Origin: Chloroflexota bacterium
GTDB lineage: Bacteria > Chloroflexota > Dehalococcoidia > Bin125
Length of the DNA stretch: 64,000 bases
NCBI GenBank assembly: GCA_028875225.1
Contig: JAPPFB010000002.1
Location: 11,182-75,181 of the forward strand
Reading direction: 5' to 3'
Shown: positions 1 through 64,000 of the stretch, piece after piece
How positions within the stretch are numbered: the stretch's first letter is position 1
Layout: the number at the start of each line of letters is the position of its first letter
Made by a program: the position numbers and the translations under genes
Notes under the pieces: model-generated
Seen by the model: the letters and a program-made list of their open reading frames with translations, nothing else
What the model was told of the DNA's origin: nothing
Database searches by the model: none

Positions 1-761
1 TGCATGATCGCGCCGAGGGTCGGGTCGGGCAGTTCGGCGCCGAGACCGAGGAAGTTGAGGGCGGCCATGATCAGGACGGAGGCGACGATCGCGAGCGGGA
101 CCTGAACGGTGAATGCGCCGAACGTGTTGGGCGCGACGTGGCGGAAGAGGATGCGCCGGCCGGAGAGGCCGAGGCAGCGTCCGGCGAGGACGTAGTCGCG
201 TTCACGCTCGCGCAGCACGCCGGCGCGAGCCAGACGGGCCGAGCCGGGAATGTTGAAGAAGGCGATCGCCACGGCGACGCTGAAGATGCCGGAGCCGATG
301 ATGGTAATCAGGAGGATGGCGAAGACGATCCCGGGAAATGCCAGGAGGACGTCGACTCCTCGCATGATCAGGGTGTCGATGCGTCCTCCGCGCCAGCCGG
401 CGGTGTAGCCGATGGTGATGCCGACCAGCCAGCCGACGAAGACGGCGATGAAGCCGTGCTTAATCGTGCGGCCCAGACCGATCGAGTTGCGAGCGAGCAG
501 ATCTCGCGAGATGTGGTCGGTGCCCATTGGCGCGTCCCAGGTGATGCCGCCGTTCTTGGGCGTGTCGCCGGGTTTGTTGGGGTCGGTGGGATCGAGGACT
601 GGGAAGATGAAGGCGAAGAACAACAGAACGACGAGGACGGTGATCGCCAGCGCGCCGCGCGGCTCTCGCATGACGGCGCGCAGCTCGGCGCCGACGCTGC
701 GCAGAAAGTGCCAGCGATCGCTTTCTTCTTCGAAGGGAACGTCTGCGACACGGCCGGACAT
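1..761 (-). CDS. Peptide/nickel ABC transporter permease (OppC/DppC type), 3' end runs off the window
   Basis: Manual translation from ATG at 761: MSGRVADVPFEEE...PMGTDHISRDLLAR...DVLLAFPGIVFAILL...ERERDYVLAGRCLGLSGRRILFRHVAPN. GTD-x-x-x-RD and EAA-loop-like motifs; directly downstream of an OppB-type gene. Not in the ORF track because it is truncated. Confidence 0.9.
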   Translation of the reverse strand, partial: MSGRVADVPFEEESDRWHFLRSVGAELRAVMREPRGALAITVLVVLLFFAFIFPVLDPTDPNKPGDTPKNGGITWDAPMGTDHISRDLLARNSIGLGRTIKHGFIAVFVGWLVGITIGYTAGWRGGRIDTLIMRGVDVLLAFPGIVFAILLITIIGSGIFSVAVAIAFFNIPGSARLARAGVLRERERDYVLAGRCLGLSGRRILFRHVAPNTFGAFTVQVPLAIVASVLIMAALNFLGLGAELPDPTLGAIM

Positions 762-763
762 GG

Positions 764-1729
764 TTATGTCTCCGCGCTCTGACCGATACGGATTCGCGGG
801 TCGAGTCCGACATAGACGAGATCGACGATCAGGTTGACCACGACGAAGACGAAGACGAGCAGGATGGTCGTGGCCTGGATCACGGTGTAATCGCGGTTGT
901 TGACGGCGTTAATCAGGGCTCGGCCGAGTCCTGGCCAGGTGAAGACGGTTTCGATCACCAGGGTTCCGCTGAGGATGCTGGCCAGCTCGAGGCCCATGAT
1001 CGTGACCACGGGAATCAGACTAGGACGCAGGGCGTGGCGGACAATGACGACGCGGTTGGTGAGGCCTTTGGATCGGGCGGTGCGGATGTAGTCCTCGGTC
1101 AGCGTGTCGAGCAGGGATTGCCGGGTGAACCGGCTGATGTTGGCGGCGACGATTCCGCCGAGAGCGAGCGACGGCAGGGCGAGATGTTCGAGCGCCCTGA
1201 GTGGATCTTCAGTGAGCGGGACACGTCCAGAGACGGGGGTGAGGTCGAACCAGACGGAGAAGACGATCAGGTAGACGAGGCCGGCGACAAAGGAAGGAAC
1301 GCCGATGTTCCAGCCGGTCCAGAGGGCAGCGAACCAGTCGAAGAAGCCGCCGCGATTGATTGCGGCGAGCACACCCAATAGCAGGCCCAGGGTGAAGCCG
1401 ATGATGATGGCGAGGCCGGCAAGTTCGACCGAGGCGGGGATCGCGTTCCAGAGGATTTCACTGACCGGGAGCCCGGTCAGCGACATGCCGAGGTCGCCGG
1501 TGAAGATGCGTCCCAGCCAGATCCAGTACTGCTCGTACATCGGTTTGTTGAGGCCGAGTTCTTCTTTGAGCTGTTCGTAGACCTCGGGGTCTGTGTTGCC
1601 CATCGCGTCGCCGATTGCCCCGGCGACGGGGTCGCCGGGGATCAGGCGCACGGAGGCGAAGATCAGGATCGACGCCAGGAAGAGAACCGGGATCATCTGC
1701 GTGATGAGCCGACGAAGTACGTAGGTCAT
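764..1729 (-). CDS. Peptide/nickel ABC transporter permease (OppB/DppB type)
   Basis: PGDP N-terminal motif, GDLGMS, EDYIRTARSKGL EAA loop, IETVFTWPGLG, RDY, LDPRIR C-terminus. Confidence 0.93.
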   Translation of the reverse strand: MTYVLRRLITQMIPVLFLASILIFASVRLIPGDPVAGAIGDAMGNTDPEVYEQLKEELGLNKPMYEQYWIWLGRIFTGDLGMSLTGLPVSEILWNAIPASVELAGLAIIIGFTLGLLLGVLAAINRGGFFDWFAALWTGWNIGVPSFVAGLVYLIVFSVWFDLTPVSGRVPLTEDPLRALEHLALPSLALGGIVAANISRFTRQSLLDTLTEDYIRTARSKGLTNRVVIVRHALRPSLIPVVTIMGLELASILSGTLVIETVFTWPGLGRALINAVNNRDYTVIQATTILLVFVFVVVNLIVDLVYVGLDPRIRIGQSAET

Positions 1730-1816
1730 CGGTCCCCTACGGCGACATGCAATTCCGTTGGCAAAGCCGGCGCGAACGCCTCACCGTTGAAACGTCCGCG
1801 CCCGGCTGTTGGGTCG

Positions 1817-3715
1817 CTACGTCTGTTCGAGCCAGATCGACTGCGGGTTCGGTGTGGTCGGACCCGGATCGGGCACATGAACCCGGTTCGTGTAGAACTC
1901 GGCTCCGCGCTGACGCGCGATGGCCTGGGCGAACATCACCTCGTGGAAGGTGTCGTTGAACGAGCGCCAGTATTCCTCGGTGTCCTCGTGGTTTCCGGTC
2001 TGGACATCGATGATCATGTCGAGCCAGTGGAAGTAGTTGTCCATGTAGGGACGTTCGCGCACCGGGATCGGGTTGCTGGCGTCGCCGCCGCGCTTGGCGT
2101 TGCCTTCGCCGTGCAGGGCGTCCTGCATGACCATGGCGAGCGCCGCCGACTCGGGGCGGATCCAGTTACCGAAACCGATCAGGAAGTTGCCAAAGTCGCC
2201 GGCCTGCTGCTTCTCGATCATGACGTTGTACTCGGTCGGGTCGAGCTCGAGTTCGATGTCGAGGGTCGAGAGTTCGGCCTGCAGCAACTGGGCCAGGGCC
2301 GGTGCGTAGGGGCGAATCGGGAGGGTGCTGGCGGTCAGCACGCTGCCCTCGCCGACGCCGGCGGCGTCGAGCAGCTTGGCGCCCTCGGCCGGGTCGTAGT
2401 TGGGACGGTCCTGGTCTTCGATGTAGCCCTGCGAGCCGCGCTGGAAGAAGAGTCGTCCGGCGTCGTCGTAGGGACCGAAGTAGTCGCGCACGACGCGCTC
2501 CTGGTCAACCATTCGCCAGACGCCGTGGCGGGCGCGCGGGTCGGTCGTCGGTTCGACGTCGATCGCGAAGCGGAAAATCTGTCCGCCCAGGCTCGTCCCG
2601 GCCCAACCCCAGTGCTCGTCGCTGGCGATCAGCCGGTCGATCGTCTCGGGGTTGTTGAACGGGATGCCGTTGTGGGAGTCGATGTCGCCCGCTTCGAGGG
2701 CGATCCCGATCGCGTCGGCGTCGGAGAAGATCGTGTAGGTGATCTCGTCCATGTTGGGCGCGCCCATGTGGCTCTCGGGGAAGGGGACCAGGCGCCAACC
2801 GGTGTTGGGGTCGTAGCTGTCGGTGTCGAAGCGCCAGGGGCCGGTGCCGATCAGCACGGCCTCTTCGTTGCGTGCCATGTCGAGCGCCGGGGCGGTCTCC
2901 GAACCGGCTGTCTCGGGGTGCCCCATGCGGACGTAGGCGGTCAACGCGCCGGTGAAGCCGCGCGGCTCGCCCAGGTTGAGGCGCATGGTGGATTCGTCGA
3001 CGGCCTCGGTTCCGGCAATCACCTTGCCAAGGTTGTAGGCGGGCGAGCCGCCGCCGGAGACGCCCTGGTCGCGAATCGCCTCGTAGCTGTGCGCTGCGTC
3101 GGCGGCGGTGAACGCGCGGCCGTCGTGGAAGACGACATTGGGCTTGATGTTGAAGACCCAGGTCAGGTTGTCCGGGGTTTCCCAGCTCTCGGCGACATCG
3201 GGCTTGATTTCCCAGTCGGGGTTGGCGTACTCCCAGAAGCGGTTGGCGGTCTCGTCGAGCTGGACGCCGCCGTACTGCGTGAGGCAGTTGTACATGTAGC
3301 CGGTGGGGTCGATGGTGCCGTTGTTGCCGGCCGAGTTCCAGGGGAAGCGGATCAGCGTGAGCTGCGATGCCGCGGCGCGCTTGAAGACGCCGCCGGTCTG
3401 GATCGTGTTGCCCTGGCTGTCGACCATCGCCTGGTCCTGCGCCTGGGCCACAGCGGCTTGCTGCTGCTGTTGCTGCTGAGCGGCGGGTTCTTCCTGCTGC
3501 TCCTGCTGCATGGCCTGCTGTTCGGCCTGCTGCTCCATCGCCTGCTGCTGTTGCTGCTGGACCTGTGCGGCTGCCTGCTGGTCGTCGTCGTCATCGTCGC
3601 CGCAGCCGACCAGCGCGAGCCCGGCCGCGCCGACTCCGGCGCGTGCGCTCGCCCGCAGAAGCGATCGACGGCTCATCCGCGACCGCTTCATCCTTGACCA
3701 GTAGTTCCGTTCCAT
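1817..3715 (-). CDS. Peptide ABC substrate-binding lipoprotein (family 5) with Tat signal and Gln-rich linker
   Basis: Start moved to ATG 3715 (AGGAG upstream). SRRSLL twin-Arg motif, LALVGC lipobox, D/Q-rich stretch, PDVAESWE, FHDG, IGTGPW, YDPAEGAKLL. Confidence 0.88.
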   Translation of the reverse strand: MERNYWSRMKRSRMSRRSLLRASARAGVGAAGLALVGCGDDDDDDQQAAAQVQQQQQQAMEQQAEQQAMQQEQQEEPAAQQQQQQQAAVAQAQDQAMVDSQGNTIQTGGVFKRAAASQLTLIRFPWNSAGNNGTIDPTGYMYNCLTQYGGVQLDETANRFWEYANPDWEIKPDVAESWETPDNLTWVFNIKPNVVFHDGRAFTAADAAHSYEAIRDQGVSGGGSPAYNLGKVIAGTEAVDESTMRLNLGEPRGFTGALTAYVRMGHPETAGSETAPALDMARNEEAVLIGTGPWRFDTDSYDPNTGWRLVPFPESHMGAPNMDEITYTIFSDADAIGIALEAGDIDSHNGIPFNNPETIDRLIASDEHWGWAGTSLGGQIFRFAIDVEPTTDPRARHGVWRMVDQERVVRDYFGPYDDAGRLFFQRGSQGYIEDQDRPNYDPAEGAKLLDAAGVGEGSVLTASTLPIRPYAPALAQLLQAELSTLDIELELDPTEYNVMIEKQQAGDFGNFLIGFGNWIRPESAALAMVMQDALHGEGNAKRGGDASNPIPVRERPYMDNYFHWLDMIIDVQTGNHEDTEEYWRSFNDTFHEVMFAQAIARQRGAEFYTNRVHVPDPGPTTPNPQSIWLEQT

Positions 3716-3792
3716 ATCGCTCTCGCTCCTATCTGATCGGTCAGGACCGGCCTGCCAATCTTGAGATACCTGACCACAATAGCAGCGATTGA

Positions 3793-5484
3793 TCACCGGC
3801 CATGACAGCGCTTGAACTTCTTGCCCGAGCCGCAGGGACAGGGATCGTTGCGTCCCGCGGTGCGCGTCGCAACATCGATCAGGCCAGCATTGATCAGGGG
3901 CGGAAGATCGCGCTCCATGATCCTGGTCAGCCCCTGTTCGCCGCGCAGATTGTGTTGTCGGTTGACCGTTGCGACGATGTCGCCCAGCGAAGTTCGGCCG
4001 TTCATCTGGCCGATGCAGGCCGCCATGACGGCCGTGATGGGATACGGGTCTGAGCGTTGTTCGCCCGAATCGACCACGAGCTGGAAGGCCTGCTGGAAGT
4101 TGGCGCCGGCCAGGGCGCGGCGTTGCTCCAGCCTGACGTGGGCGGGCAATGACGGGACCGCGCGCAGCAGAGCGCCGGGCTCGGCGGTGATCGCTTCGGT
4201 CTCGCGGCGGCGTCGCTCGGCGCGGTCGTCGCGCCGACGCACTTCCGACTCAATCTCGGGCGGGAGTTCGCCATGTTCGATGACGGCGCGCTCGTATCCC
4301 GTCGGCGGCTGTCCACTGACGACGCGCACGAACGCTTCGCGTGGCGTGGAGTCGTCATCGCCGAGGATGCGGCGCGCTTCCCAGAAGTAGGAGTCGGCGC
4401 TGCGATTAGTCCCGTAGAAGAGCTGGGCCGTGAGATGGAAGTAGTCGTACTGCTTGCGATAGAGCGACTCGTACAGCTGCGCCGCCTGATCTCTGGTCTC
4501 CGGCTCCTCCAGAGCCGACTGCACGTAGTTGGCGGCCAATGTGGCGCTGCCCAGGGCCAGGTGCACGCCGGAGGAGAAGAGCGGATCGACGAAGCAGGCC
4601 GCGTCGCCAACCAGCACGTAGCCGTCGCCGGCGAACCGCGTTGAGGTGTAGGACCAGTCACGCTCGACTCCGGGATCGTCCACCAGTGTCGCTTCGCGAA
4701 GCAGCTCTCTGGTATGGGGAGCCAGTTCGACCTGGGCCTCGAGGAATCCTCTGGGGCCGAGCTCACGCAGGCCCCGCTGGCCAATCTCCTTGTCGACCAC
4801 CGCGCCGACGCTGGTGACGCCGGTGTGCAGCGGGATCTTCCAGAGCCAGCCGTGTTCGTAGGACTCGATGAAGATGTTGCCGTTGTTGGGCGGATCGAGA
4901 TGCGCAGCGTTCTCGTAGTAGCCGTAGACGGCGAGATTCTTGAAGTGTTCGTCCCACTGGTGCAGATCCAGCTTGCGGCTGAGCAGCGCGGTTTGCCCGC
5001 TGGCGTCGACGAGGAATCGGCAGGCGATCTGGCTTGCCTGACCGTCGGCCATGTACTTGACGCCGGTGACCCGCTCACCGTCGAGTTCAATGTCGAGCAC
5101 CTGGTGTTCTTCGCGGACGTCGACGCCATGCGCAGCGGCGTTCTTGAGCAGGATGTGGTCGAACTCGGAGCGGACGACCTGGAAGGAGGTCGGGCGTTGG
5201 CCCGGATCGTCGGCGAAGTACCAGCTCCAGGGCTCGGGATCCTTGCCCCAGACGAGGGTGGCGCCGCGCTTGACGACGAACCCGGCCGACTCGATCGCCG
5301 GCATCACGCCAATCTGTTCGAGCACCGGGATGCTGGCTGGCAGGAGCGACTCGCCGACGTGTTCGCGGGGGAACTTCGCGCGTTCCAGCAGCACCACCTG
5401 GTAACCCCGATCGGCAAGCAACGTGGCGCAGGCAGAGCCGCCCGGTCCGCCGCCGATCACGACGATGTCGCAGGATTCCGTCAT
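3793..5484 (-). CDS. Flavin-dependent halogenase (CmlS/CndH-like) with C-terminal winged-helix-like region and SEC-C zinc motif
   Basis: GGGPGG FAD motif, FPREHVGES, Lys72 in VKRG, WLWKIP (WxWxIP), DWSY, GDAACFVDPLFSSGVHLA, SYFWEARR; ends GRNDPCPCGSGKKFKRCHG. Confidence 0.85.
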   Translation of the reverse strand: MTESCDIVVIGGGPGGSACATLLADRGYQVVLLERAKFPREHVGESLLPASIPVLEQIGVMPAIESAGFVVKRGATLVWGKDPEPWSWYFADDPGQRPTSFQVVRSEFDHILLKNAAAHGVDVREEHQVLDIELDGERVTGVKYMADGQASQIACRFLVDASGQTALLSRKLDLHQWDEHFKNLAVYGYYENAAHLDPPNNGNIFIESYEHGWLWKIPLHTGVTSVGAVVDKEIGQRGLRELGPRGFLEAQVELAPHTRELLREATLVDDPGVERDWSYTSTRFAGDGYVLVGDAACFVDPLFSSGVHLALGSATLAANYVQSALEEPETRDQAAQLYESLYRKQYDYFHLTAQLFYGTNRSADSYFWEARRILGDDDSTPREAFVRVVSGQPPTGYERAVIEHGELPPEIESEVRRRDDRAERRRRETEAITAEPGALLRAVPSLPAHVRLEQRRALAGANFQQAFQLVVDSGEQRSDPYPITAVMAACIGQMNGRTSLGDIVATVNRQHNLRGEQGLTRIMERDLPPLINAGLIDVATRTAGRNDPCPCGSGKKFKRCHGR

Positions 5485-5550
5485 ACCGGCTCCATGCGCT
5501 GAGACTACTCTGCGCCCGAACGAGCGTCAGCCGAACGAGGAGGTCAGGAC

Positions 5551-6222
5551 ATGGAACTGTACGAACACCGCGTGACGATGGTCGAGCCGAAGCGGTTCCC
5601 GGAGTACCGCGACCTGTATCTGAACGAGACCTGGCCGCGACTGGTCGAGGCGGGGATTCGGCCACTCTGTCTCCTCAATCCTGCGATCGGCGGCACGCCG
5701 GAAGAGGTGCATACGTTCGTCGGTTGCCCGAGTTGGGACGACTGGCGCCGGGGCCAGGAGATCCTGGTTGGGATCGGCGACGACGCGTACCGCAGAGTCC
5801 GGCGGGAACTGATCGTGAACGAGACGGCGCGGCCGAAGATCCCGTATTCGGGCCGGCCACTGGCGGTGACGCCCGATTCCGATCGGCGAGCGGTGTACGG
5901 CTTGAGGCGGTGGACGATTGATCCCGACACCTGGGAACGGTTCTCGGAGCTAACCGAGTTCGGCGTCTGGCCGGCGATGGACGCGATGGGACACCGCGTG
6001 CTGGGCAACTTCCATGACGCCGTGCTCAGCGACGACATGGAAGTGACGAACCTGGCCGGCTATCACAGCGTCGGCAACTGGCACGAGACAAGAACGCCGC
6101 AGGCGCCGGGTTCCGGAGTGTCGGAGGAACTGCTGAAGCTGTTCCAGGAGAGTGTCCGTGAGCGGCACTCATTGACTCGGCATACCTGGGTGCAGGTGAT
6201 GAACGCTCATTGGCCTGACTAG
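5551..6222 (+). CDS. Tandem NIPSNAP-like (dimeric alpha/beta barrel) protein
   Basis: GAGGAGG RBS; two similar halves LYEHRVTMVEP... and VYGLRRWTIDP... typical of NIPSNAP repeats. Confidence 0.65.
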   Translation: MELYEHRVTMVEPKRFPEYRDLYLNETWPRLVEAGIRPLCLLNPAIGGTPEEVHTFVGCPSWDDWRRGQEILVGIGDDAYRRVRRELIVNETARPKIPYSGRPLAVTPDSDRRAVYGLRRWTIDPDTWERFSELTEFGVWPAMDAMGHRVLGNFHDAVLSDDMEVTNLAGYHSVGNWHETRTPQAPGSGVSEELLKLFQESVRERHSLTRHTWVQVMNAHWPD

Positions 6223-6257
6223 TTACTTCACCCTGTCGAATGCACCATTGGGAATTT

Positions 6258-6363
6258 CCTCCCCCTGCAGGGGGAGGTGTCACGAAGTGACGGAGGGGCT
6301 CCTTCGAGCGCGGAGCCCCCCTCTGTCACTTCGTGACATCTCCCCCCGCTTCGCGGGGGGAGA
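6258..6363. repeat. REP-like palindrome family B, inverted doublet
   Basis: CCTCCCCCTGCAGGGGGAGGTGTCACGAAGTGACGGAGGGG followed by an inverted copy CCCCCCTCTGTCACTTCGTGACATCTCCCCCCGCTTCGCGGGGGGAGA, between convergent genes. Confidence 0.85.
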
Positions 6364-6392
6364 AAAGAGGGACGGGCGGGAACGGAACTGGT

Positions 6393-7208
6393 TTAGCTCG
6401 GATCGGCGTTCCACCGATACGCCCGACGGGCGTTTTCGACGAAGAAGTCTTCCACGACGGTCTCCCTCAACTGGAGGGCGTCGATCTCGTCGCGAGCCCT
6501 CGGCCAGGGGATGGTTGGGTACTCGGTGCCGAACATCATCCTCTGTCGGCCGCGCGTGTTGATGAACTGGACGAAGCTGGACGGCCAGTACTTGGGCGCG
6601 ACCGAGGTACAGGACATGTAGACGTGGTCCCAGTGGGCGATGGTGGAGATCGCTTCCTCGGTCCATGGCTGGCCGCAGTGGGTCATGATCAACCGCAGCT
6701 CAGGGAAGTGGTAGGCGACCTCGTCGTAGAAGAGCGGGTTCTGGACCCAGCCGGGTCGGCGCGGGCCGGGCATGCCGGCGTTCATCGAGACGGCGATTTC
6801 GAGCTCGAGCGCTTTGACGTAGAAGGGCCAGTAGACGCGGTCGGTGGGCGGCAGCTCGTAGCGGAAGGGCGGGATGCGGAGGCAACGGACACCGTAGCGC
6901 TCGTAGTAGTCGACGACCTTGCGGATCTCGTCGTATCCGTTGAGCGGATTGACGATCATCCCAGGCAGGATCTTGTCGGGGAACTGCCTGTGCGCGTCGC
7001 CGACCCACTCGGCGTGTTCGGGCTGCATAATCGAGACGACGCCGGCTCCGATGTCGGACTGGTCGAGCACTTCGAGAAGTTGCTCCGGCGTCTCAATGGC
7101 TCCTCGGCCCTCGATGTCCTTGAACAGGTAGCTCAGGGCGTTGTCGACGGAGGGATCGAGGAAGGCCGAGTTGATCAGCGAGTCGATGGCGCGGATGCGG
7201 TCGACCAT
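6393..7208 (-). CDS. Amidohydrolase family 2 protein
   Basis: AIDS N-terminus, YWPFYVKALEL, FPELRLIMTHCGQPW, MMFGTEYP, NARR. Confidence 0.8.
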   Translation of the reverse strand: MVDRIRAIDSLINSAFLDPSVDNALSYLFKDIEGRGAIETPEQLLEVLDQSDIGAGVVSIMQPEHAEWVGDAHRQFPDKILPGMIVNPLNGYDEIRKVVDYYERYGVRCLRIPPFRYELPPTDRVYWPFYVKALELEIAVSMNAGMPGPRRPGWVQNPLFYDEVAYHFPELRLIMTHCGQPWTEEAISTIAHWDHVYMSCTSVAPKYWPSSFVQFINTRGRQRMMFGTEYPTIPWPRARDEIDALQLRETVVEDFFVENARRAYRWNADPS

Positions 7209-7220
7209 GATGAGTGGAGC

Positions 7221-8210
7221 CTAGATCTGGCCGCGCGGCGTCATCCCGGCCGCCCGGTAGACGTTGTCGATCACGCGCATGCTGACGACGCCATCCTCCG
7301 CGTCGGTCGGCATGGGTTTGACGCCTTCAATGGCATCGATAAAGGCCTGGAGCTGGTAGTCAAATGTCGACCGTTTGGTCAGCGTCTCGCGGCGTGTGCC
7401 CCATGAGGTTGTGAGTTCGATGACGTGCGGCTCGCGATGAGGCACCAGTGGGTTGACCACCTTCAATCGCCCTCGATCGCCAAAGACGTTGACGACAGAC
7501 GACCATCCGCCGACTGCATTCATCCGCGACCAGATGCGGGCGGGGACGCCGCCGGGGAACAGCAGTTCGGCTTCCATCTCGATGTCGATGTGCTCGTGGA
7601 CGGTGGCGGCGCGAGCCGAGACGACCTCAGGCTCGGCGCCGAAGCTGTGGCGGAGGTAGTGCAGCGGATAGCAGCCGAGATCCATGGTCGAACCGCCGCC
7701 GAGTTCGATCCGGTAGCGAATCTGATCGGGCGTTTCTTCGACGATGTTCTGGAAGTGGGCGTCGGCGAAGCGGATCTGTCCGAGGATGCCGCTCTGCACA
7801 ATCTCCCGCATGCGGCGCGAGACCGGGTGGTAGTAGTAATGAAATGCCTCGACGCAGACGAGATCGGTCGCGCGGGCGCAGTCGGCCATTTCCCGCGCTT
7901 CGGCCTCGTTCATTGCGAAGGGCTTCTCGCAGAGCACGTGTTTGCCGGCGTTCAGAGCCTTGATCGTCCACTCGTGGTGACCGCTGATCGCGAGCGGGTT
8001 GTAGACGGCGTCGACGTTCGGATCAGCAACGACCTGTTCGTAGGTGTCGTGGAGCGTGGCAATGCCCGCTCGGGCGGCGAAGACTTCGGCGCGGTCGCGA
8101 TCGCGCGCGGCCATGCAGACGATCTCGACATCGTCGAAGACCTGGACAGGCTTGACGATTGCCCGTGGGGCAATCGCGGCTGCTCCGAGGAGTCCGAGTC
8201 GGAGGGTCAT
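7221..8210 (-). CDS. Gfo/Idh/MocA family oxidoreductase
   Basis: GLLGAAAIA Rossmann motif, AGKHVLCEKP, GGGSTMDLGCY. Confidence 0.9.
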   Translation of the reverse strand: MTLRLGLLGAAAIAPRAIVKPVQVFDDVEIVCMAARDRDRAEVFAARAGIATLHDTYEQVVADPNVDAVYNPLAISGHHEWTIKALNAGKHVLCEKPFAMNEAEAREMADCARATDLVCVEAFHYYYHPVSRRMREIVQSGILGQIRFADAHFQNIVEETPDQIRYRIELGGGSTMDLGCYPLHYLRHSFGAEPEVVSARAATVHEHIDIEMEAELLFPGGVPARIWSRMNAVGGWSSVVNVFGDRGRLKVVNPLVPHREPHVIELTTSWGTRRETLTKRSTFDYQLQAFIDAIEGVKPMPTDAEDGVVSMRVIDNVYRAAGMTPRGQI

Positions 8211-8247
8211 GGACGATCCATTGTGCGCAGGGATGTGCGAAGCGGGA

Positions 8248-8286
8248 CCCCCTTAGCCTTCGGCAGCTCCCCCTGCAAGGGGGAGC
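8248..8286. repeat. REP-like palindrome family B
   Basis: CCCCCTTAGCCTTCGGCAGCTCCCCCTGCAAGGGGGAGC, with the same two-hairpin layout as other copies. Confidence 0.75.
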
Positions 8287-8318
8287 GCAGAAGAGGAGCC
8301 AGGAGGCTGAATCCTTCG

Positions 8319-9335
8319 CTATGCGTTGAACTGCGGGACCAGGTAGTCGTGATCCTTGTGATAGACCTGCACCCGGCCTCGGCCGCCGTCGCTGATCGCG
8401 ATTCGGTCCTGACCGTCGATCGCGATGCCTCTCGGACGGTCGAAGATGCCGAACTTGATCAGCTCGACCGGATTGACGCGGCGGAAGGCCTGCGCGTACT
8501 CCATGTTGACCTCCATGACCTGCTGAGCGGCCTTGGAGAACTCGTGCGCGTCGCCCTGAAGACTGCAGATGATGTCGCCGTCGGGGTAGTAGATCTGCAC
8601 CCGGCGGTTGCCCCAGTCGCAGACGTAGACGTCGCCGACACTGTCGACGGCGACATCGGCGGGACGCTTGAGGCTGCCGCCGTCGTCGAACTCCTCGTAC
8701 TGGGAGCCGAAGCGGACCAGGAACTCGCCGTCGGGCGCGAACTTCTGCACGCGGTCGTTGCCCCAGTCGGCGAGGTAGAGGTCGCCGTCGTTGTCGAACG
8801 AGATGCCCCAGGGATGGTTGAGTTGGCCCTCGTCCGAGCCCTGCGTGCCCCAGGCGCCGAGGAACTCGCCGTCCTTGGTGAACTGCTGGACGCGGTGGTT
8901 GAGGCTGTCGACCACATGCAGGTTGTCGTCGGCGTCGAACGCGATCCCGGATGGCCGGTTGAACTGCCCGTTGCCGTCGCCGAACTCACCCCAGTCGCCG
9001 ATCGGCGCGCCTTCGGCGTCATAGCCGAAGATTCGGTGGTGGAAGGCGTCGGCGCACCAGACGGAACCGTCGCGGGCGAGCGCGAGGCCCTCGGGCCACT
9101 TGAGATCGCCGGCACCCATCTCGCCGAGGAATTCATCCTCGATCCGGTGCTTGTAGATCTTGGAGCCGAGACCGCCCGCGCCCGAATACTCGGCCAGGCC
9201 GATGTCGGCGACGTACATGGTGCCGGCGGGCGTCATCGCGATTGGCGTCGGATACGTATAGCCCTGCGGACCGACAAAGTGTCCGATCGAATGGTCGAAA
9301 TGCCAGGTGCGCCCGGCGACGGTGGTGGTCAGCAT
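8319..9335 (-). CDS. NHL-repeat beta-propeller protein
   Basis: Repeated G-x-G-x-GQF-N-x-P-x-GIA-x-D...VxDxxNxRVQxF units; ATG at 9335 preceded by GGGAGA; no signal peptide. Confidence 0.88.
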   Translation of the reverse strand: MLTTTVAGRTWHFDHSIGHFVGPQGYTYPTPIAMTPAGTMYVADIGLAEYSGAGGLGSKIYKHRIEDEFLGEMGAGDLKWPEGLALARDGSVWCADAFHHRIFGYDAEGAPIGDWGEFGDGNGQFNRPSGIAFDADDNLHVVDSLNHRVQQFTKDGEFLGAWGTQGSDEGQLNHPWGISFDNDGDLYLADWGNDRVQKFAPDGEFLVRFGSQYEEFDDGGSLKRPADVAVDSVGDVYVCDWGNRRVQIYYPDGDIICSLQGDAHEFSKAAQQVMEVNMEYAQAFRRVNPVELIKFGIFDRPRGIAIDGQDRIAISDGGRGRVQVYHKDHDYLVPQFNA

Positions 9336-9354
9336 GGCGTTGTCTCCCAACAGA

Positions 9355-9461
9355 CCTCCCCCTTTGGGGGAGGTGTCACGAAGTGACGGAGGGGGCAGGT
9401 CTCAGGCTTGACGCGGAGGGCCCCCTCAGTCGCTCCGCGACAGCTCCCCCGGAGGGGGAGC
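9355..9461. repeat. REP-like palindrome family B, inverted doublet
   Basis: CCTCCCCCTTTGGGGGAGGTGTCACGAAGTGACGGAGGGGG ... CCCCCTCAGTCGCTCCGCGACAGCTCCCCCGGAGGGGGAGC. Confidence 0.85.
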
Positions 9462-9474
9462 CCTTGGGATCTGC

Positions 9475-10629
9475 CTAGGCGGTCGCCATCACTGGTTCGA
9501 TGAAGCTGAGCTTCTCGAACTCTCCGTCAACGATCGGCTTGGCGTCGAGTCCCATCCAGTCTTCGAGCAGCGTCGAGTAGACGCCGCGGAAGTCGTGGTT
9601 GGGGACGAGGTCGCCCTGCTCGAGGTCGGTTGGCTTAATGCTGGGGAACTCACCGTGCATGCCGCCCACGGCATGCGGGCCGATGACGAAGCAGCCGCCG
9701 CCGGCGCCATGGTCCGAGCCGGAGCCGTTGTCTCGGACCCGGCGGCCGAACTCGGTAAACAGGAACATGATCACGTTGTCGGCGCGGTCGTGGGCCTTGA
9801 CGTCGTCCCAGAAGTCGGAGATCGCCCGCGAGAGGTCGGTCCAGAGCTTCTCGAAGACCGGCTTCTGGTTAGCGTGGGTGTCGAAGCCGATCAGCTGCGT
9901 GTAGAAGACGCGCGTGCCGAGGTCGGCGCAGTGAATTGTCGCCATGTCCTTGAGACTGCGCGAGATCTGCTCGGTGCCCCACTCGACCGTGGTCTCGTAG
10001 CGGCCCAGGCCCTCTTTGAGGATGTCGGCGCCCTTGAGCGCGTCGAGTCCGGTGCGGCCCAGGTATTCCTGGACGTAGCCGGTGCCGATCGCGCGGCCGT
10101 ACATGTTGACAAAGCGCTCGAGCATCTTCTCGCGCTGGCGTTGCTGCTCGATCCCGGTCAGCAGGCCGTAGGTCGAGAGGTCGGCGACGGACGCCACGGT
10201 CACTCCGGGCACGACCAGCGCCCGAGGCAGGCCTTGCCCGATGTGGACGCCGGTGACCGGGTTTTCGCCGGTCGGGTCGAGGTCGCGGATCGCGCGGCCG
10301 ACCCAGCCCTCGGTGCCGACCTTGTTGGGCTCACAGGTGTGCCAGATGTCCATCGAGCGGAAGTGTGAGCGCGGCGAATTGGGATAGCCAACGCCGTGGA
10401 TCAAGGCCATCTCGCTCTGGTCGTAGAGCTCCTTGAGCGGCGCCATCGTCGGGTGCAGGCCGAAGTGGTCATCGATCTTGAGGACCTGATCCTCGCCGAT
10501 GCAGAGGTCGCCGTTGCGGGCGTCGTTGTAGTACCCATCGGCGTAGGGCACCACGCTGTTCATGTAGTCGTTGCCGCCGGTCAACTGGATGATGACGACA
10601 ACCGGGTCATTGCTTCTCGTAGCTTCCAT
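9475..10629 (-). CDS. DUF1501 family protein
   Basis: QLTGGND, GLHP, GYPNSPRSHFRSMDIW, GFDTHANQ, TEFGRR, GSDHG. Confidence 0.88.
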   Translation of the reverse strand: MEATRSNDPVVVIIQLTGGNDYMNSVVPYADGYYNDARNGDLCIGEDQVLKIDDHFGLHPTMAPLKELYDQSEMALIHGVGYPNSPRSHFRSMDIWHTCEPNKVGTEGWVGRAIRDLDPTGENPVTGVHIGQGLPRALVVPGVTVASVADLSTYGLLTGIEQQRQREKMLERFVNMYGRAIGTGYVQEYLGRTGLDALKGADILKEGLGRYETTVEWGTEQISRSLKDMATIHCADLGTRVFYTQLIGFDTHANQKPVFEKLWTDLSRAISDFWDDVKAHDRADNVIMFLFTEFGRRVRDNGSGSDHGAGGGCFVIGPHAVGGMHGEFPSIKPTDLEQGDLVPNHDFRGVYSTLLEDWMGLDAKPIVDGEFEKLSFIEPVMATA

Positions 10630-10665
10630 GTCTGTGTCTTTCTGCTGGCTCCTCTGGCCGTTCCG

Positions 10666-10692
10666 GTCCCCTCTCCCTCTGGGAGAGGGGAC
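10666..10692. repeat. Short palindrome (family B-related hairpin)
   Basis: GTCCCCTCTCCCTCTGGGAGAGGGGAC, a perfect stem between DUF1800 and DUF1501. Confidence 0.65.
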
Positions 10693-10701
10693 AAAGCGGA
10701 A

Positions 10702-12111
10702 TCATCCAAACTGGTACTCCGTGGTCGCGGCGATCAGCGCCAACATCTCGCCGACGCGCTCCGAGGAACCGTCGTAGTCGTCGCTCCAGGAGAGGTCGCC
10801 GCCCTCCGATGCGTGCTCGATCAGTTCCAGCCTGGTCGCTTCGCCCACGTCGAGCGGCCCGAACAGGTCGAGGCAGTGGTCGACCATCTCGTCCGGGGCC
10901 ATGCTGGTGCCGTTCGAGGCGGCGATCCGCTGGCAGATCTTCTGCACGCCGGGCAGCTCGGTGTTGCTGACCCGGTCGGCGACGAAGTTGATCCGTCCCA
11001 CCACCGCGCCGGAGTTGATCCAGTTGGGGCCCGTCGACCAGCCCTCGACCGAGGGCGGGTTGTGCAGACTCTGGCCCATGTGCGCCGATTCCTGGCCGAG
11101 TTCGATCAGCTCGGGCTTCGGACCGAACATGTCCTCGGTCAGGCGCAGCGTCGAAACGACGGTCTCGACCGGGCTCTTGACCTTCTGGAACGCCGACTCC
11201 TTGAAGAAGTCGGAGTTGAACAGCGCGCGCAGGACCGGCTTGATCTCGTAGCTCGAGTCCTTGAACACGCCGGCCAAGTAGTCAATCGCCTCCGGATCCC
11301 TGGGCGGCTCGATGTCCCAGGCCGGCACCTGCGGCTCGTCGGCGACGAAGAAGGTGTACAGGTGGCGCGCAATGAAGCGCGGGCAGGCGTCCTCTTCGAG
11401 GATGATGTCGATGATGTCCAGCCCGTCGAAGTTGCCCGTGCGGCCGAGGAACTCCTTCTCACCGTAGTCGTGCTCCTCGGGTCGGAACTCGAACTGGAAG
11501 AAGAAGCGGTGGTTGGGCACGCGCGGGATCTTCGGGCCCAGCGTCCAGCCGGTGAAGGCGCGGGCGCACTCGAAGACGTCCTTCTCGGTGTAGTTGCCGA
11601 CGCCCATCGAGAACAGCTCGAGCAACTCGCGCCCCCAGTTCTCGTTCGGCGAGCGCTTGTGGTTCTCGTGGTTGTCGAGCCAGTAAATCATGGCCGGGCT
11701 CTGGGCCAGCATGATCAGCAGGTCGCGGTAGTTGCCCGTGCCAAAATCGCGGAACATGTCGACCATAGCGATCAGATGGTTGTCGTTGTCGACCTTGGAG
11801 TTGCCCACCGCGAAGATGCCGTGCCAAAACAGCGCCATCTTCTCTTCCAGCGGCCGCTGCGTGTTGACCAGGTGGTAGAGCCAGTTGGCGGCGCCGGGAA
11901 CGGTCACCGGACCACCGGTCTCGAGCGACGGCATATAGCGGAAGAGCAGGTGTAGATCGGCGCGCGGTATGTCCGCGGGCGGATCGACGAGCTGCTCGAC
12001 TGTCTCCTCATAGCCCTGATCGACGAGCCGTTCCAACTCGTCGCGGGACGCGCCAAACCCTGCCCGGCGCATCAGGTGCGCCATCTGGGCAATCTCTTGC
12101 GTTGCCGACAT
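10702..12111 (-). CDS. DUF1800 family protein
   Basis: HLMRRAGFG, LEEKMALFWH, PAMIYWLDN, PNENWGRELLELFSMG, ARAFTGW, KVKSP, PPSVEGW, EYQ C-terminus. Confidence 0.9.
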   Translation of the reverse strand: MSATQEIAQMAHLMRRAGFGASRDELERLVDQGYEETVEQLVDPPADIPRADLHLLFRYMPSLETGGPVTVPGAANWLYHLVNTQRPLEEKMALFWHGIFAVGNSKVDNDNHLIAMVDMFRDFGTGNYRDLLIMLAQSPAMIYWLDNHENHKRSPNENWGRELLELFSMGVGNYTEKDVFECARAFTGWTLGPKIPRVPNHRFFFQFEFRPEEHDYGEKEFLGRTGNFDGLDIIDIILEEDACPRFIARHLYTFFVADEPQVPAWDIEPPRDPEAIDYLAGVFKDSSYEIKPVLRALFNSDFFKESAFQKVKSPVETVVSTLRLTEDMFGPKPELIELGQESAHMGQSLHNPPSVEGWSTGPNWINSGAVVGRINFVADRVSNTELPGVQKICQRIAASNGTSMAPDEMVDHCLDLFGPLDVGEATRLELIEHASEGGDLSWSDDYDGSSERVGEMLALIAATTEYQFG

Positions 12112-12278
12112 GTGTTTCCTCAGATTCCGTACCAGAATGAAGCCCCACTCGCCGCGTGGCGCTCCGTATCACAAGCTACACAATTTGTGAAGCCATCGCT
12201 GAGATTCAGCCAGATCCGCTGCCCGGCTCTCCCCCAGCTCTCCGCTCCGATACTCCGCAATGCTGTGACTCTCCGCTC

Positions 12279-12671
12279 CGATGCCCCGCGCTCCGACGCG
12301 GGGCCCAGACCTCGGCCGTAGAGCGGAGCACCGTTGCCAATCTCGGCACGAACTCAGAGCGGAGGATCGGCTGGCGATGACTGAGCTAAGGATGACGGCG
12401 CCTCCCGCACGGCGTTACTCGCCCTGGGCCCCGCATCGGGGTGCGGGGCATCGCAGAGGTGAATGAACAGAGCGCCTTGCCCGCGACCTCTGAGCTGAAG
12501 CTGACGGCGCCTCCCGCACGACATTACTCGCCCTGGGCCCCGCATCGGGGTGCGGGGCATCGCGGGGTTGAATGAACAGAGCGCCCTGCCCGCGACCTCT
12601 GAGCTGAGGGTGACGGCGCCTCCCGCACGGCGTTACTCGCCCTGGGCCCCGCATCGGAGTGCGGGGCATCG
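12279..12671. repeat. REPIN-like family A element with a 109-bp tandem amplification of its right arm
   Basis: Left arm CGATGCCCCGCGCTCCGACGCGGGGCCCAG at 12279-12308; inverted arms CTGGGCCCCGCATCGGRGTGCGGGGCATCG at 12424, 12533 and 12642; units starting TGAGCT at 12382, 12491 and 12600 (period 109). Confidence 0.92.
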
Positions 12672-12726
12672 AAGGGCAAATGATGGGAATGCCGCATGTT
12701 CGGTGCGGAGCATCGAGCAATCGCGA

Positions 12727-13581
12727 CTAGCGACCCGCCAATGCTCGACCCCGATTCAGCGCTTCCGATACGCGGGCAGCGCCGGGCATGAGGAAGGAAA
12801 AGCCTTCTTCGATCCGCTGATCGACGTTGGACATGTCGACCTGCGGCGAGCCGTAGGGCACGCCGCGCTCCTGGCAGACCTCGCGGGCTCGTCGGACGGC
12901 GTCGTCGACCAGCGGACCGGGCGCGCCCCGCTGACCCAGTGAAACGGAGAGGTCACTCTCGCTGATCAGGATCAGGCCTGGCTTCGGGACCGCGTCGAGG
13001 ATGGCGGGCAGGTTGTCGACGCCCTCGATCGTCTCGCACTGCAGGATGGGGAGGATCTCGCCGTTCGGATCGAGCGGCCAGACGTCGGCGCGGTTGAAGT
13101 ACTCGGGCTGGTCCAGACCCCAGTAGCGCAGGGCGTTGCCCGGCGCGTGGCCGCGCCGCCCGACCGGCTCCTGGTCGGGCGCGTCTTCGGCCTGGATGTA
13201 GCGAGCCGCCTGCAGAGCGGCGATGGCGTCGTCTGGGGTGTTGATCATCGGGAAGACGATTCCGTAGACGCCGATGTCGAGCACCTGTTTGACGATCCAC
13301 TGGCTTTGCTCGCGTCCGTTGACGGGGATGCGCACCATCGGCGTCACGACCGGCGCGAGCGAACCCGATTCGAGGATCTGGCGTCGATTGAGCATGTACT
13401 GCAGCGACAGGCTGAGGTCGCTGAGGTTGAAGGCGTTGTGCTCAAGCTCATAGACGACGAAGTCGTAGCTCGAGGAAGCGATCCAGGTGGCGTCGGGGAT
13501 CGATCCGGCCGGCAGGAACGGACCGAAGGCCGGTTGGCCCGCCTCGATCAGCTCAATCACCTTGTTCAGTCGCTCGGCCAT
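12727..13581 (-). CDS. HpcH/HpaI aldolase/citrate lyase family protein
   Basis: DFVVYELEH, PMVRIP, KQVLDIGVYGIVFPMI, LQCETIEGVDNL, SDLSVSLG. Confidence 0.85.
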   Translation of the reverse strand: MAERLNKVIELIEAGQPAFGPFLPAGSIPDATWIASSSYDFVVYELEHNAFNLSDLSLSLQYMLNRRQILESGSLAPVVTPMVRIPVNGREQSQWIVKQVLDIGVYGIVFPMINTPDDAIAALQAARYIQAEDAPDQEPVGRRGHAPGNALRYWGLDQPEYFNRADVWPLDPNGEILPILQCETIEGVDNLPAILDAVPKPGLILISESDLSVSLGQRGAPGPLVDDAVRRAREVCQERGVPYGSPQVDMSNVDQRIEEGFSFLMPGAARVSEALNRGRALAGR

Positions 13582-13680
13582 ACTGCCATCTCCACTCCTG
13601 GCGGAATCGGTTAGCGCGAAGGTACCAGCGACCTCAAGCCTCGTGTTCTAGCCTTCGCCGCAGGTATTGGAGACAGGCAG

Positions 13681-14454
13681 ATGCCCACAGAACACAGAGA
13701 ACTCATCGTCGATGACGGGCCGGTCACTCGGCTGACGATCAACCGTCCCGAGCGGCACAACGCGATCAACACCGAGGTCGGCGACGCGATCGTTGACGTC
13801 GTCAATCGGGTCGGACGGGATCCGTCCGTGTACGTGGTCGTCCTGGCCGGCGAGGGTCGATCGTTCTGCTCCGGCGACGACGTCAGCGAAGGGGCCGAGG
13901 GCAGCATTCCCGACTACCCGTGGCAGAATCCGTATCACGCGCCGCACATCGCCGCGTTCAACCTCGAGCGACACCCCTACTTCCGCTTGCAGTCGCTATT
14001 GCGCCGGATTCCGCAGATGGTGATTGCGCAAGTCCACGGCTACTGCATGGGTTCGGGATTCGACCTGATGCTGGCCTCGGATTACGCCATCGCCGATCCC
14101 GACGCACGGCTGCGCATGGTGATCCCCGCAACCGGATTCCTGCCCAAATACGTGGGTCTCAAGCAGGCCACGCGGCTGATCCTGGACGACCAGTTCATCT
14201 CCGGCACCGAAGCGGCCGAGCTGGGCCTGGTGACCAAAGTCGCCGAGCCGGGCAAGCTGCGCGAGGAAGTCGACGAGCTGGCACAACGACTGGCAACGTT
14301 CGGGCGGGAACGGCACGGCTATCTCGGCGTGGTCAAGGAAGCGATCAACCGCTCGCTCTGGCCGCACCTCGACGACGACCTGCGCATGCAACTGATCACC
14401 CACCGGATGAGCGACCTGTATCGCCAACACCCCTACGAACCTCATCTCGTCTGA
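13681..14454 (+). CDS. Enoyl-CoA hydratase/isomerase (crotonase) family protein, atypical active site
   Basis: LTINRPERHNA, SFCSGDD, IAQVHGYCMGSG, EAAELGLV. Confidence 0.85.
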   Translation: MPTEHRELIVDDGPVTRLTINRPERHNAINTEVGDAIVDVVNRVGRDPSVYVVVLAGEGRSFCSGDDVSEGAEGSIPDYPWQNPYHAPHIAAFNLERHPYFRLQSLLRRIPQMVIAQVHGYCMGSGFDLMLASDYAIADPDARLRMVIPATGFLPKYVGLKQATRLILDDQFISGTEAAELGLVTKVAEPGKLREEVDELAQRLATFGRERHGYLGVVKEAINRSLWPHLDDDLRMQLITHRMSDLYRQHPYEPHLV

Positions 14455-16961
14455 TGCCGCAATCCGACCTCCCGCTGGCCGGCTCGGTCGTGATCGACCT
14501 GAGCGACGAGTGTCTCTGCCTCGGCGCGCGCTGGCTCTCCGATTTCGGCGCGGATGTGATTCGCGTTGAATCGGCCTCGGGCGACGCGCTCAGGATCAAC
14601 GGACCGCACCTGGACGACCGCAGCGATGTCGAGAGCGGCCTGCGCCACTTGCTCTACAACGCCGGCAAACGCAGCTTGGCGCTCAACTTCGACGCCCCCG
14701 GCTCCTGGGATCTCGTCGACCGGCTGCTCGCCGAGGCTGATTTGGTCCTGGCGCCGCTGGACAAGTCTGTCGACGCCCGCCGCTTCTTCGAGCGGGACCG
14801 GTTGCAGCGCGTACACCCTCATCTCGGCGTGATCGACGTCGTCACTCGACGCGGTGGCGAGGGGCTCCCCGCCTCCGACATCGTCGGCGTCGCCGCCGGC
14901 GGGCTGATGCAGGGGCTGGGCTTCCCCGATGTCGCGCCCGACTATCCGGCGGGCAAACTGGCCTACAAGCAGGCCAGCCAGGTCGCAGCCGCGACCGCCG
15001 CGGCGATGCTCTACGACCGCCGCAATGGCGTCCGCCCGAGCCACGCCTATATCTCGCTTCAGGAAGCGATCCTTTCGACCACGATCCACTTCGCCAACGA
15101 GAACCTCTGGCGGCAACTGGGCGAGAAGGCCTTCCGTCCCGGCGGCGACATTTCATCCCTCGTTCAGGCCAAGGACGGCAAGTGGCTGACATTTGGGATC
15201 ACGCCCAACACTCCCGAGCGCTGGGCCGCCTTCGGTCAGTGGCTGTACGAGCGATCGGGCTACGACGGCATCATCGGCGCCGAGTATCCGGGCGACATCT
15301 ACATCCCCGAGTGGGGCGGTGAGACGCACCGCGCCTTCCAGCGAGCCTGCGCCTCGCTGGACCGGGATGAGCTCTGCTACGAAGGGCAATCGCGCGGCTT
15401 CCTCGCCGTGCCGGTCAACTCGGCGCGCGACATCGTCGAGGATCCGCACCTGCATGAGCGGGGCACGTTTCGTCCGGTCGACCATCCGCAGTTCGATCGT
15501 GAGATCGACTTGCCTCGACTGCCGATCTACTCGACGGGATACGAACCGGTCGGCCGGCCGGCTCCGACGCTGGGCGCGGACTCGGCGGATGTGCTCGGAG
15601 AACTTCTGGGGTTGGGTGCGACGGAGTATGACGGGTTGGTCGTCTCTGGATTGGTGGCGGGACCAAATCGCCTGGCCGCGACATCGAGTCGTGCTTTCGC
15701 CCCCCGCAGAGCGGGGGGAGATGCCGAAGGCAGAGGGGGGACGCCCAATGGCGCCGGGCGTGACAACCTGCCCCTCAAGGGCATCCGTGTCATTGACTTC
15801 TGCTGGCAGGCGGCGGGACCCCTGACCACCGAACTGATGGCGAATCTGGGCGCGGACGTGATCAAGATCGAGACGGACGCCCGGATCGATACGCTCCGCG
15901 TCGCGCTACCCGCCTACGATCCGCCGACGATTGAGACCGGCGCGTTCTTCCAGGACTGCAATACCGACAAGCGCAGCATCAATCTCAACCTTGGCGCGCC
16001 AGAGGGGCTGCGCGTCGCCTACGACCTGATCCGCGAGGCCGATGTCGTCACCGACAACTTCACCGGCGGCGTGATGAAGCGGCTCGGACTGGGCTTCGAC
16101 GACCTGAAGAAGATCAACCCGCGCATCGTCGTCTGCAGCCTGCCCGTGATGGGCACCTGGGGACCGAAAGCGTCGTGGAAGGGAATCGGCAACAGTGTTG
16201 TCGCGCTCTGCGGTCTGGCCGGGCACACCGGCGCTGCCGACCGCAAACCGACCGGTGTCCTGTTGCACACCGATTTCACCCTGGGACCGCTGGCCGCGAC
16301 CGCGATTCTCTCCGCGCTGATCCAGCGCGACCGCACTGGCGTCGGCCAGGAGATTGAGATCCCACAGTACGAAGCCGGCATCCACCTGCTCGACACCGAA
16401 CTGATCGAACAGCTCGCCAACGGCGTCACGGTCGAACGTCGGGGCAATCGCTCACCCGAAATGGCGCCGCACGGACTCTTCCGCTGCGCCGGCGACGATC
16501 GTTGGCTGGCGCTGAGCGCGCGAGACACGGTCGACTGGCTGGAGATTTGCCGAACAATCGGACGAGATGATCTGGCCACACGTCAGGATCTGCGGACGCT
16601 GGAAGGCCGGAAAGCGGCCGAGGACGAGATCGAAGCGGCGATCACGAGTTGGACCTGCGCTCAGGGCGTCTGGCAGGCAACGGCTGCATTCGAGTTAGCC
16701 GGCGTCCCCGCAGGTCCCAATGAGGACATCGAAGACCTGGTCGAATCAGATCCGTCAATGGCCGGCTTCTTCCACGAGTTCGACCACCCAGTCGGGATCC
16801 GATTCATGGCCCAGAACCAGCCATTCCTCTGGAACGGCGAACGCCTGCCCATTCGGCGTGCCCCCTTCTTCGGCGAGCACAACGAACAGGTCTACCGGGA
16901 CGAATTGGGACTGAGTGAGGACGAGTTCACGCAACTCCTGCTCGACGAGGTGATCCGCTAA
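14454..16961 (+). CDS. Fused two-domain class III (CaiB/BaiF) CoA transferase
   Basis: ATG overlaps the upstream stop (TGATG). Two CaiB units: PLAGSVVIDLS...GADVIRVE...NAGKRS and PLKGIRVIDF...AGP...GADVIKIE...NTDKRS; C-terminal APFFGEHN. Confidence 0.9.
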   Translation: MPQSDLPLAGSVVIDLSDECLCLGARWLSDFGADVIRVESASGDALRINGPHLDDRSDVESGLRHLLYNAGKRSLALNFDAPGSWDLVDRLLAEADLVLAPLDKSVDARRFFERDRLQRVHPHLGVIDVVTRRGGEGLPASDIVGVAAGGLMQGLGFPDVAPDYPAGKLAYKQASQVAAATAAAMLYDRRNGVRPSHAYISLQEAILSTTIHFANENLWRQLGEKAFRPGGDISSLVQAKDGKWLTFGITPNTPERWAAFGQWLYERSGYDGIIGAEYPGDIYIPEWGGETHRAFQRACASLDRDELCYEGQSRGFLAVPVNSARDIVEDPHLHERGTFRPVDHPQFDREIDLPRLPIYSTGYEPVGRPAPTLGADSADVLGELLGLGATEYDGLVVSGLVAGPNRLAATSSRAFAPRRAGGDAEGRGGTPNGAGRDNLPLKGIRVIDFCWQAAGPLTTELMANLGADVIKIETDARIDTLRVALPAYDPPTIETGAFFQDCNTDKRSINLNLGAPEGLRVAYDLIREADVVTDNFTGGVMKRLGLGFDDLKKINPRIVVCSLPVMGTWGPKASWKGIGNSVVALCGLAGHTGAADRKPTGVLLHTDFTLGPLAATAILSALIQRDRTGVGQEIEIPQYEAGIHLLDTELIEQLANGVTVERRGNRSPEMAPHGLFRCAGDDRWLALSARDTVDWLEICRTIGRDDLATRQDLRTLEGRKAAEDEIEAAITSWTCAQGVWQATAAFELAGVPAGPNEDIEDLVESDPSMAGFFHEFDHPVGIRFMAQNQPFLWNGERLPIRRAPFFGEHNEQVYRDELGLSEDEFTQLLLDEVIR
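15695..15740 (+). repeat. Family B REP copy in frame inside the CoA-transferase linker
   Basis: 43/46 nt identical by manual alignment to the intergenic copy at 31220-31265. Confidence 0.9.
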
Positions 16962-16968
16962 ACAGCTC

Positions 16969-17115
16969 CGTCATTCCCGCGCTTGCCGCGGGAATCTCGC
17001 TGAATTCCGCACGGCCACTGACGAGGCAAGGGGCGCGTTGGCTATGTGGCCGGACTCAACACTCGAACCCCGTACGAGACACTGCGAGATACCCGCGGCA
17101 AGCGCGGGTATGACG
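16969..17115. repeat. REPIN-like family C element
   Basis: CGTCATTCCCGCGCTTGCCGCGGGAATCTCGC ... GCGAGATACCCGCGGCAAGCGCGGGTATGACG inverted arms; sister copy at 58835-58980. Confidence 0.9.
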
Positions 17116-17138
17116 ACCTGCTGTTGATCACAGCGGCA

Positions 17139-18191
17139 CTAGGCCCAGGGATCGATGATCACCTTGCAACCGCGCTGATTGAACGCCGTCTCGTACGCCT
17201 CCTGCGCCTCGTCGATGCTGAAGCGATGCGTGATCAGCTGCTCGACGGGCAGACCCTGCTGGACCAGCTCGAACAGCTCCAGCATCTCGTGCGGCGCGAC
17301 GCTCCAGCTGCCGATCAGGGTGAGTTCCTTGGGCAGCAGGTGACCGGCGACCGTGATCGGCGTCGGTCGAGGCACCGGGCCGTCCGGCGTCTCGTCGAAC
17401 TTGAGGCCGATGAATCCCACCCGGCCACCGACCCTCACTGCGTCGACGCAGAGCATCTGCGGCTCGGTGTAGCCGGTGAAGTCGAGCGCCACATCCGGCC
17501 CGCGACCGTCGGTCAGCTCCATGACCCTCTCAAGCGCATCCTCTGAAACAGGATCGATCGCCACATCGACGCCGTAGTCGCGAGCCATACTGCGCCGGAA
17601 CTCGGCTGGTTCCGTGGCGATCACCCGCGCCCCGAGCCGCTCGCAAATGATGGCGGCGGAGGCGCCGAGCGGTCCCAGACCGGTGATCAACACCGTGTCG
17701 AATCCGTTCACGCCCAGTCGACGGATGGCACGGTACGGCGTCCCCACCGCATCGACCAGGATTGAGCCGATCTCGAAGGGAACGTCGTCGGGCATCGGGA
17801 TGCAGTGGGTGTCGGGACGCGAAATGTACTGCGTGTGCGTGCCCAGGTACTCCTCGCCGCCCTCCGCGAGATCCGTGCAGAGCAGCCAGAGACCCTGGTG
17901 GCAGTACCAGCACTGACCGCATTGCTCGCCCATGTGCGCGATCACCGCGACGCGCGTCCCCTCGGCAATCTTGGCTGCCGGGCCGGTCTTTACGACCACG
18001 CCGGCCGCCTCGTGTCCTGAGTTGTACGAGTGCGAGTTGAAGTCTCGCTCGCCATGCCGGTAGCTGCGCAGCTCGGTGCCGCAGATCGTGCTGGCGATCA
18101 CCTTGACGATGACCCAGTTGTCGCGCACCTCCGGTTCGGGCACGTCAATCACTGCGACGCGCGAGTCGCCGTACATCTCAACTGCCTTCAT
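17139..18191 (-). CDS. Zinc-binding (MDR) alcohol dehydrogenase
   Basis: Likely start MKAVE; ICGTE, GHEAAG, CGQCWYC...C structural Zn cluster, GLGPLG, LITHRF. Confidence 0.9.
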   Translation of the reverse strand: MKAVEMYGDSRVAVIDVPEPEVRDNWVIVKVIASTICGTELRSYRHGERDFNSHSYNSGHEAAGVVVKTGPAAKIAEGTRVAVIAHMGEQCGQCWYCHQGLWLLCTDLAEGGEEYLGTHTQYISRPDTHCIPMPDDVPFEIGSILVDAVGTPYRAIRRLGVNGFDTVLITGLGPLGASAAIICERLGARVIATEPAEFRRSMARDYGVDVAIDPVSEDALERVMELTDGRGPDVALDFTGYTEPQMLCVDAVRVGGRVGFIGLKFDETPDGPVPRPTPITVAGHLLPKELTLIGSWSVAPHEMLELFELVQQGLPVEQLITHRFSIDEAQEAYETAFNQRGCKVIIDPWA

Positions 18192-18228
18192 GACGGACCT
18201 CGATCTCCTACCGACTCCAACCAGGGAT

Positions 18229-19191
18229 TCAGTACCACTTGTCTTTGTCAACCACGTTGACAAAGTCGCGCCCCTCGACCAGGCGGCGCGCGTTTTCCAG
18301 GATCAATTCGAAGCGCCGCTCGGGGATGTTTTCCGCGTCGGCGACGGCGATGTGCGGCGTCAGGATCACGTTCTCTGCCTGCCAGAGCGGATGGCCCTCT
18401 GGCAACGGTTCAATCTCATAGACGTCGAGTCCCGCTCCGGCGATCTCGCCGTGATCAAGCGCCGCGACGAGATCGTCGAGCTTGCAGGTCATCCCGCGTC
18501 CGATGTTGATGAAGTATGCGGAGTTCTTCATCAGCGAGAAGCGGTCCGCGTTCCACATGAGCTCCGTCTCCGGAGTGTGCGGGACGGTCGTGACCACAAA
18601 GTCAGCCTCAGGCAGGCGTGTATCGAGTTCGGACGGATCAATGATCTCGCCCTCAATCTCATATGCCGGGCGCGGATCGACTCCGATGACCCGGCAACCG
18701 AACGCTGCGCAGAGGCGCGCAGCCTCGGCGCCGATGCCGCCGACGCCATTGATCAGGACCGTCGATTCCGTCAGATCGACATAGCCGCGCTTGCGGGCCT
18801 GCTTGTCCCAGCGACCCTCAGCCTGCGCCGCGCTGTAGTACGGCAGCCCGCGCGAGAGCGCCAGCATGTACATGAGGATGTGGTGCGCGATGTGATCCGA
18901 ATAGATCCCGCGCGGATTGCTGACCACGACCGCATGGTCGGCGAGCTCGGGGTAGTACCAACCAACCGGCGGTCCGGCGAACGGATTTTGCAGCAGACTC
19001 AAGCGCTCAACAGTGGGCAGCACCTCCGGTGCGACCCAACCATAGGCGGCGTCGGCGTCGGTGAGTTCCTGCGCTGCGTCTGCTTCATCCTCGACGATGA
19101 CGACGTCGAGACCTGGAATCTCATTCCGCATCCGCTCCGCCCACTCGCGGATGTCATCGTCAATCGGCGGCAGCATCACGTACTTGGGCAT
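18229..19191 (-). CDS. D-2-hydroxyacid dehydrogenase
   Basis: GVGGIG, FINIGRG, AGAGLDVYEIEPLP, ILTPHIA. Confidence 0.92.
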   Translation of the reverse strand: MPKYVMLPPIDDDIREWAERMRNEIPGLDVVIVEDEADAAQELTDADAAYGWVAPEVLPTVERLSLLQNPFAGPPVGWYYPELADHAVVVSNPRGIYSDHIAHHILMYMLALSRGLPYYSAAQAEGRWDKQARKRGYVDLTESTVLINGVGGIGAEAARLCAAFGCRVIGVDPRPAYEIEGEIIDPSELDTRLPEADFVVTTVPHTPETELMWNADRFSLMKNSAYFINIGRGMTCKLDDLVAALDHGEIAGAGLDVYEIEPLPEGHPLWQAENVILTPHIAVADAENIPERRFELILENARRLVEGRDFVNVVDKDKWY

Positions 19192-19220
19192 GTCCGGTCC
19201 TCAACCCTCTCCCTGGTTGC

Positions 19221-21617
19221 CTATCCGACCACCCCGGCCGCGACCAGTTCGGCAATCTCCTCCTGGCTCTTGCCGAGCAACCCGCCCAGGACTTCTTCGT
19301 TGTGTTCGCCCAGCATCGGCGAGCGTTCAAGCACGCGTCGTTCCAGGTGCGCGAACTCCCACGGCGCGGCGTCGATCCAGATGCCGAAACCGGGATGCGA
19401 CGGCTGCTCGACTCGCTGGTAATGATCGCGGAAGTGTTCATCGACATCCATCATGTCGCGCAGGTCCTCAACCGCATTTGCCGCGATCCCGGCAGCCTGC
19501 ATCTGTTCTGCGGCGTCCCACTTGCTCAGTCGTGCGGACCAACTCTCGACTGCCGATTCGATGTCATCCTCAATGGCCTTCCGACCGGCCAGAGTTCGGA
19601 GGTCTGCTCGATTGGCCCAATCGCTCTGGCCGATTAACTGCGCGATTGCCGGCCATTGTTCGTCGGACTCCATGGCGATGGCGACCCACTGGTCGTCGCC
19701 TGTGGATGGAAACACGCCGTGCGGGCACATGTTGGGATCGCGGTTGCCGATCCGGGGCAGATCCTCACCAAGCTGATCGAATTCCATCCACTGAGCGCCG
19801 AGCAAGGCGACCGTCGCGCTGAGCTGGCTCAACTCGATTTCTCGTCCGTCACCCGACTCTTCACGGGCGCGCAGGGCGGAGAGAATCGCGGTCACGCCGA
19901 CGTGCGGAGAGGTGAAGTCGGGATACGCGACGCCCATTCCGCGCGGCGGTTGATCGGGGAATCCCATCTGGAAGTTCATGCCCGCAGCCGCCTTGAGCAG
20001 GTTGCCCAGGGTGCGTAAGGGACGCCAGGGACTGTCGCCGCCGACGCCGGGCAGGTGAACCAGGATCAAACCGGGATTGATCCGTCGCAGTTCCTCCCAG
20101 GGGAATCCCATCCGCGCCAGGGAGCCGGCCGAATAGTTGTTGACCAGCACGTCGCAGTGAGCCACCAGTTCGCGCAGCAGTTCCTTGCCCTGTTCGTTGG
20201 CAAGATCGATAGTCACCGATTTCTTGCCGGTGTTGGCCTCGTTGTACAGGTCGGGCAGGTCGACGTCGTATTCGCCCCTGACCGGCTGCACCCGCAGGGG
20301 ATCCATTCGTTCACCGCTGGACTCGACCTTGATCACCTCGGCGCCGAAGTTGGCCAACAACCGAGTCGTCAACGGGCCGGCCGCGACCCAGGTCAAATCG
20401 AGTACGCGGATGCCGGCCAGCGGCATGTCGGGATAGGGAGCGGACCCCCCTCTGCGTTCGGCGTCTCGCCTCGCAAGCGGGGGGAAAGGGGAGTTTGCAT
20501 GTTCCCCCAGCCTCGGCGCCGGACGCATCGGCAGCGGCGACTGGACTGGATCGAGCGGGCTGCGCGAGTAGCTCAGCGATTTGCCCACCGCCGGCGTCTC
20601 GACATCGCTGAACTGCCCCGCCGTCTGGTAGTGCTCGCATTCGGCGAACTCGCTGAAGCGCAGCGTCGGCATCGCCGGAGTCCCGCAGGCCCAGAGCCGA
20701 TCAAGCAACTTCTGCCGAGGCCAAACCGCGGCCAGCTCCTTGGCCAGATCCTGGAGTGGGTTCTCGAGGTACTGCCAGGCGGCGCGGTCGCCCCGGTGGA
20801 TGACTTCCCAGTTGTCCGGATCGAGATCGTGCGCGACGCCTGCCTCGTCCAGCATCTCGATGAACTCGGGCAGTCTGTTCGGCGAGATGTTGCAGGCCAT
20901 CCAACGGTCGTCCGCGCAGCGAATCGTCTGAGACAGCGCCGGACGATAGGGCGCTTCACCGCGCCAGCGCCAGATGTTCGGGTTCGAGGTCTGAACGACC
21001 TGAAACGATGTCGCCTCCTGCATGGAGATATCGATCCAGCAGCCGGGTTGACCCGGAGTGCGATCGCGTCCGTGTAATGCCGTCATCGCCGACGAGGCGA
21101 TGGTCAGCCCGGTCATCGTGTGACCGGGAAACGCCGCTCCGTGGACCGGCGGATCCTTGCGCTCGCCACTGATTTGCAACAAGCCGCCGGCCGCCGTCGC
21201 GGTCAGATCGGTGGCGCGCCAGCCCGACTTTGGCCCGCGTTGTCCGTACGGCGTCGCCGAGACGACGATCAGGCGCGGATTCGCGGCGCGAACCTCATCG
21301 ACCGGGAACCCGCCCGGCTGTTGCGTTTCAATCAGGACGTCCGCCGACGCCACCAGTTCGAGCAACCGCTTCAGCCCCTCGTCGGTGCGCCAGTCAAGCA
21401 CAACCGACCGCTTGTTGACGTTGAAGTAGAGATGTTGGTAGCTGCCGTCGGGCGACGGCCGGTCGTCAACGAACGGAGCGAGATGGCGGATGCGATTGCC
21501 GCCGGGAGGCTCGACCATCGTCACGTCCGCCCCGAGGTCGGCGAGCATCCGGCTACCCAGCGCGGCGCGATGATCGGAGAGGTCGAGAACTCGTATCCCA
21601 TTCAGAGGTAGCGTCAT
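19221..21617 (-). CDS. Fused two-domain class III (CaiB/BaiF) CoA transferase
   Basis: PLNGIRVLDLS...GADVTMVEPP...NVNKRS and PLAGIRVLDLTWVAAGP...GAEVIKVES...NTGKKS; APRLGEH and SPMLGEHN ends. Confidence 0.9.
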   Translation of the reverse strand: MTLPLNGIRVLDLSDHRAALGSRMLADLGADVTMVEPPGGNRIRHLAPFVDDRPSPDGSYQHLYFNVNKRSVVLDWRTDEGLKRLLELVASADVLIETQQPGGFPVDEVRAANPRLIVVSATPYGQRGPKSGWRATDLTATAAGGLLQISGERKDPPVHGAAFPGHTMTGLTIASSAMTALHGRDRTPGQPGCWIDISMQEATSFQVVQTSNPNIWRWRGEAPYRPALSQTIRCADDRWMACNISPNRLPEFIEMLDEAGVAHDLDPDNWEVIHRGDRAAWQYLENPLQDLAKELAAVWPRQKLLDRLWACGTPAMPTLRFSEFAECEHYQTAGQFSDVETPAVGKSLSYSRSPLDPVQSPLPMRPAPRLGEHANSPFPPLARRDAERRGGSAPYPDMPLAGIRVLDLTWVAAGPLTTRLLANFGAEVIKVESSGERMDPLRVQPVRGEYDVDLPDLYNEANTGKKSVTIDLANEQGKELLRELVAHCDVLVNNYSAGSLARMGFPWEELRRINPGLILVHLPGVGGDSPWRPLRTLGNLLKAAAGMNFQMGFPDQPPRGMGVAYPDFTSPHVGVTAILSALRAREESGDGREIELSQLSATVALLGAQWMEFDQLGEDLPRIGNRDPNMCPHGVFPSTGDDQWVAIAMESDEQWPAIAQLIGQSDWANRADLRTLAGRKAIEDDIESAVESWSARLSKWDAAEQMQAAGIAANAVEDLRDMMDVDEHFRDHYQRVEQPSHPGFGIWIDAAPWEFAHLERRVLERSPMLGEHNEEVLGGLLGKSQEEIAELVAAGVVG
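20445..20492 (-). repeat. Degenerate family B REP copy in frame inside the CoA-transferase linker
   Basis: Minus strand TTTCCCCCCGCTTGCGAGGCGAGACGCCGAACGCAGAGGGGGG versus intergenic TTTCTCCCCCCGCTGTGCGGGGGGAGATGCCGAAGGCAGAGGGGGG. Confidence 0.78.
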
Positions 21618-21712
21618 GAACCTCACCGGTCTCGCGGATGCGCGCCTCCGAGGGTCAAGCGGGCTTTGCCATACTAGCGATTGCTCAGGTCGGATCGCGG
21701 AAGGAATTTGCC

Positions 21713-22948
21713 ATGGAAGCGCTCGAGGGAATCCGGGTCGTGGAGCTGTCGATCGCGGTGCAAGGACCCGCGGCGGGCGGCTACCTGTCCGATATGGGTG
21801 CCGACGTGATCAAGGTCGAGCCACCGATGGGCGATGCCAACCGCTGGTATCGAGGAAACAACAACGATCTGCCCTGGGAGTCGGTCGGCACCCAGTTCAT
21901 CGGAGCGTCGCACGGCAAGCGATCGGTCTGCGTCGACATCCACACCGAGATCGGCCTGGAACTGGTCGACCAGCTGGTCGACAGCGCCGACGTCTTCCTG
22001 AGCAACTATCGCGAGCCGGCGCTGGAGCGGATCGGGATGGGCTACGAACGGCTCTCGGCGCGCAATCCGGGTTTGGTCTACGCCACGGCCAACGGCTTCG
22101 GCCCCGACGGTCCCGCGCGCGAGAACCGGATGAGCGACCAGTACTCGCAGGCCCGCAGCGGAATCTCAGGCGTGACCGGCACGCCCGGGGACCCACAGCT
22201 GATCCCGGGCGCGATCATCGCGGATACCGGCGGCGCGATGGCGCTGGCGATGGGCATCCTGACGGCCCTGGTCGCGCGTCAACGCGACGGGCTGGGCCAG
22301 AAGGTCCAGACCTCCTCCTATGGCGCGATGATCTGGATGCAGGCCTGGGAGATCAATCACACCTCGGCAACCGGACACCTGCCGACGCGTGACGGCGCAT
22401 TTCACCCCATCGTTTCCGCACTGAGCGGCATCTACGAAGCCTCTGACGGCGTCGCCTTTTGCCTGGGCATCCGCGAGGACGAGACCTGGCGGGAGATCTG
22501 CGAGTACGGCGGCAATCCCGACCTGGCCGACGATCCGCGCTGGAATCAGCGCGAGGGTCGCGATCCGTTCCGCGATCAGGAGGCGATGGACCGGGTCGCA
22601 GACGTGCGCCCGTTCGTGGCCGAGATGATGAAGACCCGCACCAGCGACGAGTGGCAAGACTTCTTCGACATCCACCCCGACGGCGCCATGGCCCAGCGCG
22701 TCCTCAACTATGAGGAAGTGCTGGACGATGAGCAGGCGCTCGTCAACGGCTACATCGTCGACAAGGACATTCCCCACGTCGGCCGCCGCCGAGTCGCCGG
22801 CATCCCCACCCGCCTCAGTCGAACACCCGGCACGGCCAAGAACATGTTCTCCGAACTCGGCGAGCACACGGCGGAACTCATGCAAGAACTCGGCTACGAC
22901 GAAACAGCAATCGCCGAGGTGGAATCACACAAGGCCCCGCCGTTCTAG
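21713..22948 (+). CDS. Class III (CaiB/BaiF) CoA transferase, single domain
   Basis: AAGGA RBS then MEALEGIRVVELS...QGP...GADVIKVEPP...GKRS; catalytic-type IIADTGG; LGEHT. Confidence 0.9.
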   Translation: MEALEGIRVVELSIAVQGPAAGGYLSDMGADVIKVEPPMGDANRWYRGNNNDLPWESVGTQFIGASHGKRSVCVDIHTEIGLELVDQLVDSADVFLSNYREPALERIGMGYERLSARNPGLVYATANGFGPDGPARENRMSDQYSQARSGISGVTGTPGDPQLIPGAIIADTGGAMALAMGILTALVARQRDGLGQKVQTSSYGAMIWMQAWEINHTSATGHLPTRDGAFHPIVSALSGIYEASDGVAFCLGIREDETWREICEYGGNPDLADDPRWNQREGRDPFRDQEAMDRVADVRPFVAEMMKTRTSDEWQDFFDIHPDGAMAQRVLNYEEVLDDEQALVNGYIVDKDIPHVGRRRVAGIPTRLSRTPGTAKNMFSELGEHTAELMQELGYDETAIAEVESHKAPPF

Positions 22949-22981
22949 GCGCCACGCACCCTCCGACCATCGCACATCCTC

Positions 22982-23153
22982 CGATGCCCCGCGCTTGACG
23001 CGGGGCCCAGACCTCGGACATCGCTAGCTGAATGGCGATTCTCCAGGCACAGACTTGATCGCGGGATCCGCAACCGGCCGCTGAGCTGAGAAGGACTGTG
23101 TTGCCGCCGCCAGGTTGCCTGCCCTTGGCCCCGCGTTGGGGCGCGGGGCATCG
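22982..23153. repeat. REPIN-like family A element
   Basis: CGATGCCCCGCGCTTGACGCGGGGCCCAGACCTCGG ... TGAGCTGAG ... CTTGGCCCCGCGTTGGGGCGCGGGGCATCG; same arms and similar length (172 vs 175 bp) as 12279-12453; between convergent genes. Confidence 0.85.
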
Positions 23154-23167
23154 GTGAGTGCGAGGCG

Positions 23168-24730
23168 TTACGGCAGATATGGAATCCGCGCCGTCGGTCC
23201 CAGGCTCTGTTCGATGTAGGACTGCGCGTCGCGGACGAACTCGACCATCAGTGGACGGGTGTCGCGCGGATCGATCATGTCCTCGATCCCGAAGGCGTGC
23301 GCTGTTCTCAATGGTGAACGAATCTCGTTCAACCGGGCTTCAATCTCGAGCCGCTTCGCCTCGGGATCGTCGGCCTCGCGGATCTCGCGGCGATAGGCAG
23401 CCGTCACGCCGCCCTCGATGTGCATCGAGCCCCAGTGCGCCGACGGCCAAGCGTAGCGCCGGTACAGGGCGTTGCCTCGACGGTACTGCAGTCCGCCCGC
23501 GACGCCGTACGCCTGGCGCGTGATGAAGACGAGATACGGCATCTGCGACAGCCGGCTGGTCAGCATCAGGCGAGCGCCGGTGCGAATGATGCCCGATTGC
23601 TCGTCGGCCGGGCCGACAGAGAAGCCTGGCTCATCGCAGAAGTAGATTAATGGCAGATGGAACGTCTCGCAGAGCGAGATCATGCGCATGATCTTCTCCG
23701 AGGTCGCCTTGTTCGGCGAGCCGCCGTTCTCGCGCGGATTGTTGATCATCACCCCGACCGGATACCCGTCGACGCGGGCCAGTCCGGTGATCCGCGACTT
23801 GCCCCAGTGCGGTTGGATCTCAAAGAACGAGTCCTCGTCCAGCACCCAATCGAGGATCTTGCGCGCGTTGTAGATCCGCCGGATGTTGCGCGGGATGATT
23901 GAGACGAGCTTCTCCTCGCGGCGCTCAGGATCATCGGTCGGCTCGATCCGTGGCGGCATCTCCCAGACGTTCTGCGGCAGGTAACTGAGAAATCGGCGCG
24001 CCTGCTGCATCGCGTCTTCCTCGGTCTCAGCCAGGTTCTGCACGACCCCGTTGCCGTAGACGTGGACATCCTCGCCGCCCAGTTCCTCCTTGGAAATGTC
24101 GAGCCCTCGGCTGGCCTTGACGACGGGCGGTCCGCCCACGAAGAGCTGACTCGTCCCCTTGACCATCACGTTGAAGTGGCCGTCGGCCGCGATCACCGCC
24201 GGCGCGCCCGCGACTGAGCCGAGCACCACGTTGACGACCGGCATGTACCAGAGAAGGTCGTCGACGCCGGTGCCGCCGCCGACTTCAGGTCCAACGACGT
24301 ACGTGCGCCCAAGCTGTTCGAAGTGCTTGACGCTCCCGCCGGTGGCGTCGAGTAGACGGACATAGGGGATCCGGTTCATGTAGGCGTGCCGTTGCGCCCA
24401 ACCGCCCTTGGTACCGATCATGCCGTCGGCCGATCCGCCGCGGATGGTGAAGTCGTCGCCCTGCACAGCCACTTTGCGTCCGTTGATCCTGGCCACGCCG
24501 ACGACCGAGTTGGCCGGCGTCAGGCCGGTCAGTTCATCGCCGTCCCACTGCGGATTGCCGGCCAGCACGCCGGTCTCCTGGAACTCACCCGGATCCGTCA
24601 GCAGATCAATGCGCTCCCTGACCGTCAGCTTGCCCCGGCCGTGGTGAAACGCGACGCTGTCCGCTCCGCCCATCTGCCGAGCGAATCGCGCGCGCCGCTC
24701 CATCTCATCCAGTTCGGATTGCCAGCTCAT
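23168..24730 (-). CDS. Acyl-CoA carboxylase carboxyltransferase (beta-type) subunit
   Basis: GKLTVRERIDLL, DFTIRGGS, LFVGGPPVV, ELGG, GLARVDG, DEPGF, IDPRDTR. Confidence 0.9.
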   Translation of the reverse strand: MSWQSELDEMERRARFARQMGGADSVAFHHGRGKLTVRERIDLLTDPGEFQETGVLAGNPQWDGDELTGLTPANSVVGVARINGRKVAVQGDDFTIRGGSADGMIGTKGGWAQRHAYMNRIPYVRLLDATGGSVKHFEQLGRTYVVGPEVGGGTGVDDLLWYMPVVNVVLGSVAGAPAVIAADGHFNVMVKGTSQLFVGGPPVVKASRGLDISKEELGGEDVHVYGNGVVQNLAETEEDAMQQARRFLSYLPQNVWEMPPRIEPTDDPERREEKLVSIIPRNIRRIYNARKILDWVLDEDSFFEIQPHWGKSRITGLARVDGYPVGVMINNPRENGGSPNKATSEKIMRMISLCETFHLPLIYFCDEPGFSVGPADEQSGIIRTGARLMLTSRLSQMPYLVFITRQAYGVAGGLQYRRGNALYRRYAWPSAHWGSMHIEGGVTAAYRREIREADDPEAKRLEIEARLNEIRSPLRTAHAFGIEDMIDPRDTRPLMVEFVRDAQSYIEQSLGPTARIPYLP

Positions 24731-24757
24731 CAACGGTTCCTTCTCTGCAACGCGGTG

Positions 24758-25663
24758 CTAGCGCTGGATGTTGCGCAACTGCGGGTCCAGGAAATCCCGC
24801 AGCCAGTCGCCGAAGAGGTTGACGACCAGCGAAACCACAATAATCGCGATGCCCGGCACGGTGACCAGCCACCAGGCGGTCACGATCACGCCGCGTCCCT
24901 GCGAGATCATGATGCCCCAGGAGATCGAGTCCTGCGGGATCCCCACGCCCAGGAAACTCAGTCCCGCCTCTGCGATGACCACCGTCGCGACGTTGAGCGT
25001 CGCCAGGATCACGATCGAGTTGACCAGGCTGGGCAGCACGTGGCGGACCATGATTCGCAGGTCATTGGCGCCGATTGTCCGAGCCGCTAACACGAATTCC
25101 CGCTCCTTGAGGCCCAGCGTCTCTCCGCGCACCAATCGAGCAAATGTCGCCCACAGAGCGAACACCAGGACAATCACCACGTTGGTCAGGCTTGGCTCCC
25201 AGATCGCGCGCAAGAACACCGCGATCAGGATGGCCGGCATCGCCAACTGGAGATCGACGAGCGCCATGATCACGCGGCTCGTCCAACCTCCAAACCAGCC
25301 CGCCAGGATGCCGAGGATCGATCCAATCACCGTCGCCAGCGGGATCACCATCGCGATCGCCAGCAGTGAGATCCGCGCCCCGTAGATCAGGCGGCTGAGC
25401 GTGTCGCGGCCCAGGTCGTCGGTGCCGAGTGGATGATCGAGGCTGCCCTCAGCCTCGAAGAAGGGCGGCTGCAACCGGCCGACCAGGTTGAGCTTGAACG
25501 GATCCTCGGGCGCAATCTGCGAACCGAAGATGCCGAGCACGATGAACAGCAGCAGAATCGACAGCGTCGCCACCAGCGTCTTCGGCGAGCGGACACGCCA
25601 GTTCCGCCGCCGCCCGGCGAACGGATCCTCGACTGTCTGAGCGGGCGCCTGCGACTCCGACAC
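24758..25663 (-). CDS. Peptide ABC transporter permease (OppC/DppC type)
   Basis: HPLGTDDLGRD, YGARISL, EFVLAARTIGA, EAGLSFLG, GDWLRDFLDP. Confidence 0.93.
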   Translation of the reverse strand: MSESQAPAQTVEDPFAGRRRNWRVRSPKTLVATLSILLLFIVLGIFGSQIAPEDPFKLNLVGRLQPPFFEAEGSLDHPLGTDDLGRDTLSRLIYGARISLLAIAMVIPLATVIGSILGILAGWFGGWTSRVIMALVDLQLAMPAILIAVFLRAIWEPSLTNVVIVLVFALWATFARLVRGETLGLKEREFVLAARTIGANDLRIMVRHVLPSLVNSIVILATLNVATVVIAEAGLSFLGVGIPQDSISWGIMISQGRGVIVTAWWLVTVPGIAIIVVSLVVNLFGDWLRDFLDPQLRNIQR

Positions 25664-25666
25664 GGG

Positions 25667-26602
25667 TCAGATCGCTCCCGTCCGAATCCGCGGATCGATG
25701 AACGTGTACGACACATCGACGACCAGGTTGATGAACACGATCCAGACCGAGGTCAGCAGCACCGAGGCCTGCACGACCGGATAGTCGGTGGCGACGATTG
25801 ACTGGATGATCAGCTGGCCCAGTCCCGGCCAGGCGAAGACGGTTTCGACGATGATCGCGCCGGAGAGAATGTTGCCGACCTGCAGCCCGAGCAACGTGAT
25901 CACTGCGAGCATTGAGTTGCGCAGGGCGTGCTTGAACAGGACGGCGCGCTCGCTCAGACCCTTGGCCCGCGCGGTGCGGATGTAGTCCTGCTGCAGCGTG
26001 TCGAGCATCGCCGAGCGGGTAAACCGCATCACCGCCGCGGCCGGGAACGACCCCAGGGTGATTGCCGGCAAAATGATGCTCTGCGGCGACGTGCGGCCTC
26101 CGGTCGGGATGAAGTCGATGTACAGCGCGACAAAGAGGATCAGCATCAGGCCCAGCCAGAAGTTGGGCACCGCCTGACCGAACAGCGCGCCGATCCTGCT
26201 GAAGATGTCGGTCGCCCCACCGCGGCGCACCGCGGCCACGATCCCCAATGGAATGCCAATCGCAAACGCGACGAACAGTCCCGCCGCTCCCAGCTGGATG
26301 GTCGCCACCAGCCGCTCGCCGACCACGTCTGTCGCCGGCCGCGTCGCGCGGAACGACTGCCCGAACTCGAGCCGCACGATGTCCCAGAGGAATCGCCCGT
26401 ACTGCTCGATCATCGGGTCGTTGAGCCCGTAGCGCTCCTTGGCCTCTTCAATCTCCTGTTGCGTGGCGTCGATCGGCGCGAGCCGCGAGACCGGGTCGCC
26501 GGCGCCGCGGCTCATGAAGAAGACGATTGTGACCACGCCGAAGACGACCGCGATCGAGCGCAGGAACCGTCCGACAGCGGTTGCCCCGAGTTCGCTACGC
26601 AT
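25667..26602 (-). CDS. Peptide ABC transporter permease (OppB/DppB type)
   Basis: GDP, FGQSF, PNFWLG, DYIRTARAKGL, VETVFAWPGLG, IDPRIR. Confidence 0.92.
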   Translation of the reverse strand: MRSELGATAVGRFLRSIAVVFGVVTIVFFMSRGAGDPVSRLAPIDATQQEIEEAKERYGLNDPMIEQYGRFLWDIVRLEFGQSFRATRPATDVVGERLVATIQLGAAGLFVAFAIGIPLGIVAAVRRGGATDIFSRIGALFGQAVPNFWLGLMLILFVALYIDFIPTGGRTSPQSIILPAITLGSFPAAAVMRFTRSAMLDTLQQDYIRTARAKGLSERAVLFKHALRNSMLAVITLLGLQVGNILSGAIIVETVFAWPGLGQLIIQSIVATDYPVVQASVLLTSVWIVFINLVVDVSYTFIDPRIRTGAI

Positions 26603-26622
26603 CGTCGATCAGACTCCTTTAG

Positions 26623-26653
26623 ACAGGCTCCCCCCGCAAAGGGGGGAGCCTGT
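26623..26653. terminator. GC-rich stem-loop after the SBP gene (attenuator or mRNA-stabilising hairpin)
   Basis: ACAGGCTCCCCCC-GCAAA-GGGGGGAGCCTGT, a perfect 13-bp stem between SBP and permease genes. Confidence 0.6.
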
Positions 26654-26681
26654 GATCAGGCGACGGGGCGTTGAACTCCTC

Positions 26682-28610
26682 TTAGGCCTTCAGCTTCTGC
26701 GCGTAAATCGCGTTCAGACCGGTCGAGGTGTCGTAGTACTCGTTGTAGAGGATCTGCGGCGTCACCGCGTAGAGGTGCGGCAGACCGAACAGCGGCACCT
26801 GGAACGCATTCTCGTACGAGATCACCGACGCCTGGTAGTAGAGATCGTTGGCGCGCTGCTGATCGAACTCAGCGTTCGCTTCCTCGATCAGGGCCTGGAA
26901 CTCCGAGAACTCCGGCAGGAAGTCGTCGCCCTCTTGCGCGTGCGAGTACGGTGCGCCGATCGTCGTCACCAGCCGGTATGCGAAGGCCGGACCCAGCGGA
27001 GCGCCACTGGACACGCCCGCCTGGTTGAAGACGAACGGGTGTGGGAGCTCGTTGTTGCGAATCAACGCCAGCGCGTTGCCGAAGTCGGCGTAGTCGATCT
27101 CCACCTGGAAGCCGACGTCGTTGAGCATCTGTTGGACCGCCGGCATCCAGATCCGGTCGGCGGTCCACAGACCCGTCGGCAGCGTGATCGTGAAGGCGAA
27201 CCCGATCTGGCCGGCCTCTTCGAGCAGTGCCCGCGCCTTGTCCGGGTCGTAGTTGTACTGACCGGGCAAGTTGCCGATCGGCGGGTCGTAACCGGCCGGG
27301 AACGGCGAGTAGGCACGCTCTTCGGTACCCGTGAGCAGGTTCTCGATGATCGCGTCGGCGTCGATCGCATAGTTCGCGGCTTGCCGGACGCGCACGTCGC
27401 GCCACGGGTTCTCTTCGCCCGTGATCGGGTCGAGCGATTGATTGACCGGCAGCTCCAGCGCCATCACGCGGACATCGGGAAGCGCGATCACCTTGAAGTC
27501 GTCGCGGTCCTCGAACTGCTTGGCCACGTCGGGGCTGATCCGGTAGGCGATATCGACCTCACCGGCCTCCAACGCAGCGGCGCGGGCCTGCTCTTCGGGG
27601 AAGTAGCGGCCCGTGATGTACTTGGCCCAACCGGCCTTGTACTGGAACGGCGCGTCGTGATCGAAGGCGAAGTTCTCAAAGCGCTGACTGCGAATCTCCT
27701 GATCGGGGACCCACGACATGAACTGGTACGCCCCGCAGCCGATCGGGTTGTTGGCGAAGTGGTCGTCGCCGTTGTCGATGATGTACTGCTTCGGCAGCAG
27801 ACCGAAGTTGATCCCACCCGACTGTTCGGGCGCGTCGACGAACGGCGTGTCCATCGCAATGTCGACCGTGTACTCGTCAACGACCGTGATGTCGCCCATC
27901 CAGCCGGCGCGCGCGCGGAGTTGCGACTCGAAGTCGGGGTTGTACTCGGCCCGGCCGAGGATCCGCTCGTAATAGAACTGCACCGACTCGGCGTTCAGCG
28001 GCTCGCCGTTATGGAAGGTGACGCCTTCCTTGATCTTCCAGCGGAAGCTGGACAGGTCGTCGGCAAACTCCCAGTCGCCGAAGCCGCCCTCGGCCTGGAT
28101 CACGCGACCGGAGTTGTACGCCGCCAGCGCCGCGAAGTGCAGGTTGTTGCTCGCGCCCTGGCCGCCGCCGCCGCCGGCGGTGGTGATGTCGAGCGTCGGC
28201 GGGAACGACCCGTAGCCGACGACGAGCTCGGCGTCGAGGTCGACCTCTGAAACTTCGGCCTCTTCCTGCGCCGTCGAGCGGTCCAGCTCCTCTTCTTGCT
28301 GGGCCTGCTCCTGCTGCTCGACCTGCTGCGCTTGCTGCTCGGCCTGCTGCTCCTGTTGCTGCTGCATGGCCTGCTGCTGAGCCTGCTCCTGCATGGCCTG
28401 CTGCTGTTGTTGCTGCTGCATGGCCTGCTGTTGCTGCTCTTGCTCCGGCTGAGCCTGGGCGACGGTCTGCTGTTGCTGATCGTCGTCGTCATCGCCGCCG
28501 CAGCCGACCAGCGCCAGACCGGCAGCGCCAACGCCAGCTCGCGCCGACGCGCTCAGAAGCGACCGCCGGCTCAGTTTGGTGCGTCGCAGTTTCGTCCAGT
28601 GTCGTGACAT
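26682..28610 (-). CDS. Peptide ABC substrate-binding lipoprotein (family 5) with Tat signal and Gln-rich linker
   Basis: SRRSLL Tat motif, LALVGC lipobox, D/Q-rich tract, GVTFHNGE, PIGCGAY, DVRVRQA, YDPDKARALL; AAGGAG RBS. Confidence 0.9.
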   Translation of the reverse strand: MSRHWTKLRRTKLSRRSLLSASARAGVGAAGLALVGCGGDDDDDQQQQTVAQAQPEQEQQQQAMQQQQQQQAMQEQAQQQAMQQQQEQQAEQQAQQVEQQEQAQQEEELDRSTAQEEAEVSEVDLDAELVVGYGSFPPTLDITTAGGGGGQGASNNLHFAALAAYNSGRVIQAEGGFGDWEFADDLSSFRWKIKEGVTFHNGEPLNAESVQFYYERILGRAEYNPDFESQLRARAGWMGDITVVDEYTVDIAMDTPFVDAPEQSGGINFGLLPKQYIIDNGDDHFANNPIGCGAYQFMSWVPDQEIRSQRFENFAFDHDAPFQYKAGWAKYITGRYFPEEQARAAALEAGEVDIAYRISPDVAKQFEDRDDFKVIALPDVRVMALELPVNQSLDPITGEENPWRDVRVRQAANYAIDADAIIENLLTGTEERAYSPFPAGYDPPIGNLPGQYNYDPDKARALLEEAGQIGFAFTITLPTGLWTADRIWMPAVQQMLNDVGFQVEIDYADFGNALALIRNNELPHPFVFNQAGVSSGAPLGPAFAYRLVTTIGAPYSHAQEGDDFLPEFSEFQALIEEANAEFDQQRANDLYYQASVISYENAFQVPLFGLPHLYAVTPQILYNEYYDTSTGLNAIYAQKLKA

Positions 28611-28759
28611 GGCTCCTTCTTTCCACTTCCTGGAAACTTTCGCTTCCGCGAAAGATACAGAAATTCAATTGCGGTTCGCGACCGCTGTTGTTCCATCATC
28701 GCCCCGCCGGTCGCGGCAATCGCGAAGCGCTGCCGGCCCGAGCGAACTCTGCCCAGGAC

Positions 28760-28810
28760 TCATTGGATGTTGCGCAGCTGGGGATTGAGACAATCGCGCA
28801 ACCGGCGTCC
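28760..28810 (-). pseudogene. Remnant of the 3' end of an OppC-type permease gene
   Basis: Translates GRRLRDCLNPQLRNIQ* versus GDWLRDFLDPQLRNIQR* of 24758..25663; no permease sequence upstream. Confidence 0.55.
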
Positions 28811-28919
28811 ACGTTCTCGCACTCTCGGGATGCGGACTTGCGCGAGCCATATCGAGTTGTAGACGATTGGCGGAACGGCAACTCCGATCCAACCTTGAGC
28901 CCGGGAACGAGGCCGACCA

Positions 28920-31178
28920 ATGCCCCAGCTGGAACACGAACGCGGATTCACCGGCACAATCCGCGCCACGATCGCTGATTCGGAGAGTTCCTGGAGCCAA
29001 GACCCACCAGCAACCGGCCCCAACATCGTCGTCATCGTCCTCGACGATGTCGGCTATTCCCAGCTGGGCTGCTACGGCTCCAGCATCGACACCCCCGCGC
29101 TCGACCGCATCGCCGCCCGAGGCCTGTGCTACTCCAACTTCCACGTCACCCCCCTCTGCTCTCCCACCCGCGCCTGCCTGCTCACCGGACGCAACCACCA
29201 CGCCGTCGGCATCGGCCGCGTGACCGAGATGGACAACGGCTTCCCCAACACCGCCGGATTCATCGCCCGCGAGGCCGGCACGCTGGCCGAGATGCTCAAG
29301 CCCAGCGGCTACCGCACCCTGTGCGTCGGCAAATGGCATCTCGTCGTCAGCACCATGCAGACGCCCGCCGGACCCTACGATCACTGGCCGCTCCAGCGCG
29401 GATTCGACCGCTACTACGGCTTCCTCTTCGGCGAGACCAGCCAGTGGAATCCCGAACTCTTCCTCGGCAACGAACGAATCGACGCGCCCGCCACCGTCGA
29501 CTCGGGCGACGACTATCACCTTTCCGAAGCGATCGTCGACCGCGCCAACCTCTGGCTGCGCCAACTCGCCTCTTCCGGCGACGACGCCCCGTTCTTCCTC
29601 TACGTTGCATTTGCCGCAGCGCATTCGCCGCATCACGTGCCTGCCGCCTGGGCCGACAAGTACCGCGGCCGCTTCGACGACGGCTGGGACGTCGAACGCG
29701 ACCGCATCCTCGCCCGCCAGCGCGCCTCGGGACTGCTGCCCGAGGACCAACAACTCGCCCCGCGCAATCCCAACGTGCGGCCCTGGGACGAGCTTGAGGA
29801 CGACGAACAACACGTCTACGCGCGGATGCAAGAAGTCTTCGCCGGATTCCTCGACCACGCCGACGCCCAGATCGGCCGTCTGCTGGACGAGCTCGAACGC
29901 CTGGGCAAGCTCGACGACACCCTCGTCATCGCCATCTCCGACAACGGCGCATCGGCCGAGGGCGGCGCCGGCGGCACAGTCGATCACACCCGACGCCGCA
30001 ACGCCGTCCGCGACACGCTGGAAGACATCGTGCCGCGCCTCGACGACCTCGGCGGCCCGTTGGTCATGAACCACTACCCGCGCGGCTGGGCCATGGCGGG
30101 CAACACGCCGTTCAAGCGCTACAAATCGCACACCCACTCCGGCGGTGTTCGGGCGCCGTTGGTGATCTCCTGGCCGAAAGGAATCGCCGCCTGCGGCGAG
30201 ACGCGCCGGCAGTTCTGCCATGTCGTTGACCTCGCCCCAACGATTCTCGACCTCGCCGGCGTCACGATGCCCCATTCGATCAACGGCATCGATCAGATCC
30301 CCATGCACGGCGTCTCGCTCAGCTCCACGCTGGAGGACCCGCACGCCCCCTCGCCCAAGATCACGCAGTACTTCGAAATGGCCGGCAACCGAGCCATCTG
30401 GCACGAGGGTTGGAAGGCGGTCACCTTCCACGAGCCCGGCGCCGACTACGACGCCGAGCCGTGGGAGCTTTATCACCTCGAGCAAGACAACGCCGAACTC
30501 AACGATCTGGCCGAAGCAGAACCGCAGAGGCTCCAGGAGTTGATCGAGCTCTGGTGGCGCGAAGCCGAACGCTACGGAGTGCTCCCGCTCGACGACCTCA
30601 CCGGCGGACACCAGCTGCGCCTGCAGCGCCCAGGTCCCGGACGCTGGGTCTTCCAGCAGGGCGCTGTCCTTCCCCACTTCTTCCGCCAGGGTCCGTTCCT
30701 GCTCGGCAGCTCGCATCGGATCGAAGCGAAGATCGAGCGCACCAGCACGGCGCAGGGCGGCGTCATCCTCGCCGACGGCGGCCGCTTCGGCGGCGTCGCC
30801 CTCTTCATCCAGCACAACCGGCTCTGCTACACCACCAACGCCTTCGGCGAGCGCAGCCGCGTAGTCTCCAACGCGGCCATCCCCATCGGAGCCGTCACCC
30901 TCCGCGCCGACGTCGTCCGAGCAGGTGAGGGCGAAGCCTCGGTCCGCATGTTCATCAACAACGAACCGGCCGGTGCCGCCACGCTGGTCCACTTCGAAGA
31001 CCGCAACTACGTCAACGAACCCCTCGAAGTCGGCCGCGACGGCCAGACCCCCGTCGACGACCGCTACGACTCCCCCTTCGAGTTCCAGGGCCGCCTCCTC
31101 GACGTCACCATCGACTCCGCCGGCCGAGAGATTGAGGATCCCCAAACACTGATCGACGACCTCATGCGCACCCAGTGA
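28920..31178 (+). CDS. Arylsulfatase (Cys-type, formylglycine-dependent)
   Basis: PNIVVIVLDD, LCSPTRACLLTGRNHH (CxPxR), GKWHL, SDNG, NTPFKRYK, C-terminal beta-sandwich region; no signal peptide. Confidence 0.93.
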   Translation: MPQLEHERGFTGTIRATIADSESSWSQDPPATGPNIVVIVLDDVGYSQLGCYGSSIDTPALDRIAARGLCYSNFHVTPLCSPTRACLLTGRNHHAVGIGRVTEMDNGFPNTAGFIAREAGTLAEMLKPSGYRTLCVGKWHLVVSTMQTPAGPYDHWPLQRGFDRYYGFLFGETSQWNPELFLGNERIDAPATVDSGDDYHLSEAIVDRANLWLRQLASSGDDAPFFLYVAFAAAHSPHHVPAAWADKYRGRFDDGWDVERDRILARQRASGLLPEDQQLAPRNPNVRPWDELEDDEQHVYARMQEVFAGFLDHADAQIGRLLDELERLGKLDDTLVIAISDNGASAEGGAGGTVDHTRRRNAVRDTLEDIVPRLDDLGGPLVMNHYPRGWAMAGNTPFKRYKSHTHSGGVRAPLVISWPKGIAACGETRRQFCHVVDLAPTILDLAGVTMPHSINGIDQIPMHGVSLSSTLEDPHAPSPKITQYFEMAGNRAIWHEGWKAVTFHEPGADYDAEPWELYHLEQDNAELNDLAEAEPQRLQELIELWWREAERYGVLPLDDLTGGHQLRLQRPGPGRWVFQQGAVLPHFFRQGPFLLGSSHRIEAKIERTSTAQGGVILADGGRFGGVALFIQHNRLCYTTNAFGERSRVVSNAAIPIGAVTLRADVVRAGEGEASVRMFINNEPAGAATLVHFEDRNYVNEPLEVGRDGQTPVDDRYDSPFEFQGRLLDVTIDSAGREIEDPQTLIDDLMRTQ

Positions 31179-31219
31179 GGACAAACCTCACTCCGCGATC
31201 CACTCATTTCCCTGTTCCC

Positions 31220-31265
31220 TTTCTCCCCCCGCTGTGCGGGGGGAGATGCCGAAGGCAGAGGGGGG
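31220..31265. repeat. REP-like palindrome family B
   Basis: TTTCTCCCCCCGCTGTGCGGGGGGAGATGCCGAAGGCAGAGGGGGG downstream of the sulfatase. Confidence 0.85.
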
Positions 31266-31430
31266 TCGCCGTATCGCCTGCCTTCAATGACACACGAAGT
31301 TTCACAACATCGAACCCATGAGCGGGTAAGATCAATAGCAATCACTCCGCGCTTACGCGAAAGCAACTCCCAATGCCCCCTCACACAGACCCGAACACCA
31401 CTCGCACATCCCAATCCACCGCCGCACAGC

Positions 31431-31580
31431 AACGTCCAAATCCGAACAGAATCGAACAACATCGAACAAAACCGAACGCTCCGAACGCCTGCTTCGACGC
31501 AGTTCGACTTCTCCCCACACGTCCCAACATGCCGAAACGACCCGAAAAAACCTGAAAAAACCCGAAAGTCCTGAACGCCC
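31431..31580 (+). repeat. Degenerate 10-bp-period repeat tracts (consensus approx. WYCGAACAAA)
   Basis: TCCGAACAGA/ATCGAACAAC/ATCGAACAAA/ACCGAACGCT and GCCGAAACGA/CCCGAAAAAA/CCTGAAAAAA/CCCGAAAGTC. Confidence 0.75.
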
Positions 31581-31761
31581 CGAATCGCACGATCTCCCGC
31601 AAAACACTGGAGATCGTCACGCCCGGTTCTGTGTTCTGGTCCGAGAAAAAAAGCTCGCCGAAAAGCTGAAACTCAGTCCGATGAGCTGACAAATGAGCTG
31701 AATTGCGAAGGCGGTACCCTCGGCCCAGCCGCGAAACGACACCGACGCGTGGAGGCCTGAC

Positions 31762-32847
31762 ATGTCAGTCGAGTTTTGGACCATGGGCGCCGGCGTCCCG
31801 ACCAGATCCGCTCCGGGCGGCAGCTCCGGCATGCCCGCCTTCGACGGCGTGCAGATGGCCGTCGAGGCCGAGCAGCTCGGTTACGACGGCATCGTCTGGG
31901 TCGACAGCCAGAACCTCGCACCCGACTGCTACATCTCGATGGCCCTCGCCGCCCACGCGACCTCGCGGATTCAGCTCGGCACCGGCGTGACCAATTCCTT
32001 CACGCGCCATGCCGCCGTCACCGCCTCCTGCATCGCCACCGTGCAGGCGGAGAGCCAGGGCCGCGCCCACATGGGCATCGGCCGCGGCGACTCCGCCCTG
32101 GCCCATCTGGGACTCGCGCCTCACGCGGTCGATCCGTTCGAGCGCTACCTCGAGGAACTCCAGGCCTACCTGCGCGGCGACAGCGTCGCCTTCGGCGAGA
32201 CTGACGTCGAGGCGCTCGGCCTCGCCGATACGCCCGAGGCCAGCAACATTCGTTACATCAAGGGCATGGGACCCAAAGTGCCGGTCGATGTCGCCGCCAC
32301 GGGACCCCGCGTGATCCGGGCCGCCGCCCGCCACGCCGACCGAGTCAGCTTCAACGTCGGCGCCGATGTCGATCGCACCCTCTGGGGCATGGACGTCGCC
32401 CGCGAAGCCCGCGTCGAAGCAGGCCTCGATCCGGAGATCCCATTCGCCGCCTACATTCCCCTCGCCGTCCACGACGACCCCGAGCGCGCCATGCAGATCG
32501 GCGCGGGCCAGGTCTCGCTCTTCGCCCGCTTTTCCAACATGTACGGCCAGGTCGTCGGACCGGCGACCGAGCAGCAGACGAAGGTACTCACCGACATCCA
32601 CGACCACTACGACATGCACGGCCACGGCCGACCGGGCAGCGCCCAGGCCGGTGTCATCCCCACCGAGTTCGAGCGCGCCTTCGGCGTCTTCGGCCCGCCC
32701 GACTACGTCGTGCAACGCCTCGGAGAACTGATCGACATCGGCATCGACCGCTTCATCTTCCGAGGCTCCCCGCTCGACCCGGCCAACCCCGACACCGAGT
32801 CGAGCGTCCGCTTCACCCAGGAAGTCATTCCGCAGTTGAAAGGCTGA
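31762..32847 (+). CDS. LLM-class (luciferase-like) flavin/F420-dependent oxidoreductase
   Basis: AEQLGYDGIVWVDSQ, IQLGTGVTN, GIGRGDSA, AATGPR, FGPPD. Confidence 0.88.
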   Translation: MSVEFWTMGAGVPTRSAPGGSSGMPAFDGVQMAVEAEQLGYDGIVWVDSQNLAPDCYISMALAAHATSRIQLGTGVTNSFTRHAAVTASCIATVQAESQGRAHMGIGRGDSALAHLGLAPHAVDPFERYLEELQAYLRGDSVAFGETDVEALGLADTPEASNIRYIKGMGPKVPVDVAATGPRVIRAAARHADRVSFNVGADVDRTLWGMDVAREARVEAGLDPEIPFAAYIPLAVHDDPERAMQIGAGQVSLFARFSNMYGQVVGPATEQQTKVLTDIHDHYDMHGHGRPGSAQAGVIPTEFERAFGVFGPPDYVVQRLGELIDIGIDRFIFRGSPLDPANPDTESSVRFTQEVIPQLKG

Positions 32848-32852
32848 GCACT

Positions 32853-33917
32853 ATGCCGGTCGAATTCTGGACATCCGGTCGAGGCCTGGCTGCGAGCGGC
32901 GATCCGTCCGCCTTTACCTCCGCACGGCAGGCGCAGCGCGCCGAGGAGCTGGGCTTCGACGGCATCACCTTCGTCGACAGCCAGAACCGGTCCAGCGACT
33001 GTTACGTCGCGCTGACCGTCGCCGCCCAGGCAACCACGCGGCTCAAGCTCGGCACCGGAGTGACCAACTCCTACACCCGGCATCCCGCCGTGACCGCCTC
33101 GGCGATCGCCGCGATCCAGGCCGAGAGCGGCGGGCGCGCCTATCTCGGCATCGGACGCGGCGACTCGGCCCTGGCCCATCTCGGACTGGCGCCGCACGCG
33201 GTTCCCAGGTTCGAGCACTACCTGGAACAGCTCCAGGGCTACCTGCGCGGCGACGACGTGGCGTTCGGCGAGACCGACGTCCACATCCTGGGCCTGGCCG
33301 ACACACCCGAAACCAGCCGCATCGAATGGCTCAATCCGTCATATCCCAAGGTGCCCGTCGACGTGGCCGCCACCGGCCCGCGCGTCATCGCCGCCGCCGC
33401 CCGGCACGTCGAGCAGGTCAGCCTGGCCGTCGGCGGCGATCCGGAACGGATCCAGTGGGGCATGGACGTCGCCCGCGAGGCGCGCTCGCAGGCCGGTCTG
33501 GACCCCGAGATCTCCTTCGCCGCCTATGTGCCAACCGTGGTCCACGACGATCCTGAGGTGGCGCTCTCGATCGGCTCCGCCGGCCTCTCGCTCTTCGCCC
33601 GCTTCTCCAACATGTACGGCGAAATCGTCGGCCCGGTCACCGACACTCAGCGAGACGTCCTGACCAAAATCCACGACAGCTACGACATGCACGGTCACGC
33701 CCGCGAGGGCAGCCCACAATCGGCCCAGGTCACGCAGGAGTTCGCCAACAGCTTCGGCGTCTTCGGTCCACCCGACTACTGCGTCCAACGCCTCGGAGAA
33801 CTCATCGACCTCGGCGTCACCCGCTTCATGATCGCCGGCACGACCCTCGATCCAAGTCATCCCAACTCCGAGTGCAGCGAACGCTTCGTCACCGACGTCG
33901 CCCCGCAACTCAAGTGA
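32853..33917 (+). CDS. LLM-class flavin/F420-dependent oxidoreductase (tandem paralogue)
   Basis: AEELGFDGITFVDSQ, LGTGVTN, GIGRGDSALAHLGLAPHAV; closely similar to the upstream gene. Confidence 0.88.
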   Translation: MPVEFWTSGRGLAASGDPSAFTSARQAQRAEELGFDGITFVDSQNRSSDCYVALTVAAQATTRLKLGTGVTNSYTRHPAVTASAIAAIQAESGGRAYLGIGRGDSALAHLGLAPHAVPRFEHYLEQLQGYLRGDDVAFGETDVHILGLADTPETSRIEWLNPSYPKVPVDVAATGPRVIAAAARHVEQVSLAVGGDPERIQWGMDVAREARSQAGLDPEISFAAYVPTVVHDDPEVALSIGSAGLSLFARFSNMYGEIVGPVTDTQRDVLTKIHDSYDMHGHAREGSPQSAQVTQEFANSFGVFGPPDYCVQRLGELIDLGVTRFMIAGTTLDPSHPNSECSERFVTDVAPQLK

Positions 33918-33965
33918 AGGTCAACGGCTCAAGCGACCACAGAGTGTGTTAAGCAGCGGAGTCCA

Positions 33966-34874
33966 ATGCAGGTGATCCCCGAGTACGCCTCAGAACAGGA
34001 CTTGGAGGACGATCTCGTCCGACGGCCACAGGAGTTGCTCAGCGATCCTCCCACTTGGATCGCTCGCCAACTCCACACTTCAGCAAAAGGCTTCATCGAC
34101 CTACTCGGCATTGATAGTGACGGCCGCTTGGTTGTCTACGAGCTCAAGATCAAGCGAACCGGCCGCGAGACAATGGCCCAGATTCTCGATTACGCCTCCT
34201 GGATAGACAGCGAGTCCTTGGACGAGCTAAAGCGCCGGATCGTCCAAGCTCCAATTCAACCCGGGATCGCCGACGCGCGGACCTTCTTGCGAGGCGACAA
34301 CAATCACCTCCGTCCGGCAAGACTCGTAATCGTGGCTGGGGAGGCGAACACCGCCCTGAGTCGCATGGTGCACTTCATGCAGAGCCTGGGGCTCGACATC
34401 CGCGTAGAGATTGTCCGGCACGAGGTCGCACTCGCTCCGGAGATGTACCAGCGAGCTCGCGACTTCGGTGTCGCGGAACAGTGGACCGCCGCACTGGAGA
34501 CATTGGATAGCTGCTTCGAAAGCCGCGGCCATCGCTTACGCCGCCTTCCAAATGGCATCAACTACGAAATCCGCGATCGTTCAGGTTCATTCCGTACATT
34601 CGCAGGTGTCTTTATCAACGATCGCAAGGTAGGCCGAGAACTCGGCGACATCTTTCTCGCTGTGCACGATGCGACGATTGAACATTCAGAAGCCGAGTTT
34701 GACCGATTGAAGCAAACGCTCGAGGGAATCGGCCTGGCGGCTCAGCGGGGCAATGTGCGGATGAAATTCTACGCGCACAATCGAGAGGATCTTACTCCGG
34801 CGTTAAGCGAGCTAGCCGATTACTTGGAGCGCATACTCGAAGAGGTGCAACCGAGAGCGTCATCAGAACAGTGA
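33966..34874 (+). CDS. PD-(D/E)xK nuclease with NucS C-terminal-like domain
   Basis: EQDLEDDL...IARQ...GFIDLLGIDSDGRLVVYELK...AQILDYASW; visibly more A/T-rich than flanking genes. Confidence 0.7.
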   Translation: MQVIPEYASEQDLEDDLVRRPQELLSDPPTWIARQLHTSAKGFIDLLGIDSDGRLVVYELKIKRTGRETMAQILDYASWIDSESLDELKRRIVQAPIQPGIADARTFLRGDNNHLRPARLVIVAGEANTALSRMVHFMQSLGLDIRVEIVRHEVALAPEMYQRARDFGVAEQWTAALETLDSCFESRGHRLRRLPNGINYEIRDRSGSFRTFAGVFINDRKVGRELGDIFLAVHDATIEHSEAEFDRLKQTLEGIGLAAQRGNVRMKFYAHNREDLTPALSELADYLERILEEVQPRASSEQ

Positions 34875-34903
34875 CCCCTCATGATCCAACTTCCGGGCGA
34901 AGC

Positions 34904-36043
34904 TCAGCGCGAGGCCGCTTGATCGAGGAACTTGAGCAGCAACTCCGTCACCGCCTCCGGCTGCTCCTGCTGGACCCAGTGACCGGCACCGTCGACCAGG
35001 TGCATGCCCTGCAGCTTCGTGCAGGCCGACGCCATCCGGTCCCAGCCGCCCGGCGACTGGTACACGCCCCAGTCCGACGAACCGCCAATGAACGCCGACG
35101 GCACATCGATCGTCCGGCCGTGAAACAGCTGTAGCTGCGCCACGCACTCCGGATCGCGCGTCGCCCGATACCAGTTCAGGCCGCCCTGGAATCCGTTGCG
35201 CTCATACTCGCCCGCGTAAACCGCCATCTCCGACTCCGTCAGCCACGAGCAGTTCGCGATCTCCTCCGCCGACGGCATCTCGTGCGCCACCGTCGTGGGC
35301 ATGTCTTCGTCCAGGTCCATCACGTAGTAAGTCGGCAGCTTGGCCAGCTCCGACGCCGTCCAGGCCTCCAGCGGATGCGGCCGATTCTGCGTCCAGTCCG
35401 CGCTCTTGTGGTGGTAGTAGGCGCGCAGGAAGTCATGCACGCCTTGCGGCGCATTCGTCATGTCGGCGTCCGCCGGCCGGGTGCAGTAGTAGAGCTGGTA
35501 GTGCTTGCGCGGACGCTCCAACGCCGCCAGGTCGTCGGCGATGCTCGCCGACCCCCCCGCCCCCGACCCGCGAAGCTCACCCGCCGGCAGACCGGGCGGA
35601 CCGCCAAACGGTCCGCTCATCGTCACGACCGAGCGGAAGATGTCGGGCCGAATCAACGCGCAGTATGCCGCCACCGGCGAGCCGAAATCATGCCCGAATA
35701 CGCCCTCGACGCTGTCCCATCCCAGCGCGCTAACCAGCCCAACCGCGTCGCGAGTCAGGTTCAACATTCCGTAGGGAATCAGGCTGTCGTCGTAGCTCGC
35801 CGTCCACCCGGTCGTCCGCCCGTAGCCGCGCTGATCCGGCGCAACCACGTGAAACCCCGCCTCCGCCATCAACGGCATCACCTTGCGCCAGCTGTACGCA
35901 ATCTCCGGAAAGCCATGCAGCAATAGCAGGCGGGGACGATCCTCGCCCCAGCCAGCCTCGAGGATATGCATCGTGAGGCCGTTGACGCCCTCGACGAATC
36001 GGGAGCGGATCGCCGGATCGAGGGTGTCGGTGCGGTAGATCAT
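34904..36043 (-). CDS. Alpha/beta hydrolase, epoxide hydrolase-like
   Basis: LLHGFPE, APDQRGYG, GHDFGS (Asp nucleophile), LNWYR, AGHWVQQEQP. Confidence 0.9.
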   Translation of the reverse strand: MIYRTDTLDPAIRSRFVEGVNGLTMHILEAGWGEDRPRLLLLHGFPEIAYSWRKVMPLMAEAGFHVVAPDQRGYGRTTGWTASYDDSLIPYGMLNLTRDAVGLVSALGWDSVEGVFGHDFGSPVAAYCALIRPDIFRSVVTMSGPFGGPPGLPAGELRGSGAGGSASIADDLAALERPRKHYQLYYCTRPADADMTNAPQGVHDFLRAYYHHKSADWTQNRPHPLEAWTASELAKLPTYYVMDLDEDMPTTVAHEMPSAEEIANCSWLTESEMAVYAGEYERNGFQGGLNWYRATRDPECVAQLQLFHGRTIDVPSAFIGGSSDWGVYQSPGGWDRMASACTKLQGMHLVDGAGHWVQQEQPEAVTELLLKFLDQAASR

Positions 36044-36073
36044 CTGCGCGGGTGAAGAAGGCGTGCTCGAGCG

Positions 36074-36334
36074 CTATGTGAGTTCAGCGATGGCGAGCAG
36101 CAGACCTCCAACAACACCCATTGCGACTGTGAGTTTGACAATGGCGGCCTTGATCTCTGAGCGGATCCAAACCCTCAGGTTGTCAATGTCGTCGTGCGTC
36201 GCCATCGGTGCGAACTCGTCCTGCAGCGCATCCACCGCCCGTTGCGCGTCCGGTTCTCCGAAATGCGGCCGGAAGATGTGGAAGAGCCGCAGTTTGTCGA
36301 TCAGCCGCGGTCGGGTTGGAAACTCAACAGCCAT
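36074..36334 (-). CDS. Small tail-anchored protein, DUF1640/CCDC90-like
   Basis: AAGGA upstream; helical N-terminal part, ATHDDI motif resembling AT(K)xD(L), C-terminal hydrophobic helix. Confidence 0.5.
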   Translation of the reverse strand: MAVEFPTRPRLIDKLRLFHIFRPHFGEPDAQRAVDALQDEFAPMATHDDIDNLRVWIRSEIKAAIVKLTVAMGVVGGLLLAIAELT

Positions 36335-36358
36335 GTCCTTCGCTCCTCCGCACTCATC

Positions 36359-37147
36359 CTATCGCCCCTTGAACTGCGGCGTTCGCTTCTCCATGAACGC
36401 CTTCGGACCTTCGATCGCGTCCTCGCTACCGAACGCTCTGGCACCCAGCAGCGATTCCATGCTCCAGGCCTGCTCCCAGGACATGCCCATCGAGCCTCGG
36501 ATGACGATCTCCTTGGCCGTGCGCACGGCGAGCGGGCCGTTGGCGCAGATCAGATCAGCGATCGCGTGCGTCGTCGGCATCAGGTCTTCCAGCGGAACGA
36601 CCCGGTTGATCAGACCGCAATGCAGCGCCTCCTGCGCGCTCAGCCGCCGACCCGTGAGGAGAATCTCCATCGCCCAGGCCCAGGGAATCTGGCGCGGCAA
36701 TCGAATGTGCGCGCCGGCGTCGGGGACGATGCCCCAGCGGACTTCCTGCAGGCCGAACTCCGCATGTTCGGCGGCAACGCGGATGTCGGTACCCAACATG
36801 TACTCCAGTCCACCGGCGATGCAGTAGCCATTGATCGCCGACAGCACCGGCTTGAACACGCGATGCAGGTTGCGCGTCTCATTCACCTTGAGCGGCTCGT
36901 TGCGAGCGCCGCCGGCCTTGGCCGGAATCGTGCTGCTCAGGTCGGCGCCGGCGCAGAACGCGCGCTCACCGGCGCCGGTGATGATCGCGACCCACAGATC
37001 AGGGTCATTGTTGAAATCCTCGGTCGCGTCGCGCAGAAGTGAGAGCAGCTCGAGCGACATCGCGTTCATCCGCTCGGGTCGGTTGAACGTGATCACGCAG
37101 CGCTTGTTGGCAGGATCCTTCTCGTAGATCAGCGGAAGATCGGACAT
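36359..37147 (-). CDS. Enoyl-CoA hydratase/isomerase
   Basis: NRPERMNAMS, AFCAGADL, GYCIAGGLE, GLQEVRWG, EDAIEGPKAFMEKR; AAGGAGG RBS. Confidence 0.93.
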   Translation of the reverse strand: MSDLPLIYEKDPANKRCVITFNRPERMNAMSLELLSLLRDATEDFNNDPDLWVAIITGAGERAFCAGADLSSTIPAKAGGARNEPLKVNETRNLHRVFKPVLSAINGYCIAGGLEYMLGTDIRVAAEHAEFGLQEVRWGIVPDAGAHIRLPRQIPWAWAMEILLTGRRLSAQEALHCGLINRVVPLEDLMPTTHAIADLICANGPLAVRTAKEIVIRGSMGMSWEQAWSMESLLGARAFGSEDAIEGPKAFMEKRTPQFKGR

Positions 37148-37183
37148 CGATGGCCTCCTTGGCTCGAATCAGAGCCTATCCCG

Positions 37184-37972
37184 CTATCGACCCTTGAAGA
37201 CCGGATCGCGCTTCTCCATGAACGCGCGCGGGCCCTCGATCGCGTCTTCGCTGCCAAAGGCGCGAGCGCCCAAGAGCGACTCCATGCTCCAGGCCTGTTC
37301 CCAGGACATGCCCATCGCTCCGCGCACGGCGATCTCCTTGGCGGTCCGCACCGCCAGGGGGCCGTTGCGGCAGATCAGATCGGCGATCCCGTTCGCGGTC
37401 TCCATCAGCTGGTCCGCCGGCACGACCCGGTTCACCAACCCGCATTGCAATGCCTCAGCCGCAGAAAGCCGACGACCAGTCAGCAGGATCTCCATTGCCC
37501 AGCACCAGGGAATCTGACGCGGCAGGCGAATGTGCGAGCCGCCGACCGGAATGATTCCCCAGCGAACCTCCTGGAGGCCGAACTCGGCGTGCTCGGCGGC
37601 GACACGGATGTCGGTGCCCAGCATGAACTCGAGCCCGCCGGCGATGCAATAGCCGTTGACCGCCGCGATGATCGGCTTATGGACATCGTGCAGGTTTCGC
37701 GTCTCATTGACCTTCAGGGGCTCGTCGCGCGTCGCCTGGGTCGCGTTGGGAATCGTGCTGCCCAGATCGGCGCCGGCGCAGAATGCCCGGTCGCCGGCCC
37801 CGGTCACGATCAACACCCAGAGGTCTGGATCGCGTTTGAACTCATCGATCGCCTCGCGCATCAAGACCTGAAGCTCAGGGCTCATCGCGTTCATTCGCTC
37901 GGGCCGATTGAACGTCATCAGCGCCCGACGATTCGCGCGATCTGGTTCGAACAGCAGGGGTGGTTCGCTCAT
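37184..37972 (-). CDS. Enoyl-CoA hydratase/isomerase (tandem paralogue)
   Basis: Start at MSEPPLLF; same motifs as, and closely similar to, 36359..37147. Confidence 0.92.
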   Translation of the reverse strand: MSEPPLLFEPDRANRRALMTFNRPERMNAMSPELQVLMREAIDEFKRDPDLWVLIVTGAGDRAFCAGADLGSTIPNATQATRDEPLKVNETRNLHDVHKPIIAAVNGYCIAGGLEFMLGTDIRVAAEHAEFGLQEVRWGIIPVGGSHIRLPRQIPWCWAMEILLTGRRLSAAEALQCGLVNRVVPADQLMETANGIADLICRNGPLAVRTAKEIAVRGAMGMSWEQAWSMESLLGARAFGSEDAIEGPRAFMEKRDPVFKGR

Positions 37973-38107
37973 CGATTGGCTCCATCTCTCGGTCGGCCGG
38001 AGTGTATGAAGAAGATACGCGCATGCCGAACGGGCGCGGCCATGGCAGGATCCACGGGCCAGAGGGCCACGTAGGCTGAGTGCAGCGGGCGTGAGGGGCG
38101 GCGACAC

Positions 38108-39742
38108 ATGCGCTGGGTATTGCCCATTCTGGTGATCGCGCTGCTTGGTTCCGCTTGCAGCGAGATAGACCAGCCGCAGACTCAGGCCACAGGCGCTTCG
38201 GTACAACAACAGGCACTCGAGCGGGAGCAACCTGACGACAGCTCAGCCGACCAGCAGCCGCCACAGACCAGCGAGCAAGCCGAACGAGTGCGGCAATCCG
38301 AGCAATCGCTCGGCGATTCAACAGAACAGAGCGAGCAACCTGCGCGGGAATCTGAGCAGGAAGAATCTTCCCGGCCTGAACAGCAGCAAACTCAGCGGCA
38401 GTCCGAAGCAGCCAGCAACGCGCCGTTCGATCCCGACTCGGTAGAAATGGCCGACCTCATCTACTGGGGTCCACTGGATGGATTTTTCGGCCGCTATGTG
38501 CCTATTCCGACCAATGAACAGGCGTTGCTCGACCAGCTGCTCGCCTCCGACTCTCCCGCGGTCGACAAGTACATCATCGACCTGGCCGCGTTCCCCAACC
38601 CCTACTGGGAGCAAGCCCTGGACTATCTGAAGGCGCGATTCGGGGACTCGCTGCGCACGGTCTATGACTTCCCCGAGATTTTCGACTTCCACTCAGATGA
38701 CAGCGCCACCCTGACATATCTGCGCTTCAAGCAGGCGCTGTTCGGCGGCCAGTTCGAAGACATGGCCGAAATGATGGACCCTGATGCCGCAATCGCGATC
38801 GACGCCCGGGAGATTCAGTGGGGCGGAGTGCGTGTCGACGGAATTCCGCCGCTTGAGTTCCCGACCCAGATTCTGCCTGCTGAAGCAGCGGAGTGGATCA
38901 ACGACTCCGACATCGTCGTCGGTGTGGAGATCGACGGCGACGCGCGCGCCTATCCGATCCGGATCATCGCCTGGCACGAGATGGTCAACGACACAATCGG
39001 CGGAGTACCGGTCTCGCTGGCCTATTGCACGCTCTGCGGCTCGCCGATCCTGTTCGACGGCCGCGTCGGCAGCGAGGTCTACCGCTTCGGCACCAGCGGC
39101 CTGCTGTACCGCTCAAACAAATTGATGTACGACCGCAACACGCGCACGCTCTGGAATCAGTTCAGCGGCAGGCCCGCCTGGGGGCCCCTTGTAGGCCAGG
39201 ACATTCGGTTGAGCGTGCTGCCGGTCGTCGTTACGACGTGGGGCGACTGGCTCGCGCGGCATCCCGACACCACCGTATTGAGCATCAACACCGGCTTCGT
39301 TCGCAACTACGGCCCCGGCGTGGCGTACAACGACTACTTCAACAGCCCGCTGACCTGGTTCAATGTGCCAGTCGAGGACGATCGGCTCGCGCAGAAGGAC
39401 AATGTCTACGCGGTCCGGGTCGGCGAGGCGCTGACCGCCTACCCGATTGAGTTGCTCGCCGAGCGCACGTTCGCGCAGGATGTGGTGGGCGGCCTGGCAA
39501 TCGTTGTAGTCGCTACTGCGAACGGCGAGGGCGGTCGTGCGTTCGAGTCGGGCGAAATCCATTTCCAATCCGCCGACCCCGACGGCGACATGCTGACCGA
39601 CTCCGAGGGTGGCGTCTGGTTGATCAGAGAAGACAGTCTGCTCGGACCCAACGGCGAACTACTGCCGCGCGTCGGTGGACACAACGCTTACTGGTTCGCG
39701 ATCACCAACCAGGTCGACAACGGGCAACTCTGGGAGGGCTGA
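38108..39742 (+). CDS. DUF3179 domain lipoprotein
   Basis: LLGSAC lipobox, Q/S/E-rich linker, GGVRVDGIPPL, RAYP, HEMVND, YCTLC, FGTSGLLYRSN, SLW-like TLWNQ, YWFA. Confidence 0.82.
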   Translation: MRWVLPILVIALLGSACSEIDQPQTQATGASVQQQALEREQPDDSSADQQPPQTSEQAERVRQSEQSLGDSTEQSEQPARESEQEESSRPEQQQTQRQSEAASNAPFDPDSVEMADLIYWGPLDGFFGRYVPIPTNEQALLDQLLASDSPAVDKYIIDLAAFPNPYWEQALDYLKARFGDSLRTVYDFPEIFDFHSDDSATLTYLRFKQALFGGQFEDMAEMMDPDAAIAIDAREIQWGGVRVDGIPPLEFPTQILPAEAAEWINDSDIVVGVEIDGDARAYPIRIIAWHEMVNDTIGGVPVSLAYCTLCGSPILFDGRVGSEVYRFGTSGLLYRSNKLMYDRNTRTLWNQFSGRPAWGPLVGQDIRLSVLPVVVTTWGDWLARHPDTTVLSINTGFVRNYGPGVAYNDYFNSPLTWFNVPVEDDRLAQKDNVYAVRVGEALTAYPIELLAERTFAQDVVGGLAIVVVATANGEGGRAFESGEIHFQSADPDGDMLTDSEGGVWLIREDSLLGPNGELLPRVGGHNAYWFAITNQVDNGQLWEG

Positions 39743-39818
39743 GCGTCACCACTGGCCTCGGTCGATGATGTCGCAGTCACAGCTCGTTGGCATAAGCCAC
39801 ATGCTTGGTGGCGGTTGC

Positions 39819-40052
39819 CTAGTCCGCAGCCTCGATGCTGCTAGACGGCGCATCGTGGTCGGAGCGGATTCTCTCTGCCTCGCCGAGGATGAAGGCCTCG
39901 TATTCGTCCCTTGACTTGAACTGACCCCAGATTAGGTCTTCTCGATGAGGGCGATTCACCGTCTTCTTGCCGACGTAGCCATTCGGGTACTCCACCGTGA
40001 GAGTCTTGGTGATCGTTCGCTGCGGGTGCGGCGGCCATTTCTCGCTCGCCAT
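39819..40052 (-). CDS. Hypothetical small protein (77 aa)
   Basis: ATG 19 nt after the upstream stop with a purine-rich GAAGAGAGAG leader; plausible globular composition; no recognised family. Confidence 0.5.
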   Translation of the reverse strand: MASEKWPPHPQRTITKTLTVEYPNGYVGKKTVNRPHREDLIWGQFKSRDEYEAFILGEAERIRSDHDAPSSSIEAAD

Positions 40053-40071
40053 GGCTCGGTTCTCTCTCTTC

Positions 40072-40467
40072 TCAATAGCGGATGAGGCGATAGGGCACTA
40101 CCGCCAGGCTCTCCGTCTGGTAGAGGATACGCAGCTCGTAGTCGCCCGGCGTACCGTGATGCACATTGTCCAGGAATTCAGTGACGTGCATTCGAAACGA
40201 CCGCCCTGGTTCCGCTGGTTCACTGACCACAACTGGAACGTGGGACTCCCGCGCGATCGCTCCGTCAGGATCAATCAAGAGTGCGGTAAGCAGATACTCG
40301 CCAATCGCGTCGTCCGGGCTGAACTCGAACTGGATCGCAAGGGACATTGACGGATGGACGTACGGGAACTCCTGCGCGTACAGCAAAGTGAACGCGCCGA
40401 GAACGTTGAGGGCGCCGTCCCCACTGAGATTGGCGGCATCGCAGAGAAGAGCGCTGGTGATTCGCAC
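40072..40467 (-). CDS. DUF6941-like beta-sandwich hypothetical protein
   Basis: ALLCDAA...GALNVLGAF...FP, PGDYELRI pattern; GGAG RBS before GTG. Confidence 0.6.
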   Translation of the reverse strand: MRITSALLCDAANLSGDGALNVLGAFTLLYAQEFPYVHPSMSLAIQFEFSPDDAIGEYLLTALLIDPDGAIARESHVPVVVSEPAEPGRSFRMHVTEFLDNVHHGTPGDYELRILYQTESLAVVPYRLIRY

Positions 40468-40494
40468 TGACTCTCCACCACGAGTCGCGGGGTG

Positions 40495-41676
40495 CTAACT
40501 CCGAGGCAGTCCCAGACCACGCGTGGCGATGATGTTTCGCTGGATCTCGTTGGTGCCGGAGTAGATCGTGCTGGGCACGGCGAGCAGGTATTGCTCGGGC
40601 ATGTCGCCTTGCCACGGCGCCGTCGGCTCCTCGGGGATCAGCTGGCCGCTGAGGCCGAACATCTTGATCCCGTAGTTGTAGATCTTCTGGCCCAACTCGG
40701 ACTGGAAGATCTTGATCACCGACGCCTCGTAGTTGGGCACGTTGCCGGTCGCCTGGATGTGACCGATCCGGTAGCCGAGATACTTGGCGACGTTGTTGCT
40801 GATCACCAGGTCCGACAGGCCGAGTCGGTAGCGGTCGCGCTCCTCGGCGGAGCCGTTCTGCAGCTCTTCGGTCATGCCCTCAAGCGTCTTGCGCTGACCG
40901 GCGGTCGTGCCGATCCCGGAGCGCTCGAAGTCGAGCAGGGTCATACCCACGTACCAGCCGCGATTTTCTTCGCCGATGCGGTTCTTGGCCGGCACGCGGA
41001 CGTCCTCGAAGAAGACCTCGTTGAAGTGGTGACGGCCGGCCATGTTGATCAGCGGTCGTACCGAGAGCCCGGGTGTGTTCTTGATGTCGTCGATCAAAAG
41101 GAAAGAGATGCCGCGGTGCTTGGGCGCGTCGGGGTCGGTGCGGACGAGGCAGAACATCTGGTTGGCGCGGTGACCGCCTGAGGTCCAGATCTTCTGGCCG
41201 TTGATGATGTAGTCGTCGCCGTCACGGACGGCGCGGGTCTGCAGTGAGGCGAGATCGGAGCCGGACCCGGGCTCGGAGTAGCCCTGGCACCAGATGTGCT
41301 CGCCCGAGGTGATCTTGGGCAGGTATTCGGCCTTCTGCTCGTCCGAGCCGTGAATGATCAGAGTCGGACCAATCATGCCCACGCCGAAGCCGCGCGTGCC
41401 GGTGTCGGGCGCGCCGTGGTAGCCGAACTCCTCGTTGAAGACGATCTGCTCGTAGATCGACGCGCCCAGACCGCCATACTCCTTCGGCCAGGCCGGCGCA
41501 ATCCAGCCGCGGTCCGCCAGCTTGCGGTTGAACTCCACGGCGTTCTCGAAGTCTTCCTCATTCTCCCGGGCGCCGCCTGGACCCTCAGTGGACGCGGGCT
41601 CGGGAATGTTGTCGAGCAGGAATTGACGGACCTCGCCGCGCAAGGTTTCCTCGGTCTCGGAGAATCGCAGTTCCAT
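40495..41676 (-). CDS. Acyl-CoA dehydrogenase family protein
   Basis: WPKEYGG, WCQGYSEPGSGSDLASL, INGQKIWTS, FNEVFFEDVRVP, FER, IYSGTNEIQRNIIA. Confidence 0.95.
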   Translation of the reverse strand: MELRFSETEETLRGEVRQFLLDNIPEPASTEGPGGARENEEDFENAVEFNRKLADRGWIAPAWPKEYGGLGASIYEQIVFNEEFGYHGAPDTGTRGFGVGMIGPTLIIHGSDEQKAEYLPKITSGEHIWCQGYSEPGSGSDLASLQTRAVRDGDDYIINGQKIWTSGGHRANQMFCLVRTDPDAPKHRGISFLLIDDIKNTPGLSVRPLINMAGRHHFNEVFFEDVRVPAKNRIGEENRGWYVGMTLLDFERSGIGTTAGQRKTLEGMTEELQNGSAEERDRYRLGLSDLVISNNVAKYLGYRIGHIQATGNVPNYEASVIKIFQSELGQKIYNYGIKMFGLSGQLIPEEPTAPWQGDMPEQYLLAVPSTIYSGTNEIQRNIIATRGLGLPRS

Positions 41677-41721
41677 TGGTGCTACCTCACTATCCCGTTC
41701 GCTGGAATACGTCGTGCCTCT

Positions 41722-41796
41722 TGGAGCGGGAGACGGGATTCGAACCCGCGACCCTCTGCTTGGGAAGCAGATGCTCTACCACTGAGCTACTCCCGC
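41722..41796 (-). tRNA. tRNA-Gly (anticodon CCC)
   Basis: GCGGGAGTAGCTCAGTGGTAGAGCATCTGCTTCCCAAGCAGAGGGTCGCGGGTTCGAATCCCGTCTCCCGCTCCA: full cloverleaf with encoded CCA. Confidence 0.97.
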
Positions 41797-41881
41797 AGCG
41801 CCTGCAAATGCGACAGGCACATGCAGAACAGTCTGTTGCATCGTACACGTCGACCCCGCCTTGATGGTGTCAGACGGCGAC

Positions 41882-42724
41882 CTATCGGAATCGCGCGGCC
41901 TGAACGTCGCCCGGGTCGTCAACCACCCGCAATAGTCCGCCGCCGATCAGCGCCAACGCAGCGACGGATCCGGACGCCAAACCAGCAATCGCCGCGTTGC
42001 GGACGAGCAGCGATACCGCATCCGCCGCAATCAAGGCCAGCTCCGCCGCAAACGGATCGGCGGTCGATTCGGCCTGCCCGGCAAATGCCGATCGGACCAC
42101 AAATGCGCCGATCCAGACCAACAGCGCACCCACGGCGATTGCCAGCCCCGGCGCTGCGAACCGAGACAGGCCCCGCGTCTGAGCAGCGGTCGCCAGGGAC
42201 AGCAGGATGGCGAGCGTTCCACTGACGACTAGCGTGACCGTGGCCAGCTCGTGACCACCGCGAGTCAGTCGGCCGACGCTCCCTTCAAACAGGGCGCCAC
42301 GAGAAAAGACGCGGAAGGCCCTGGGCGAATCCGACAGCGCCTCGAGCCCGGCGTCGTACACCAGTGAGGCGGTCGCTGCGGCGATCGCCTCCGAGACCGC
42401 CCCGGGACCGTCCGCCAGCGCCTCCCGATCCAGTTGGAGCGTGAGCGGATAGTCAGACAACGGAACGACCCCGCCGTGCTCAGCCCCTGCCTCCAACTCG
42501 GGCCAGGCGTTGAGGACGAATTGATCGATTTCCAGCAGTGACGTCAACGCACGAGCCAGGTAGTGCTGCGCCGTGTTCCGTTGCGTCAACTGAGTGGCGG
42601 ACAGGAAGACGATCGCCATTGCCGTCATGAGCGCGGTCAGGAGCATGGTGAGGACGAGGACCGGTCTCCGCCAACCCGATTCCCTCGGTGACGCCGGCCG
42701 ATAACGCGTCGGGCGTCCGGTCAC
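41882..42724 (-). CDS. Hypothetical integral membrane protein
   Basis: GTG start overlapping the upstream stop (GTGA); one N-terminal and about three C-terminal hydrophobic helices. Confidence 0.6.
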   Translation of the reverse strand: MTGRPTRYRPASPRESGWRRPVLVLTMLLTALMTAMAIVFLSATQLTQRNTAQHYLARALTSLLEIDQFVLNAWPELEAGAEHGGVVPLSDYPLTLQLDREALADGPGAVSEAIAAATASLVYDAGLEALSDSPRAFRVFSRGALFEGSVGRLTRGGHELATVTLVVSGTLAILLSLATAAQTRGLSRFAAPGLAIAVGALLVWIGAFVVRSAFAGQAESTADPFAAELALIAADAVSLLVRNAAIAGLASGSVAALALIGGGLLRVVDDPGDVQAARFR

Positions 42725-43167
42725 GTCGCCTGAGTCTCGATCAGCAGCGATCCAGAGAGCATGTCGGGCAAGCTTCTTCCCTGCGGATCGACCCAGGGCC
42801 ACCACAACCCGATCCCGAGCAGCACGACCGAAGGCCACCAGATCAGCCCGCGGATGACAAACGTCCGCTTGCCACCGCATAGTTCACGAAGTCCAAGCGC
42901 GCGGGCGCCGAGCGTCCGCGCGCCCAATCCCGCATACAACGACGACAACAGGAACCAGCACAGCGCAATGGCGTAGCCAACGCCCCACTCAGCGGCGGTT
43001 GGATCGCGTTCCAGCGGATCGACTTGCAGCAGCATGCCCAGGAGCGCAGCTCCCGCACACAGTGCGCTGAACAGGCCAATCACGACGAAATCAATCGCCG
43101 CGGCCACTGCCCGGGCCTCTCTGCGAACGATCGGGAGGTACAGAGGTTGGGACTCTGAACGGGTCAT
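42721..43167 (-). CDS. RDD family membrane protein
   Basis: RAVAAAIDF, TLGARALGLR, WPWVDPQGRSLPDMLSGS. Confidence 0.7.
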   Translation of the reverse strand: MTRSESQPLYLPIVRREARAVAAAIDFVVIGLFSALCAGAALLGMLLQVDPLERDPTAAEWGVGYAIALCWFLLSSLYAGLGARTLGARALGLRELCGGKRTFVIRGLIWWPSVVLLGIGLWWPWVDPQGRSLPDMLSGSLLIETQAT

Positions 43168-43195
43168 CAACGCGGTTGAGCGTAGCATCGAATGC

Positions 43196-44344
43196 ATGGT
43201 GCGGCGGCGTCTGGTCCTCAGCGCATCCCTGGCAACGGTCGCCGTTGCCATGGCGGTTCTCTGCGCGCTCTTCGTCTCGACCACGCTCAGGGCGCAGTCC
43301 TCACCCGGTCTCGACGAGCTCCTGGGAAGCGCGACCGAGACCCACCGATTCTCCTTCTTCAAGTACGAGCTGACTCACCTGCCCAACCGCTGGCTGACCA
43401 GCGCGGCCGGTTGGCTCGGTGAACCGGATCTGGATGAGGATGCCACGCTCCAACGATGGTTCGAGGAGCGCAGCGAGCACCACCGGAAGCGGGCGGAACT
43501 GCTCCTGGAACGTCAGCTCAGCAGCGCGGCATCGGAGATGGGACTGGATACTCCGCTCCCGCTCTTCGGCCGGGTCAGAGTCGTCTGGCCGCCGGTCGAC
43601 GTGGATCTCAGCGAACGCTTGCACGTGGTCGCCATCTCACCCAGGGACGAAGTGCGCATGGTCCGGTCCGTGTTGCTCACTTCCGACGTGGAGCGGGAGG
43701 ACTTTGAACGAATCGAAGCTGAGGTGGAAGCCGGCGGGCGCTGGTCTGCCTGGGTCGGATCGATCGGCGGCGTCGCGCTGTATCCGGCTTCAGTCGTCTC
43801 GTCTCGCGACTATCTGAGCACGCTGCAAATCATGGCCCACGAGTGGACTCATCACTACCTGGGCTTCTATCCCCTGGGCCTGGCCTACGCGCAGGGTTCG
43901 GACATGCGGACGATCAACGAGACTGTCGCCGACATCGTCGGCGACGAACTGGGTGAGGTCGCCGCAGGTGCGTTTGCCTATGAATCGCCCGACGTCGACG
44001 ACGAAGCGCAACTCCGAACCGAGATTCGGGCTGCGACCGATCCGCTCCTGCGTCAGCTTCGAATCGATGTCGACGCGCTGCTGGCCGACGGCCGGATCGA
44101 GGAGGCGGAACGCCTGATGGAAGCGACGCGACTGCAACTGGTCGAGCTGGATCGTCCATTCCGGCGGATCAACCAGGCGTTTCTCGCGTTTCGAGGCGGG
44201 TACGGCGCCAGTCCGTCATCAGCCAGCCCCTGGGGCCCTCGGCTGATCGCGTTTCGCAATGAACACGCTTCGCTGTCGGACTTTCTTGAAGCCGTACGAA
44301 GCATCGGTACGCCCAACGAAGCGGACGCGCTGCTCCCGCGCTAG
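43196..44344 (+). CDS. Exported or membrane-anchored putative zinc metallopeptidase (HExxH)
   Basis: N-terminal hydrophobic segment; AHEWTHHY followed by NETVA; INQAFLAF..YG. Confidence 0.65.
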   Translation: MVRRRLVLSASLATVAVAMAVLCALFVSTTLRAQSSPGLDELLGSATETHRFSFFKYELTHLPNRWLTSAAGWLGEPDLDEDATLQRWFEERSEHHRKRAELLLERQLSSAASEMGLDTPLPLFGRVRVVWPPVDVDLSERLHVVAISPRDEVRMVRSVLLTSDVEREDFERIEAEVEAGGRWSAWVGSIGGVALYPASVVSSRDYLSTLQIMAHEWTHHYLGFYPLGLAYAQGSDMRTINETVADIVGDELGEVAAGAFAYESPDVDDEAQLRTEIRAATDPLLRQLRIDVDALLADGRIEEAERLMEATRLQLVELDRPFRRINQAFLAFRGGYGASPSSASPWGPRLIAFRNEHASLSDFLEAVRSIGTPNEADALLPR

Positions 44345-44350
44345 GACGAC

Positions 44351-47170
44351 TCAGTTCGACTCATCCTCCGCGGACTCCAGGCTGGAGACGTTTGGTTGTT
44401 CGGGGAGGGCGATCATGATCGTCTCACTGATCGTCCCCAGGTACGCGTCCATGACCTCCAGGCTCAACTCATAGACTCCGCCATTGGTCTCGCCGCTGTC
44501 CCAGCGCCCAAGGACGCCCCCGATGACGCTGCGCGAGCCGGTGGCAATGGTGATCACGTCTTCGCTACCCAATCGTCGCGCGGTCAACGACCAGCCGGTC
44601 AGATCCGAACTGTGTGCCCGCCCGGTAATCAGGATCTCGCCTCGCTCGACGATCGCGGCGTCACCCGGCGTGTCGAACCGTACCGGCGCATCCGCCTCAT
44701 CGACCGTGCCGGGCTGCAGATATGCCACCCGGTGGCGGCGCAACCACTCGACGGCGATCGGGTCCAGCGCCGTCGCTCCCCGACGAGATACCGTTGGCGG
44801 TTCCAGCCACACGCCTCGCTGCAGGTAGTCCTCGGGAGTGTCGACGGTCGCCCGCTGCAAGGTTCGTCGATCAACATCAACCTCAAAACAGATGTAGTTG
44901 TCGACCGGTGGAGCGACACGGAGCGATACGAACAGCTCTTCCCGTGGGGCGGTACACGGTTGTTGCAGATCGGAGTCCGATTGCGTCGCGGCCATTGGAT
45001 TCACGGCGGGAGCGTAGACCAGCGAACGGTGGAGACCGTCCGGCGCCCGGAACTCTTCGGCCGTCAAACCATGATGGGCGGCAAGCATGAATCGATTCCA
45101 GATCAGTCCGGCGGTCTGAACGGACGATCCGCCGGTCATCGGCGACTCGTCGGCATTGCCGATCCAGACTCCGACGGCCAGCTGCGGCGTATAGCCCATC
45201 GTCCAGTAGTCGCGACGCAGGTCGTCCATGCCCGGATCGCCGGCCGTCCCGGTCTTGGCTGCGGCCGGCCGATCCAGCAGGAGCAGGCTGTCGGCGCCGT
45301 ACAGCAGGGACCGAGCGCTGTTGTCGGAAAGAATGTCGGTGATTTGATACGTATGTCCGGGCGGGGCCGCAACGCGGACCTCCGGCTCGCCCGACGTCGA
45401 CCACTCGTAGAGCAGCCTGCCTTCTGCGTCCCGTATTTCCAGGACTGCGACCGGGTCAAGCTCACGGAATCCATCCGGCAGCGCCAGCAGGGTGGGCTGC
45501 CCCTTCATCTCACCGAGATTGGCCAGGGTCGCATAGGCGTACGTCAGGTCGAGCAGCGAGACTTCACCGCCGCCCAGGGTGATCGACGGGCCGTAGGCGC
45601 CGGGATCGTGCATCGTGGTGATGCCCAGGCGGTGCGTGCTGTCGAGCAAGGCGGCGCTGCCCAGCAGTTCGGCCAGCTTGAACGCCGGCACGTTCATTGA
45701 GTTTGCCAGAGCGCTGCGCACCGTCACCGGTCCGCGAAACACGCCGTCAAAGTTGACCGGCTTGAACTCCGTGCCATCCGCTTCGACGTACGTGGTCGGC
45801 ACGTCCCAGAGCACCGTCGCGGGATGCCAGGTGCGCGGATCGAGCTGGAATGCGGCCAGGTAGGTCAGCGGCTTCAGCGCGGATCCAGGGGAGTGCGTCG
45901 CCGTCGCCAGGTTGACCTGGCCGTCAATCGTCTTGTCAAAGAAGTCGCGGCTGCCGACCATCGCGAGGATCTGTCCGGTTGACGGATCGATGGCGACCAG
46001 CGCGCCGTTATGTGCACCGGTCGCCGCTTCGAAATCGTTGATCGCCGACCGCACTTCGGACTCGGCCCGGGCCTGCAATCCGAAGTCGAGCGAGGTCGTA
46101 ATCCTCAGACCCCCGTTGTTCATCAGGTTCTCGCAGCCGCCCGTGCCGGACGGCGGCACGAACCGCTCCAGCCGGCAGAGCCGCTCAACCTGCTCACGCA
46201 CGTAGATCACGTAGTGAGGCGCCTCTATGTCGAATTCGGCCGAGTCGAACTCCAACTCCTCGCGCCAGGCCGCATCGGCCTCGGCGCGAGTGATGAAGCC
46301 GTGGCGCACCATCAGCGCCAACACATCGCCCTGTCGCCGCTTCGCTCCCTCGAGGTTCTCCAGCGGGTTGTAGAGGGACGGGGCCTGCGGCAGACCGGCC
46401 AGCATCGCCGACTCGGCCAGCGTCAGCTGCGCGGGAGCTTTGCCGAAGTAGCGCTGACTCGCTGCGCCGACTCCGTACGAAAAATTCCCGTAGAAGATTG
46501 AGTTGAGATACCACTCGAGGATCTGCTCTTTGCCGTACTCATTCGTGAGCTCGATCGCCAGGATCGTCTCCTTCAGCTTGCCGCGAACCCGGTTCAGTGT
46601 GCGGCCGGTGCGCTCCTCGGGTGGAATCAGCACGTTCTTGACCAGCTGTTGCGTGATCGACGAGCCACCGGAGCCGCCGAGAAAGTCCGAGCTGCCGACG
46701 CCGAAGTTCTCCCAGGCGGCACGCAGCAGTCCGCGGAAGTTGATGCCCTGGTTGGTCCAGAACGTGGCGTCTTCCGTGGCCACGGTCGCGTCGATCAGGT
46801 GTTGCGACACGCGGTGCAAGCGCACCGGCGCGCGGAGCCCGTCGGACGGACGCGCGTATTCGAACAGCAGGACGCCGTCCTCGCCGTTGCGATCGAAGAC
46901 GCGGCTGCTGCCCAGGAGCTGCTGCGTCTCCTCGATCTGGTCGGGCGGGGCCAGTTCGTTGGCGAAGTCCGAGTAGATCAGATAGGCCGCGCCCGCAGCT
47001 GCGCCGAGCAGCGCCAGCGGGGCGCCGAGCAGAATCACGAGGGCGATCATCCAGCCGCGCATGCGGGCCGGCTCGACCCGTTCGCCGCGCTTGCGCCGAC
47101 GCGATCGGATCGCCAGCCTGGTCGCCAGACTCAGCCGGCGCTTAGTTGCGGCGTGACGTTCGGATGTCAA
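44351..47170 (-). CDS. Class A penicillin-binding protein (transglycosylase/transpeptidase)
   Basis: TM anchor; EDATF, GGSSITQQLVKN, KLKE, YLNSIFYG; transpeptidase motifs SALK, SMN, KTG. Start codon uncertain. Confidence 0.92.
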   Translation of the reverse strand: MTSERHAATKRRLSLATRLAIRSRRRKRGERVEPARMRGWMIALVILLGAPLALLGAAAGAAYLIYSDFANELAPPDQIEETQQLLGSSRVFDRNGEDGVLLFEYARPSDGLRAPVRLHRVSQHLIDATVATEDATFWTNQGINFRGLLRAAWENFGVGSSDFLGGSGGSSITQQLVKNVLIPPEERTGRTLNRVRGKLKETILAIELTNEYGKEQILEWYLNSIFYGNFSYGVGAASQRYFGKAPAQLTLAESAMLAGLPQAPSLYNPLENLEGAKRRQGDVLALMVRHGFITRAEADAAWREELEFDSAEFDIEAPHYVIYVREQVERLCRLERFVPPSGTGGCENLMNNGGLRITTSLDFGLQARAESEVRSAINDFEAATGAHNGALVAIDPSTGQILAMVGSRDFFDKTIDGQVNLATATHSPGSALKPLTYLAAFQLDPRTWHPATVLWDVPTTYVEADGTEFKPVNFDGVFRGPVTVRSALANSMNVPAFKLAELLGSAALLDSTHRLGITTMHDPGAYGPSITLGGGEVSLLDLTYAYATLANLGEMKGQPTLLALPDGFRELDPVAVLEIRDAEGRLLYEWSTSGEPEVRVAAPPGHTYQITDILSDNSARSLLYGADSLLLLDRPAAAKTGTAGDPGMDDLRRDYWTMGYTPQLAVGVWIGNADESPMTGGSSVQTAGLIWNRFMLAAHHGLTAEEFRAPDGLHRSLVYAPAVNPMAATQSDSDLQQPCTAPREELFVSLRVAPPVDNYICFEVDVDRRTLQRATVDTPEDYLQRGVWLEPPTVSRRGATALDPIAVEWLRRHRVAYLQPGTVDEADAPVRFDTPGDAAIVERGEILITGRAHSSDLTGWSLTARRLGSEDVITIATGSRSVIGGVLGRWDSGETNGGVYELSLEVMDAYLGTISETIMIALPEQPNVSSLESAEDESN

Positions 47171-47285
47171 TCCCGGTACTCCGTCTCAACTTCCACATTA
47201 CGTCCGACGCCCTGGAACTCCGGGGCGCGATAGGCTGCATTTCACGCACGAGTAACGTTCCGCCCCATCTCCCGAGCCCTCCGAT

Positions 47286-47597
47286 ATGTCTGACTCTGAC
47301 AGCACCCAGTTCACGAGCGCGCAGGTGCGGCATCTCGCATCGTTGGTGCGTATTGAATTGACGGATTCCGAGGTCGAAGAGTTCCGCAGCGAACTGGCCA
47401 GCATCCTCTCGCACATCGACGCGCTGTCCGAGATCGACACGAGCGGCGTGCCGCCGACGAACAACGGCGCCGACCTGCTCAACATCCAGGACGACGACGC
47501 TTCGCGTCCGGCGATGGAGCGCGAACAGATTCTGGCCAACGCGCCGCAGCGCGAGGACGAGTACTTCCGCGTCCACGCGGTGCTCGATCAGTCATGA
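47286..47597 (+). CDS. gatC: Asp/Glu-tRNA amidotransferase subunit C
   Basis: VRHLASLVRIEL, IDTSGVPPT, LANAP, YFRV; overlaps the gatA start. Confidence 0.9.
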   Translation: MSDSDSTQFTSAQVRHLASLVRIELTDSEVEEFRSELASILSHIDALSEIDTSGVPPTNNGADLLNIQDDDASRPAMEREQILANAPQREDEYFRVHAVLDQS

Positions 47598-49084
47598 CTG
47601 CTCCCACAAACACCGAACTGTTGACGATCACACTGGCGGAAGGCCGACGGCGACTAGTTGCCGGCGACGTCACCTCAGTCCAACTGACCCAGATGTTTCT
47701 CGATCGGATCGCCGATACCGACGATGAGGTCCGCGCCTTCGTCACGGTGACGGCGGAATCGGCCCTCGAACAGGCCGCCGAAGCGGACGCGTTGCTTGCT
47801 CGCGGGGACGCCGCAGCGCCGCTGACCGGCTTGCCGATCGGGCTCAAGGACGTGTTGATGACCAGGGGCGTCCGAACGACGGCCGGCTCGAGGATGCTGG
47901 ACCGCCTGGTTCCGCCCTACGACGCAACGGTTGTAACCCGATTGGGCGAAGCAGGGGCGATCTCGCTGGGCAAACTCAACATGGACGAGTTCGCGATGGG
48001 CTCCTCGACCGAGCATTCAGCCTGGTTTCCGACGGCCAATCCCTGGGATCTTGAGCGCGTGCCCGGCGGATCCTCCGGCGGTTCGGCCGCCGCCGTCGCC
48101 GCGCGGCAGTGCATCGCCACGCTTGGTTCCGACACCGGCGGCTCAATCCGCCAGCCGGCCTCGTTCTGCGGCGTCGTCGGCCTCAAGCCGACGTACGGCC
48201 GCGTCTCACGATACGGACTGATCGCATTCGCCAGCTCGCTCGACCAGATCGGACCCTTCACCAGCACGGTAGAGGACGCGGCGATGCTGCTCCAGGCCAT
48301 CGCCGGACCGGACCCGCTCGATTCCACCTGCTACGACGAGCCGGTCCCGGACTTCAGCGCGCAACTGGACCGCGGGCTCGACGGCCTGCGCGTCGCCGCG
48401 CCGCAGGAGTTCTTCGGCGACGGCATGGACGACGACGTCGCGAGCGCGGTCGAGACGGCGCTCGATCTGCTCGCCGCCAATGGAGCGATCATTGACCGCT
48501 CGCCATCAATGCCGTCCGTGCCGATGGCATTGCCCGTTTACTACATCCTCGCCCCGTCGGAATGCTCGGCCAACCTGGCCCGCTTCGACGGCGTCAAGTA
48601 CGGCTACGGCGCGCGCGGCGGTGAGTCGATGTGGGCCGACATGGAAGCGACCCGCCAGCACGGGTTCGGTCGTGAGGTCAAACGCCGCATCTTGCTGGGC
48701 GCTTACGCGCTCTCGGCCGGCTACTACGACGCCTACTATCTCCAGGCCCAGAAAGTCCGAACGCTGATCCGGCGAGAGTTCGATCGCGTCTTCGCCGAGC
48801 ACGATGTGATCGTCGCTCCCACTGCTCCTACCGTCGCGTTCAGGCAGGGCGAGATCACCGACCCGTATCAGATGTACCTCAACGACATCTACACCATTCC
48901 GGCCAACATCGCCGGACTTCCGGCGATCTCCGTCCCGGGCGGATTCGGCAAAGGCCGCATGCCGGTCGGACTCCAGTTCGTGGGTCAACGCCTGGACGAG
49001 ACCGCACTGCTGGGGGTCGCCAACGCCTACGAACAACTGACGCAATGGCCCACCTTCCCGTCGGGAAATGTTGGCTCTACGTAA
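47594..49084 (+). CDS. gatA: Asp/Glu-tRNA amidotransferase subunit A
   Basis: KD, GKLNMDEFAMGSSTE, PGGSSGGS, GSDTGGSIRQPA, EVKRRILLG, YYDAYY. Confidence 0.96.
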   Translation: MTAPTNTELLTITLAEGRRRLVAGDVTSVQLTQMFLDRIADTDDEVRAFVTVTAESALEQAAEADALLARGDAAAPLTGLPIGLKDVLMTRGVRTTAGSRMLDRLVPPYDATVVTRLGEAGAISLGKLNMDEFAMGSSTEHSAWFPTANPWDLERVPGGSSGGSAAAVAARQCIATLGSDTGGSIRQPASFCGVVGLKPTYGRVSRYGLIAFASSLDQIGPFTSTVEDAAMLLQAIAGPDPLDSTCYDEPVPDFSAQLDRGLDGLRVAAPQEFFGDGMDDDVASAVETALDLLAANGAIIDRSPSMPSVPMALPVYYILAPSECSANLARFDGVKYGYGARGGESMWADMEATRQHGFGREVKRRILLGAYALSAGYYDAYYLQAQKVRTLIRREFDRVFAEHDVIVAPTAPTVAFRQGEITDPYQMYLNDIYTIPANIAGLPAISVPGGFGKGRMPVGLQFVGQRLDETALLGVANAYEQLTQWPTFPSGNVGST

Positions 49085-49149
49085 CGAGTGATTGTGCGGG
49101 ACCGTCCGGCACTGACACTGCCGGTTTCTTCACGTAAAGTTCGATCTTG

Positions 49150-49641
49150 ATGGATCCAATTCTCGAACCCGTGCTCCGCGAACTCGCGCGCGACGCCCGT
49201 CAGTCGGCAGCACAGATCGCCGAGCGCGTCGACGGCAGCGAAGCCGAAGTCGCCGAAGCGGTCAGGGAAGCCGAAGAGCGCAACATCGTGCTCGGCTACG
49301 GGGCCAAGATCAACTGGGAGACCCTGGGCCTGTCGACCGTGTACGCGGTCGTGGAGGTCACCGTCGAGCCCCAGCCGAATGTCGGCTACAACGCCGTCGC
49401 CCGGCGCATCGCGCGATTCGACGAAGTACAAACCGTCTATTTCGTCTCCGGTGCCTACGACCTGTTGGTCATGATCGCCGCCGACAACATGCGCGGCATT
49501 TCCGATTTCGTCGGCGAGCGCCTGGCCACGATGTCCGGCGTCAAGGGCACCACCACCCGCGTCCTCATGCGCCGCTACAAGGAAGACGGCGTCTACATCG
49601 ACGCCGACCTGCAGAACGACCGCCAGAAGGTGGTCTTCTGA
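49150..49641 (+). CDS. Lrp/AsnC family transcriptional regulator
   Basis: N-terminal HTH, VSGAYDL, RRYKEDG; paired with an aminotransferase as in YugG/YugH-type operons. Confidence 0.88.
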   Translation: MDPILEPVLRELARDARQSAAQIAERVDGSEAEVAEAVREAEERNIVLGYGAKINWETLGLSTVYAVVEVTVEPQPNVGYNAVARRIARFDEVQTVYFVSGAYDLLVMIAADNMRGISDFVGERLATMSGVKGTTTRVLMRRYKEDGVYIDADLQNDRQKVVF

Positions 49642-49685
49642 CCCGCCCATCCCCGCAGCAGGAATGAGTTCAGAGCGAGAGAACC

Positions 49686-50969
49686 ATGCCGATAGCGTCC
49701 AACGACCGCCCATATTCGAACGACGACGACCCCCGGCGTACTGGCGCCGCGGGCGCCGGATCGGCGGCTGCGGCGCAAGCGTCGGGATCTGCGGATGGAG
49801 CGGCTCGGACTGCCGAGCGGGTGCAGGCGGTGCCCGGCTCCGGCATCAGGCGCTTCTTCGACATCATCGCCTCGATGGACCACGTGATCTCATTGGGCGT
49901 CGGTGAGCCGGACTTTGTCACTCCCTGGCCGATCAGCGAAGCGGGCATCCGCGCGATTGAGCAGGGGCACACGCACTACACCTCCAACCTTGGCTTGCTC
50001 GAGCTGCGCGAGGCGATTGCCCGCGACCTCGAGCGCCGCTACGGGGTCGAATGGGATCCGCGCGAGGAGATGCTGATCACCACCGGCGTCTCCGAGGGCC
50101 TCGATCTCGCCGCCCGCGCGATCATCAATCCCGGCGACGAGGTGATCGTCGCCGATCCGTCCTACGCCGCGCACGCGCCCGCGATTGTCCTTGCCGGCGG
50201 CGTGCCGGTGGCAATCACGACGCGAGCGTCCCAGGGTTTCGTCCTTGAACCCAGGGCGGTTGAAGCGGCGATCACGCCCAGGACCAAAGCCCTGTTGATC
50301 GCCTATCCCTCCAACCCCACGGGCGCGGTGCTCGAACGGTCGACGCTGGAAGCGCTGGCCGACATCGCCCGGCGGCATGACCTACTGGTGATCTCGGACG
50401 AGATTTACGATCGCCTCGTGTACAGCGGCTTCGAACACACGCCGATCGCGTCGCTGCCGGGCATGAAAGAGCGCACGATCACGCTGGGCGGCTTCTCCAA
50501 GTCGCACGCAATGACCGGCTGGCGCGTCGCCTGGGCCGCCGCTCCGTCCGACCTCTTCGCCGGCATGCTCAAGATCCACCAGTACGCCATGATGTCCGCG
50601 CCCACCGTCGCGCAGTACGCCGCCCTGGAAGCAGTGCGCGCGGGCGAGGAATATGTCGTGGCGATGCGCGAGGAGTACGATCGCCGCCGCCAGCTGATGT
50701 GGCGCGGATTCAACAAGCTCGGCCTGGCCTGCGCCGAGCCGCGCGGCGCGTTCTACGCCTTCCCCTCGGTCGCCCAGACCGGCTACGACGACGAAACATT
50801 CGCCGAGCAACTGCTGATCCAGGAGCAGGTCGCGGTCGTGCCCGGCTCCGCCTTCGGCGCGGCCGGCGCCGGACACGTGCGCGCCTGCTACGCGACCAGC
50901 TACGACGAGATCGAGGACGCGCTTGAGCGCATCGGCCGCTTCCTCCACTATGCGCCGCTGGCCAAGTAA
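49686..50969 (+). CDS. Class I/II PLP-dependent aminotransferase
   Basis: SGIRRFFD, SLGVGEPDF, PSNPTG, SDEIY, GFSKSHAMTGWR, GAFY, VPGSAFG. Confidence 0.93.
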   Translation: MPIASNDRPYSNDDDPRRTGAAGAGSAAAAQASGSADGAARTAERVQAVPGSGIRRFFDIIASMDHVISLGVGEPDFVTPWPISEAGIRAIEQGHTHYTSNLGLLELREAIARDLERRYGVEWDPREEMLITTGVSEGLDLAARAIINPGDEVIVADPSYAAHAPAIVLAGGVPVAITTRASQGFVLEPRAVEAAITPRTKALLIAYPSNPTGAVLERSTLEALADIARRHDLLVISDEIYDRLVYSGFEHTPIASLPGMKERTITLGGFSKSHAMTGWRVAWAAAPSDLFAGMLKIHQYAMMSAPTVAQYAALEAVRAGEEYVVAMREEYDRRRQLMWRGFNKLGLACAEPRGAFYAFPSVAQTGYDDETFAEQLLIQEQVAVVPGSAFGAAGAGHVRACYATSYDEIEDALERIGRFLHYAPLAK

Positions 50970-51009
50970 CGCGTTCGGGCAACGGATGACCAGCCGCTAG
51001 CCTGCGGCC

Positions 51010-51732
51010 ATGACGTTTCGCCTCAATCCGCCGCCGGGAGAGTCCGAACCCGAGGATCTGACGCTGAGAATCACCGGCGTGCAGGCGCGTCCGCGGCCGG
51101 TTGAAGGCGGCGAACCCGACCCGTCGCGCCTGGAACTGCGCCTGGGAACCACCCGCGGCGAGCTCAGCGCCCTGCTCGACGTCGCCGAGGGTCAGACCGG
51201 AGCGCTGATCACGTGTTCAGGCGCGATGGGGGGCGAGCACGAGGTCCGCGGTCCGGCCGACAGCGTCTACCAGCGTCTGGCCGAGCAGCTGCCCGCCGAG
51301 GGCATCTCTGCGCTGCGGATTCACTACCGCATTGCCGGCGAGTTTGAGGAATGCGTACTCGACCTACTCGGCGCCTGTTCGTTCCTGAGCGGCGTCGGCG
51401 CGGAACGGATCGTCCTCGCCGGACACTCATTCGGTGGAGCGGTCGTGATCAAGACCGCGCAGATCATGCCTCAGGTGCGGGGAGTCATTTCCCTCTCACC
51501 GCAGCTGTTCGGTACCCGCCAGGTCGAGGAAATGGACAAGCCGCTCCTGCTGATCCACGGCACCGCCGACGCGATCCTGCATCACATGGCCTCGGAAGAT
51601 ATCTACGAGCGAGCCAACGAACCGAAGCGGCTGGTGCTGATCCCCGATGGCGGCCACGGCCTGGCCGAAGATCCCGACACCGTGATGTCGGAGATGCACC
51701 AGTTCGTCCACGAACACGTCGGGCCGCATTAG
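51010..51732 (+). CDS. Alpha/beta hydrolase
   Basis: GHSFG nucleophile elbow, HGTAD, GGHG. Confidence 0.82.
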   Translation: MTFRLNPPPGESEPEDLTLRITGVQARPRPVEGGEPDPSRLELRLGTTRGELSALLDVAEGQTGALITCSGAMGGEHEVRGPADSVYQRLAEQLPAEGISALRIHYRIAGEFEECVLDLLGACSFLSGVGAERIVLAGHSFGGAVVIKTAQIMPQVRGVISLSPQLFGTRQVEEMDKPLLLIHGTADAILHHMASEDIYERANEPKRLVLIPDGGHGLAEDPDTVMSEMHQFVHEHVGPH

Positions 51733-51745
51733 TCCCGGCTACCGG

Positions 51746-52612
51746 CTACTCGTCGTTGTTGTTGCCGTTCCCGGCCGCCACGCCGACGCCCAGACGCTCG
51801 GCGATCGTGCGGGCCGCGTTGGTCAGCTCCATCGGGATGATCCACTTGGTGCTGTCGCTGTTGGCCAGGTTGCGCAATGTTTCGAGGTACTGCAGACCCA
51901 TCGTGTTGCCGTGCGCGATCTGAGCGGCCGCGTTGATCGAGTTCAGCGCGTCCGCGTAACCCTGGGCTTCGAGAATCTGCGCTTCTCGGTGACCTTCGGC
52001 TCGCAGGATCTGCGCCTGCTTCTCGCCTTCGGCCTCGAGGATCGCTGCCTGGCGCTCACCCTCGGCGACGTTGATCTGCGCATCACGTGAACCCTCAGAC
52101 TCGGTGATTTGCGCGCGCCGTGTGCGTTCCGCCGACATCTGCCGGGTCATCGCTTCCGCGATCGCGGGCGGCGGCTCGATCTCCCGGATCTCCACCGCGG
52201 TCACCTTGACGCCCCAGCGGTTCGTCACCTCATCGAGTTTGACCTGCATCTGGTCGTTGATGTCGTCGCGCCGAGACAGGACTTCGTCCAATGCCATCTC
52301 ACCGACCACAGCACGCAGGGTCGTCGTGGCCAACTGGCGGGCTGCGCCGAGGTAGTCGCGGACTTCGAGCACCGTGCGCTCGGGATCCATTACACGCAGA
52401 TAGACGACGAAGTCGACGTCGACGCCGGCGTTATCCCGCGTGATGTTGCGTTGCGGTGGCACGTCGAAGTACTGCTCGCGCATATCGACCTTGGTCCCGG
52501 CCTGGATGATCGGGATGATCCAGACCAATCCCGGGCCCTTCATCCCGACGTAGCGGCCGAGCTGGAACTTGGCGACCCGTTCGTAGTCACGGACCATATT
52601 GATAATCGCCAT
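51746..52612 (-). CDS. SPFH/band 7 (QmcA/stomatin-like) protein
   Basis: PGLVWIIP, ITRDNA, TTLRAVVG, WGVKVTAVEI, AERTRRA, AEGE repeats; GAGGAG RBS. Confidence 0.92.
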   Translation of the reverse strand: MAIINMVRDYERVAKFQLGRYVGMKGPGLVWIIPIIQAGTKVDMREQYFDVPPQRNITRDNAGVDVDFVVYLRVMDPERTVLEVRDYLGAARQLATTTLRAVVGEMALDEVLSRRDDINDQMQVKLDEVTNRWGVKVTAVEIREIEPPPAIAEAMTRQMSAERTRRAQITESEGSRDAQINVAEGERQAAILEAEGEKQAQILRAEGHREAQILEAQGYADALNSINAAAQIAHGNTMGLQYLETLRNLANSDSTKWIIPMELTNAARTIAERLGVGVAAGNGNNNDE

Positions 52613-52750
52613 GGGGTACTCCTCTATTGGCTATCGCTGCCGACCGCCCGTTGTTCGTTCGCAGCGAGTATATGGATTCGCTCGCAACCTGAATGTACAC
52701 AGCGGGCCAGGTTCCGCGCGATTCGGCGGGCGGCGAATAAGCTGCCTCTT

Positions 52751-53671
52751 GTGAACGATCCCGATCCCAATCGTGATCCGCTGCCCGAGTCCGAGGTGCC
52801 CTGGCAGACCAGGGTTGTCCGCAGCCGCGCCTTCGCCTGGCTCGAGATGTGCCGGCCCACCACCGGAACCTGGCTGCTTTTCTCGAGCGCGCTGATGGTC
52901 CTGACGGCGGCCGAGGGCTCGCTCGAGTGGGGCCTGCCGTTTCAATACGGGGCGATGGTCGTCGCCTTCGCGTACGCGGCTGCCTTGATCGGCAATGCGC
53001 TGGATGCCGAGATCGACTCGTCCAGCCGTCTGATGCGGCCGATTCCAGCCGGCAAGGTCACGATCCGGGGTGCGCTCATTGCCGCGGCGGTTCCCGTTGC
53101 CCTCGGCGCCGCGATCGGGTTCGCCACTGACTGGCGAGTCGGCGTGATCGGTCTGGCCATGCTCGCCGCCAGTGGGCTGTACAGCGCGGCCTGGCGCGGA
53201 TCGCCGCTGGGCTTCCTGGCCTTCGCGCTGATCGGCGTGCTTCTGCCGCTCGGCGCCATTCAGACCGCCGACGAGGGATTCTCCAATGCTCATCTGATCT
53301 GGGTCATTCCGGTCGGAGCCTTGACCGGGGCGGCCACATTCATGATCTACAAGCTGCCCGACTTCGAGATTGACGACTTCGACGGCGCACGCTCGATCCT
53401 GCACTGGCTCGGGATCGACACGGCGATTTCGATGTCCTGGGCCATACTCGCCGCAGCGCTGGCGCTTGCGGCCGCGTCGATCAATCTCTCCGGCGGCAAC
53501 CTCGCCTGGCTGCTCGGTCCGCTGCTCTACATCATCATCGCCGGACTGTTCTGCATCTGGATCCTGATGCGGCGCGTTTCGGAAGTGAGACTTCGACTGC
53601 AACGTTGGCTGATCGTGCCGCCGGTGCCGATCTTGCTGATCGGCTGGTTGGGCGCCGCCGCTTCCGCCTGA
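52751..53671 (+). CDS. UbiA-family prenyltransferase-like membrane protein
   Basis: RP, GNALDAEID, RPIPAGKV, LYS, LPDFEIDDFDG; multiple TM helices. GTG start inferred. Confidence 0.7.
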   Translation: MNDPDPNRDPLPESEVPWQTRVVRSRAFAWLEMCRPTTGTWLLFSSALMVLTAAEGSLEWGLPFQYGAMVVAFAYAAALIGNALDAEIDSSSRLMRPIPAGKVTIRGALIAAAVPVALGAAIGFATDWRVGVIGLAMLAASGLYSAAWRGSPLGFLAFALIGVLLPLGAIQTADEGFSNAHLIWVIPVGALTGAATFMIYKLPDFEIDDFDGARSILHWLGIDTAISMSWAILAAALALAAASINLSGGNLAWLLGPLLYIIIAGLFCIWILMRRVSEVRLRLQRWLIVPPVPILLIGWLGAAASA

Positions 53672-53737
53672 CCACCCCTGTGGTCTCGGCAATCCGTCAA
53701 TCCGCTAGGTTGATCGCGCAGACTCCAGGAGCGCGTG

Positions 53738-55306
53738 ATGTCCGAACCGACCAACTGGCAACCCGAAGTCGATGAGCTGTATCTGCGTCGCGAACTGGCG
53801 CTCAAGATGGGCGGCGAGGAACGCGTCAACCGCCAGCGCGAGCTGGGCAAACTGACCATCCGCGATCGCATCGACGCGCTGGTCGATCCGGGCAGCTTCC
53901 ACGAAATCGGCGGGCTGGCGGGCTACGGCGCGTACGAGGATCGAGCGTTCAAGGACTTCAAACCGCTGCCCTACATCGGCGGACTGGCCAAGGTTGATGG
54001 TCGTTCCATCGTCGTGGGCGGCGAGGACTTCACCGTCGGCGGCGGCGCGGCCGACATCAGCACCCAGGAGCGATTCAAGAGCCTGTTCCTGGCCGACATG
54101 GCGCGCGAGTACCGCGTGCCCCTGTTCGTGTTCCACGAAGGCGCCGGCGCCAATGTCGCCGCCGAGGGAGACGGCCACGGCCACCTGCCCAGCAGCTTCG
54201 ACGTGTTCGGCCCCGACATTCTCGCCGGACAGGAAGTGCCGCTCGTGTTCGGCGTTTCGGGCGCGACTGCCGGCGGCGTCGCGGCGCGGGCGATGCTCGG
54301 CCACTTCACGGTGATGACGCCGCAGGGCGCGCTCTTCGCCGGCGGGCCGCCGCTCGTCAAGCGCGCGCTCGGCCAGGAAGTGACCAAGGACGAGCTCGGC
54401 GGGCCCGACATTCACGTCGGCCAGTCCGGCGCAATCGACAACCGGGCCAAAGACGAGTTTGACGCGATCGAGCAGATGAAGGCGTTCCTCAGCTACATGC
54501 CGCAGAACGTCTACCAGCAGCCGCCGTTCAAGGCGACCGACGATCCGCCCGACCGCGAGGAGGAGGCGCTGCTCAGCATCATCCCGCGCAAGCGGACCAG
54601 GCCGTACAACATGCTCAAGCTGATCAAGCTCCTGGTCGACGACGGCGAATTCTTCGAGATCAAGCCGGAGTTCGGCACGACAGTGCACACGCTCTTCGCC
54701 CGCGTCGGCGGGTATGTCGTTGGCATCGTGGCCAACAATCCCAGCATGCTGGCAGGCGCGATGACCGCCGATTCTGCCGACAAGCAGGGACACTTCGTCG
54801 AACTCTGCGACCACTTCCATATCCCGATCGTCTTCGTCGCCGACGTGCCCGGCTTCATGCTCGGCCCGCAGGCCGAAGCGACGGGCACCCTGCGTCACGG
54901 GATGCGCGCCTACTGGGCGACCTACCTCGCCACGGTGCCCGTCTTCACCGTGATCACGCGCAAGAACTACGGCATGGCCGGACAGGCGACGGCCAACGTC
55001 GGCACGATGAACTACCGCGTCGGCTGGCCCTCGGGCGATTGGGGCTCGATTCCAATCGAGGGCGGCGTCGCCGCGGCCTACCGCCGCGAAATCGAGAGCG
55101 CGCCCGATCCCGACGAGCGACGGCGCGAGATCGAGGAGCACCTGCTCCAGTTCCGCAATCCGTTCCGCACCGCAGAGGCGTTCGGGATTGAGGACATCAT
55201 CGACCCGCGCCAGACTCGGTCCTACATTCATCGTTTCCTCGAGCACGCTTACGACACGATCTCGACCAACCTCGGCGTCAAGGGCAAAGCGGGGGTGCGG
55301 CCTTAG
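53738..55306 (+). CDS. Acyl-CoA carboxylase carboxyltransferase (beta-type) subunit
   Basis: GKLTIRDRIDAL, DFTVGGG, LFAGGPPLV, ELGG, DVPGF, IDPRQTR. Confidence 0.9.
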   Translation: MSEPTNWQPEVDELYLRRELALKMGGEERVNRQRELGKLTIRDRIDALVDPGSFHEIGGLAGYGAYEDRAFKDFKPLPYIGGLAKVDGRSIVVGGEDFTVGGGAADISTQERFKSLFLADMAREYRVPLFVFHEGAGANVAAEGDGHGHLPSSFDVFGPDILAGQEVPLVFGVSGATAGGVAARAMLGHFTVMTPQGALFAGGPPLVKRALGQEVTKDELGGPDIHVGQSGAIDNRAKDEFDAIEQMKAFLSYMPQNVYQQPPFKATDDPPDREEEALLSIIPRKRTRPYNMLKLIKLLVDDGEFFEIKPEFGTTVHTLFARVGGYVVGIVANNPSMLAGAMTADSADKQGHFVELCDHFHIPIVFVADVPGFMLGPQAEATGTLRHGMRAYWATYLATVPVFTVITRKNYGMAGQATANVGTMNYRVGWPSGDWGSIPIEGGVAAAYRREIESAPDPDERRREIEEHLLQFRNPFRTAEAFGIEDIIDPRQTRSYIHRFLEHAYDTISTNLGVKGKAGVRP

Positions 55307-55313
55307 CAGGCGG

Positions 55314-55353
55314 CCCCCTCCGTCACTTCGTGACACCTCCCCCGAAGGGGAGG
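55314..55353. repeat. REP-like palindrome family B
   Basis: CCCCCTCCGTCACTTCGTGACACCTCCCCCGAAGGGGAGG. Confidence 0.85.
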
Positions 55354-55406
55354 TCGGGGACGGCTTAGACTCGACACAGCACGATTAGCAAGAAGAGGCG
55401 CCCCTG

Positions 55407-55868
55407 ATGTCTGATGTCTTCACCGTCGACCCCAACCTCCCCGACTGGATCCGCACGCACACCGAGCAATACCTCAACTCGGGCGGCGAAGAGGGACACA
55501 TGTGGGATCGGCCCGATGGTTCCGGTCCGATTCCCTGCCTACTGCTCGCGGCCCAGGGCCGCAAGTCCGGAGAGTGGCGCACGCTGCCACTGATCTACGG
55601 CGAGGCGGACGACGCCTACGTGATCGTGGCCAGCAAGGGCGGCGCCAGGAGTCACCCGGCCTGGTATCTCAACCTGGACGCCAACCCCGACGTGCAGCTG
55701 ATGGTCGGCACCGAGCAGTTCGAGGCCACCGCCCGCACCGCCGAGGGCGCCGAGCGGGACAAGCTATTCGCCATGATGGCCAAGGACTTTGACCCATACC
55801 TCGACTACGCGATCAGGGCCGGGGGCGCCGGTCGGCAGATTCCGATCGTGGTGCTCGAACGGAAGTAG
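55407..55868 (+). CDS. Deazaflavin (F420H2)-dependent nitroreductase family protein (Ddn-like)
   Basis: GRKSGEWRTLPL, VASKGG...HPAWYLNL.ANP, RQIPIVVL. Confidence 0.9.
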   Translation: MSDVFTVDPNLPDWIRTHTEQYLNSGGEEGHMWDRPDGSGPIPCLLLAAQGRKSGEWRTLPLIYGEADDAYVIVASKGGARSHPAWYLNLDANPDVQLMVGTEQFEATARTAEGAERDKLFAMMAKDFDPYLDYAIRAGGAGRQIPIVVLERK

Positions 55869-55879
55869 CCCATTCGCTC

Positions 55880-55910
55880 CGTCATACCCGCGCTTGCCGC
55901 GGGTATGACG
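55880..55910. repeat. Single family C palindrome, probable bidirectional terminator
   Basis: CGTCATACCCGCG-CTTGC-CGCGGGTATGACG between convergent genes. Confidence 0.8.
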
Positions 55911-55976
55911 CAGTCGCAACAGCCGTCGCGTGAACGTCGAGATTGCCGCGCTGAGGCGCGGCAATGACGAACTTGT

Positions 55977-56978
55977 TCAGGACACGTTCGCAACCTCCGG
56001 CAGCGACGCGGGCAGTCCGATTGCCTCTTTGACGTCGGCCAGGACCTCGGCTGCGATCACGCGGGCGCGGCGGGCGCCATCGATCAGGATCTCATCGACC
56101 GCGTCCGGATCGGCCGAGAGCTCCTCGCGGCGCGCGCGGATCGGGGCGAAGTAGTCGTTGACCGATTCGGTCAGCATCTTCTTGCAGTCGACGCAGCCAA
56201 TCGCAGCGCTGCGGCAGTCTGAGTCGATCTGGGGCTGTTTCTCCGGTCCGAAGAAGCCGTGCAGGGTGTAGACGTTGCAGACCTCGGGGCGGCCCGGATC
56301 GTCGCGGCGCACGCGCTGCGGATCGGTGATCGCGGTACGGATGGCCTGGAATGTCTCTTCCGGCGTGGCGGCCATATCGACGGCGTTGCCGTACGACTTG
56401 GACATCTTGCGGTTGTCGAAGCCCAGCACCATGGGCGCGCTGGTCAGTTCGGCCTCGGGCTCGGGGAACGTGTCGCCGAAGATGTTGTTGAAGCGGCGCA
56501 CGATTTCGCGGGCCAGCTCGAGGTGCGGCAGCTGATCCTCACCGACCGGCACCTTGTTGGCCCGGTAGAGGACGATGTCTGCGGTCTGGAGGACCGGATA
56601 CCCGACCAGTCCGTAGTTGACGTTTTCGGGCTGCGACTTGGCCTTCTCCTTGAACGTGGGCACGTTCATCAGGCGGCCGATCGGGGTGACCATCGAGAGC
56701 AACAGGTGGAGTTCTGAAATCTCCGGGACATGGCTCTGGGCGTAGAGGATGGTCTCCTCTGGGCGAATCCCGGCGGCGAGCAGGTCGATGGCGGTTTCGC
56801 GCACGTTGTCCCGGAGTTGCTCAGTCTCGGTCAGCGTGGTCAGCGAGTGCAGGTCGACGATCGAGTAGATGCACTCGTACCTGTCCTGCAGCGCGACGAA
56901 GTTCTGGATCGCGCCGAGGTAGTTGCCGATGTGTTGTCGGCCGGTCGCGCGGATACCCGCGAACACGCGATCCTGCAT
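55977..56978 (-). CDS. trpS: Tryptophan--tRNA ligase
   Basis: TGRQHIGNYLGA (HIGH-like), YPVLQTADI, VPVGEDQ, KMSKS, CVDCKK. Confidence 0.96.
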   Translation of the reverse strand: MQDRVFAGIRATGRQHIGNYLGAIQNFVALQDRYECIYSIVDLHSLTTLTETEQLRDNVRETAIDLLAAGIRPEETILYAQSHVPEISELHLLLSMVTPIGRLMNVPTFKEKAKSQPENVNYGLVGYPVLQTADIVLYRANKVPVGEDQLPHLELAREIVRRFNNIFGDTFPEPEAELTSAPMVLGFDNRKMSKSYGNAVDMAATPEETFQAIRTAITDPQRVRRDDPGRPEVCNVYTLHGFFGPEKQPQIDSDCRSAAIGCVDCKKMLTESVNDYFAPIRARREELSADPDAVDEILIDGARRARVIAAEVLADVKEAIGLPASLPEVANVS

Positions 56979-57017
56979 ATCCATCTCCTGCTCCGGTCGG
57001 GCTCTTCTACTCAAACG

Positions 57018-58700
57018 TTACATTTCGTCGGGCGAGTCGACGCCGATCAGTCGCAGGGTGGCGGCGAGCGCCGCTTGCGACGCCTGGGTCAGCGTCAGTC
57101 TGGCTCCCGACTGCTCCGGTTCTTCCGGGACGACGATCCGGTGGGCGTCGTAGAACTGGGTGAACGCCTGGGCCAGGCTCTGCGCGTAGTAGGTCAGGTG
57201 GTGGGGTTCGCGTCGCGCGGCCATGTCGGCGACCAGCTCCGGCAAGCGCAGGATTTCACCAATCAGGACAGATTCCTGCTCTTCGACCAGCAGATCCAGG
57301 TGGTCCGAGGACGGCGCCAGGCCGGCTTCCGCCGCGTTGCGCAGGACGCTGGCGCAGCGGGCGTGAGCGTACTTGACGTACGACGCCGGATTCTGGCGTG
57401 GGTCGGCGGACGCCGCCGCGGCCAGGTCGAAATCCATTTGCGCGTCGGCCGAGCGCTGGAGCATGAAGAATCGCGCGGCGTCCGCACCAACTTCCTCGAT
57501 CAACTCGCGCAGGGTCACGATTTCGCCGGTCCGCTTCGACATTCGCACGCGCTCATCGCCGCGACGCAGATGCACGAGCTGGTAGAGCAAGACCTCAAGC
57601 GCGTCGCCGTCGCCGCCGACGGCGGACACCGCAGCCTTGGTCCGGGCGACATGGCCCTGGTGATCGGCGCCCCAGACATCGATCACGGTGTCGAACTCAC
57701 GGGTGAGGAACTTGTCGTAGTGGTAGGCGACATCCGAGGCGAAGTAGGTCGGCTCGCCGGAGGAACGAATCAGAACGTTGTCCTTGTCCTCGCCCAGATC
57801 CTCGGAGCGGAACCAGACCGCGCCTTCCTTCTCAATCACGAAGGAGCCGCCGCGTAGCCGCTCCATAGCCACGTCGTAGGTGGAGGTACCGTTCGCGCCG
57901 TCGTAGAGCGCGGATTCCCGCTGCCAGTGGTCGAACTCGACCCGCAAGAGGGCCAGGTCGTCGTGAATCTGTTCGATCATCAGTTGCAGGCCGCGCTCCG
58001 AGAGCTCGGCCGGCGGATCCTCGCTGCTTTGCAGCCAGCGGTCGCCCGACTCCTCTTTGAGCTGCCTGGCCACGTCGACCATGTACGCGCCCTGGTAGCC
58101 GCCCTCGGGCAGCGGGACCTCGCGTCCGAACTGCTGCTGATATCGAGCGAACAGGGTGCGTCCGAAGAGGCGGATCTGCGCGCCGGCGTCGTTGACGTAG
58201 TACTCGCGCTGGACATCGAATCCGGCGGCGTCGAGCACCGAGGCCAGTGCGTCTCCGAGGACCGCGCCGCGTCCGTTGCCGACCTGCAACGGACCGGTCG
58301 GGTTTGCGGAGACGAACTCGACCTGAACGCGGTGTCCGGCGCCCTGTTCGACTCGGCCCCACTGGTCTCCGGCGTCGATCACGGCGAGCAACAGGTTGCG
58401 CTGCCACTCGGCGTCGAGCGTGACGTTGATGAATCCAGGCCGAGCCACGTCCACATCGGCGATGGGCTCGGTGCGCATGATGCGCTGCGCAATCGCCGAG
58501 GCGACATCCATCGGCGGCATGCGCACGGCGCTGGCCAGCCTCAGGGCGACGTTGCAGGAATAGTCGCCGTGCTCGCGTTCTTTGGGGCGTTCGATGCGCA
58601 GCTCGATCGGTGGAATTGGTGGCAAGGCCCCGTCGGCCTGCGCCAGTTCGAGGGCATTGCGGACCAGTTCGCCGACCAGATCCCGCGTCGCGCGCGCCAT
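57018..58700 (-). CDS. argS: Arginine--tRNA ligase
   Basis: HGDYS, PGFIN, EFVSANPTGPLQVGNGRG, EYYVNDAG, WGADHQG, MSKRTG, YAHAR. Confidence 0.96.
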   Translation of the reverse strand: MARATRDLVGELVRNALELAQADGALPPIPPIELRIERPKEREHGDYSCNVALRLASAVRMPPMDVASAIAQRIMRTEPIADVDVARPGFINVTLDAEWQRNLLLAVIDAGDQWGRVEQGAGHRVQVEFVSANPTGPLQVGNGRGAVLGDALASVLDAAGFDVQREYYVNDAGAQIRLFGRTLFARYQQQFGREVPLPEGGYQGAYMVDVARQLKEESGDRWLQSSEDPPAELSERGLQLMIEQIHDDLALLRVEFDHWQRESALYDGANGTSTYDVAMERLRGGSFVIEKEGAVWFRSEDLGEDKDNVLIRSSGEPTYFASDVAYHYDKFLTREFDTVIDVWGADHQGHVARTKAAVSAVGGDGDALEVLLYQLVHLRRGDERVRMSKRTGEIVTLRELIEEVGADAARFFMLQRSADAQMDFDLAAAASADPRQNPASYVKYAHARCASVLRNAAEAGLAPSSDHLDLLVEEQESVLIGEILRLPELVADMAARREPHHLTYYAQSLAQAFTQFYDAHRIVVPEEPEQSGARLTLTQASQAALAATLRLIGVDSPDEM

Positions 58701-58834
58701 GTCGAACACACTCTCTCGTTTGCCAGACTCACACTGTAGTCGGGCGCGGGCCAAAGGAGCAGGATATCGCGGGTCGAATGCGACACATAGCCGCCGCCAG
58801 ACCTGCCGACGATGTGGCGCTCCGAACCAAGCCT

Positions 58835-58980
58835 CGTCATTCCCGCGCCTGTCGCGGGAATCTCGCCGAACTCTGCAGCGCCCGTCTCATTGGGCCGATC
58901 GGAGCTGCGGCGATGAGCGGCTCACATGCCACGGCCACGGGGACCAATGCGAGATACCCGCGGCAAGCGCGGGTATGACG
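58835..58980. repeat. REPIN-like family C element
   Basis: CGTCATTCCCGCGCCTGTCGCGGGAATCTCGC ... GCGAGATACCCGCGGCAAGCGCGGGTATGACG; right arm identical to that at 17084-17115. Confidence 0.9.
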
Positions 58981-59023
58981 GGTTTCGTTTCACGTCCTCT
59001 CTCGTTCGTCGCGGTTCCACTTG

Positions 59024-61579
59024 CTAATGCACGGCCGTGGCGCCCGCGACGTTCAGGCTGTCGGCTCGGGCGCGGAGGAGGCGGTGTTCGGGGGCTCGGA
59101 GGTGGGGGTCGCCGTCGAGGATTCGGTTGGCCCAGTTGCGGGCGAGGTTGAGGGTTCGGTGGTCGGTCAACTTTGCCACCCGCAACTCGGGCAGGCCCGA
59201 CTGGCGGGTGCCGAAGTATTCGCCCGGACCGCGCATTTCGAGATCGGCTTCGGCCAGCTCGAATCCGTTGGTGGTCTGGACCATCAGGTCCAGCCGGCGC
59301 TGACTCTGCTCGACATCCGTCTCGGAGATCAGGTAACAGACCGACGGCAGGTCGCTGCGGCCGACGCGGCCGCGCAGCTGATGCAACTGCGCCAGGCCGA
59401 ATCGTTCCGCGCCCTCGATCACCATCACGGTCGCCCGGGGCAGGTCGACGCCGACTTCGACGACGATCGTGGAGACCAGCACATCGGCGTCGCCGCGGGC
59501 GAGGTCGGCCATGACGGAGCGTTTCTCATCGGCGGACATGCGGCCGTGCAGCAGGCGAATCCTGGGTGCCAGTTCGCGCAACGGACCGCTGCGCAGGAAC
59601 TCGTACTGCTCGGTCGCCGCCTCAGCCTCCAGCTTGTCGGACTCGTCAATCAGCGGACAGATCACGAAGGTCTGGCGACCCTGAGCGGCCTCCTCGCGGA
59701 TGCGCTGATAGACGATCTCCTCGCGCTGGGACGGCTCTACGATTTGCGTGCGCACGCGTTGTCTGCCCGGCGGCAGTTCGTCGATCACCGAGTTGTCCAA
59801 CTCGCCGTAGATGGTCAACGCGAGGGTGCGCGGGATCGGCGTGGCGGTCATGACCAGCAGGTGCGGGCTGCGTCCCTTGCTGCGCAGGGCGTCGCGCTGG
59901 AGCACGCCGAAGCGGTGCTGCTCGTCGACGACGGCCAGGCCGAGGTCGTTGAAGTTGGCGCTCTCCTGGATCAGCGCGTGCGTGCCGACCACGAGGTCGA
60001 GCATGCCTGAGGCCATCTCCTGGTGAATCTGTCGCTTGCGCGCCGCGCGGACGCTGCCGGTCAGCAGCGCCATCCGCACCGGACGTCCGAGGGCCGGGGC
60101 GAGGCTGAAGTTGTACCAGAGCTGTTCGCCGCCGGTGTGATCGTCGCCCGCGAAGAGGCGTTGGAAGGTCTCGTAGTGCTGGGAGGCGAGCACCTCGGTC
60201 GGCGCCATGAGCACCGTCTGGTGTCCGGCGCGCACCGCGGCGAGCATCGCGGCGGCGGCGACGACGGTCTTGCCGGAGCCGACGTCGCCCTGCAGCAATC
60301 GCGCCATCGGCTCGCGGCGGAACATGTCGTTGCGAATCTCGGTCAGGACGCGTTGCTGCGCGGCGGTCAGTTCGAAGGGCAGGGCGCCGATGAACCTGTC
60401 GAGGAAATCGCCGGGCATCGGGATCGGCGGGGCGTCGGCCCTGAGGCGGGCCTCGCGCTTGCGCGAGAGCACGGCGAGCTGGATTGACAGCAGTTCCTGG
60501 AACGCAATGCGTTCTTTGGCGAGTTCGACGTCTTCCAGTCGGTCGGGAAAGTGAATGGTGGCCAGGGCCTCAGCCTCGGACTGGTAGCCCTGTTCGGCGA
60601 TGATCTGCGGCGGCAATGACTCGGCCAGCAGCGGCAGATAGTCCCGGACCGCCCTGTGAGCCAGGCGTCGGATGGTGCGATTGGGCAGTCCCTTGGTGCG
60701 TGGATAGACAGGCGAGAGGCGACCGACGTGGACGGTGTCGTCGTCGGGATCGTCGAGCCGCTCCCATTCTGGTGAGACCATGCGCAGTCGGCGTCCCTGG
60801 ATCTCGACCGTGCCGGAGAGTCCGACCCGCATGCCCGCCTTGAGCGAGCGCGCCAGGTAGGGCTGCTGCCACCACCAGATACGGAGGCTGCCCGTGCCGT
60901 CGCGGACAACGGCCTCGGTCGCGGTGCGTCCGCCGCGCAGGTACTTGACGCCGATGCTGGCGATTTCGGCCACGATCGTCAGTTCGATCCCTTCGAGCGC
61001 TTCCGAGATCGTGCGCACGTTGCGCCAGTCCTCGTAGCGGCGAGGCAGATGCCAGAGCAGGTCATAGACGGTCTCCAGCCCGATCGACGTCATCGCCTTG
61101 CGGGAGATGGGCGGGATGCGGCCGAGGACGGAGACGTCGCGGGCGAGGGGATTTTCGTCGTCGAATGTGGCCGGAGGCCGTCTGCGGCTGGACTTCGTGC
61201 GCTTTGGCGTCCGGATTTGTCCAGATTTGTCCAGATTATGTTGGGATTGGTCCGGGTCATTACTCGCCGGCTGAGTGGTCGTCCTGCCGTTTCTGGTTCT
61301 GTCCGAGCGTTTGAAGCTGCCCGGCGCGGCGCCGGGGCGCAGGGCGGCGCGCACGTCGGCGGCCCAACGCTTGCGCTGGTCGGGGGTGAGCGAGGCGTAG
61401 CCATCCTGCGGGAGGGCGGCAACGATCTGCGTGAAGAACTGCGCCTGTTCGCCATCCTTGAGGACATTGCGCAGGAATCCGTCAAGTCCGCCGGCGACGG
61501 CGCGATCCTCGTAGCCGAGTTTCTCCTCCAACGCCAGCATCGACTGGAGCGTCTGCGTGGGCCGGCGCTGGCTGGTCAT
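59024..61579 (-). CDS. recG: ATP-dependent DNA helicase RecG
   Basis: PRRYED, QGDVGSGKT, APTEVLA, DEQHRFG, MTATPIPRT, AERFGLAQLHQLRGRVGR, RGPGEYFGTRQSG. Confidence 0.97.
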   Translation of the reverse strand: MTSQRRPTQTLQSMLALEEKLGYEDRAVAGGLDGFLRNVLKDGEQAQFFTQIVAALPQDGYASLTPDQRKRWAADVRAALRPGAAPGSFKRSDRTRNGRTTTQPASNDPDQSQHNLDKSGQIRTPKRTKSSRRRPPATFDDENPLARDVSVLGRIPPISRKAMTSIGLETVYDLLWHLPRRYEDWRNVRTISEALEGIELTIVAEIASIGVKYLRGGRTATEAVVRDGTGSLRIWWWQQPYLARSLKAGMRVGLSGTVEIQGRRLRMVSPEWERLDDPDDDTVHVGRLSPVYPRTKGLPNRTIRRLAHRAVRDYLPLLAESLPPQIIAEQGYQSEAEALATIHFPDRLEDVELAKERIAFQELLSIQLAVLSRKREARLRADAPPIPMPGDFLDRFIGALPFELTAAQQRVLTEIRNDMFRREPMARLLQGDVGSGKTVVAAAAMLAAVRAGHQTVLMAPTEVLASQHYETFQRLFAGDDHTGGEQLWYNFSLAPALGRPVRMALLTGSVRAARKRQIHQEMASGMLDLVVGTHALIQESANFNDLGLAVVDEQHRFGVLQRDALRSKGRSPHLLVMTATPIPRTLALTIYGELDNSVIDELPPGRQRVRTQIVEPSQREEIVYQRIREEAAQGRQTFVICPLIDESDKLEAEAATEQYEFLRSGPLRELAPRIRLLHGRMSADEKRSVMADLARGDADVLVSTIVVEVGVDLPRATVMVIEGAERFGLAQLHQLRGRVGRSDLPSVCYLISETDVEQSQRRLDLMVQTTNGFELAEADLEMRGPGEYFGTRQSGLPELRVAKLTDHRTLNLARNWANRILDGDPHLRAPEHRLLRARADSLNVAGATAVH
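61208..61256 (-). repeat. 10-bp-period repeat inside the recG N-terminal linker
   Basis: Minus strand CCCGGACCAATCCCAACATAATCTGGACAAATCTGGACAAATCCGGACG. Confidence 0.65.
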
Positions 61580-62427
61580 CAGGCGCGTCTCAGGACCGAA
61601 GCTCCAACGGTTCCCGGACCGACGTGGGCGCCGATCACGGGCGAGGAGAGCACGACCGGGACGTTCATGCCGTCGCAGGCGGCCGAGACGCGGTCGGCGA
61701 GGTCGCGAGCGTCAGACTCCACGCCGCCATGCATGATCGCGACGCGCTCCGGCGCTCCCTGCGCCACAATCTGCGCGTAGATCCGGTCGAGCGCCTTCTT
61801 GCGGGTGCGCGGCTTCTCGACGTCGACGATCTCCCCATCGATCACTTCCAATAGCGGGCGCATGCGCAGCAGGCGTCCGGCAAGGTGGCGGGCGCGTCCA
61901 ATGCGTCCGCCGCGCTGCAGGTAGTCGAGGGTCTCGACGAACAGCACGGCTTGCGAGCGGGCTGCGCTCTCACGCGCCGCCTCGGCGGCCTGTTCGATGC
62001 CGGCGCCCTCGCGGGCGGCGTCGAGTGCGGCATGTGCGGCCCAGGCAACCGACATCGATGCGGTCTCGGTGTCGACGAATTCGAAGGGCGGCGCGTCCTC
62101 GAGCAGGGACGCGCCCTGGCGGGCGGAGTTGAGGGTGCCCGAGAGTTTGCCGCTGATGTGGATCGAGATGATTCCGTCCGCGCCGTCGTCGATCAGTTGC
62201 TGGTACGTGTCGCGGAAGGCTCCCGGCGCGGGCTGCGAGGTGGTGGGCAGCGTGCCGCCTTCGTCGACGACGCGATTGAGTCGCTGCCAGAAATCGGGCT
62301 TGGTCAGGGTGACGCCGTCCTCAAACACCTCGTCTCCGAAATGCAGATGCAGCGGGATTACGGTAATGCCGTCGATCTCGCCCTGTTCGAGGTCGGAGGC
62401 GGAGTCGGTGACGATTGCGATGGACAT
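61579..62427 (-). CDS. DegV family fatty-acid-binding protein (FakB-like)
   Basis: IVTDSASDL, PTTSQP, ISGKLSGT, LDYLQRGGRIG, VIGAHVGPG. Confidence 0.93.
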   Translation of the reverse strand: MSIAIVTDSASDLEQGEIDGITVIPLHLHFGDEVFEDGVTLTKPDFWQRLNRVVDEGGTLPTTSQPAPGAFRDTYQQLIDDGADGIISIHISGKLSGTLNSARQGASLLEDAPPFEFVDTETASMSVAWAAHAALDAAREGAGIEQAAEAARESAARSQAVLFVETLDYLQRGGRIGRARHLAGRLLRMRPLLEVIDGEIVDVEKPRTRKKALDRIYAQIVAQGAPERVAIMHGGVESDARDLADRVSAACDGMNVPVVLSSPVIGAHVGPGTVGASVLRRA

Positions 62428-62496
62428 ATGTTCTATCCTAACAGGCTTCGTCAGGGGAGCAGGTGAAGGATTGTTGGTGGGTGAGCGTCGGCGGGA

Positions 62497-62555
62497 CCCC
62501 CTCAGCCTTCGGCAGGTCCCTCCCCGATCAAGTCGGGGACAGGCTCTGCGAGGGA
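62497..62555. repeat. Composite palindrome (family B arm plus CCCCGATCAAGTCGGGG hairpin)
   Basis: CCCCCTCAGCCTTCGGCAGGTCCCTCCCCGATCAAGTCGGGGACAGGCT; the first part matches the 8248 copy. Confidence 0.55.
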
Positions 62556-62583
62556 ATGCGAGGAATGGCAGGGTATGACATCC

Positions 62584-64000
62584 CTACTCCAGAGCGAGCA
62601 GCCACGGGTAATGCGGCTGTCCACCGTCGATCAGGTCGACCTCGAGGCCCGTTGATTCTGCAATCGCTTCGGCCAGCGCATCGGCCCGTTCTTCCGAAAC
62701 CTCTTCACCGATATATGCGGTGAACAGCGACGCTCCCGACAACGAATCGGCCATTTGCGCGGCCAGCGACAGCGCGACATCGTCGATGGAATCACCGGCG
62801 CCGGCAATTTCGCCGTCGAGCATCGCGAATGGCTGACCTTCGGCGATCGGGATGTCGCCTTCGAGTGTCCGGGCGGCATGGGTGACGCGACCGATTCGCA
62901 CCGATTCCAGGGCGTCCTGCATTTCGGCGACGACATCCTCGGCCGGCACTCCGCCGATCACGGCGGCGAGGGCGGCCACGCCTTCGGCCTGGCTGTCGTT
63001 GTGGATCACGTGAATCCGCTGCGGTTCGGCGGCCGCGGCGGCGAGTTCTCCGGCGCGCTCGGCGGCCGGCGTGACGTTGTGGTTGTTGGGCAGGATGATC
63101 ACGTCCTCGCCCTTGACCGACTCGGCCGCAGAAAACAGCATCTCGACCGAGGGGTTGTCGGCCGCGCCGCCGGAAACGATGGCGGCGGCGCCGAGCTCGG
63201 TGAAGACGCGGACAAAGCCGCTGCCCTGGACGACCGCGACGACCGCGGCGTCGGACTCCGACTCGTGGGTGCGGGCCGCCTGCATGCGCATGTCGACGGC
63301 GCGGAAGACTCGAATCCGGCCGGCCTCGTCGGCGGCGGCGTAGGCGTCGGCGGGCTCGGTGGTGTGCAGGTGAATGCGCAGATCGTCGCCATCGGGGGCG
63401 AGCATGACGGTCTCGTCATCGCCCGAGAGCACGTCGCGCAGGCCGTCGATGTCATCGACGTTGGCAACGACGAGCTCGGTGCAGAAGCCGTCGAACTCGC
63501 CTCCGTCGTCGAGCCGGCGGGCGAGCCAACCCGGGTCGATGGCGCCCAACTCGGCGGGTACGTCGGGAATGGGCTCGCCGGCGAGCGCGCCGGCCATGCC
63601 GCGCAGCATGAACTCGAGTCCGCGCGCGCCGGCGTCGACGACGCCGGCGTCCTTGAGCACAGGGTTCTGCTCGGGCGTGTGCTCGACCGATTCATAGGCC
63701 GCCTCGACAGCGCGCTGCAACTGCGCGAGCAGCTCGGCATCGGCGGATTGAACGGCGGCGGCGGTATCGGCAGCGACAGAGATCATCGTGCCGTCGCGGG
63801 GTTCGGCGACGGCGTTGCGCGCGGCCTCGGCGGCGCTGGCAAAGGCTGCGGCCAGTGAGGCGTCGCCGTCTGCTGACAATCCGGCGGCGAATCCGCGCAG
63901 CCATTGGGCGCCAATCACCCCGGAGCTACCTCGACCGCCCAGCAGGGCAGCAGAGGAGGCGGCGGTCGCGATCTCCCGTGCCGGGGCGTCGTCGGCCAGA
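62584..64000 (-). CDS. DAK2-domain fatty acid kinase-like protein (FakA-like), 5' end outside the window
   Basis: GGRGSSGVI at the window edge, DGTMISV, LKDAGVVDAGARG, GFCTE, RIHLHT, NPS, ILPNN, GGQPHYP; adjacent to DegV and recG. Confidence 0.9.
   Translation of the reverse strand, partial: LADDAPAREIATAASSAALLGGRGSSGVIGAQWLRGFAAGLSADGDASLAAAFASAAEAARNAVAEPRDGTMISVAADTAAAVQSADAELLAQLQRAVEAAYESVEHTPEQNPVLKDAGVVDAGARGLEFMLRGMAGALAGEPIPDVPAELGAIDPGWLARRLDDGGEFDGFCTELVVANVDDIDGLRDVLSGDDETVMLAPDGDDLRIHLHTTEPADAYAAADEAGRIRVFRAVDMRMQAARTHESESDAAVVAVVQGSGFVRVFTELGAAAIVSGGAADNPSVEMLFSAAESVKGEDVIILPNNHNVTPAAERAGELAAAAAEPQRIHVIHNDSQAEGVAALAAVIGGVPAEDVVAEMQDALESVRIGRVTHAARTLEGDIPIAEGQPFAMLDGEIAGAGDSIDDVALSLAAQMADSLSGASLFTAYIGEEVSEERADALAEAIAESTGLEVDLIDGGQPHYPWLLALE

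Follow-up and report, generated by a model that had tools for sequence, protein, structure and literature searches.

An element of two short hairpins that is otherwise an intergenic repeat is translated in frame as part of the interdomain linker of a fused two-domain family III (CaiB/BaiF-type) CoA-transferase in the window, i.e., the whole 64,000-nt stretch of DNA from a marine Dehalococcoidia bacterium (Chloroflexota) that was analysed. Most likely, the element is an insertion tolerated by a disordered tether to which repeats are drawn again and again, and the enzyme is best explained as the single-chain counterpart of a BbsE/BbsF-like heterodimer, its domain architecture being DddD-like. 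Comparison of the related sequences indicates that the fusion is older than the element and that the element is not the cause of the fusion.

The gene occupies 14454..16961 on the plus strand as one open frame of 835 amino acids. Its likely start is ATG 14454, a codon that shares bases with the stop codon of the enoyl-CoA hydratase (ECH) ORF upstream. Pfam finds CoA_transf_3 (PF02515) in two stretches of the protein (E 2.6e-131, 438.5 bits), and Pfam, the PDB matches, and the AlphaFold2 (AF2) model (pTM 0.87) all place two such domains in one polypeptide, which defines the fused family III form. The N-terminal, BbsE-like domain (14490..15662, plus strand, residues 13-403) matches PDB 9fn0_A by phmmer with E 1.3e-24 and is confidently modelled by AF2. 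The C-terminal, BbsF-like domain (15771..16955, plus strand, residues 440-834) matches 9fn0_B by phmmer with E 7.8e-64, and its best Pfam stretch spans model positions 1-366. The 9fn0 chains are also the top Foldseek matches. A close relation to the benzylsuccinate CoA-transferase BbsEF (PDB 9fn0) was not found, as the latter has two separate chains in contrast to the single chain here, and identity to BbsF (9fn0_B) is only about 33%. DddD is described, in the available portion of PMC7174347, as carrying two CaiB domains in one chain, at 1-416 and 439-821. Its architecture and linker position are thus the same as here. The NCBIfam matches all fall below their cut-offs, and a literature search on fused family III CoA-transferases gave no match.

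The interdomain linker (15663..15770, plus strand, residues 404-439) is the gap between the two PDB-matched halves. Its residues 408-433 have AF2 pLDDT <50, lack secondary structure, and are predicted to be disordered; the residues that the element encodes, 415-429, belong to this interdomain stretch and have AlphaFold2 pLDDT below 50. At 15694..15749 on the minus strand, nhmmer aligns the REP-like element to model positions 6-61 with E 6e-09, and its in-frame translation corresponds approximately to residues 414-432. The canonical orientation of this copy is thus on the minus strand, and the mRNA bears the reverse complement. The main hairpin (15700..15718, plus strand) consists of an 8-bp C6GC/GCG6 stem with a 3-nt loop, and its stem variants co-vary across 72 copies, while the small second hairpin (15722..15732, plus strand) has a 4-bp stem and a 3-nt loop. 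RNA folding of 15690-15750 gives -31.6 kcal/mol (z -2.72).

Direct reading of the sequence bears out the original prediction that 15695-15740 and 31220-31265 are identical at 43/46 positions, with 3 mismatches, and that the first of these lies in one open frame between the two CoA_transf_3 domains, where it encodes FAPRRAGGDAEGRGG. In a repeat search (family D19), the match lengthens to 59 nt with 88% identity (15694-15752 versus 31219-31277), and the window contains its 29-nt core at exactly two places, whereas 0 are expected from 100 shuffles. The intergenic comparison copy (31218..31274, minus strand, nhmmer E 2.9e-10) has as neighbours the genes for a sulfatase (28920..31178) and a luciferase-like monooxygenase (31762..32847). 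The linker element is also 40/41 identical to intergenic copies in two related loci, L023 and L024. The lack of a stop codon, which formed part of the same prediction, is by itself unremarkable because the element is open in all six reading frames, as are 29/72 family copies versus 18% of random 48-mers (65% G+C window).

A second, paralogous fused two-domain CoA-transferase gene (19221..21626, minus strand, 801 aa, two PF02515 stretches, E 1.1e-148) is located 2.3 kb downstream of the stop of 14454..16961. Its linker contains an element copy at 20434..20488 (plus strand, nhmmer E 7.6e-07), which is in frame and encodes PPLARRDAERRGG. The orientation of the element relative to the mRNA is identical in both fused genes. 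The orthologous paralogue linker in L031 (13711..16107) likewise holds the element, and in most paralogue linkers the repeat is visibly decaying.

An nhmmer profile built from 10 window copies was searched against 702,113 nt, comprising the window and 33 related Dehalococcoidia loci, and 82 family copies were obtained at E<1e-3. The interdomain linkers of the two paralogous fused CoA-transferases hold 16/82 copies (14 in this gene, from 12 sources, and 2 in the paralogue), a share that is inflated by the selection of all loci for containing this gene. None of the other 66 copies was classed as coding, one of them being too close to a locus end for classing; the classes rest on a home-made codon-usage score and not on a gene finder. 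The strict form of this score missed most of the genuine linker copies, whose linker flanks score poorly, and it was combined with ORF spans and hand checks, including inspection of three doubtful copies. A genome-wide count of coding copies had been proposed; the count obtained, 16 in linkers and 0 elsewhere, holds for 702 kb, and the source genome, represented by 64 kb only, may carry further in-CDS copies beyond it.

The 64-kb window holds 10 copies, and a 22-kb locus at most 8 at E<1e-3. In the window, 8/10 copies lie between predicted genes and 2/10 in linkers. The intergenic ones include, besides the comparison copy, an inverted pair at 6257..6366 (6257-6307 minus, 6312-6366 plus) flanked by the convergent genes 5551..6222 and 6393..7208, and a second inverted pair at 9352..9468 (9352-9400 minus, 9413-9468 plus), placed by nhmmer and the gene list. 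Single plus-strand copies are present at 8238..8293, between the minus-strand genes 7221..8210 and 8319..9350; at 55306..55362, beginning at the stop of a carboxyl-transferase gene (53735..55306); and at 62486..62542, a copy whose second hairpin is a variant and which is akin to the 'third' linker type seen in L009 and L012. Copy 8238-8293 was considered as a third in-CDS case and rejected, as the plus-strand ORF 7425..9386 is the antisense shadow of two minus-strand genes. The pair 3823/3914 of L022 was likewise rejected as in-CDS, its 510-aa ORF reading through an intergenic gap.

Each copy, about 45-57 nt long per nhmmer match, is made up of a pair of short, G+C-rich hairpins framed by runs of C5-6 and G5-6. 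Stems were tabulated copy by copy, since the MAFFT alignment of 72 copies has practically no gaps and places the 5' arm of hairpin 1 wrongly. Per-copy tabulation shows complementary hairpin-1 stem variants of at least 3 bp in 67/72 copies and a perfect hairpin-2 stem of at least 6 bp in 65/72, with compensatory variants in both hairpins; z values of -2.7 to -3.7 were obtained in 4/8 folds. Copies outside linkers often form inverted pairs, in marine or sponge-associated Dehalococcoidia, and copies from different species are 95-100% identical over 41-48 nt. With reference to the REP criteria i-v as given in the accessible part of PMC12306157, the family is mostly extragenic (by the home-made classifier), forms a stem-loop palindrome of tens of nt, and shares a consensus. 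A conserved terminal GTAG or CGTC tag was not found in the 72 copies, with GTAG/CTAC anywhere in 7/72 and CGTC/GACG in 19/72 and no fixed end. Neither a transposase nor a RAYT gene was detected in a Pfam scan of 45 proteins from the window, Rfam has no family for the element (its sole window match is a tRNA), and the excerpts retrieved by a literature search on extragenic palindromes in Chloroflexi contain no description of this element family. A further literature search, on in-frame palindromic repeats in linkers, yielded unrelated papers alone.

Rickettsia palindromic elements (RPEs) are A+T-rich genome parasites of an alphaproteobacterium, dispersed over many unrelated genes. Ogata et al. 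in 2000, as cited in PMC3184786 and PMC3733652, reportedly described them as a palindromic repeat in frame within protein-coding genes, compatible with function. No sequence relation exists between RPEs and the present element, which is concentrated in one kind of linker, whereas RPEs occur over many genes. The length of RPEs is about 105-146 nt, according to a table in the available part of PMC3184786. The Rickettsia precedent invoked by the original prediction is too narrow, as intragenic REPs occur in several species according to Di Nocera et al. (2013, PMC3733652). The kind of event is thus already known: in the same paper, a minority of REPs lie wholly within ORFs and encode roughly 20-30 residues, intragenic REPs are suggested to be neutral in 'flexible linkers or loops', and different REPs are found at about the same recB site in two Xanthomonas species.

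The family here resembles the GTAG/CGTC REPs, as far as the accessible text of PMC3733652 describes them, in being short G+C-rich stem-loops that are mostly intergenic and often inverted dimers. In contrast, it lacks the conserved tag and consists of a hairpin pair with C and G runs on the flanks. Unlike the intragenic REPs, its in-CDS copies are found only in linkers of two paralogous enzymes, with turnover among close species. The MITEs with in-frame ORF fusions in the available part of Delihas (2011, PMC3184786) are comparable to a ~190-nt unit of L027/L014 with terminal inverted repeats and a short duplication. On the other hand, the window copy is a single ~50-nt element, and no terminal inverted repeats or target-site duplication are recognisable around 15694-15749, unlike in MITEs. 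Existing knowledge of REPs and of CoA-transferases is unchanged by the finding. Its value lies in a clean multi-species natural experiment on the interplay of selfish repeats and protein architecture: within 702 kb, in-gene repeats are seen only in a disordered interdomain tether, which is repeatedly rebuilt with its frame unbroken.

A repeat of some kind is present in 22/24 linkers of one 24-species clade, and orientation, subfamily, position, and copy number all vary among the clade linkers. Overall, the 33 linkers fall into reverse (7), forward (12), third type (3), and none (11), and the class changes at least 9 times on the gene tree, where the minimum possible is 3. The starred sister pairs L003/L021 and L009 versus L004+L016 differ in class. 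Three distinct repeat positions occur within the linker, and the window element shares its aligned position and orientation with those of L001, L002, and L006. The idea of a recent tolerated insertion thus stands in so far as the repeat is tolerated and otherwise intergenic; recency holds only partly, given the site shared by these three loci and the spread over 22/24 clade members. By blastn, 21/33 linkers match non-linker copies and 12/33 lack such a match. The L021 linker is 48/48 identical to L023 13322-13369, the L014 linker 45/46 to window 31222-31267, and the L001 linker copy 45/46 to the copy of L001 itself at 7600-7645. The L027 linker contains a ~190-nt unit with 16-nt inverted ends, placed in frame inside the resident hairpin loop with a 5-nt flanking duplication, and this unit recurs at L014 22129-22318, likewise within a hairpin loop. 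One linker shows tandem amplification.

The length and sequence of the linker are hypervariable among orthologues (23 to 98 codons), and the frame is kept in 32/32 full-length loci. Element-bearing linkers exceed element-free ones by only 4-12 codons, which indicates that the element was not simply inserted and that the old linker was partly lost or replaced. It is rather unlikely, even if far from implausible, that the variety of orientation and subfamily arose by in-place inversion or ectopic gene conversion without new transposition. Such events are conceivable because, whichever way the element is oriented, a C-run opens it and a G-run closes it, and they would preserve both length and frame. 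The slight excess in length of element-bearing linkers is consistent with them, as is the placement of copies, the reverse ones (window, L001, L002, and L006) starting 25-28 nt past the Gly-Pro anchor and the forward 'class C' ones at 27-30 nt. However, the hairpin-1 subfamily of the reverse copies differs from that of class C, and plain inversion cannot interconvert them. Moreover, forward 'class B' copies are placed elsewhere, overlapping the Gly-Pro codons, and L027 carries a true insertion with flanking duplication.

The ancient fusion thus preceded the repeat, which on the favoured reading entered the linker later, in the ancestor of the 24-species clade. The linker has since undergone repeated remodelling by replacement with another subfamily or orientation, nested insertion, and tandem amplification, with the frame kept each time. 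The copy would simply be translated, as a G/C-rich element gives no stop in the frame read, and its Gly/Pro/Arg/Ala-rich peptide would presumably be harmless in a flexible linker of about 35 residues. The resident repeat itself may serve as a target for more insertion or ectopic recombination, in which case the linkers of both fused genes would be hot spots.

When the window is compared with L001, 37/41 positions of the element core agree, versus 60.5% identity at fourfold-type sites of the same gene, which suggests constraint or homogenisation and not free drift. Retention of the hairpin for a role, such as a ribosome pause between interlocking halves, an mRNA processing or stability site, or the peptide itself, is nevertheless improbable. 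This core identity amid poorly conserved flanking linker would fit such a role, as would the replacement instead of loss of the repeat in 22/24 clade members, the strong folding of the mRNA-sense hairpin (-31.6 kcal/mol), and the same relative orientation in two paralogous genes. However, close relatives differ in orientation, subfamily, and position, homologues differ in reading frame, the copies of L002, L006, and L010 and most paralogue copies are decaying, and 11 orthologues lack the repeat. Recent replacement from intergenic copies explains the high identity equally well, as the near-identical L001 copy illustrates. A combined view is a shade more doubtful still: the linkers would be self-perpetuating landing pads whose resident hairpin attracts more repeats by insertion or conversion, the tether being exchanged as a whole between close species with its frame kept, and selection would keep a strong boundary hairpin acting on the mRNA, e.g., as a translational pause in which the first half of an interlocking pseudo-dimer folds ahead of the synthesis of the second.

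As its second option, the original prediction offered read-through across a spacer with a REP as the origin of the fusion, and it proposed an alignment of orthologues. In that alignment, 32/32 full-length loci are fused and open through the linker, and linkers with and without the element occur. On the deepest branches (L032, L028, L025/26, L022-24, and L017/20), the linkers are free of the element and measure 23-30 codons wherever an anchor was found, which was not the case for L026 and L029. Fused homologues of the 835-aa protein range from 100 to 36% identity. A repeat-derived peptide is recognisable in 54/111 full-length homologues, all within P0002-P0062, whose identity to the window protein is 74% or higher, and in none at 73% identity or below. 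The reading of the element as the scar of adjacent bbsE/bbsF-like genes joined across a repeat spacer is therefore largely refuted and has become very improbable. A two-gene ancestor as such is plausible from the stand-alone BbsF-like proteins at about 51% identity (P0141-P0143); each half is closest to a different subunit of one heteromeric enzyme (9fn0_A and 9fn0_B), and the paralogous linker carries the element as well. Against the scar stand the element-free fused orthologues on all deep branches and the distant fused homologues. In addition, linker copies are 95-100% identical to intergenic copies and are far too alike for a remnant of the age of the fusion, and the fused two-CaiB architecture is known in DddD of unrelated bacteria, as described in PMC7174347.

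That the locus is two genes with an intergenic repeat, the continuous frame being due to chance or assembly error, is hardly credible: the element does lack stops in six frames, and short, highly identical database proteins do end or begin near the linker (P0122, P0125, P0128, and P0132), but the single frame is kept by all 32 full-length loci of different species despite their variable linkers, no in-frame start exists among the 25 codons preceding domain 2 in the window (25/33 loci in all), and the NCBI record, 834/835 residues identical to the window protein, is a single protein of 835 aa. The short C-terminal calls begin at an internal Met (residue 462) without the conserved domain start, and the assemblies concerned also break the gene at residues 177, 195, 201, 298, 311, and 346, a pattern suggestive of indel errors or decay. 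A split at the linker is seen in some metagenomic gene calls (P0122, P0125, and P0132). For annotation, it matters that several metagenome assemblies have frameshifted, split calls at the C/G homopolymer runs of the linker, and 'split' CoA-transferases in such genomes therefore deserve suspicion.

The element, a REP-like two-hairpin repeat, lies at window 15694..15749 (-) within the linker (residues 404-439) of a fused two-domain CoA-transferase gene, 14454..16961 (+), and its comparison copy is intergenic at 31218..31274 (-). The 43/46 identity put forward in the original prediction was borne out by direct comparison, with 3/46 mismatches between window 15695-15740 and 31220-31265; once extended by the repeat search (family D19), the match covers 59 nt at 88%. 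A 29-nt core occurs exactly twice in the window (0 expected, 100 shuffles). The ORF spanning the element has no stop from 13920 to 16961, and its first 178 codons, rich in Arg, run off-frame over the enoyl-CoA hydratase gene lying upstream (13681..14454). The probable start is the ATG at 14454, overlapping the stop of the hydratase gene and giving a product of 835 aa. The database protein P0002 is identical at 834/835 residues; the sole difference, A420G (window 15711-15713 region), falls inside the hairpin of the element and could reflect either genuine polymorphism or a homopolymer error. Pfam places CoA_transf_3 in two stretches, PDB relatives align to residues 13-403 and 440-834, and the element encodes residues 415-429, FAPRRAGGDAEGRGG. 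Translation of the element in frame and without a stop between the two domains, as predicted, is confirmed. The linker copy has zero stops across all six frames, as do 29/72 element copies versus 18% of random 48-mers from the window (65% G+C), so the open frame is unsurprising by itself.

The N-terminal half is closest to BbsE (E 1.3e-24) and the C-terminal half to BbsF (E 7.8e-64), both in PDB 9fn0 (PDB search; Foldseek). BbsE/BbsF is benzylsuccinate CoA-transferase, so the window protein corresponds to a two-subunit enzyme made as one chain. The available text of PMC7174347 reports the same domain plan for DddD, whose two CaiB domains span positions 1-416 and 439-821, and according to that of PMC5395668 the CaiB/BaiF-type transferases of SAR202 Chloroflexota make up a large family of paralogues. 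An AlphaFold2 model built with 75 orthologues (mean pLDDT 79.9, pTM 0.87) gives residues 408-433 a pLDDT below 50 without secondary structure, and the element-coded peptide lies wholly within this segment. The window copy is best read as a passenger that is tolerated, in frame, within a tether predicted to be disordered.

A recent tolerated insertion, the first origin proposed, survives in part: the copy is tolerated and in frame, but it is not strain-recent because it occupies the same place in three other species. Across the window and the related Dehalococcoidia loci L001, L002 and L006, the reverse-oriented copy begins 25-28 nt past the Gly-Pro anchor of the linker. The element core of the window and L001 is identical at 37/41 positions and fourfold-type sites of the gene at 60.5%, and the L001 linker copy matches that locus's own intergenic copy at 45/46. 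The core is either constrained or renewed from other genomic copies. Linkers with the element exceed empty ones by just 4-12 codons, which makes replacement a better description than plain insertion.

The second proposed origin, fusion by read-through across a REP-containing spacer, fails on the tree, where element-free fused forms are basal. This maximum-likelihood tree of 33 sequences, with linker columns left out and L032 as outgroup, has at its base the element-free L032, L028, L025/26, L022-24 and L017/20; the repeat is present in 22/24 members of one clade (support 98/94). The fusion is older than the repeat.

Four states occur within the clade. Forward copies with a long hairpin 1 begin 27-39 nt past the anchor, end invariably 38-40 nt ahead of domain 2 and encode ...PPSVASRQLPPEGGANG..., and forward copies with a short hairpin 1 overlap the Gly-Pro codons and encode ...PPSAFGISPRSAGGE..., the exact reverse-complement reading of the window copy. 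The remaining states are the reverse orientation and a third repeat type with a different hairpin pair (L009, L012, L019). These classes require at least nine changes on the tree, and class differs within the sister pairs starred there. Linker length is 23-30 codons in element-free forms, 33-41 in most element-bearing forms, 47-59 in the third type, L018 and the decayed L010, 89 in L021 and 98 in L027. In L021, the linker has undergone tandem amplification, giving an 890-aa protein. Linker DNA matches non-linker copies in 21/33 sequences, often at 95-100% over 41-48 nt; for the remaining 12 there were zero such matches.

L027 offers a snapshot of this turnover in progress. Its resident hairpin loop holds a MITE-like unit (11294-11480; about 190 nt) that ends in 16-nt inverted repeats, carries two REP-like elements as an inverted pair and has a 5-nt flanking duplication, and the frame is still open through it. 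The same unit occupies a hairpin loop in L014 (22129-22318); the flanking duplications of the two units are 4-5 nt. The nested L027 unit and the left boundary shared by forward and reverse copies suggest that the resident hairpin is the target of further events.

A single frame through the linker is kept in 32/32 full-length loci, and 25/33 sequences, including the window, have zero in-frame ATG, GTG or TTG in the 25 codons preceding domain 2. When shorter proteins were searched, highly identical pieces came up, 166-453 aa in length. The C-terminal pieces start at an internal Met (residue 462) without the conserved domain start, N-terminal pieces also break at residues 177, 195, 201, 298, 311 and 346, and three pieces (P0122, P0125, P0132) have a frame shift inside the linker. 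The internal start, scattered breaks and shifted linkers count against true split genes, and from their sequences the pieces are read as probable indel errors or decay. Real stand-alone BbsF-like proteins appeared in this search only at about 51% identity. In the C-terminal fragment P0128, from a frameshifted contig, the gene caller took as start an ATG immediately following the G-run of the element (MPKAEGG); this frame is also used within the L027 linker and, with Ala for Met, in P0037.

Repeat families D17, D19 and D20 form one superfamily. In canonical orientation, a C5-6 run is followed by a small hairpin with a 3-nt loop (TTC most frequent) and a variable yet always complementary stem, and then by a second C5-6 run pairing with a G5-6 run over a 3-9-nt loop. 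Hairpin 1 stems include TGCC/GGCA, GTCAC/GTGAC, GTCGC/GCGAC, GTCCC/GGGAC and GTCTC/GAGAC; those of hairpin 2 include TCTC5/G5AGA, GCTC5/G5AGC, CCTC5/G5AGG and GCTTC5/G5AAGC. The stems co-vary: hairpin 1 pairs over at least 3 bp in 67/72 copies, and hairpin 2 pairs perfectly over at least 6 bp in 65/72. The window linker copy is in reverse orientation on the mRNA strand and folds as RNA at -31.6 kcal/mol (z -2.72). Rfam has no family matching the element, no GTAG or CGTC tag is conserved across the 72 copies, and no transposase was found among 45 window proteins scanned. In its mostly extragenic position, stem-loop palindromes, short length and similar copies the element has the general REP features listed in the available text of PMC12306157, with ten copies in the 64-kb window and up to 8 (E<1e-3) per 22-kb locus, and by its lack of a conserved tag it falls outside the GTAG/CGTC-RAYT definition.

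An nhmmer profile of the ten window copies, searched against the window and 33 related loci (702,113 nt), gave 137 matches at E<1, of which 82 pass E<1e-3. The linker of this gene accounts for fourteen of the 82, from 12 sources, a share inflated because the loci were chosen for containing this gene. Two more belong to the linker of a second, likewise fused CoA-transferase, one in the window and one in the orthologue L031 13711..16107. A home-made codon-usage test classed none of the remaining 66 as coding, one at a locus end being unclassifiable. Three matches within long ORFs (one single copy, one inverted pair) were judged non-coding by hand. In the window, 8/10 copies, including two inverted pairs, lie between predicted genes and 2/10 in linkers.

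The second fused gene (window 19221..21626, -, 801 aa) carries its nhmmer match at 20434-20488. Its linker is near-constant in length (21-25 residues over 25 loci, 24 in most), and the element can still be made out in the window, L031, L011 and L013, with substitutions eroding it at the other loci. This looks like a single old insertion decaying. A third, single-domain CoA_transf_3 gene (21638-22948, +) stands head to head with it, and ECH, HpcH aldolase, ADH and 2-hydroxyacid dehydrogenase genes are nearby. Together, these look like an acyl-CoA catabolic cluster.

Intragenic REPs are already known. The available text of Di Nocera et al. 2013 (PMC3733652) describes them in several species: the inserts code for 20-30 residues, recB of two Xanthomonas species has different REPs at roughly one site, and insertion into 'flexible linkers or loops' is proposed to be neutral. 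That of the Delihas 2011 review (PMC3184786) covers in-frame repeat/ORF fusions, Rickettsia RPEs among them. The element family was not found described in the available text of literature on extragenic palindromes mentioning Chloroflex-. What is notable locally is that the turnover recurs, keeps the frame and, in the DNA covered, is limited to the linkers of two paralogous fused enzymes.

Other repeats were also seen in the window. A second palindromic family unrelated to the element, D11/D16, occurs at 16964-17016, 17080-17115, 55875-55927, 58830-58882 and 58945-58980, one copy beginning 3 nt beyond the fused CoA-transferase stop codon. A 109-nt unit (D5) forms three tandem copies at 12374-12700 (100/89/73% identity), flanked by a DUF1800 gene, 10702..12111(-), and an HpcH-type aldolase gene, 12727..13581(-). 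Paralogous ABC-transporter blocks (SBP_bac_5 and permeases; D1, D9, D10, D13) at 764-3796 and 24758-28610 are 70-83% identical in stretches, and in both the binding-protein gene has a low-complexity, CTG/CAG-rich tract close to its 5' end. Further duplicated regions lie at 31762-33917 and 36359-37860 (D2-D4, D6, D7); a luciferase-like monooxygenase gene has tandem paralogues (72-78% nt identity), and duplicated DNA of 77-79% nt identity spans an enoyl-CoA hydratase gene and an adjoining stretch.
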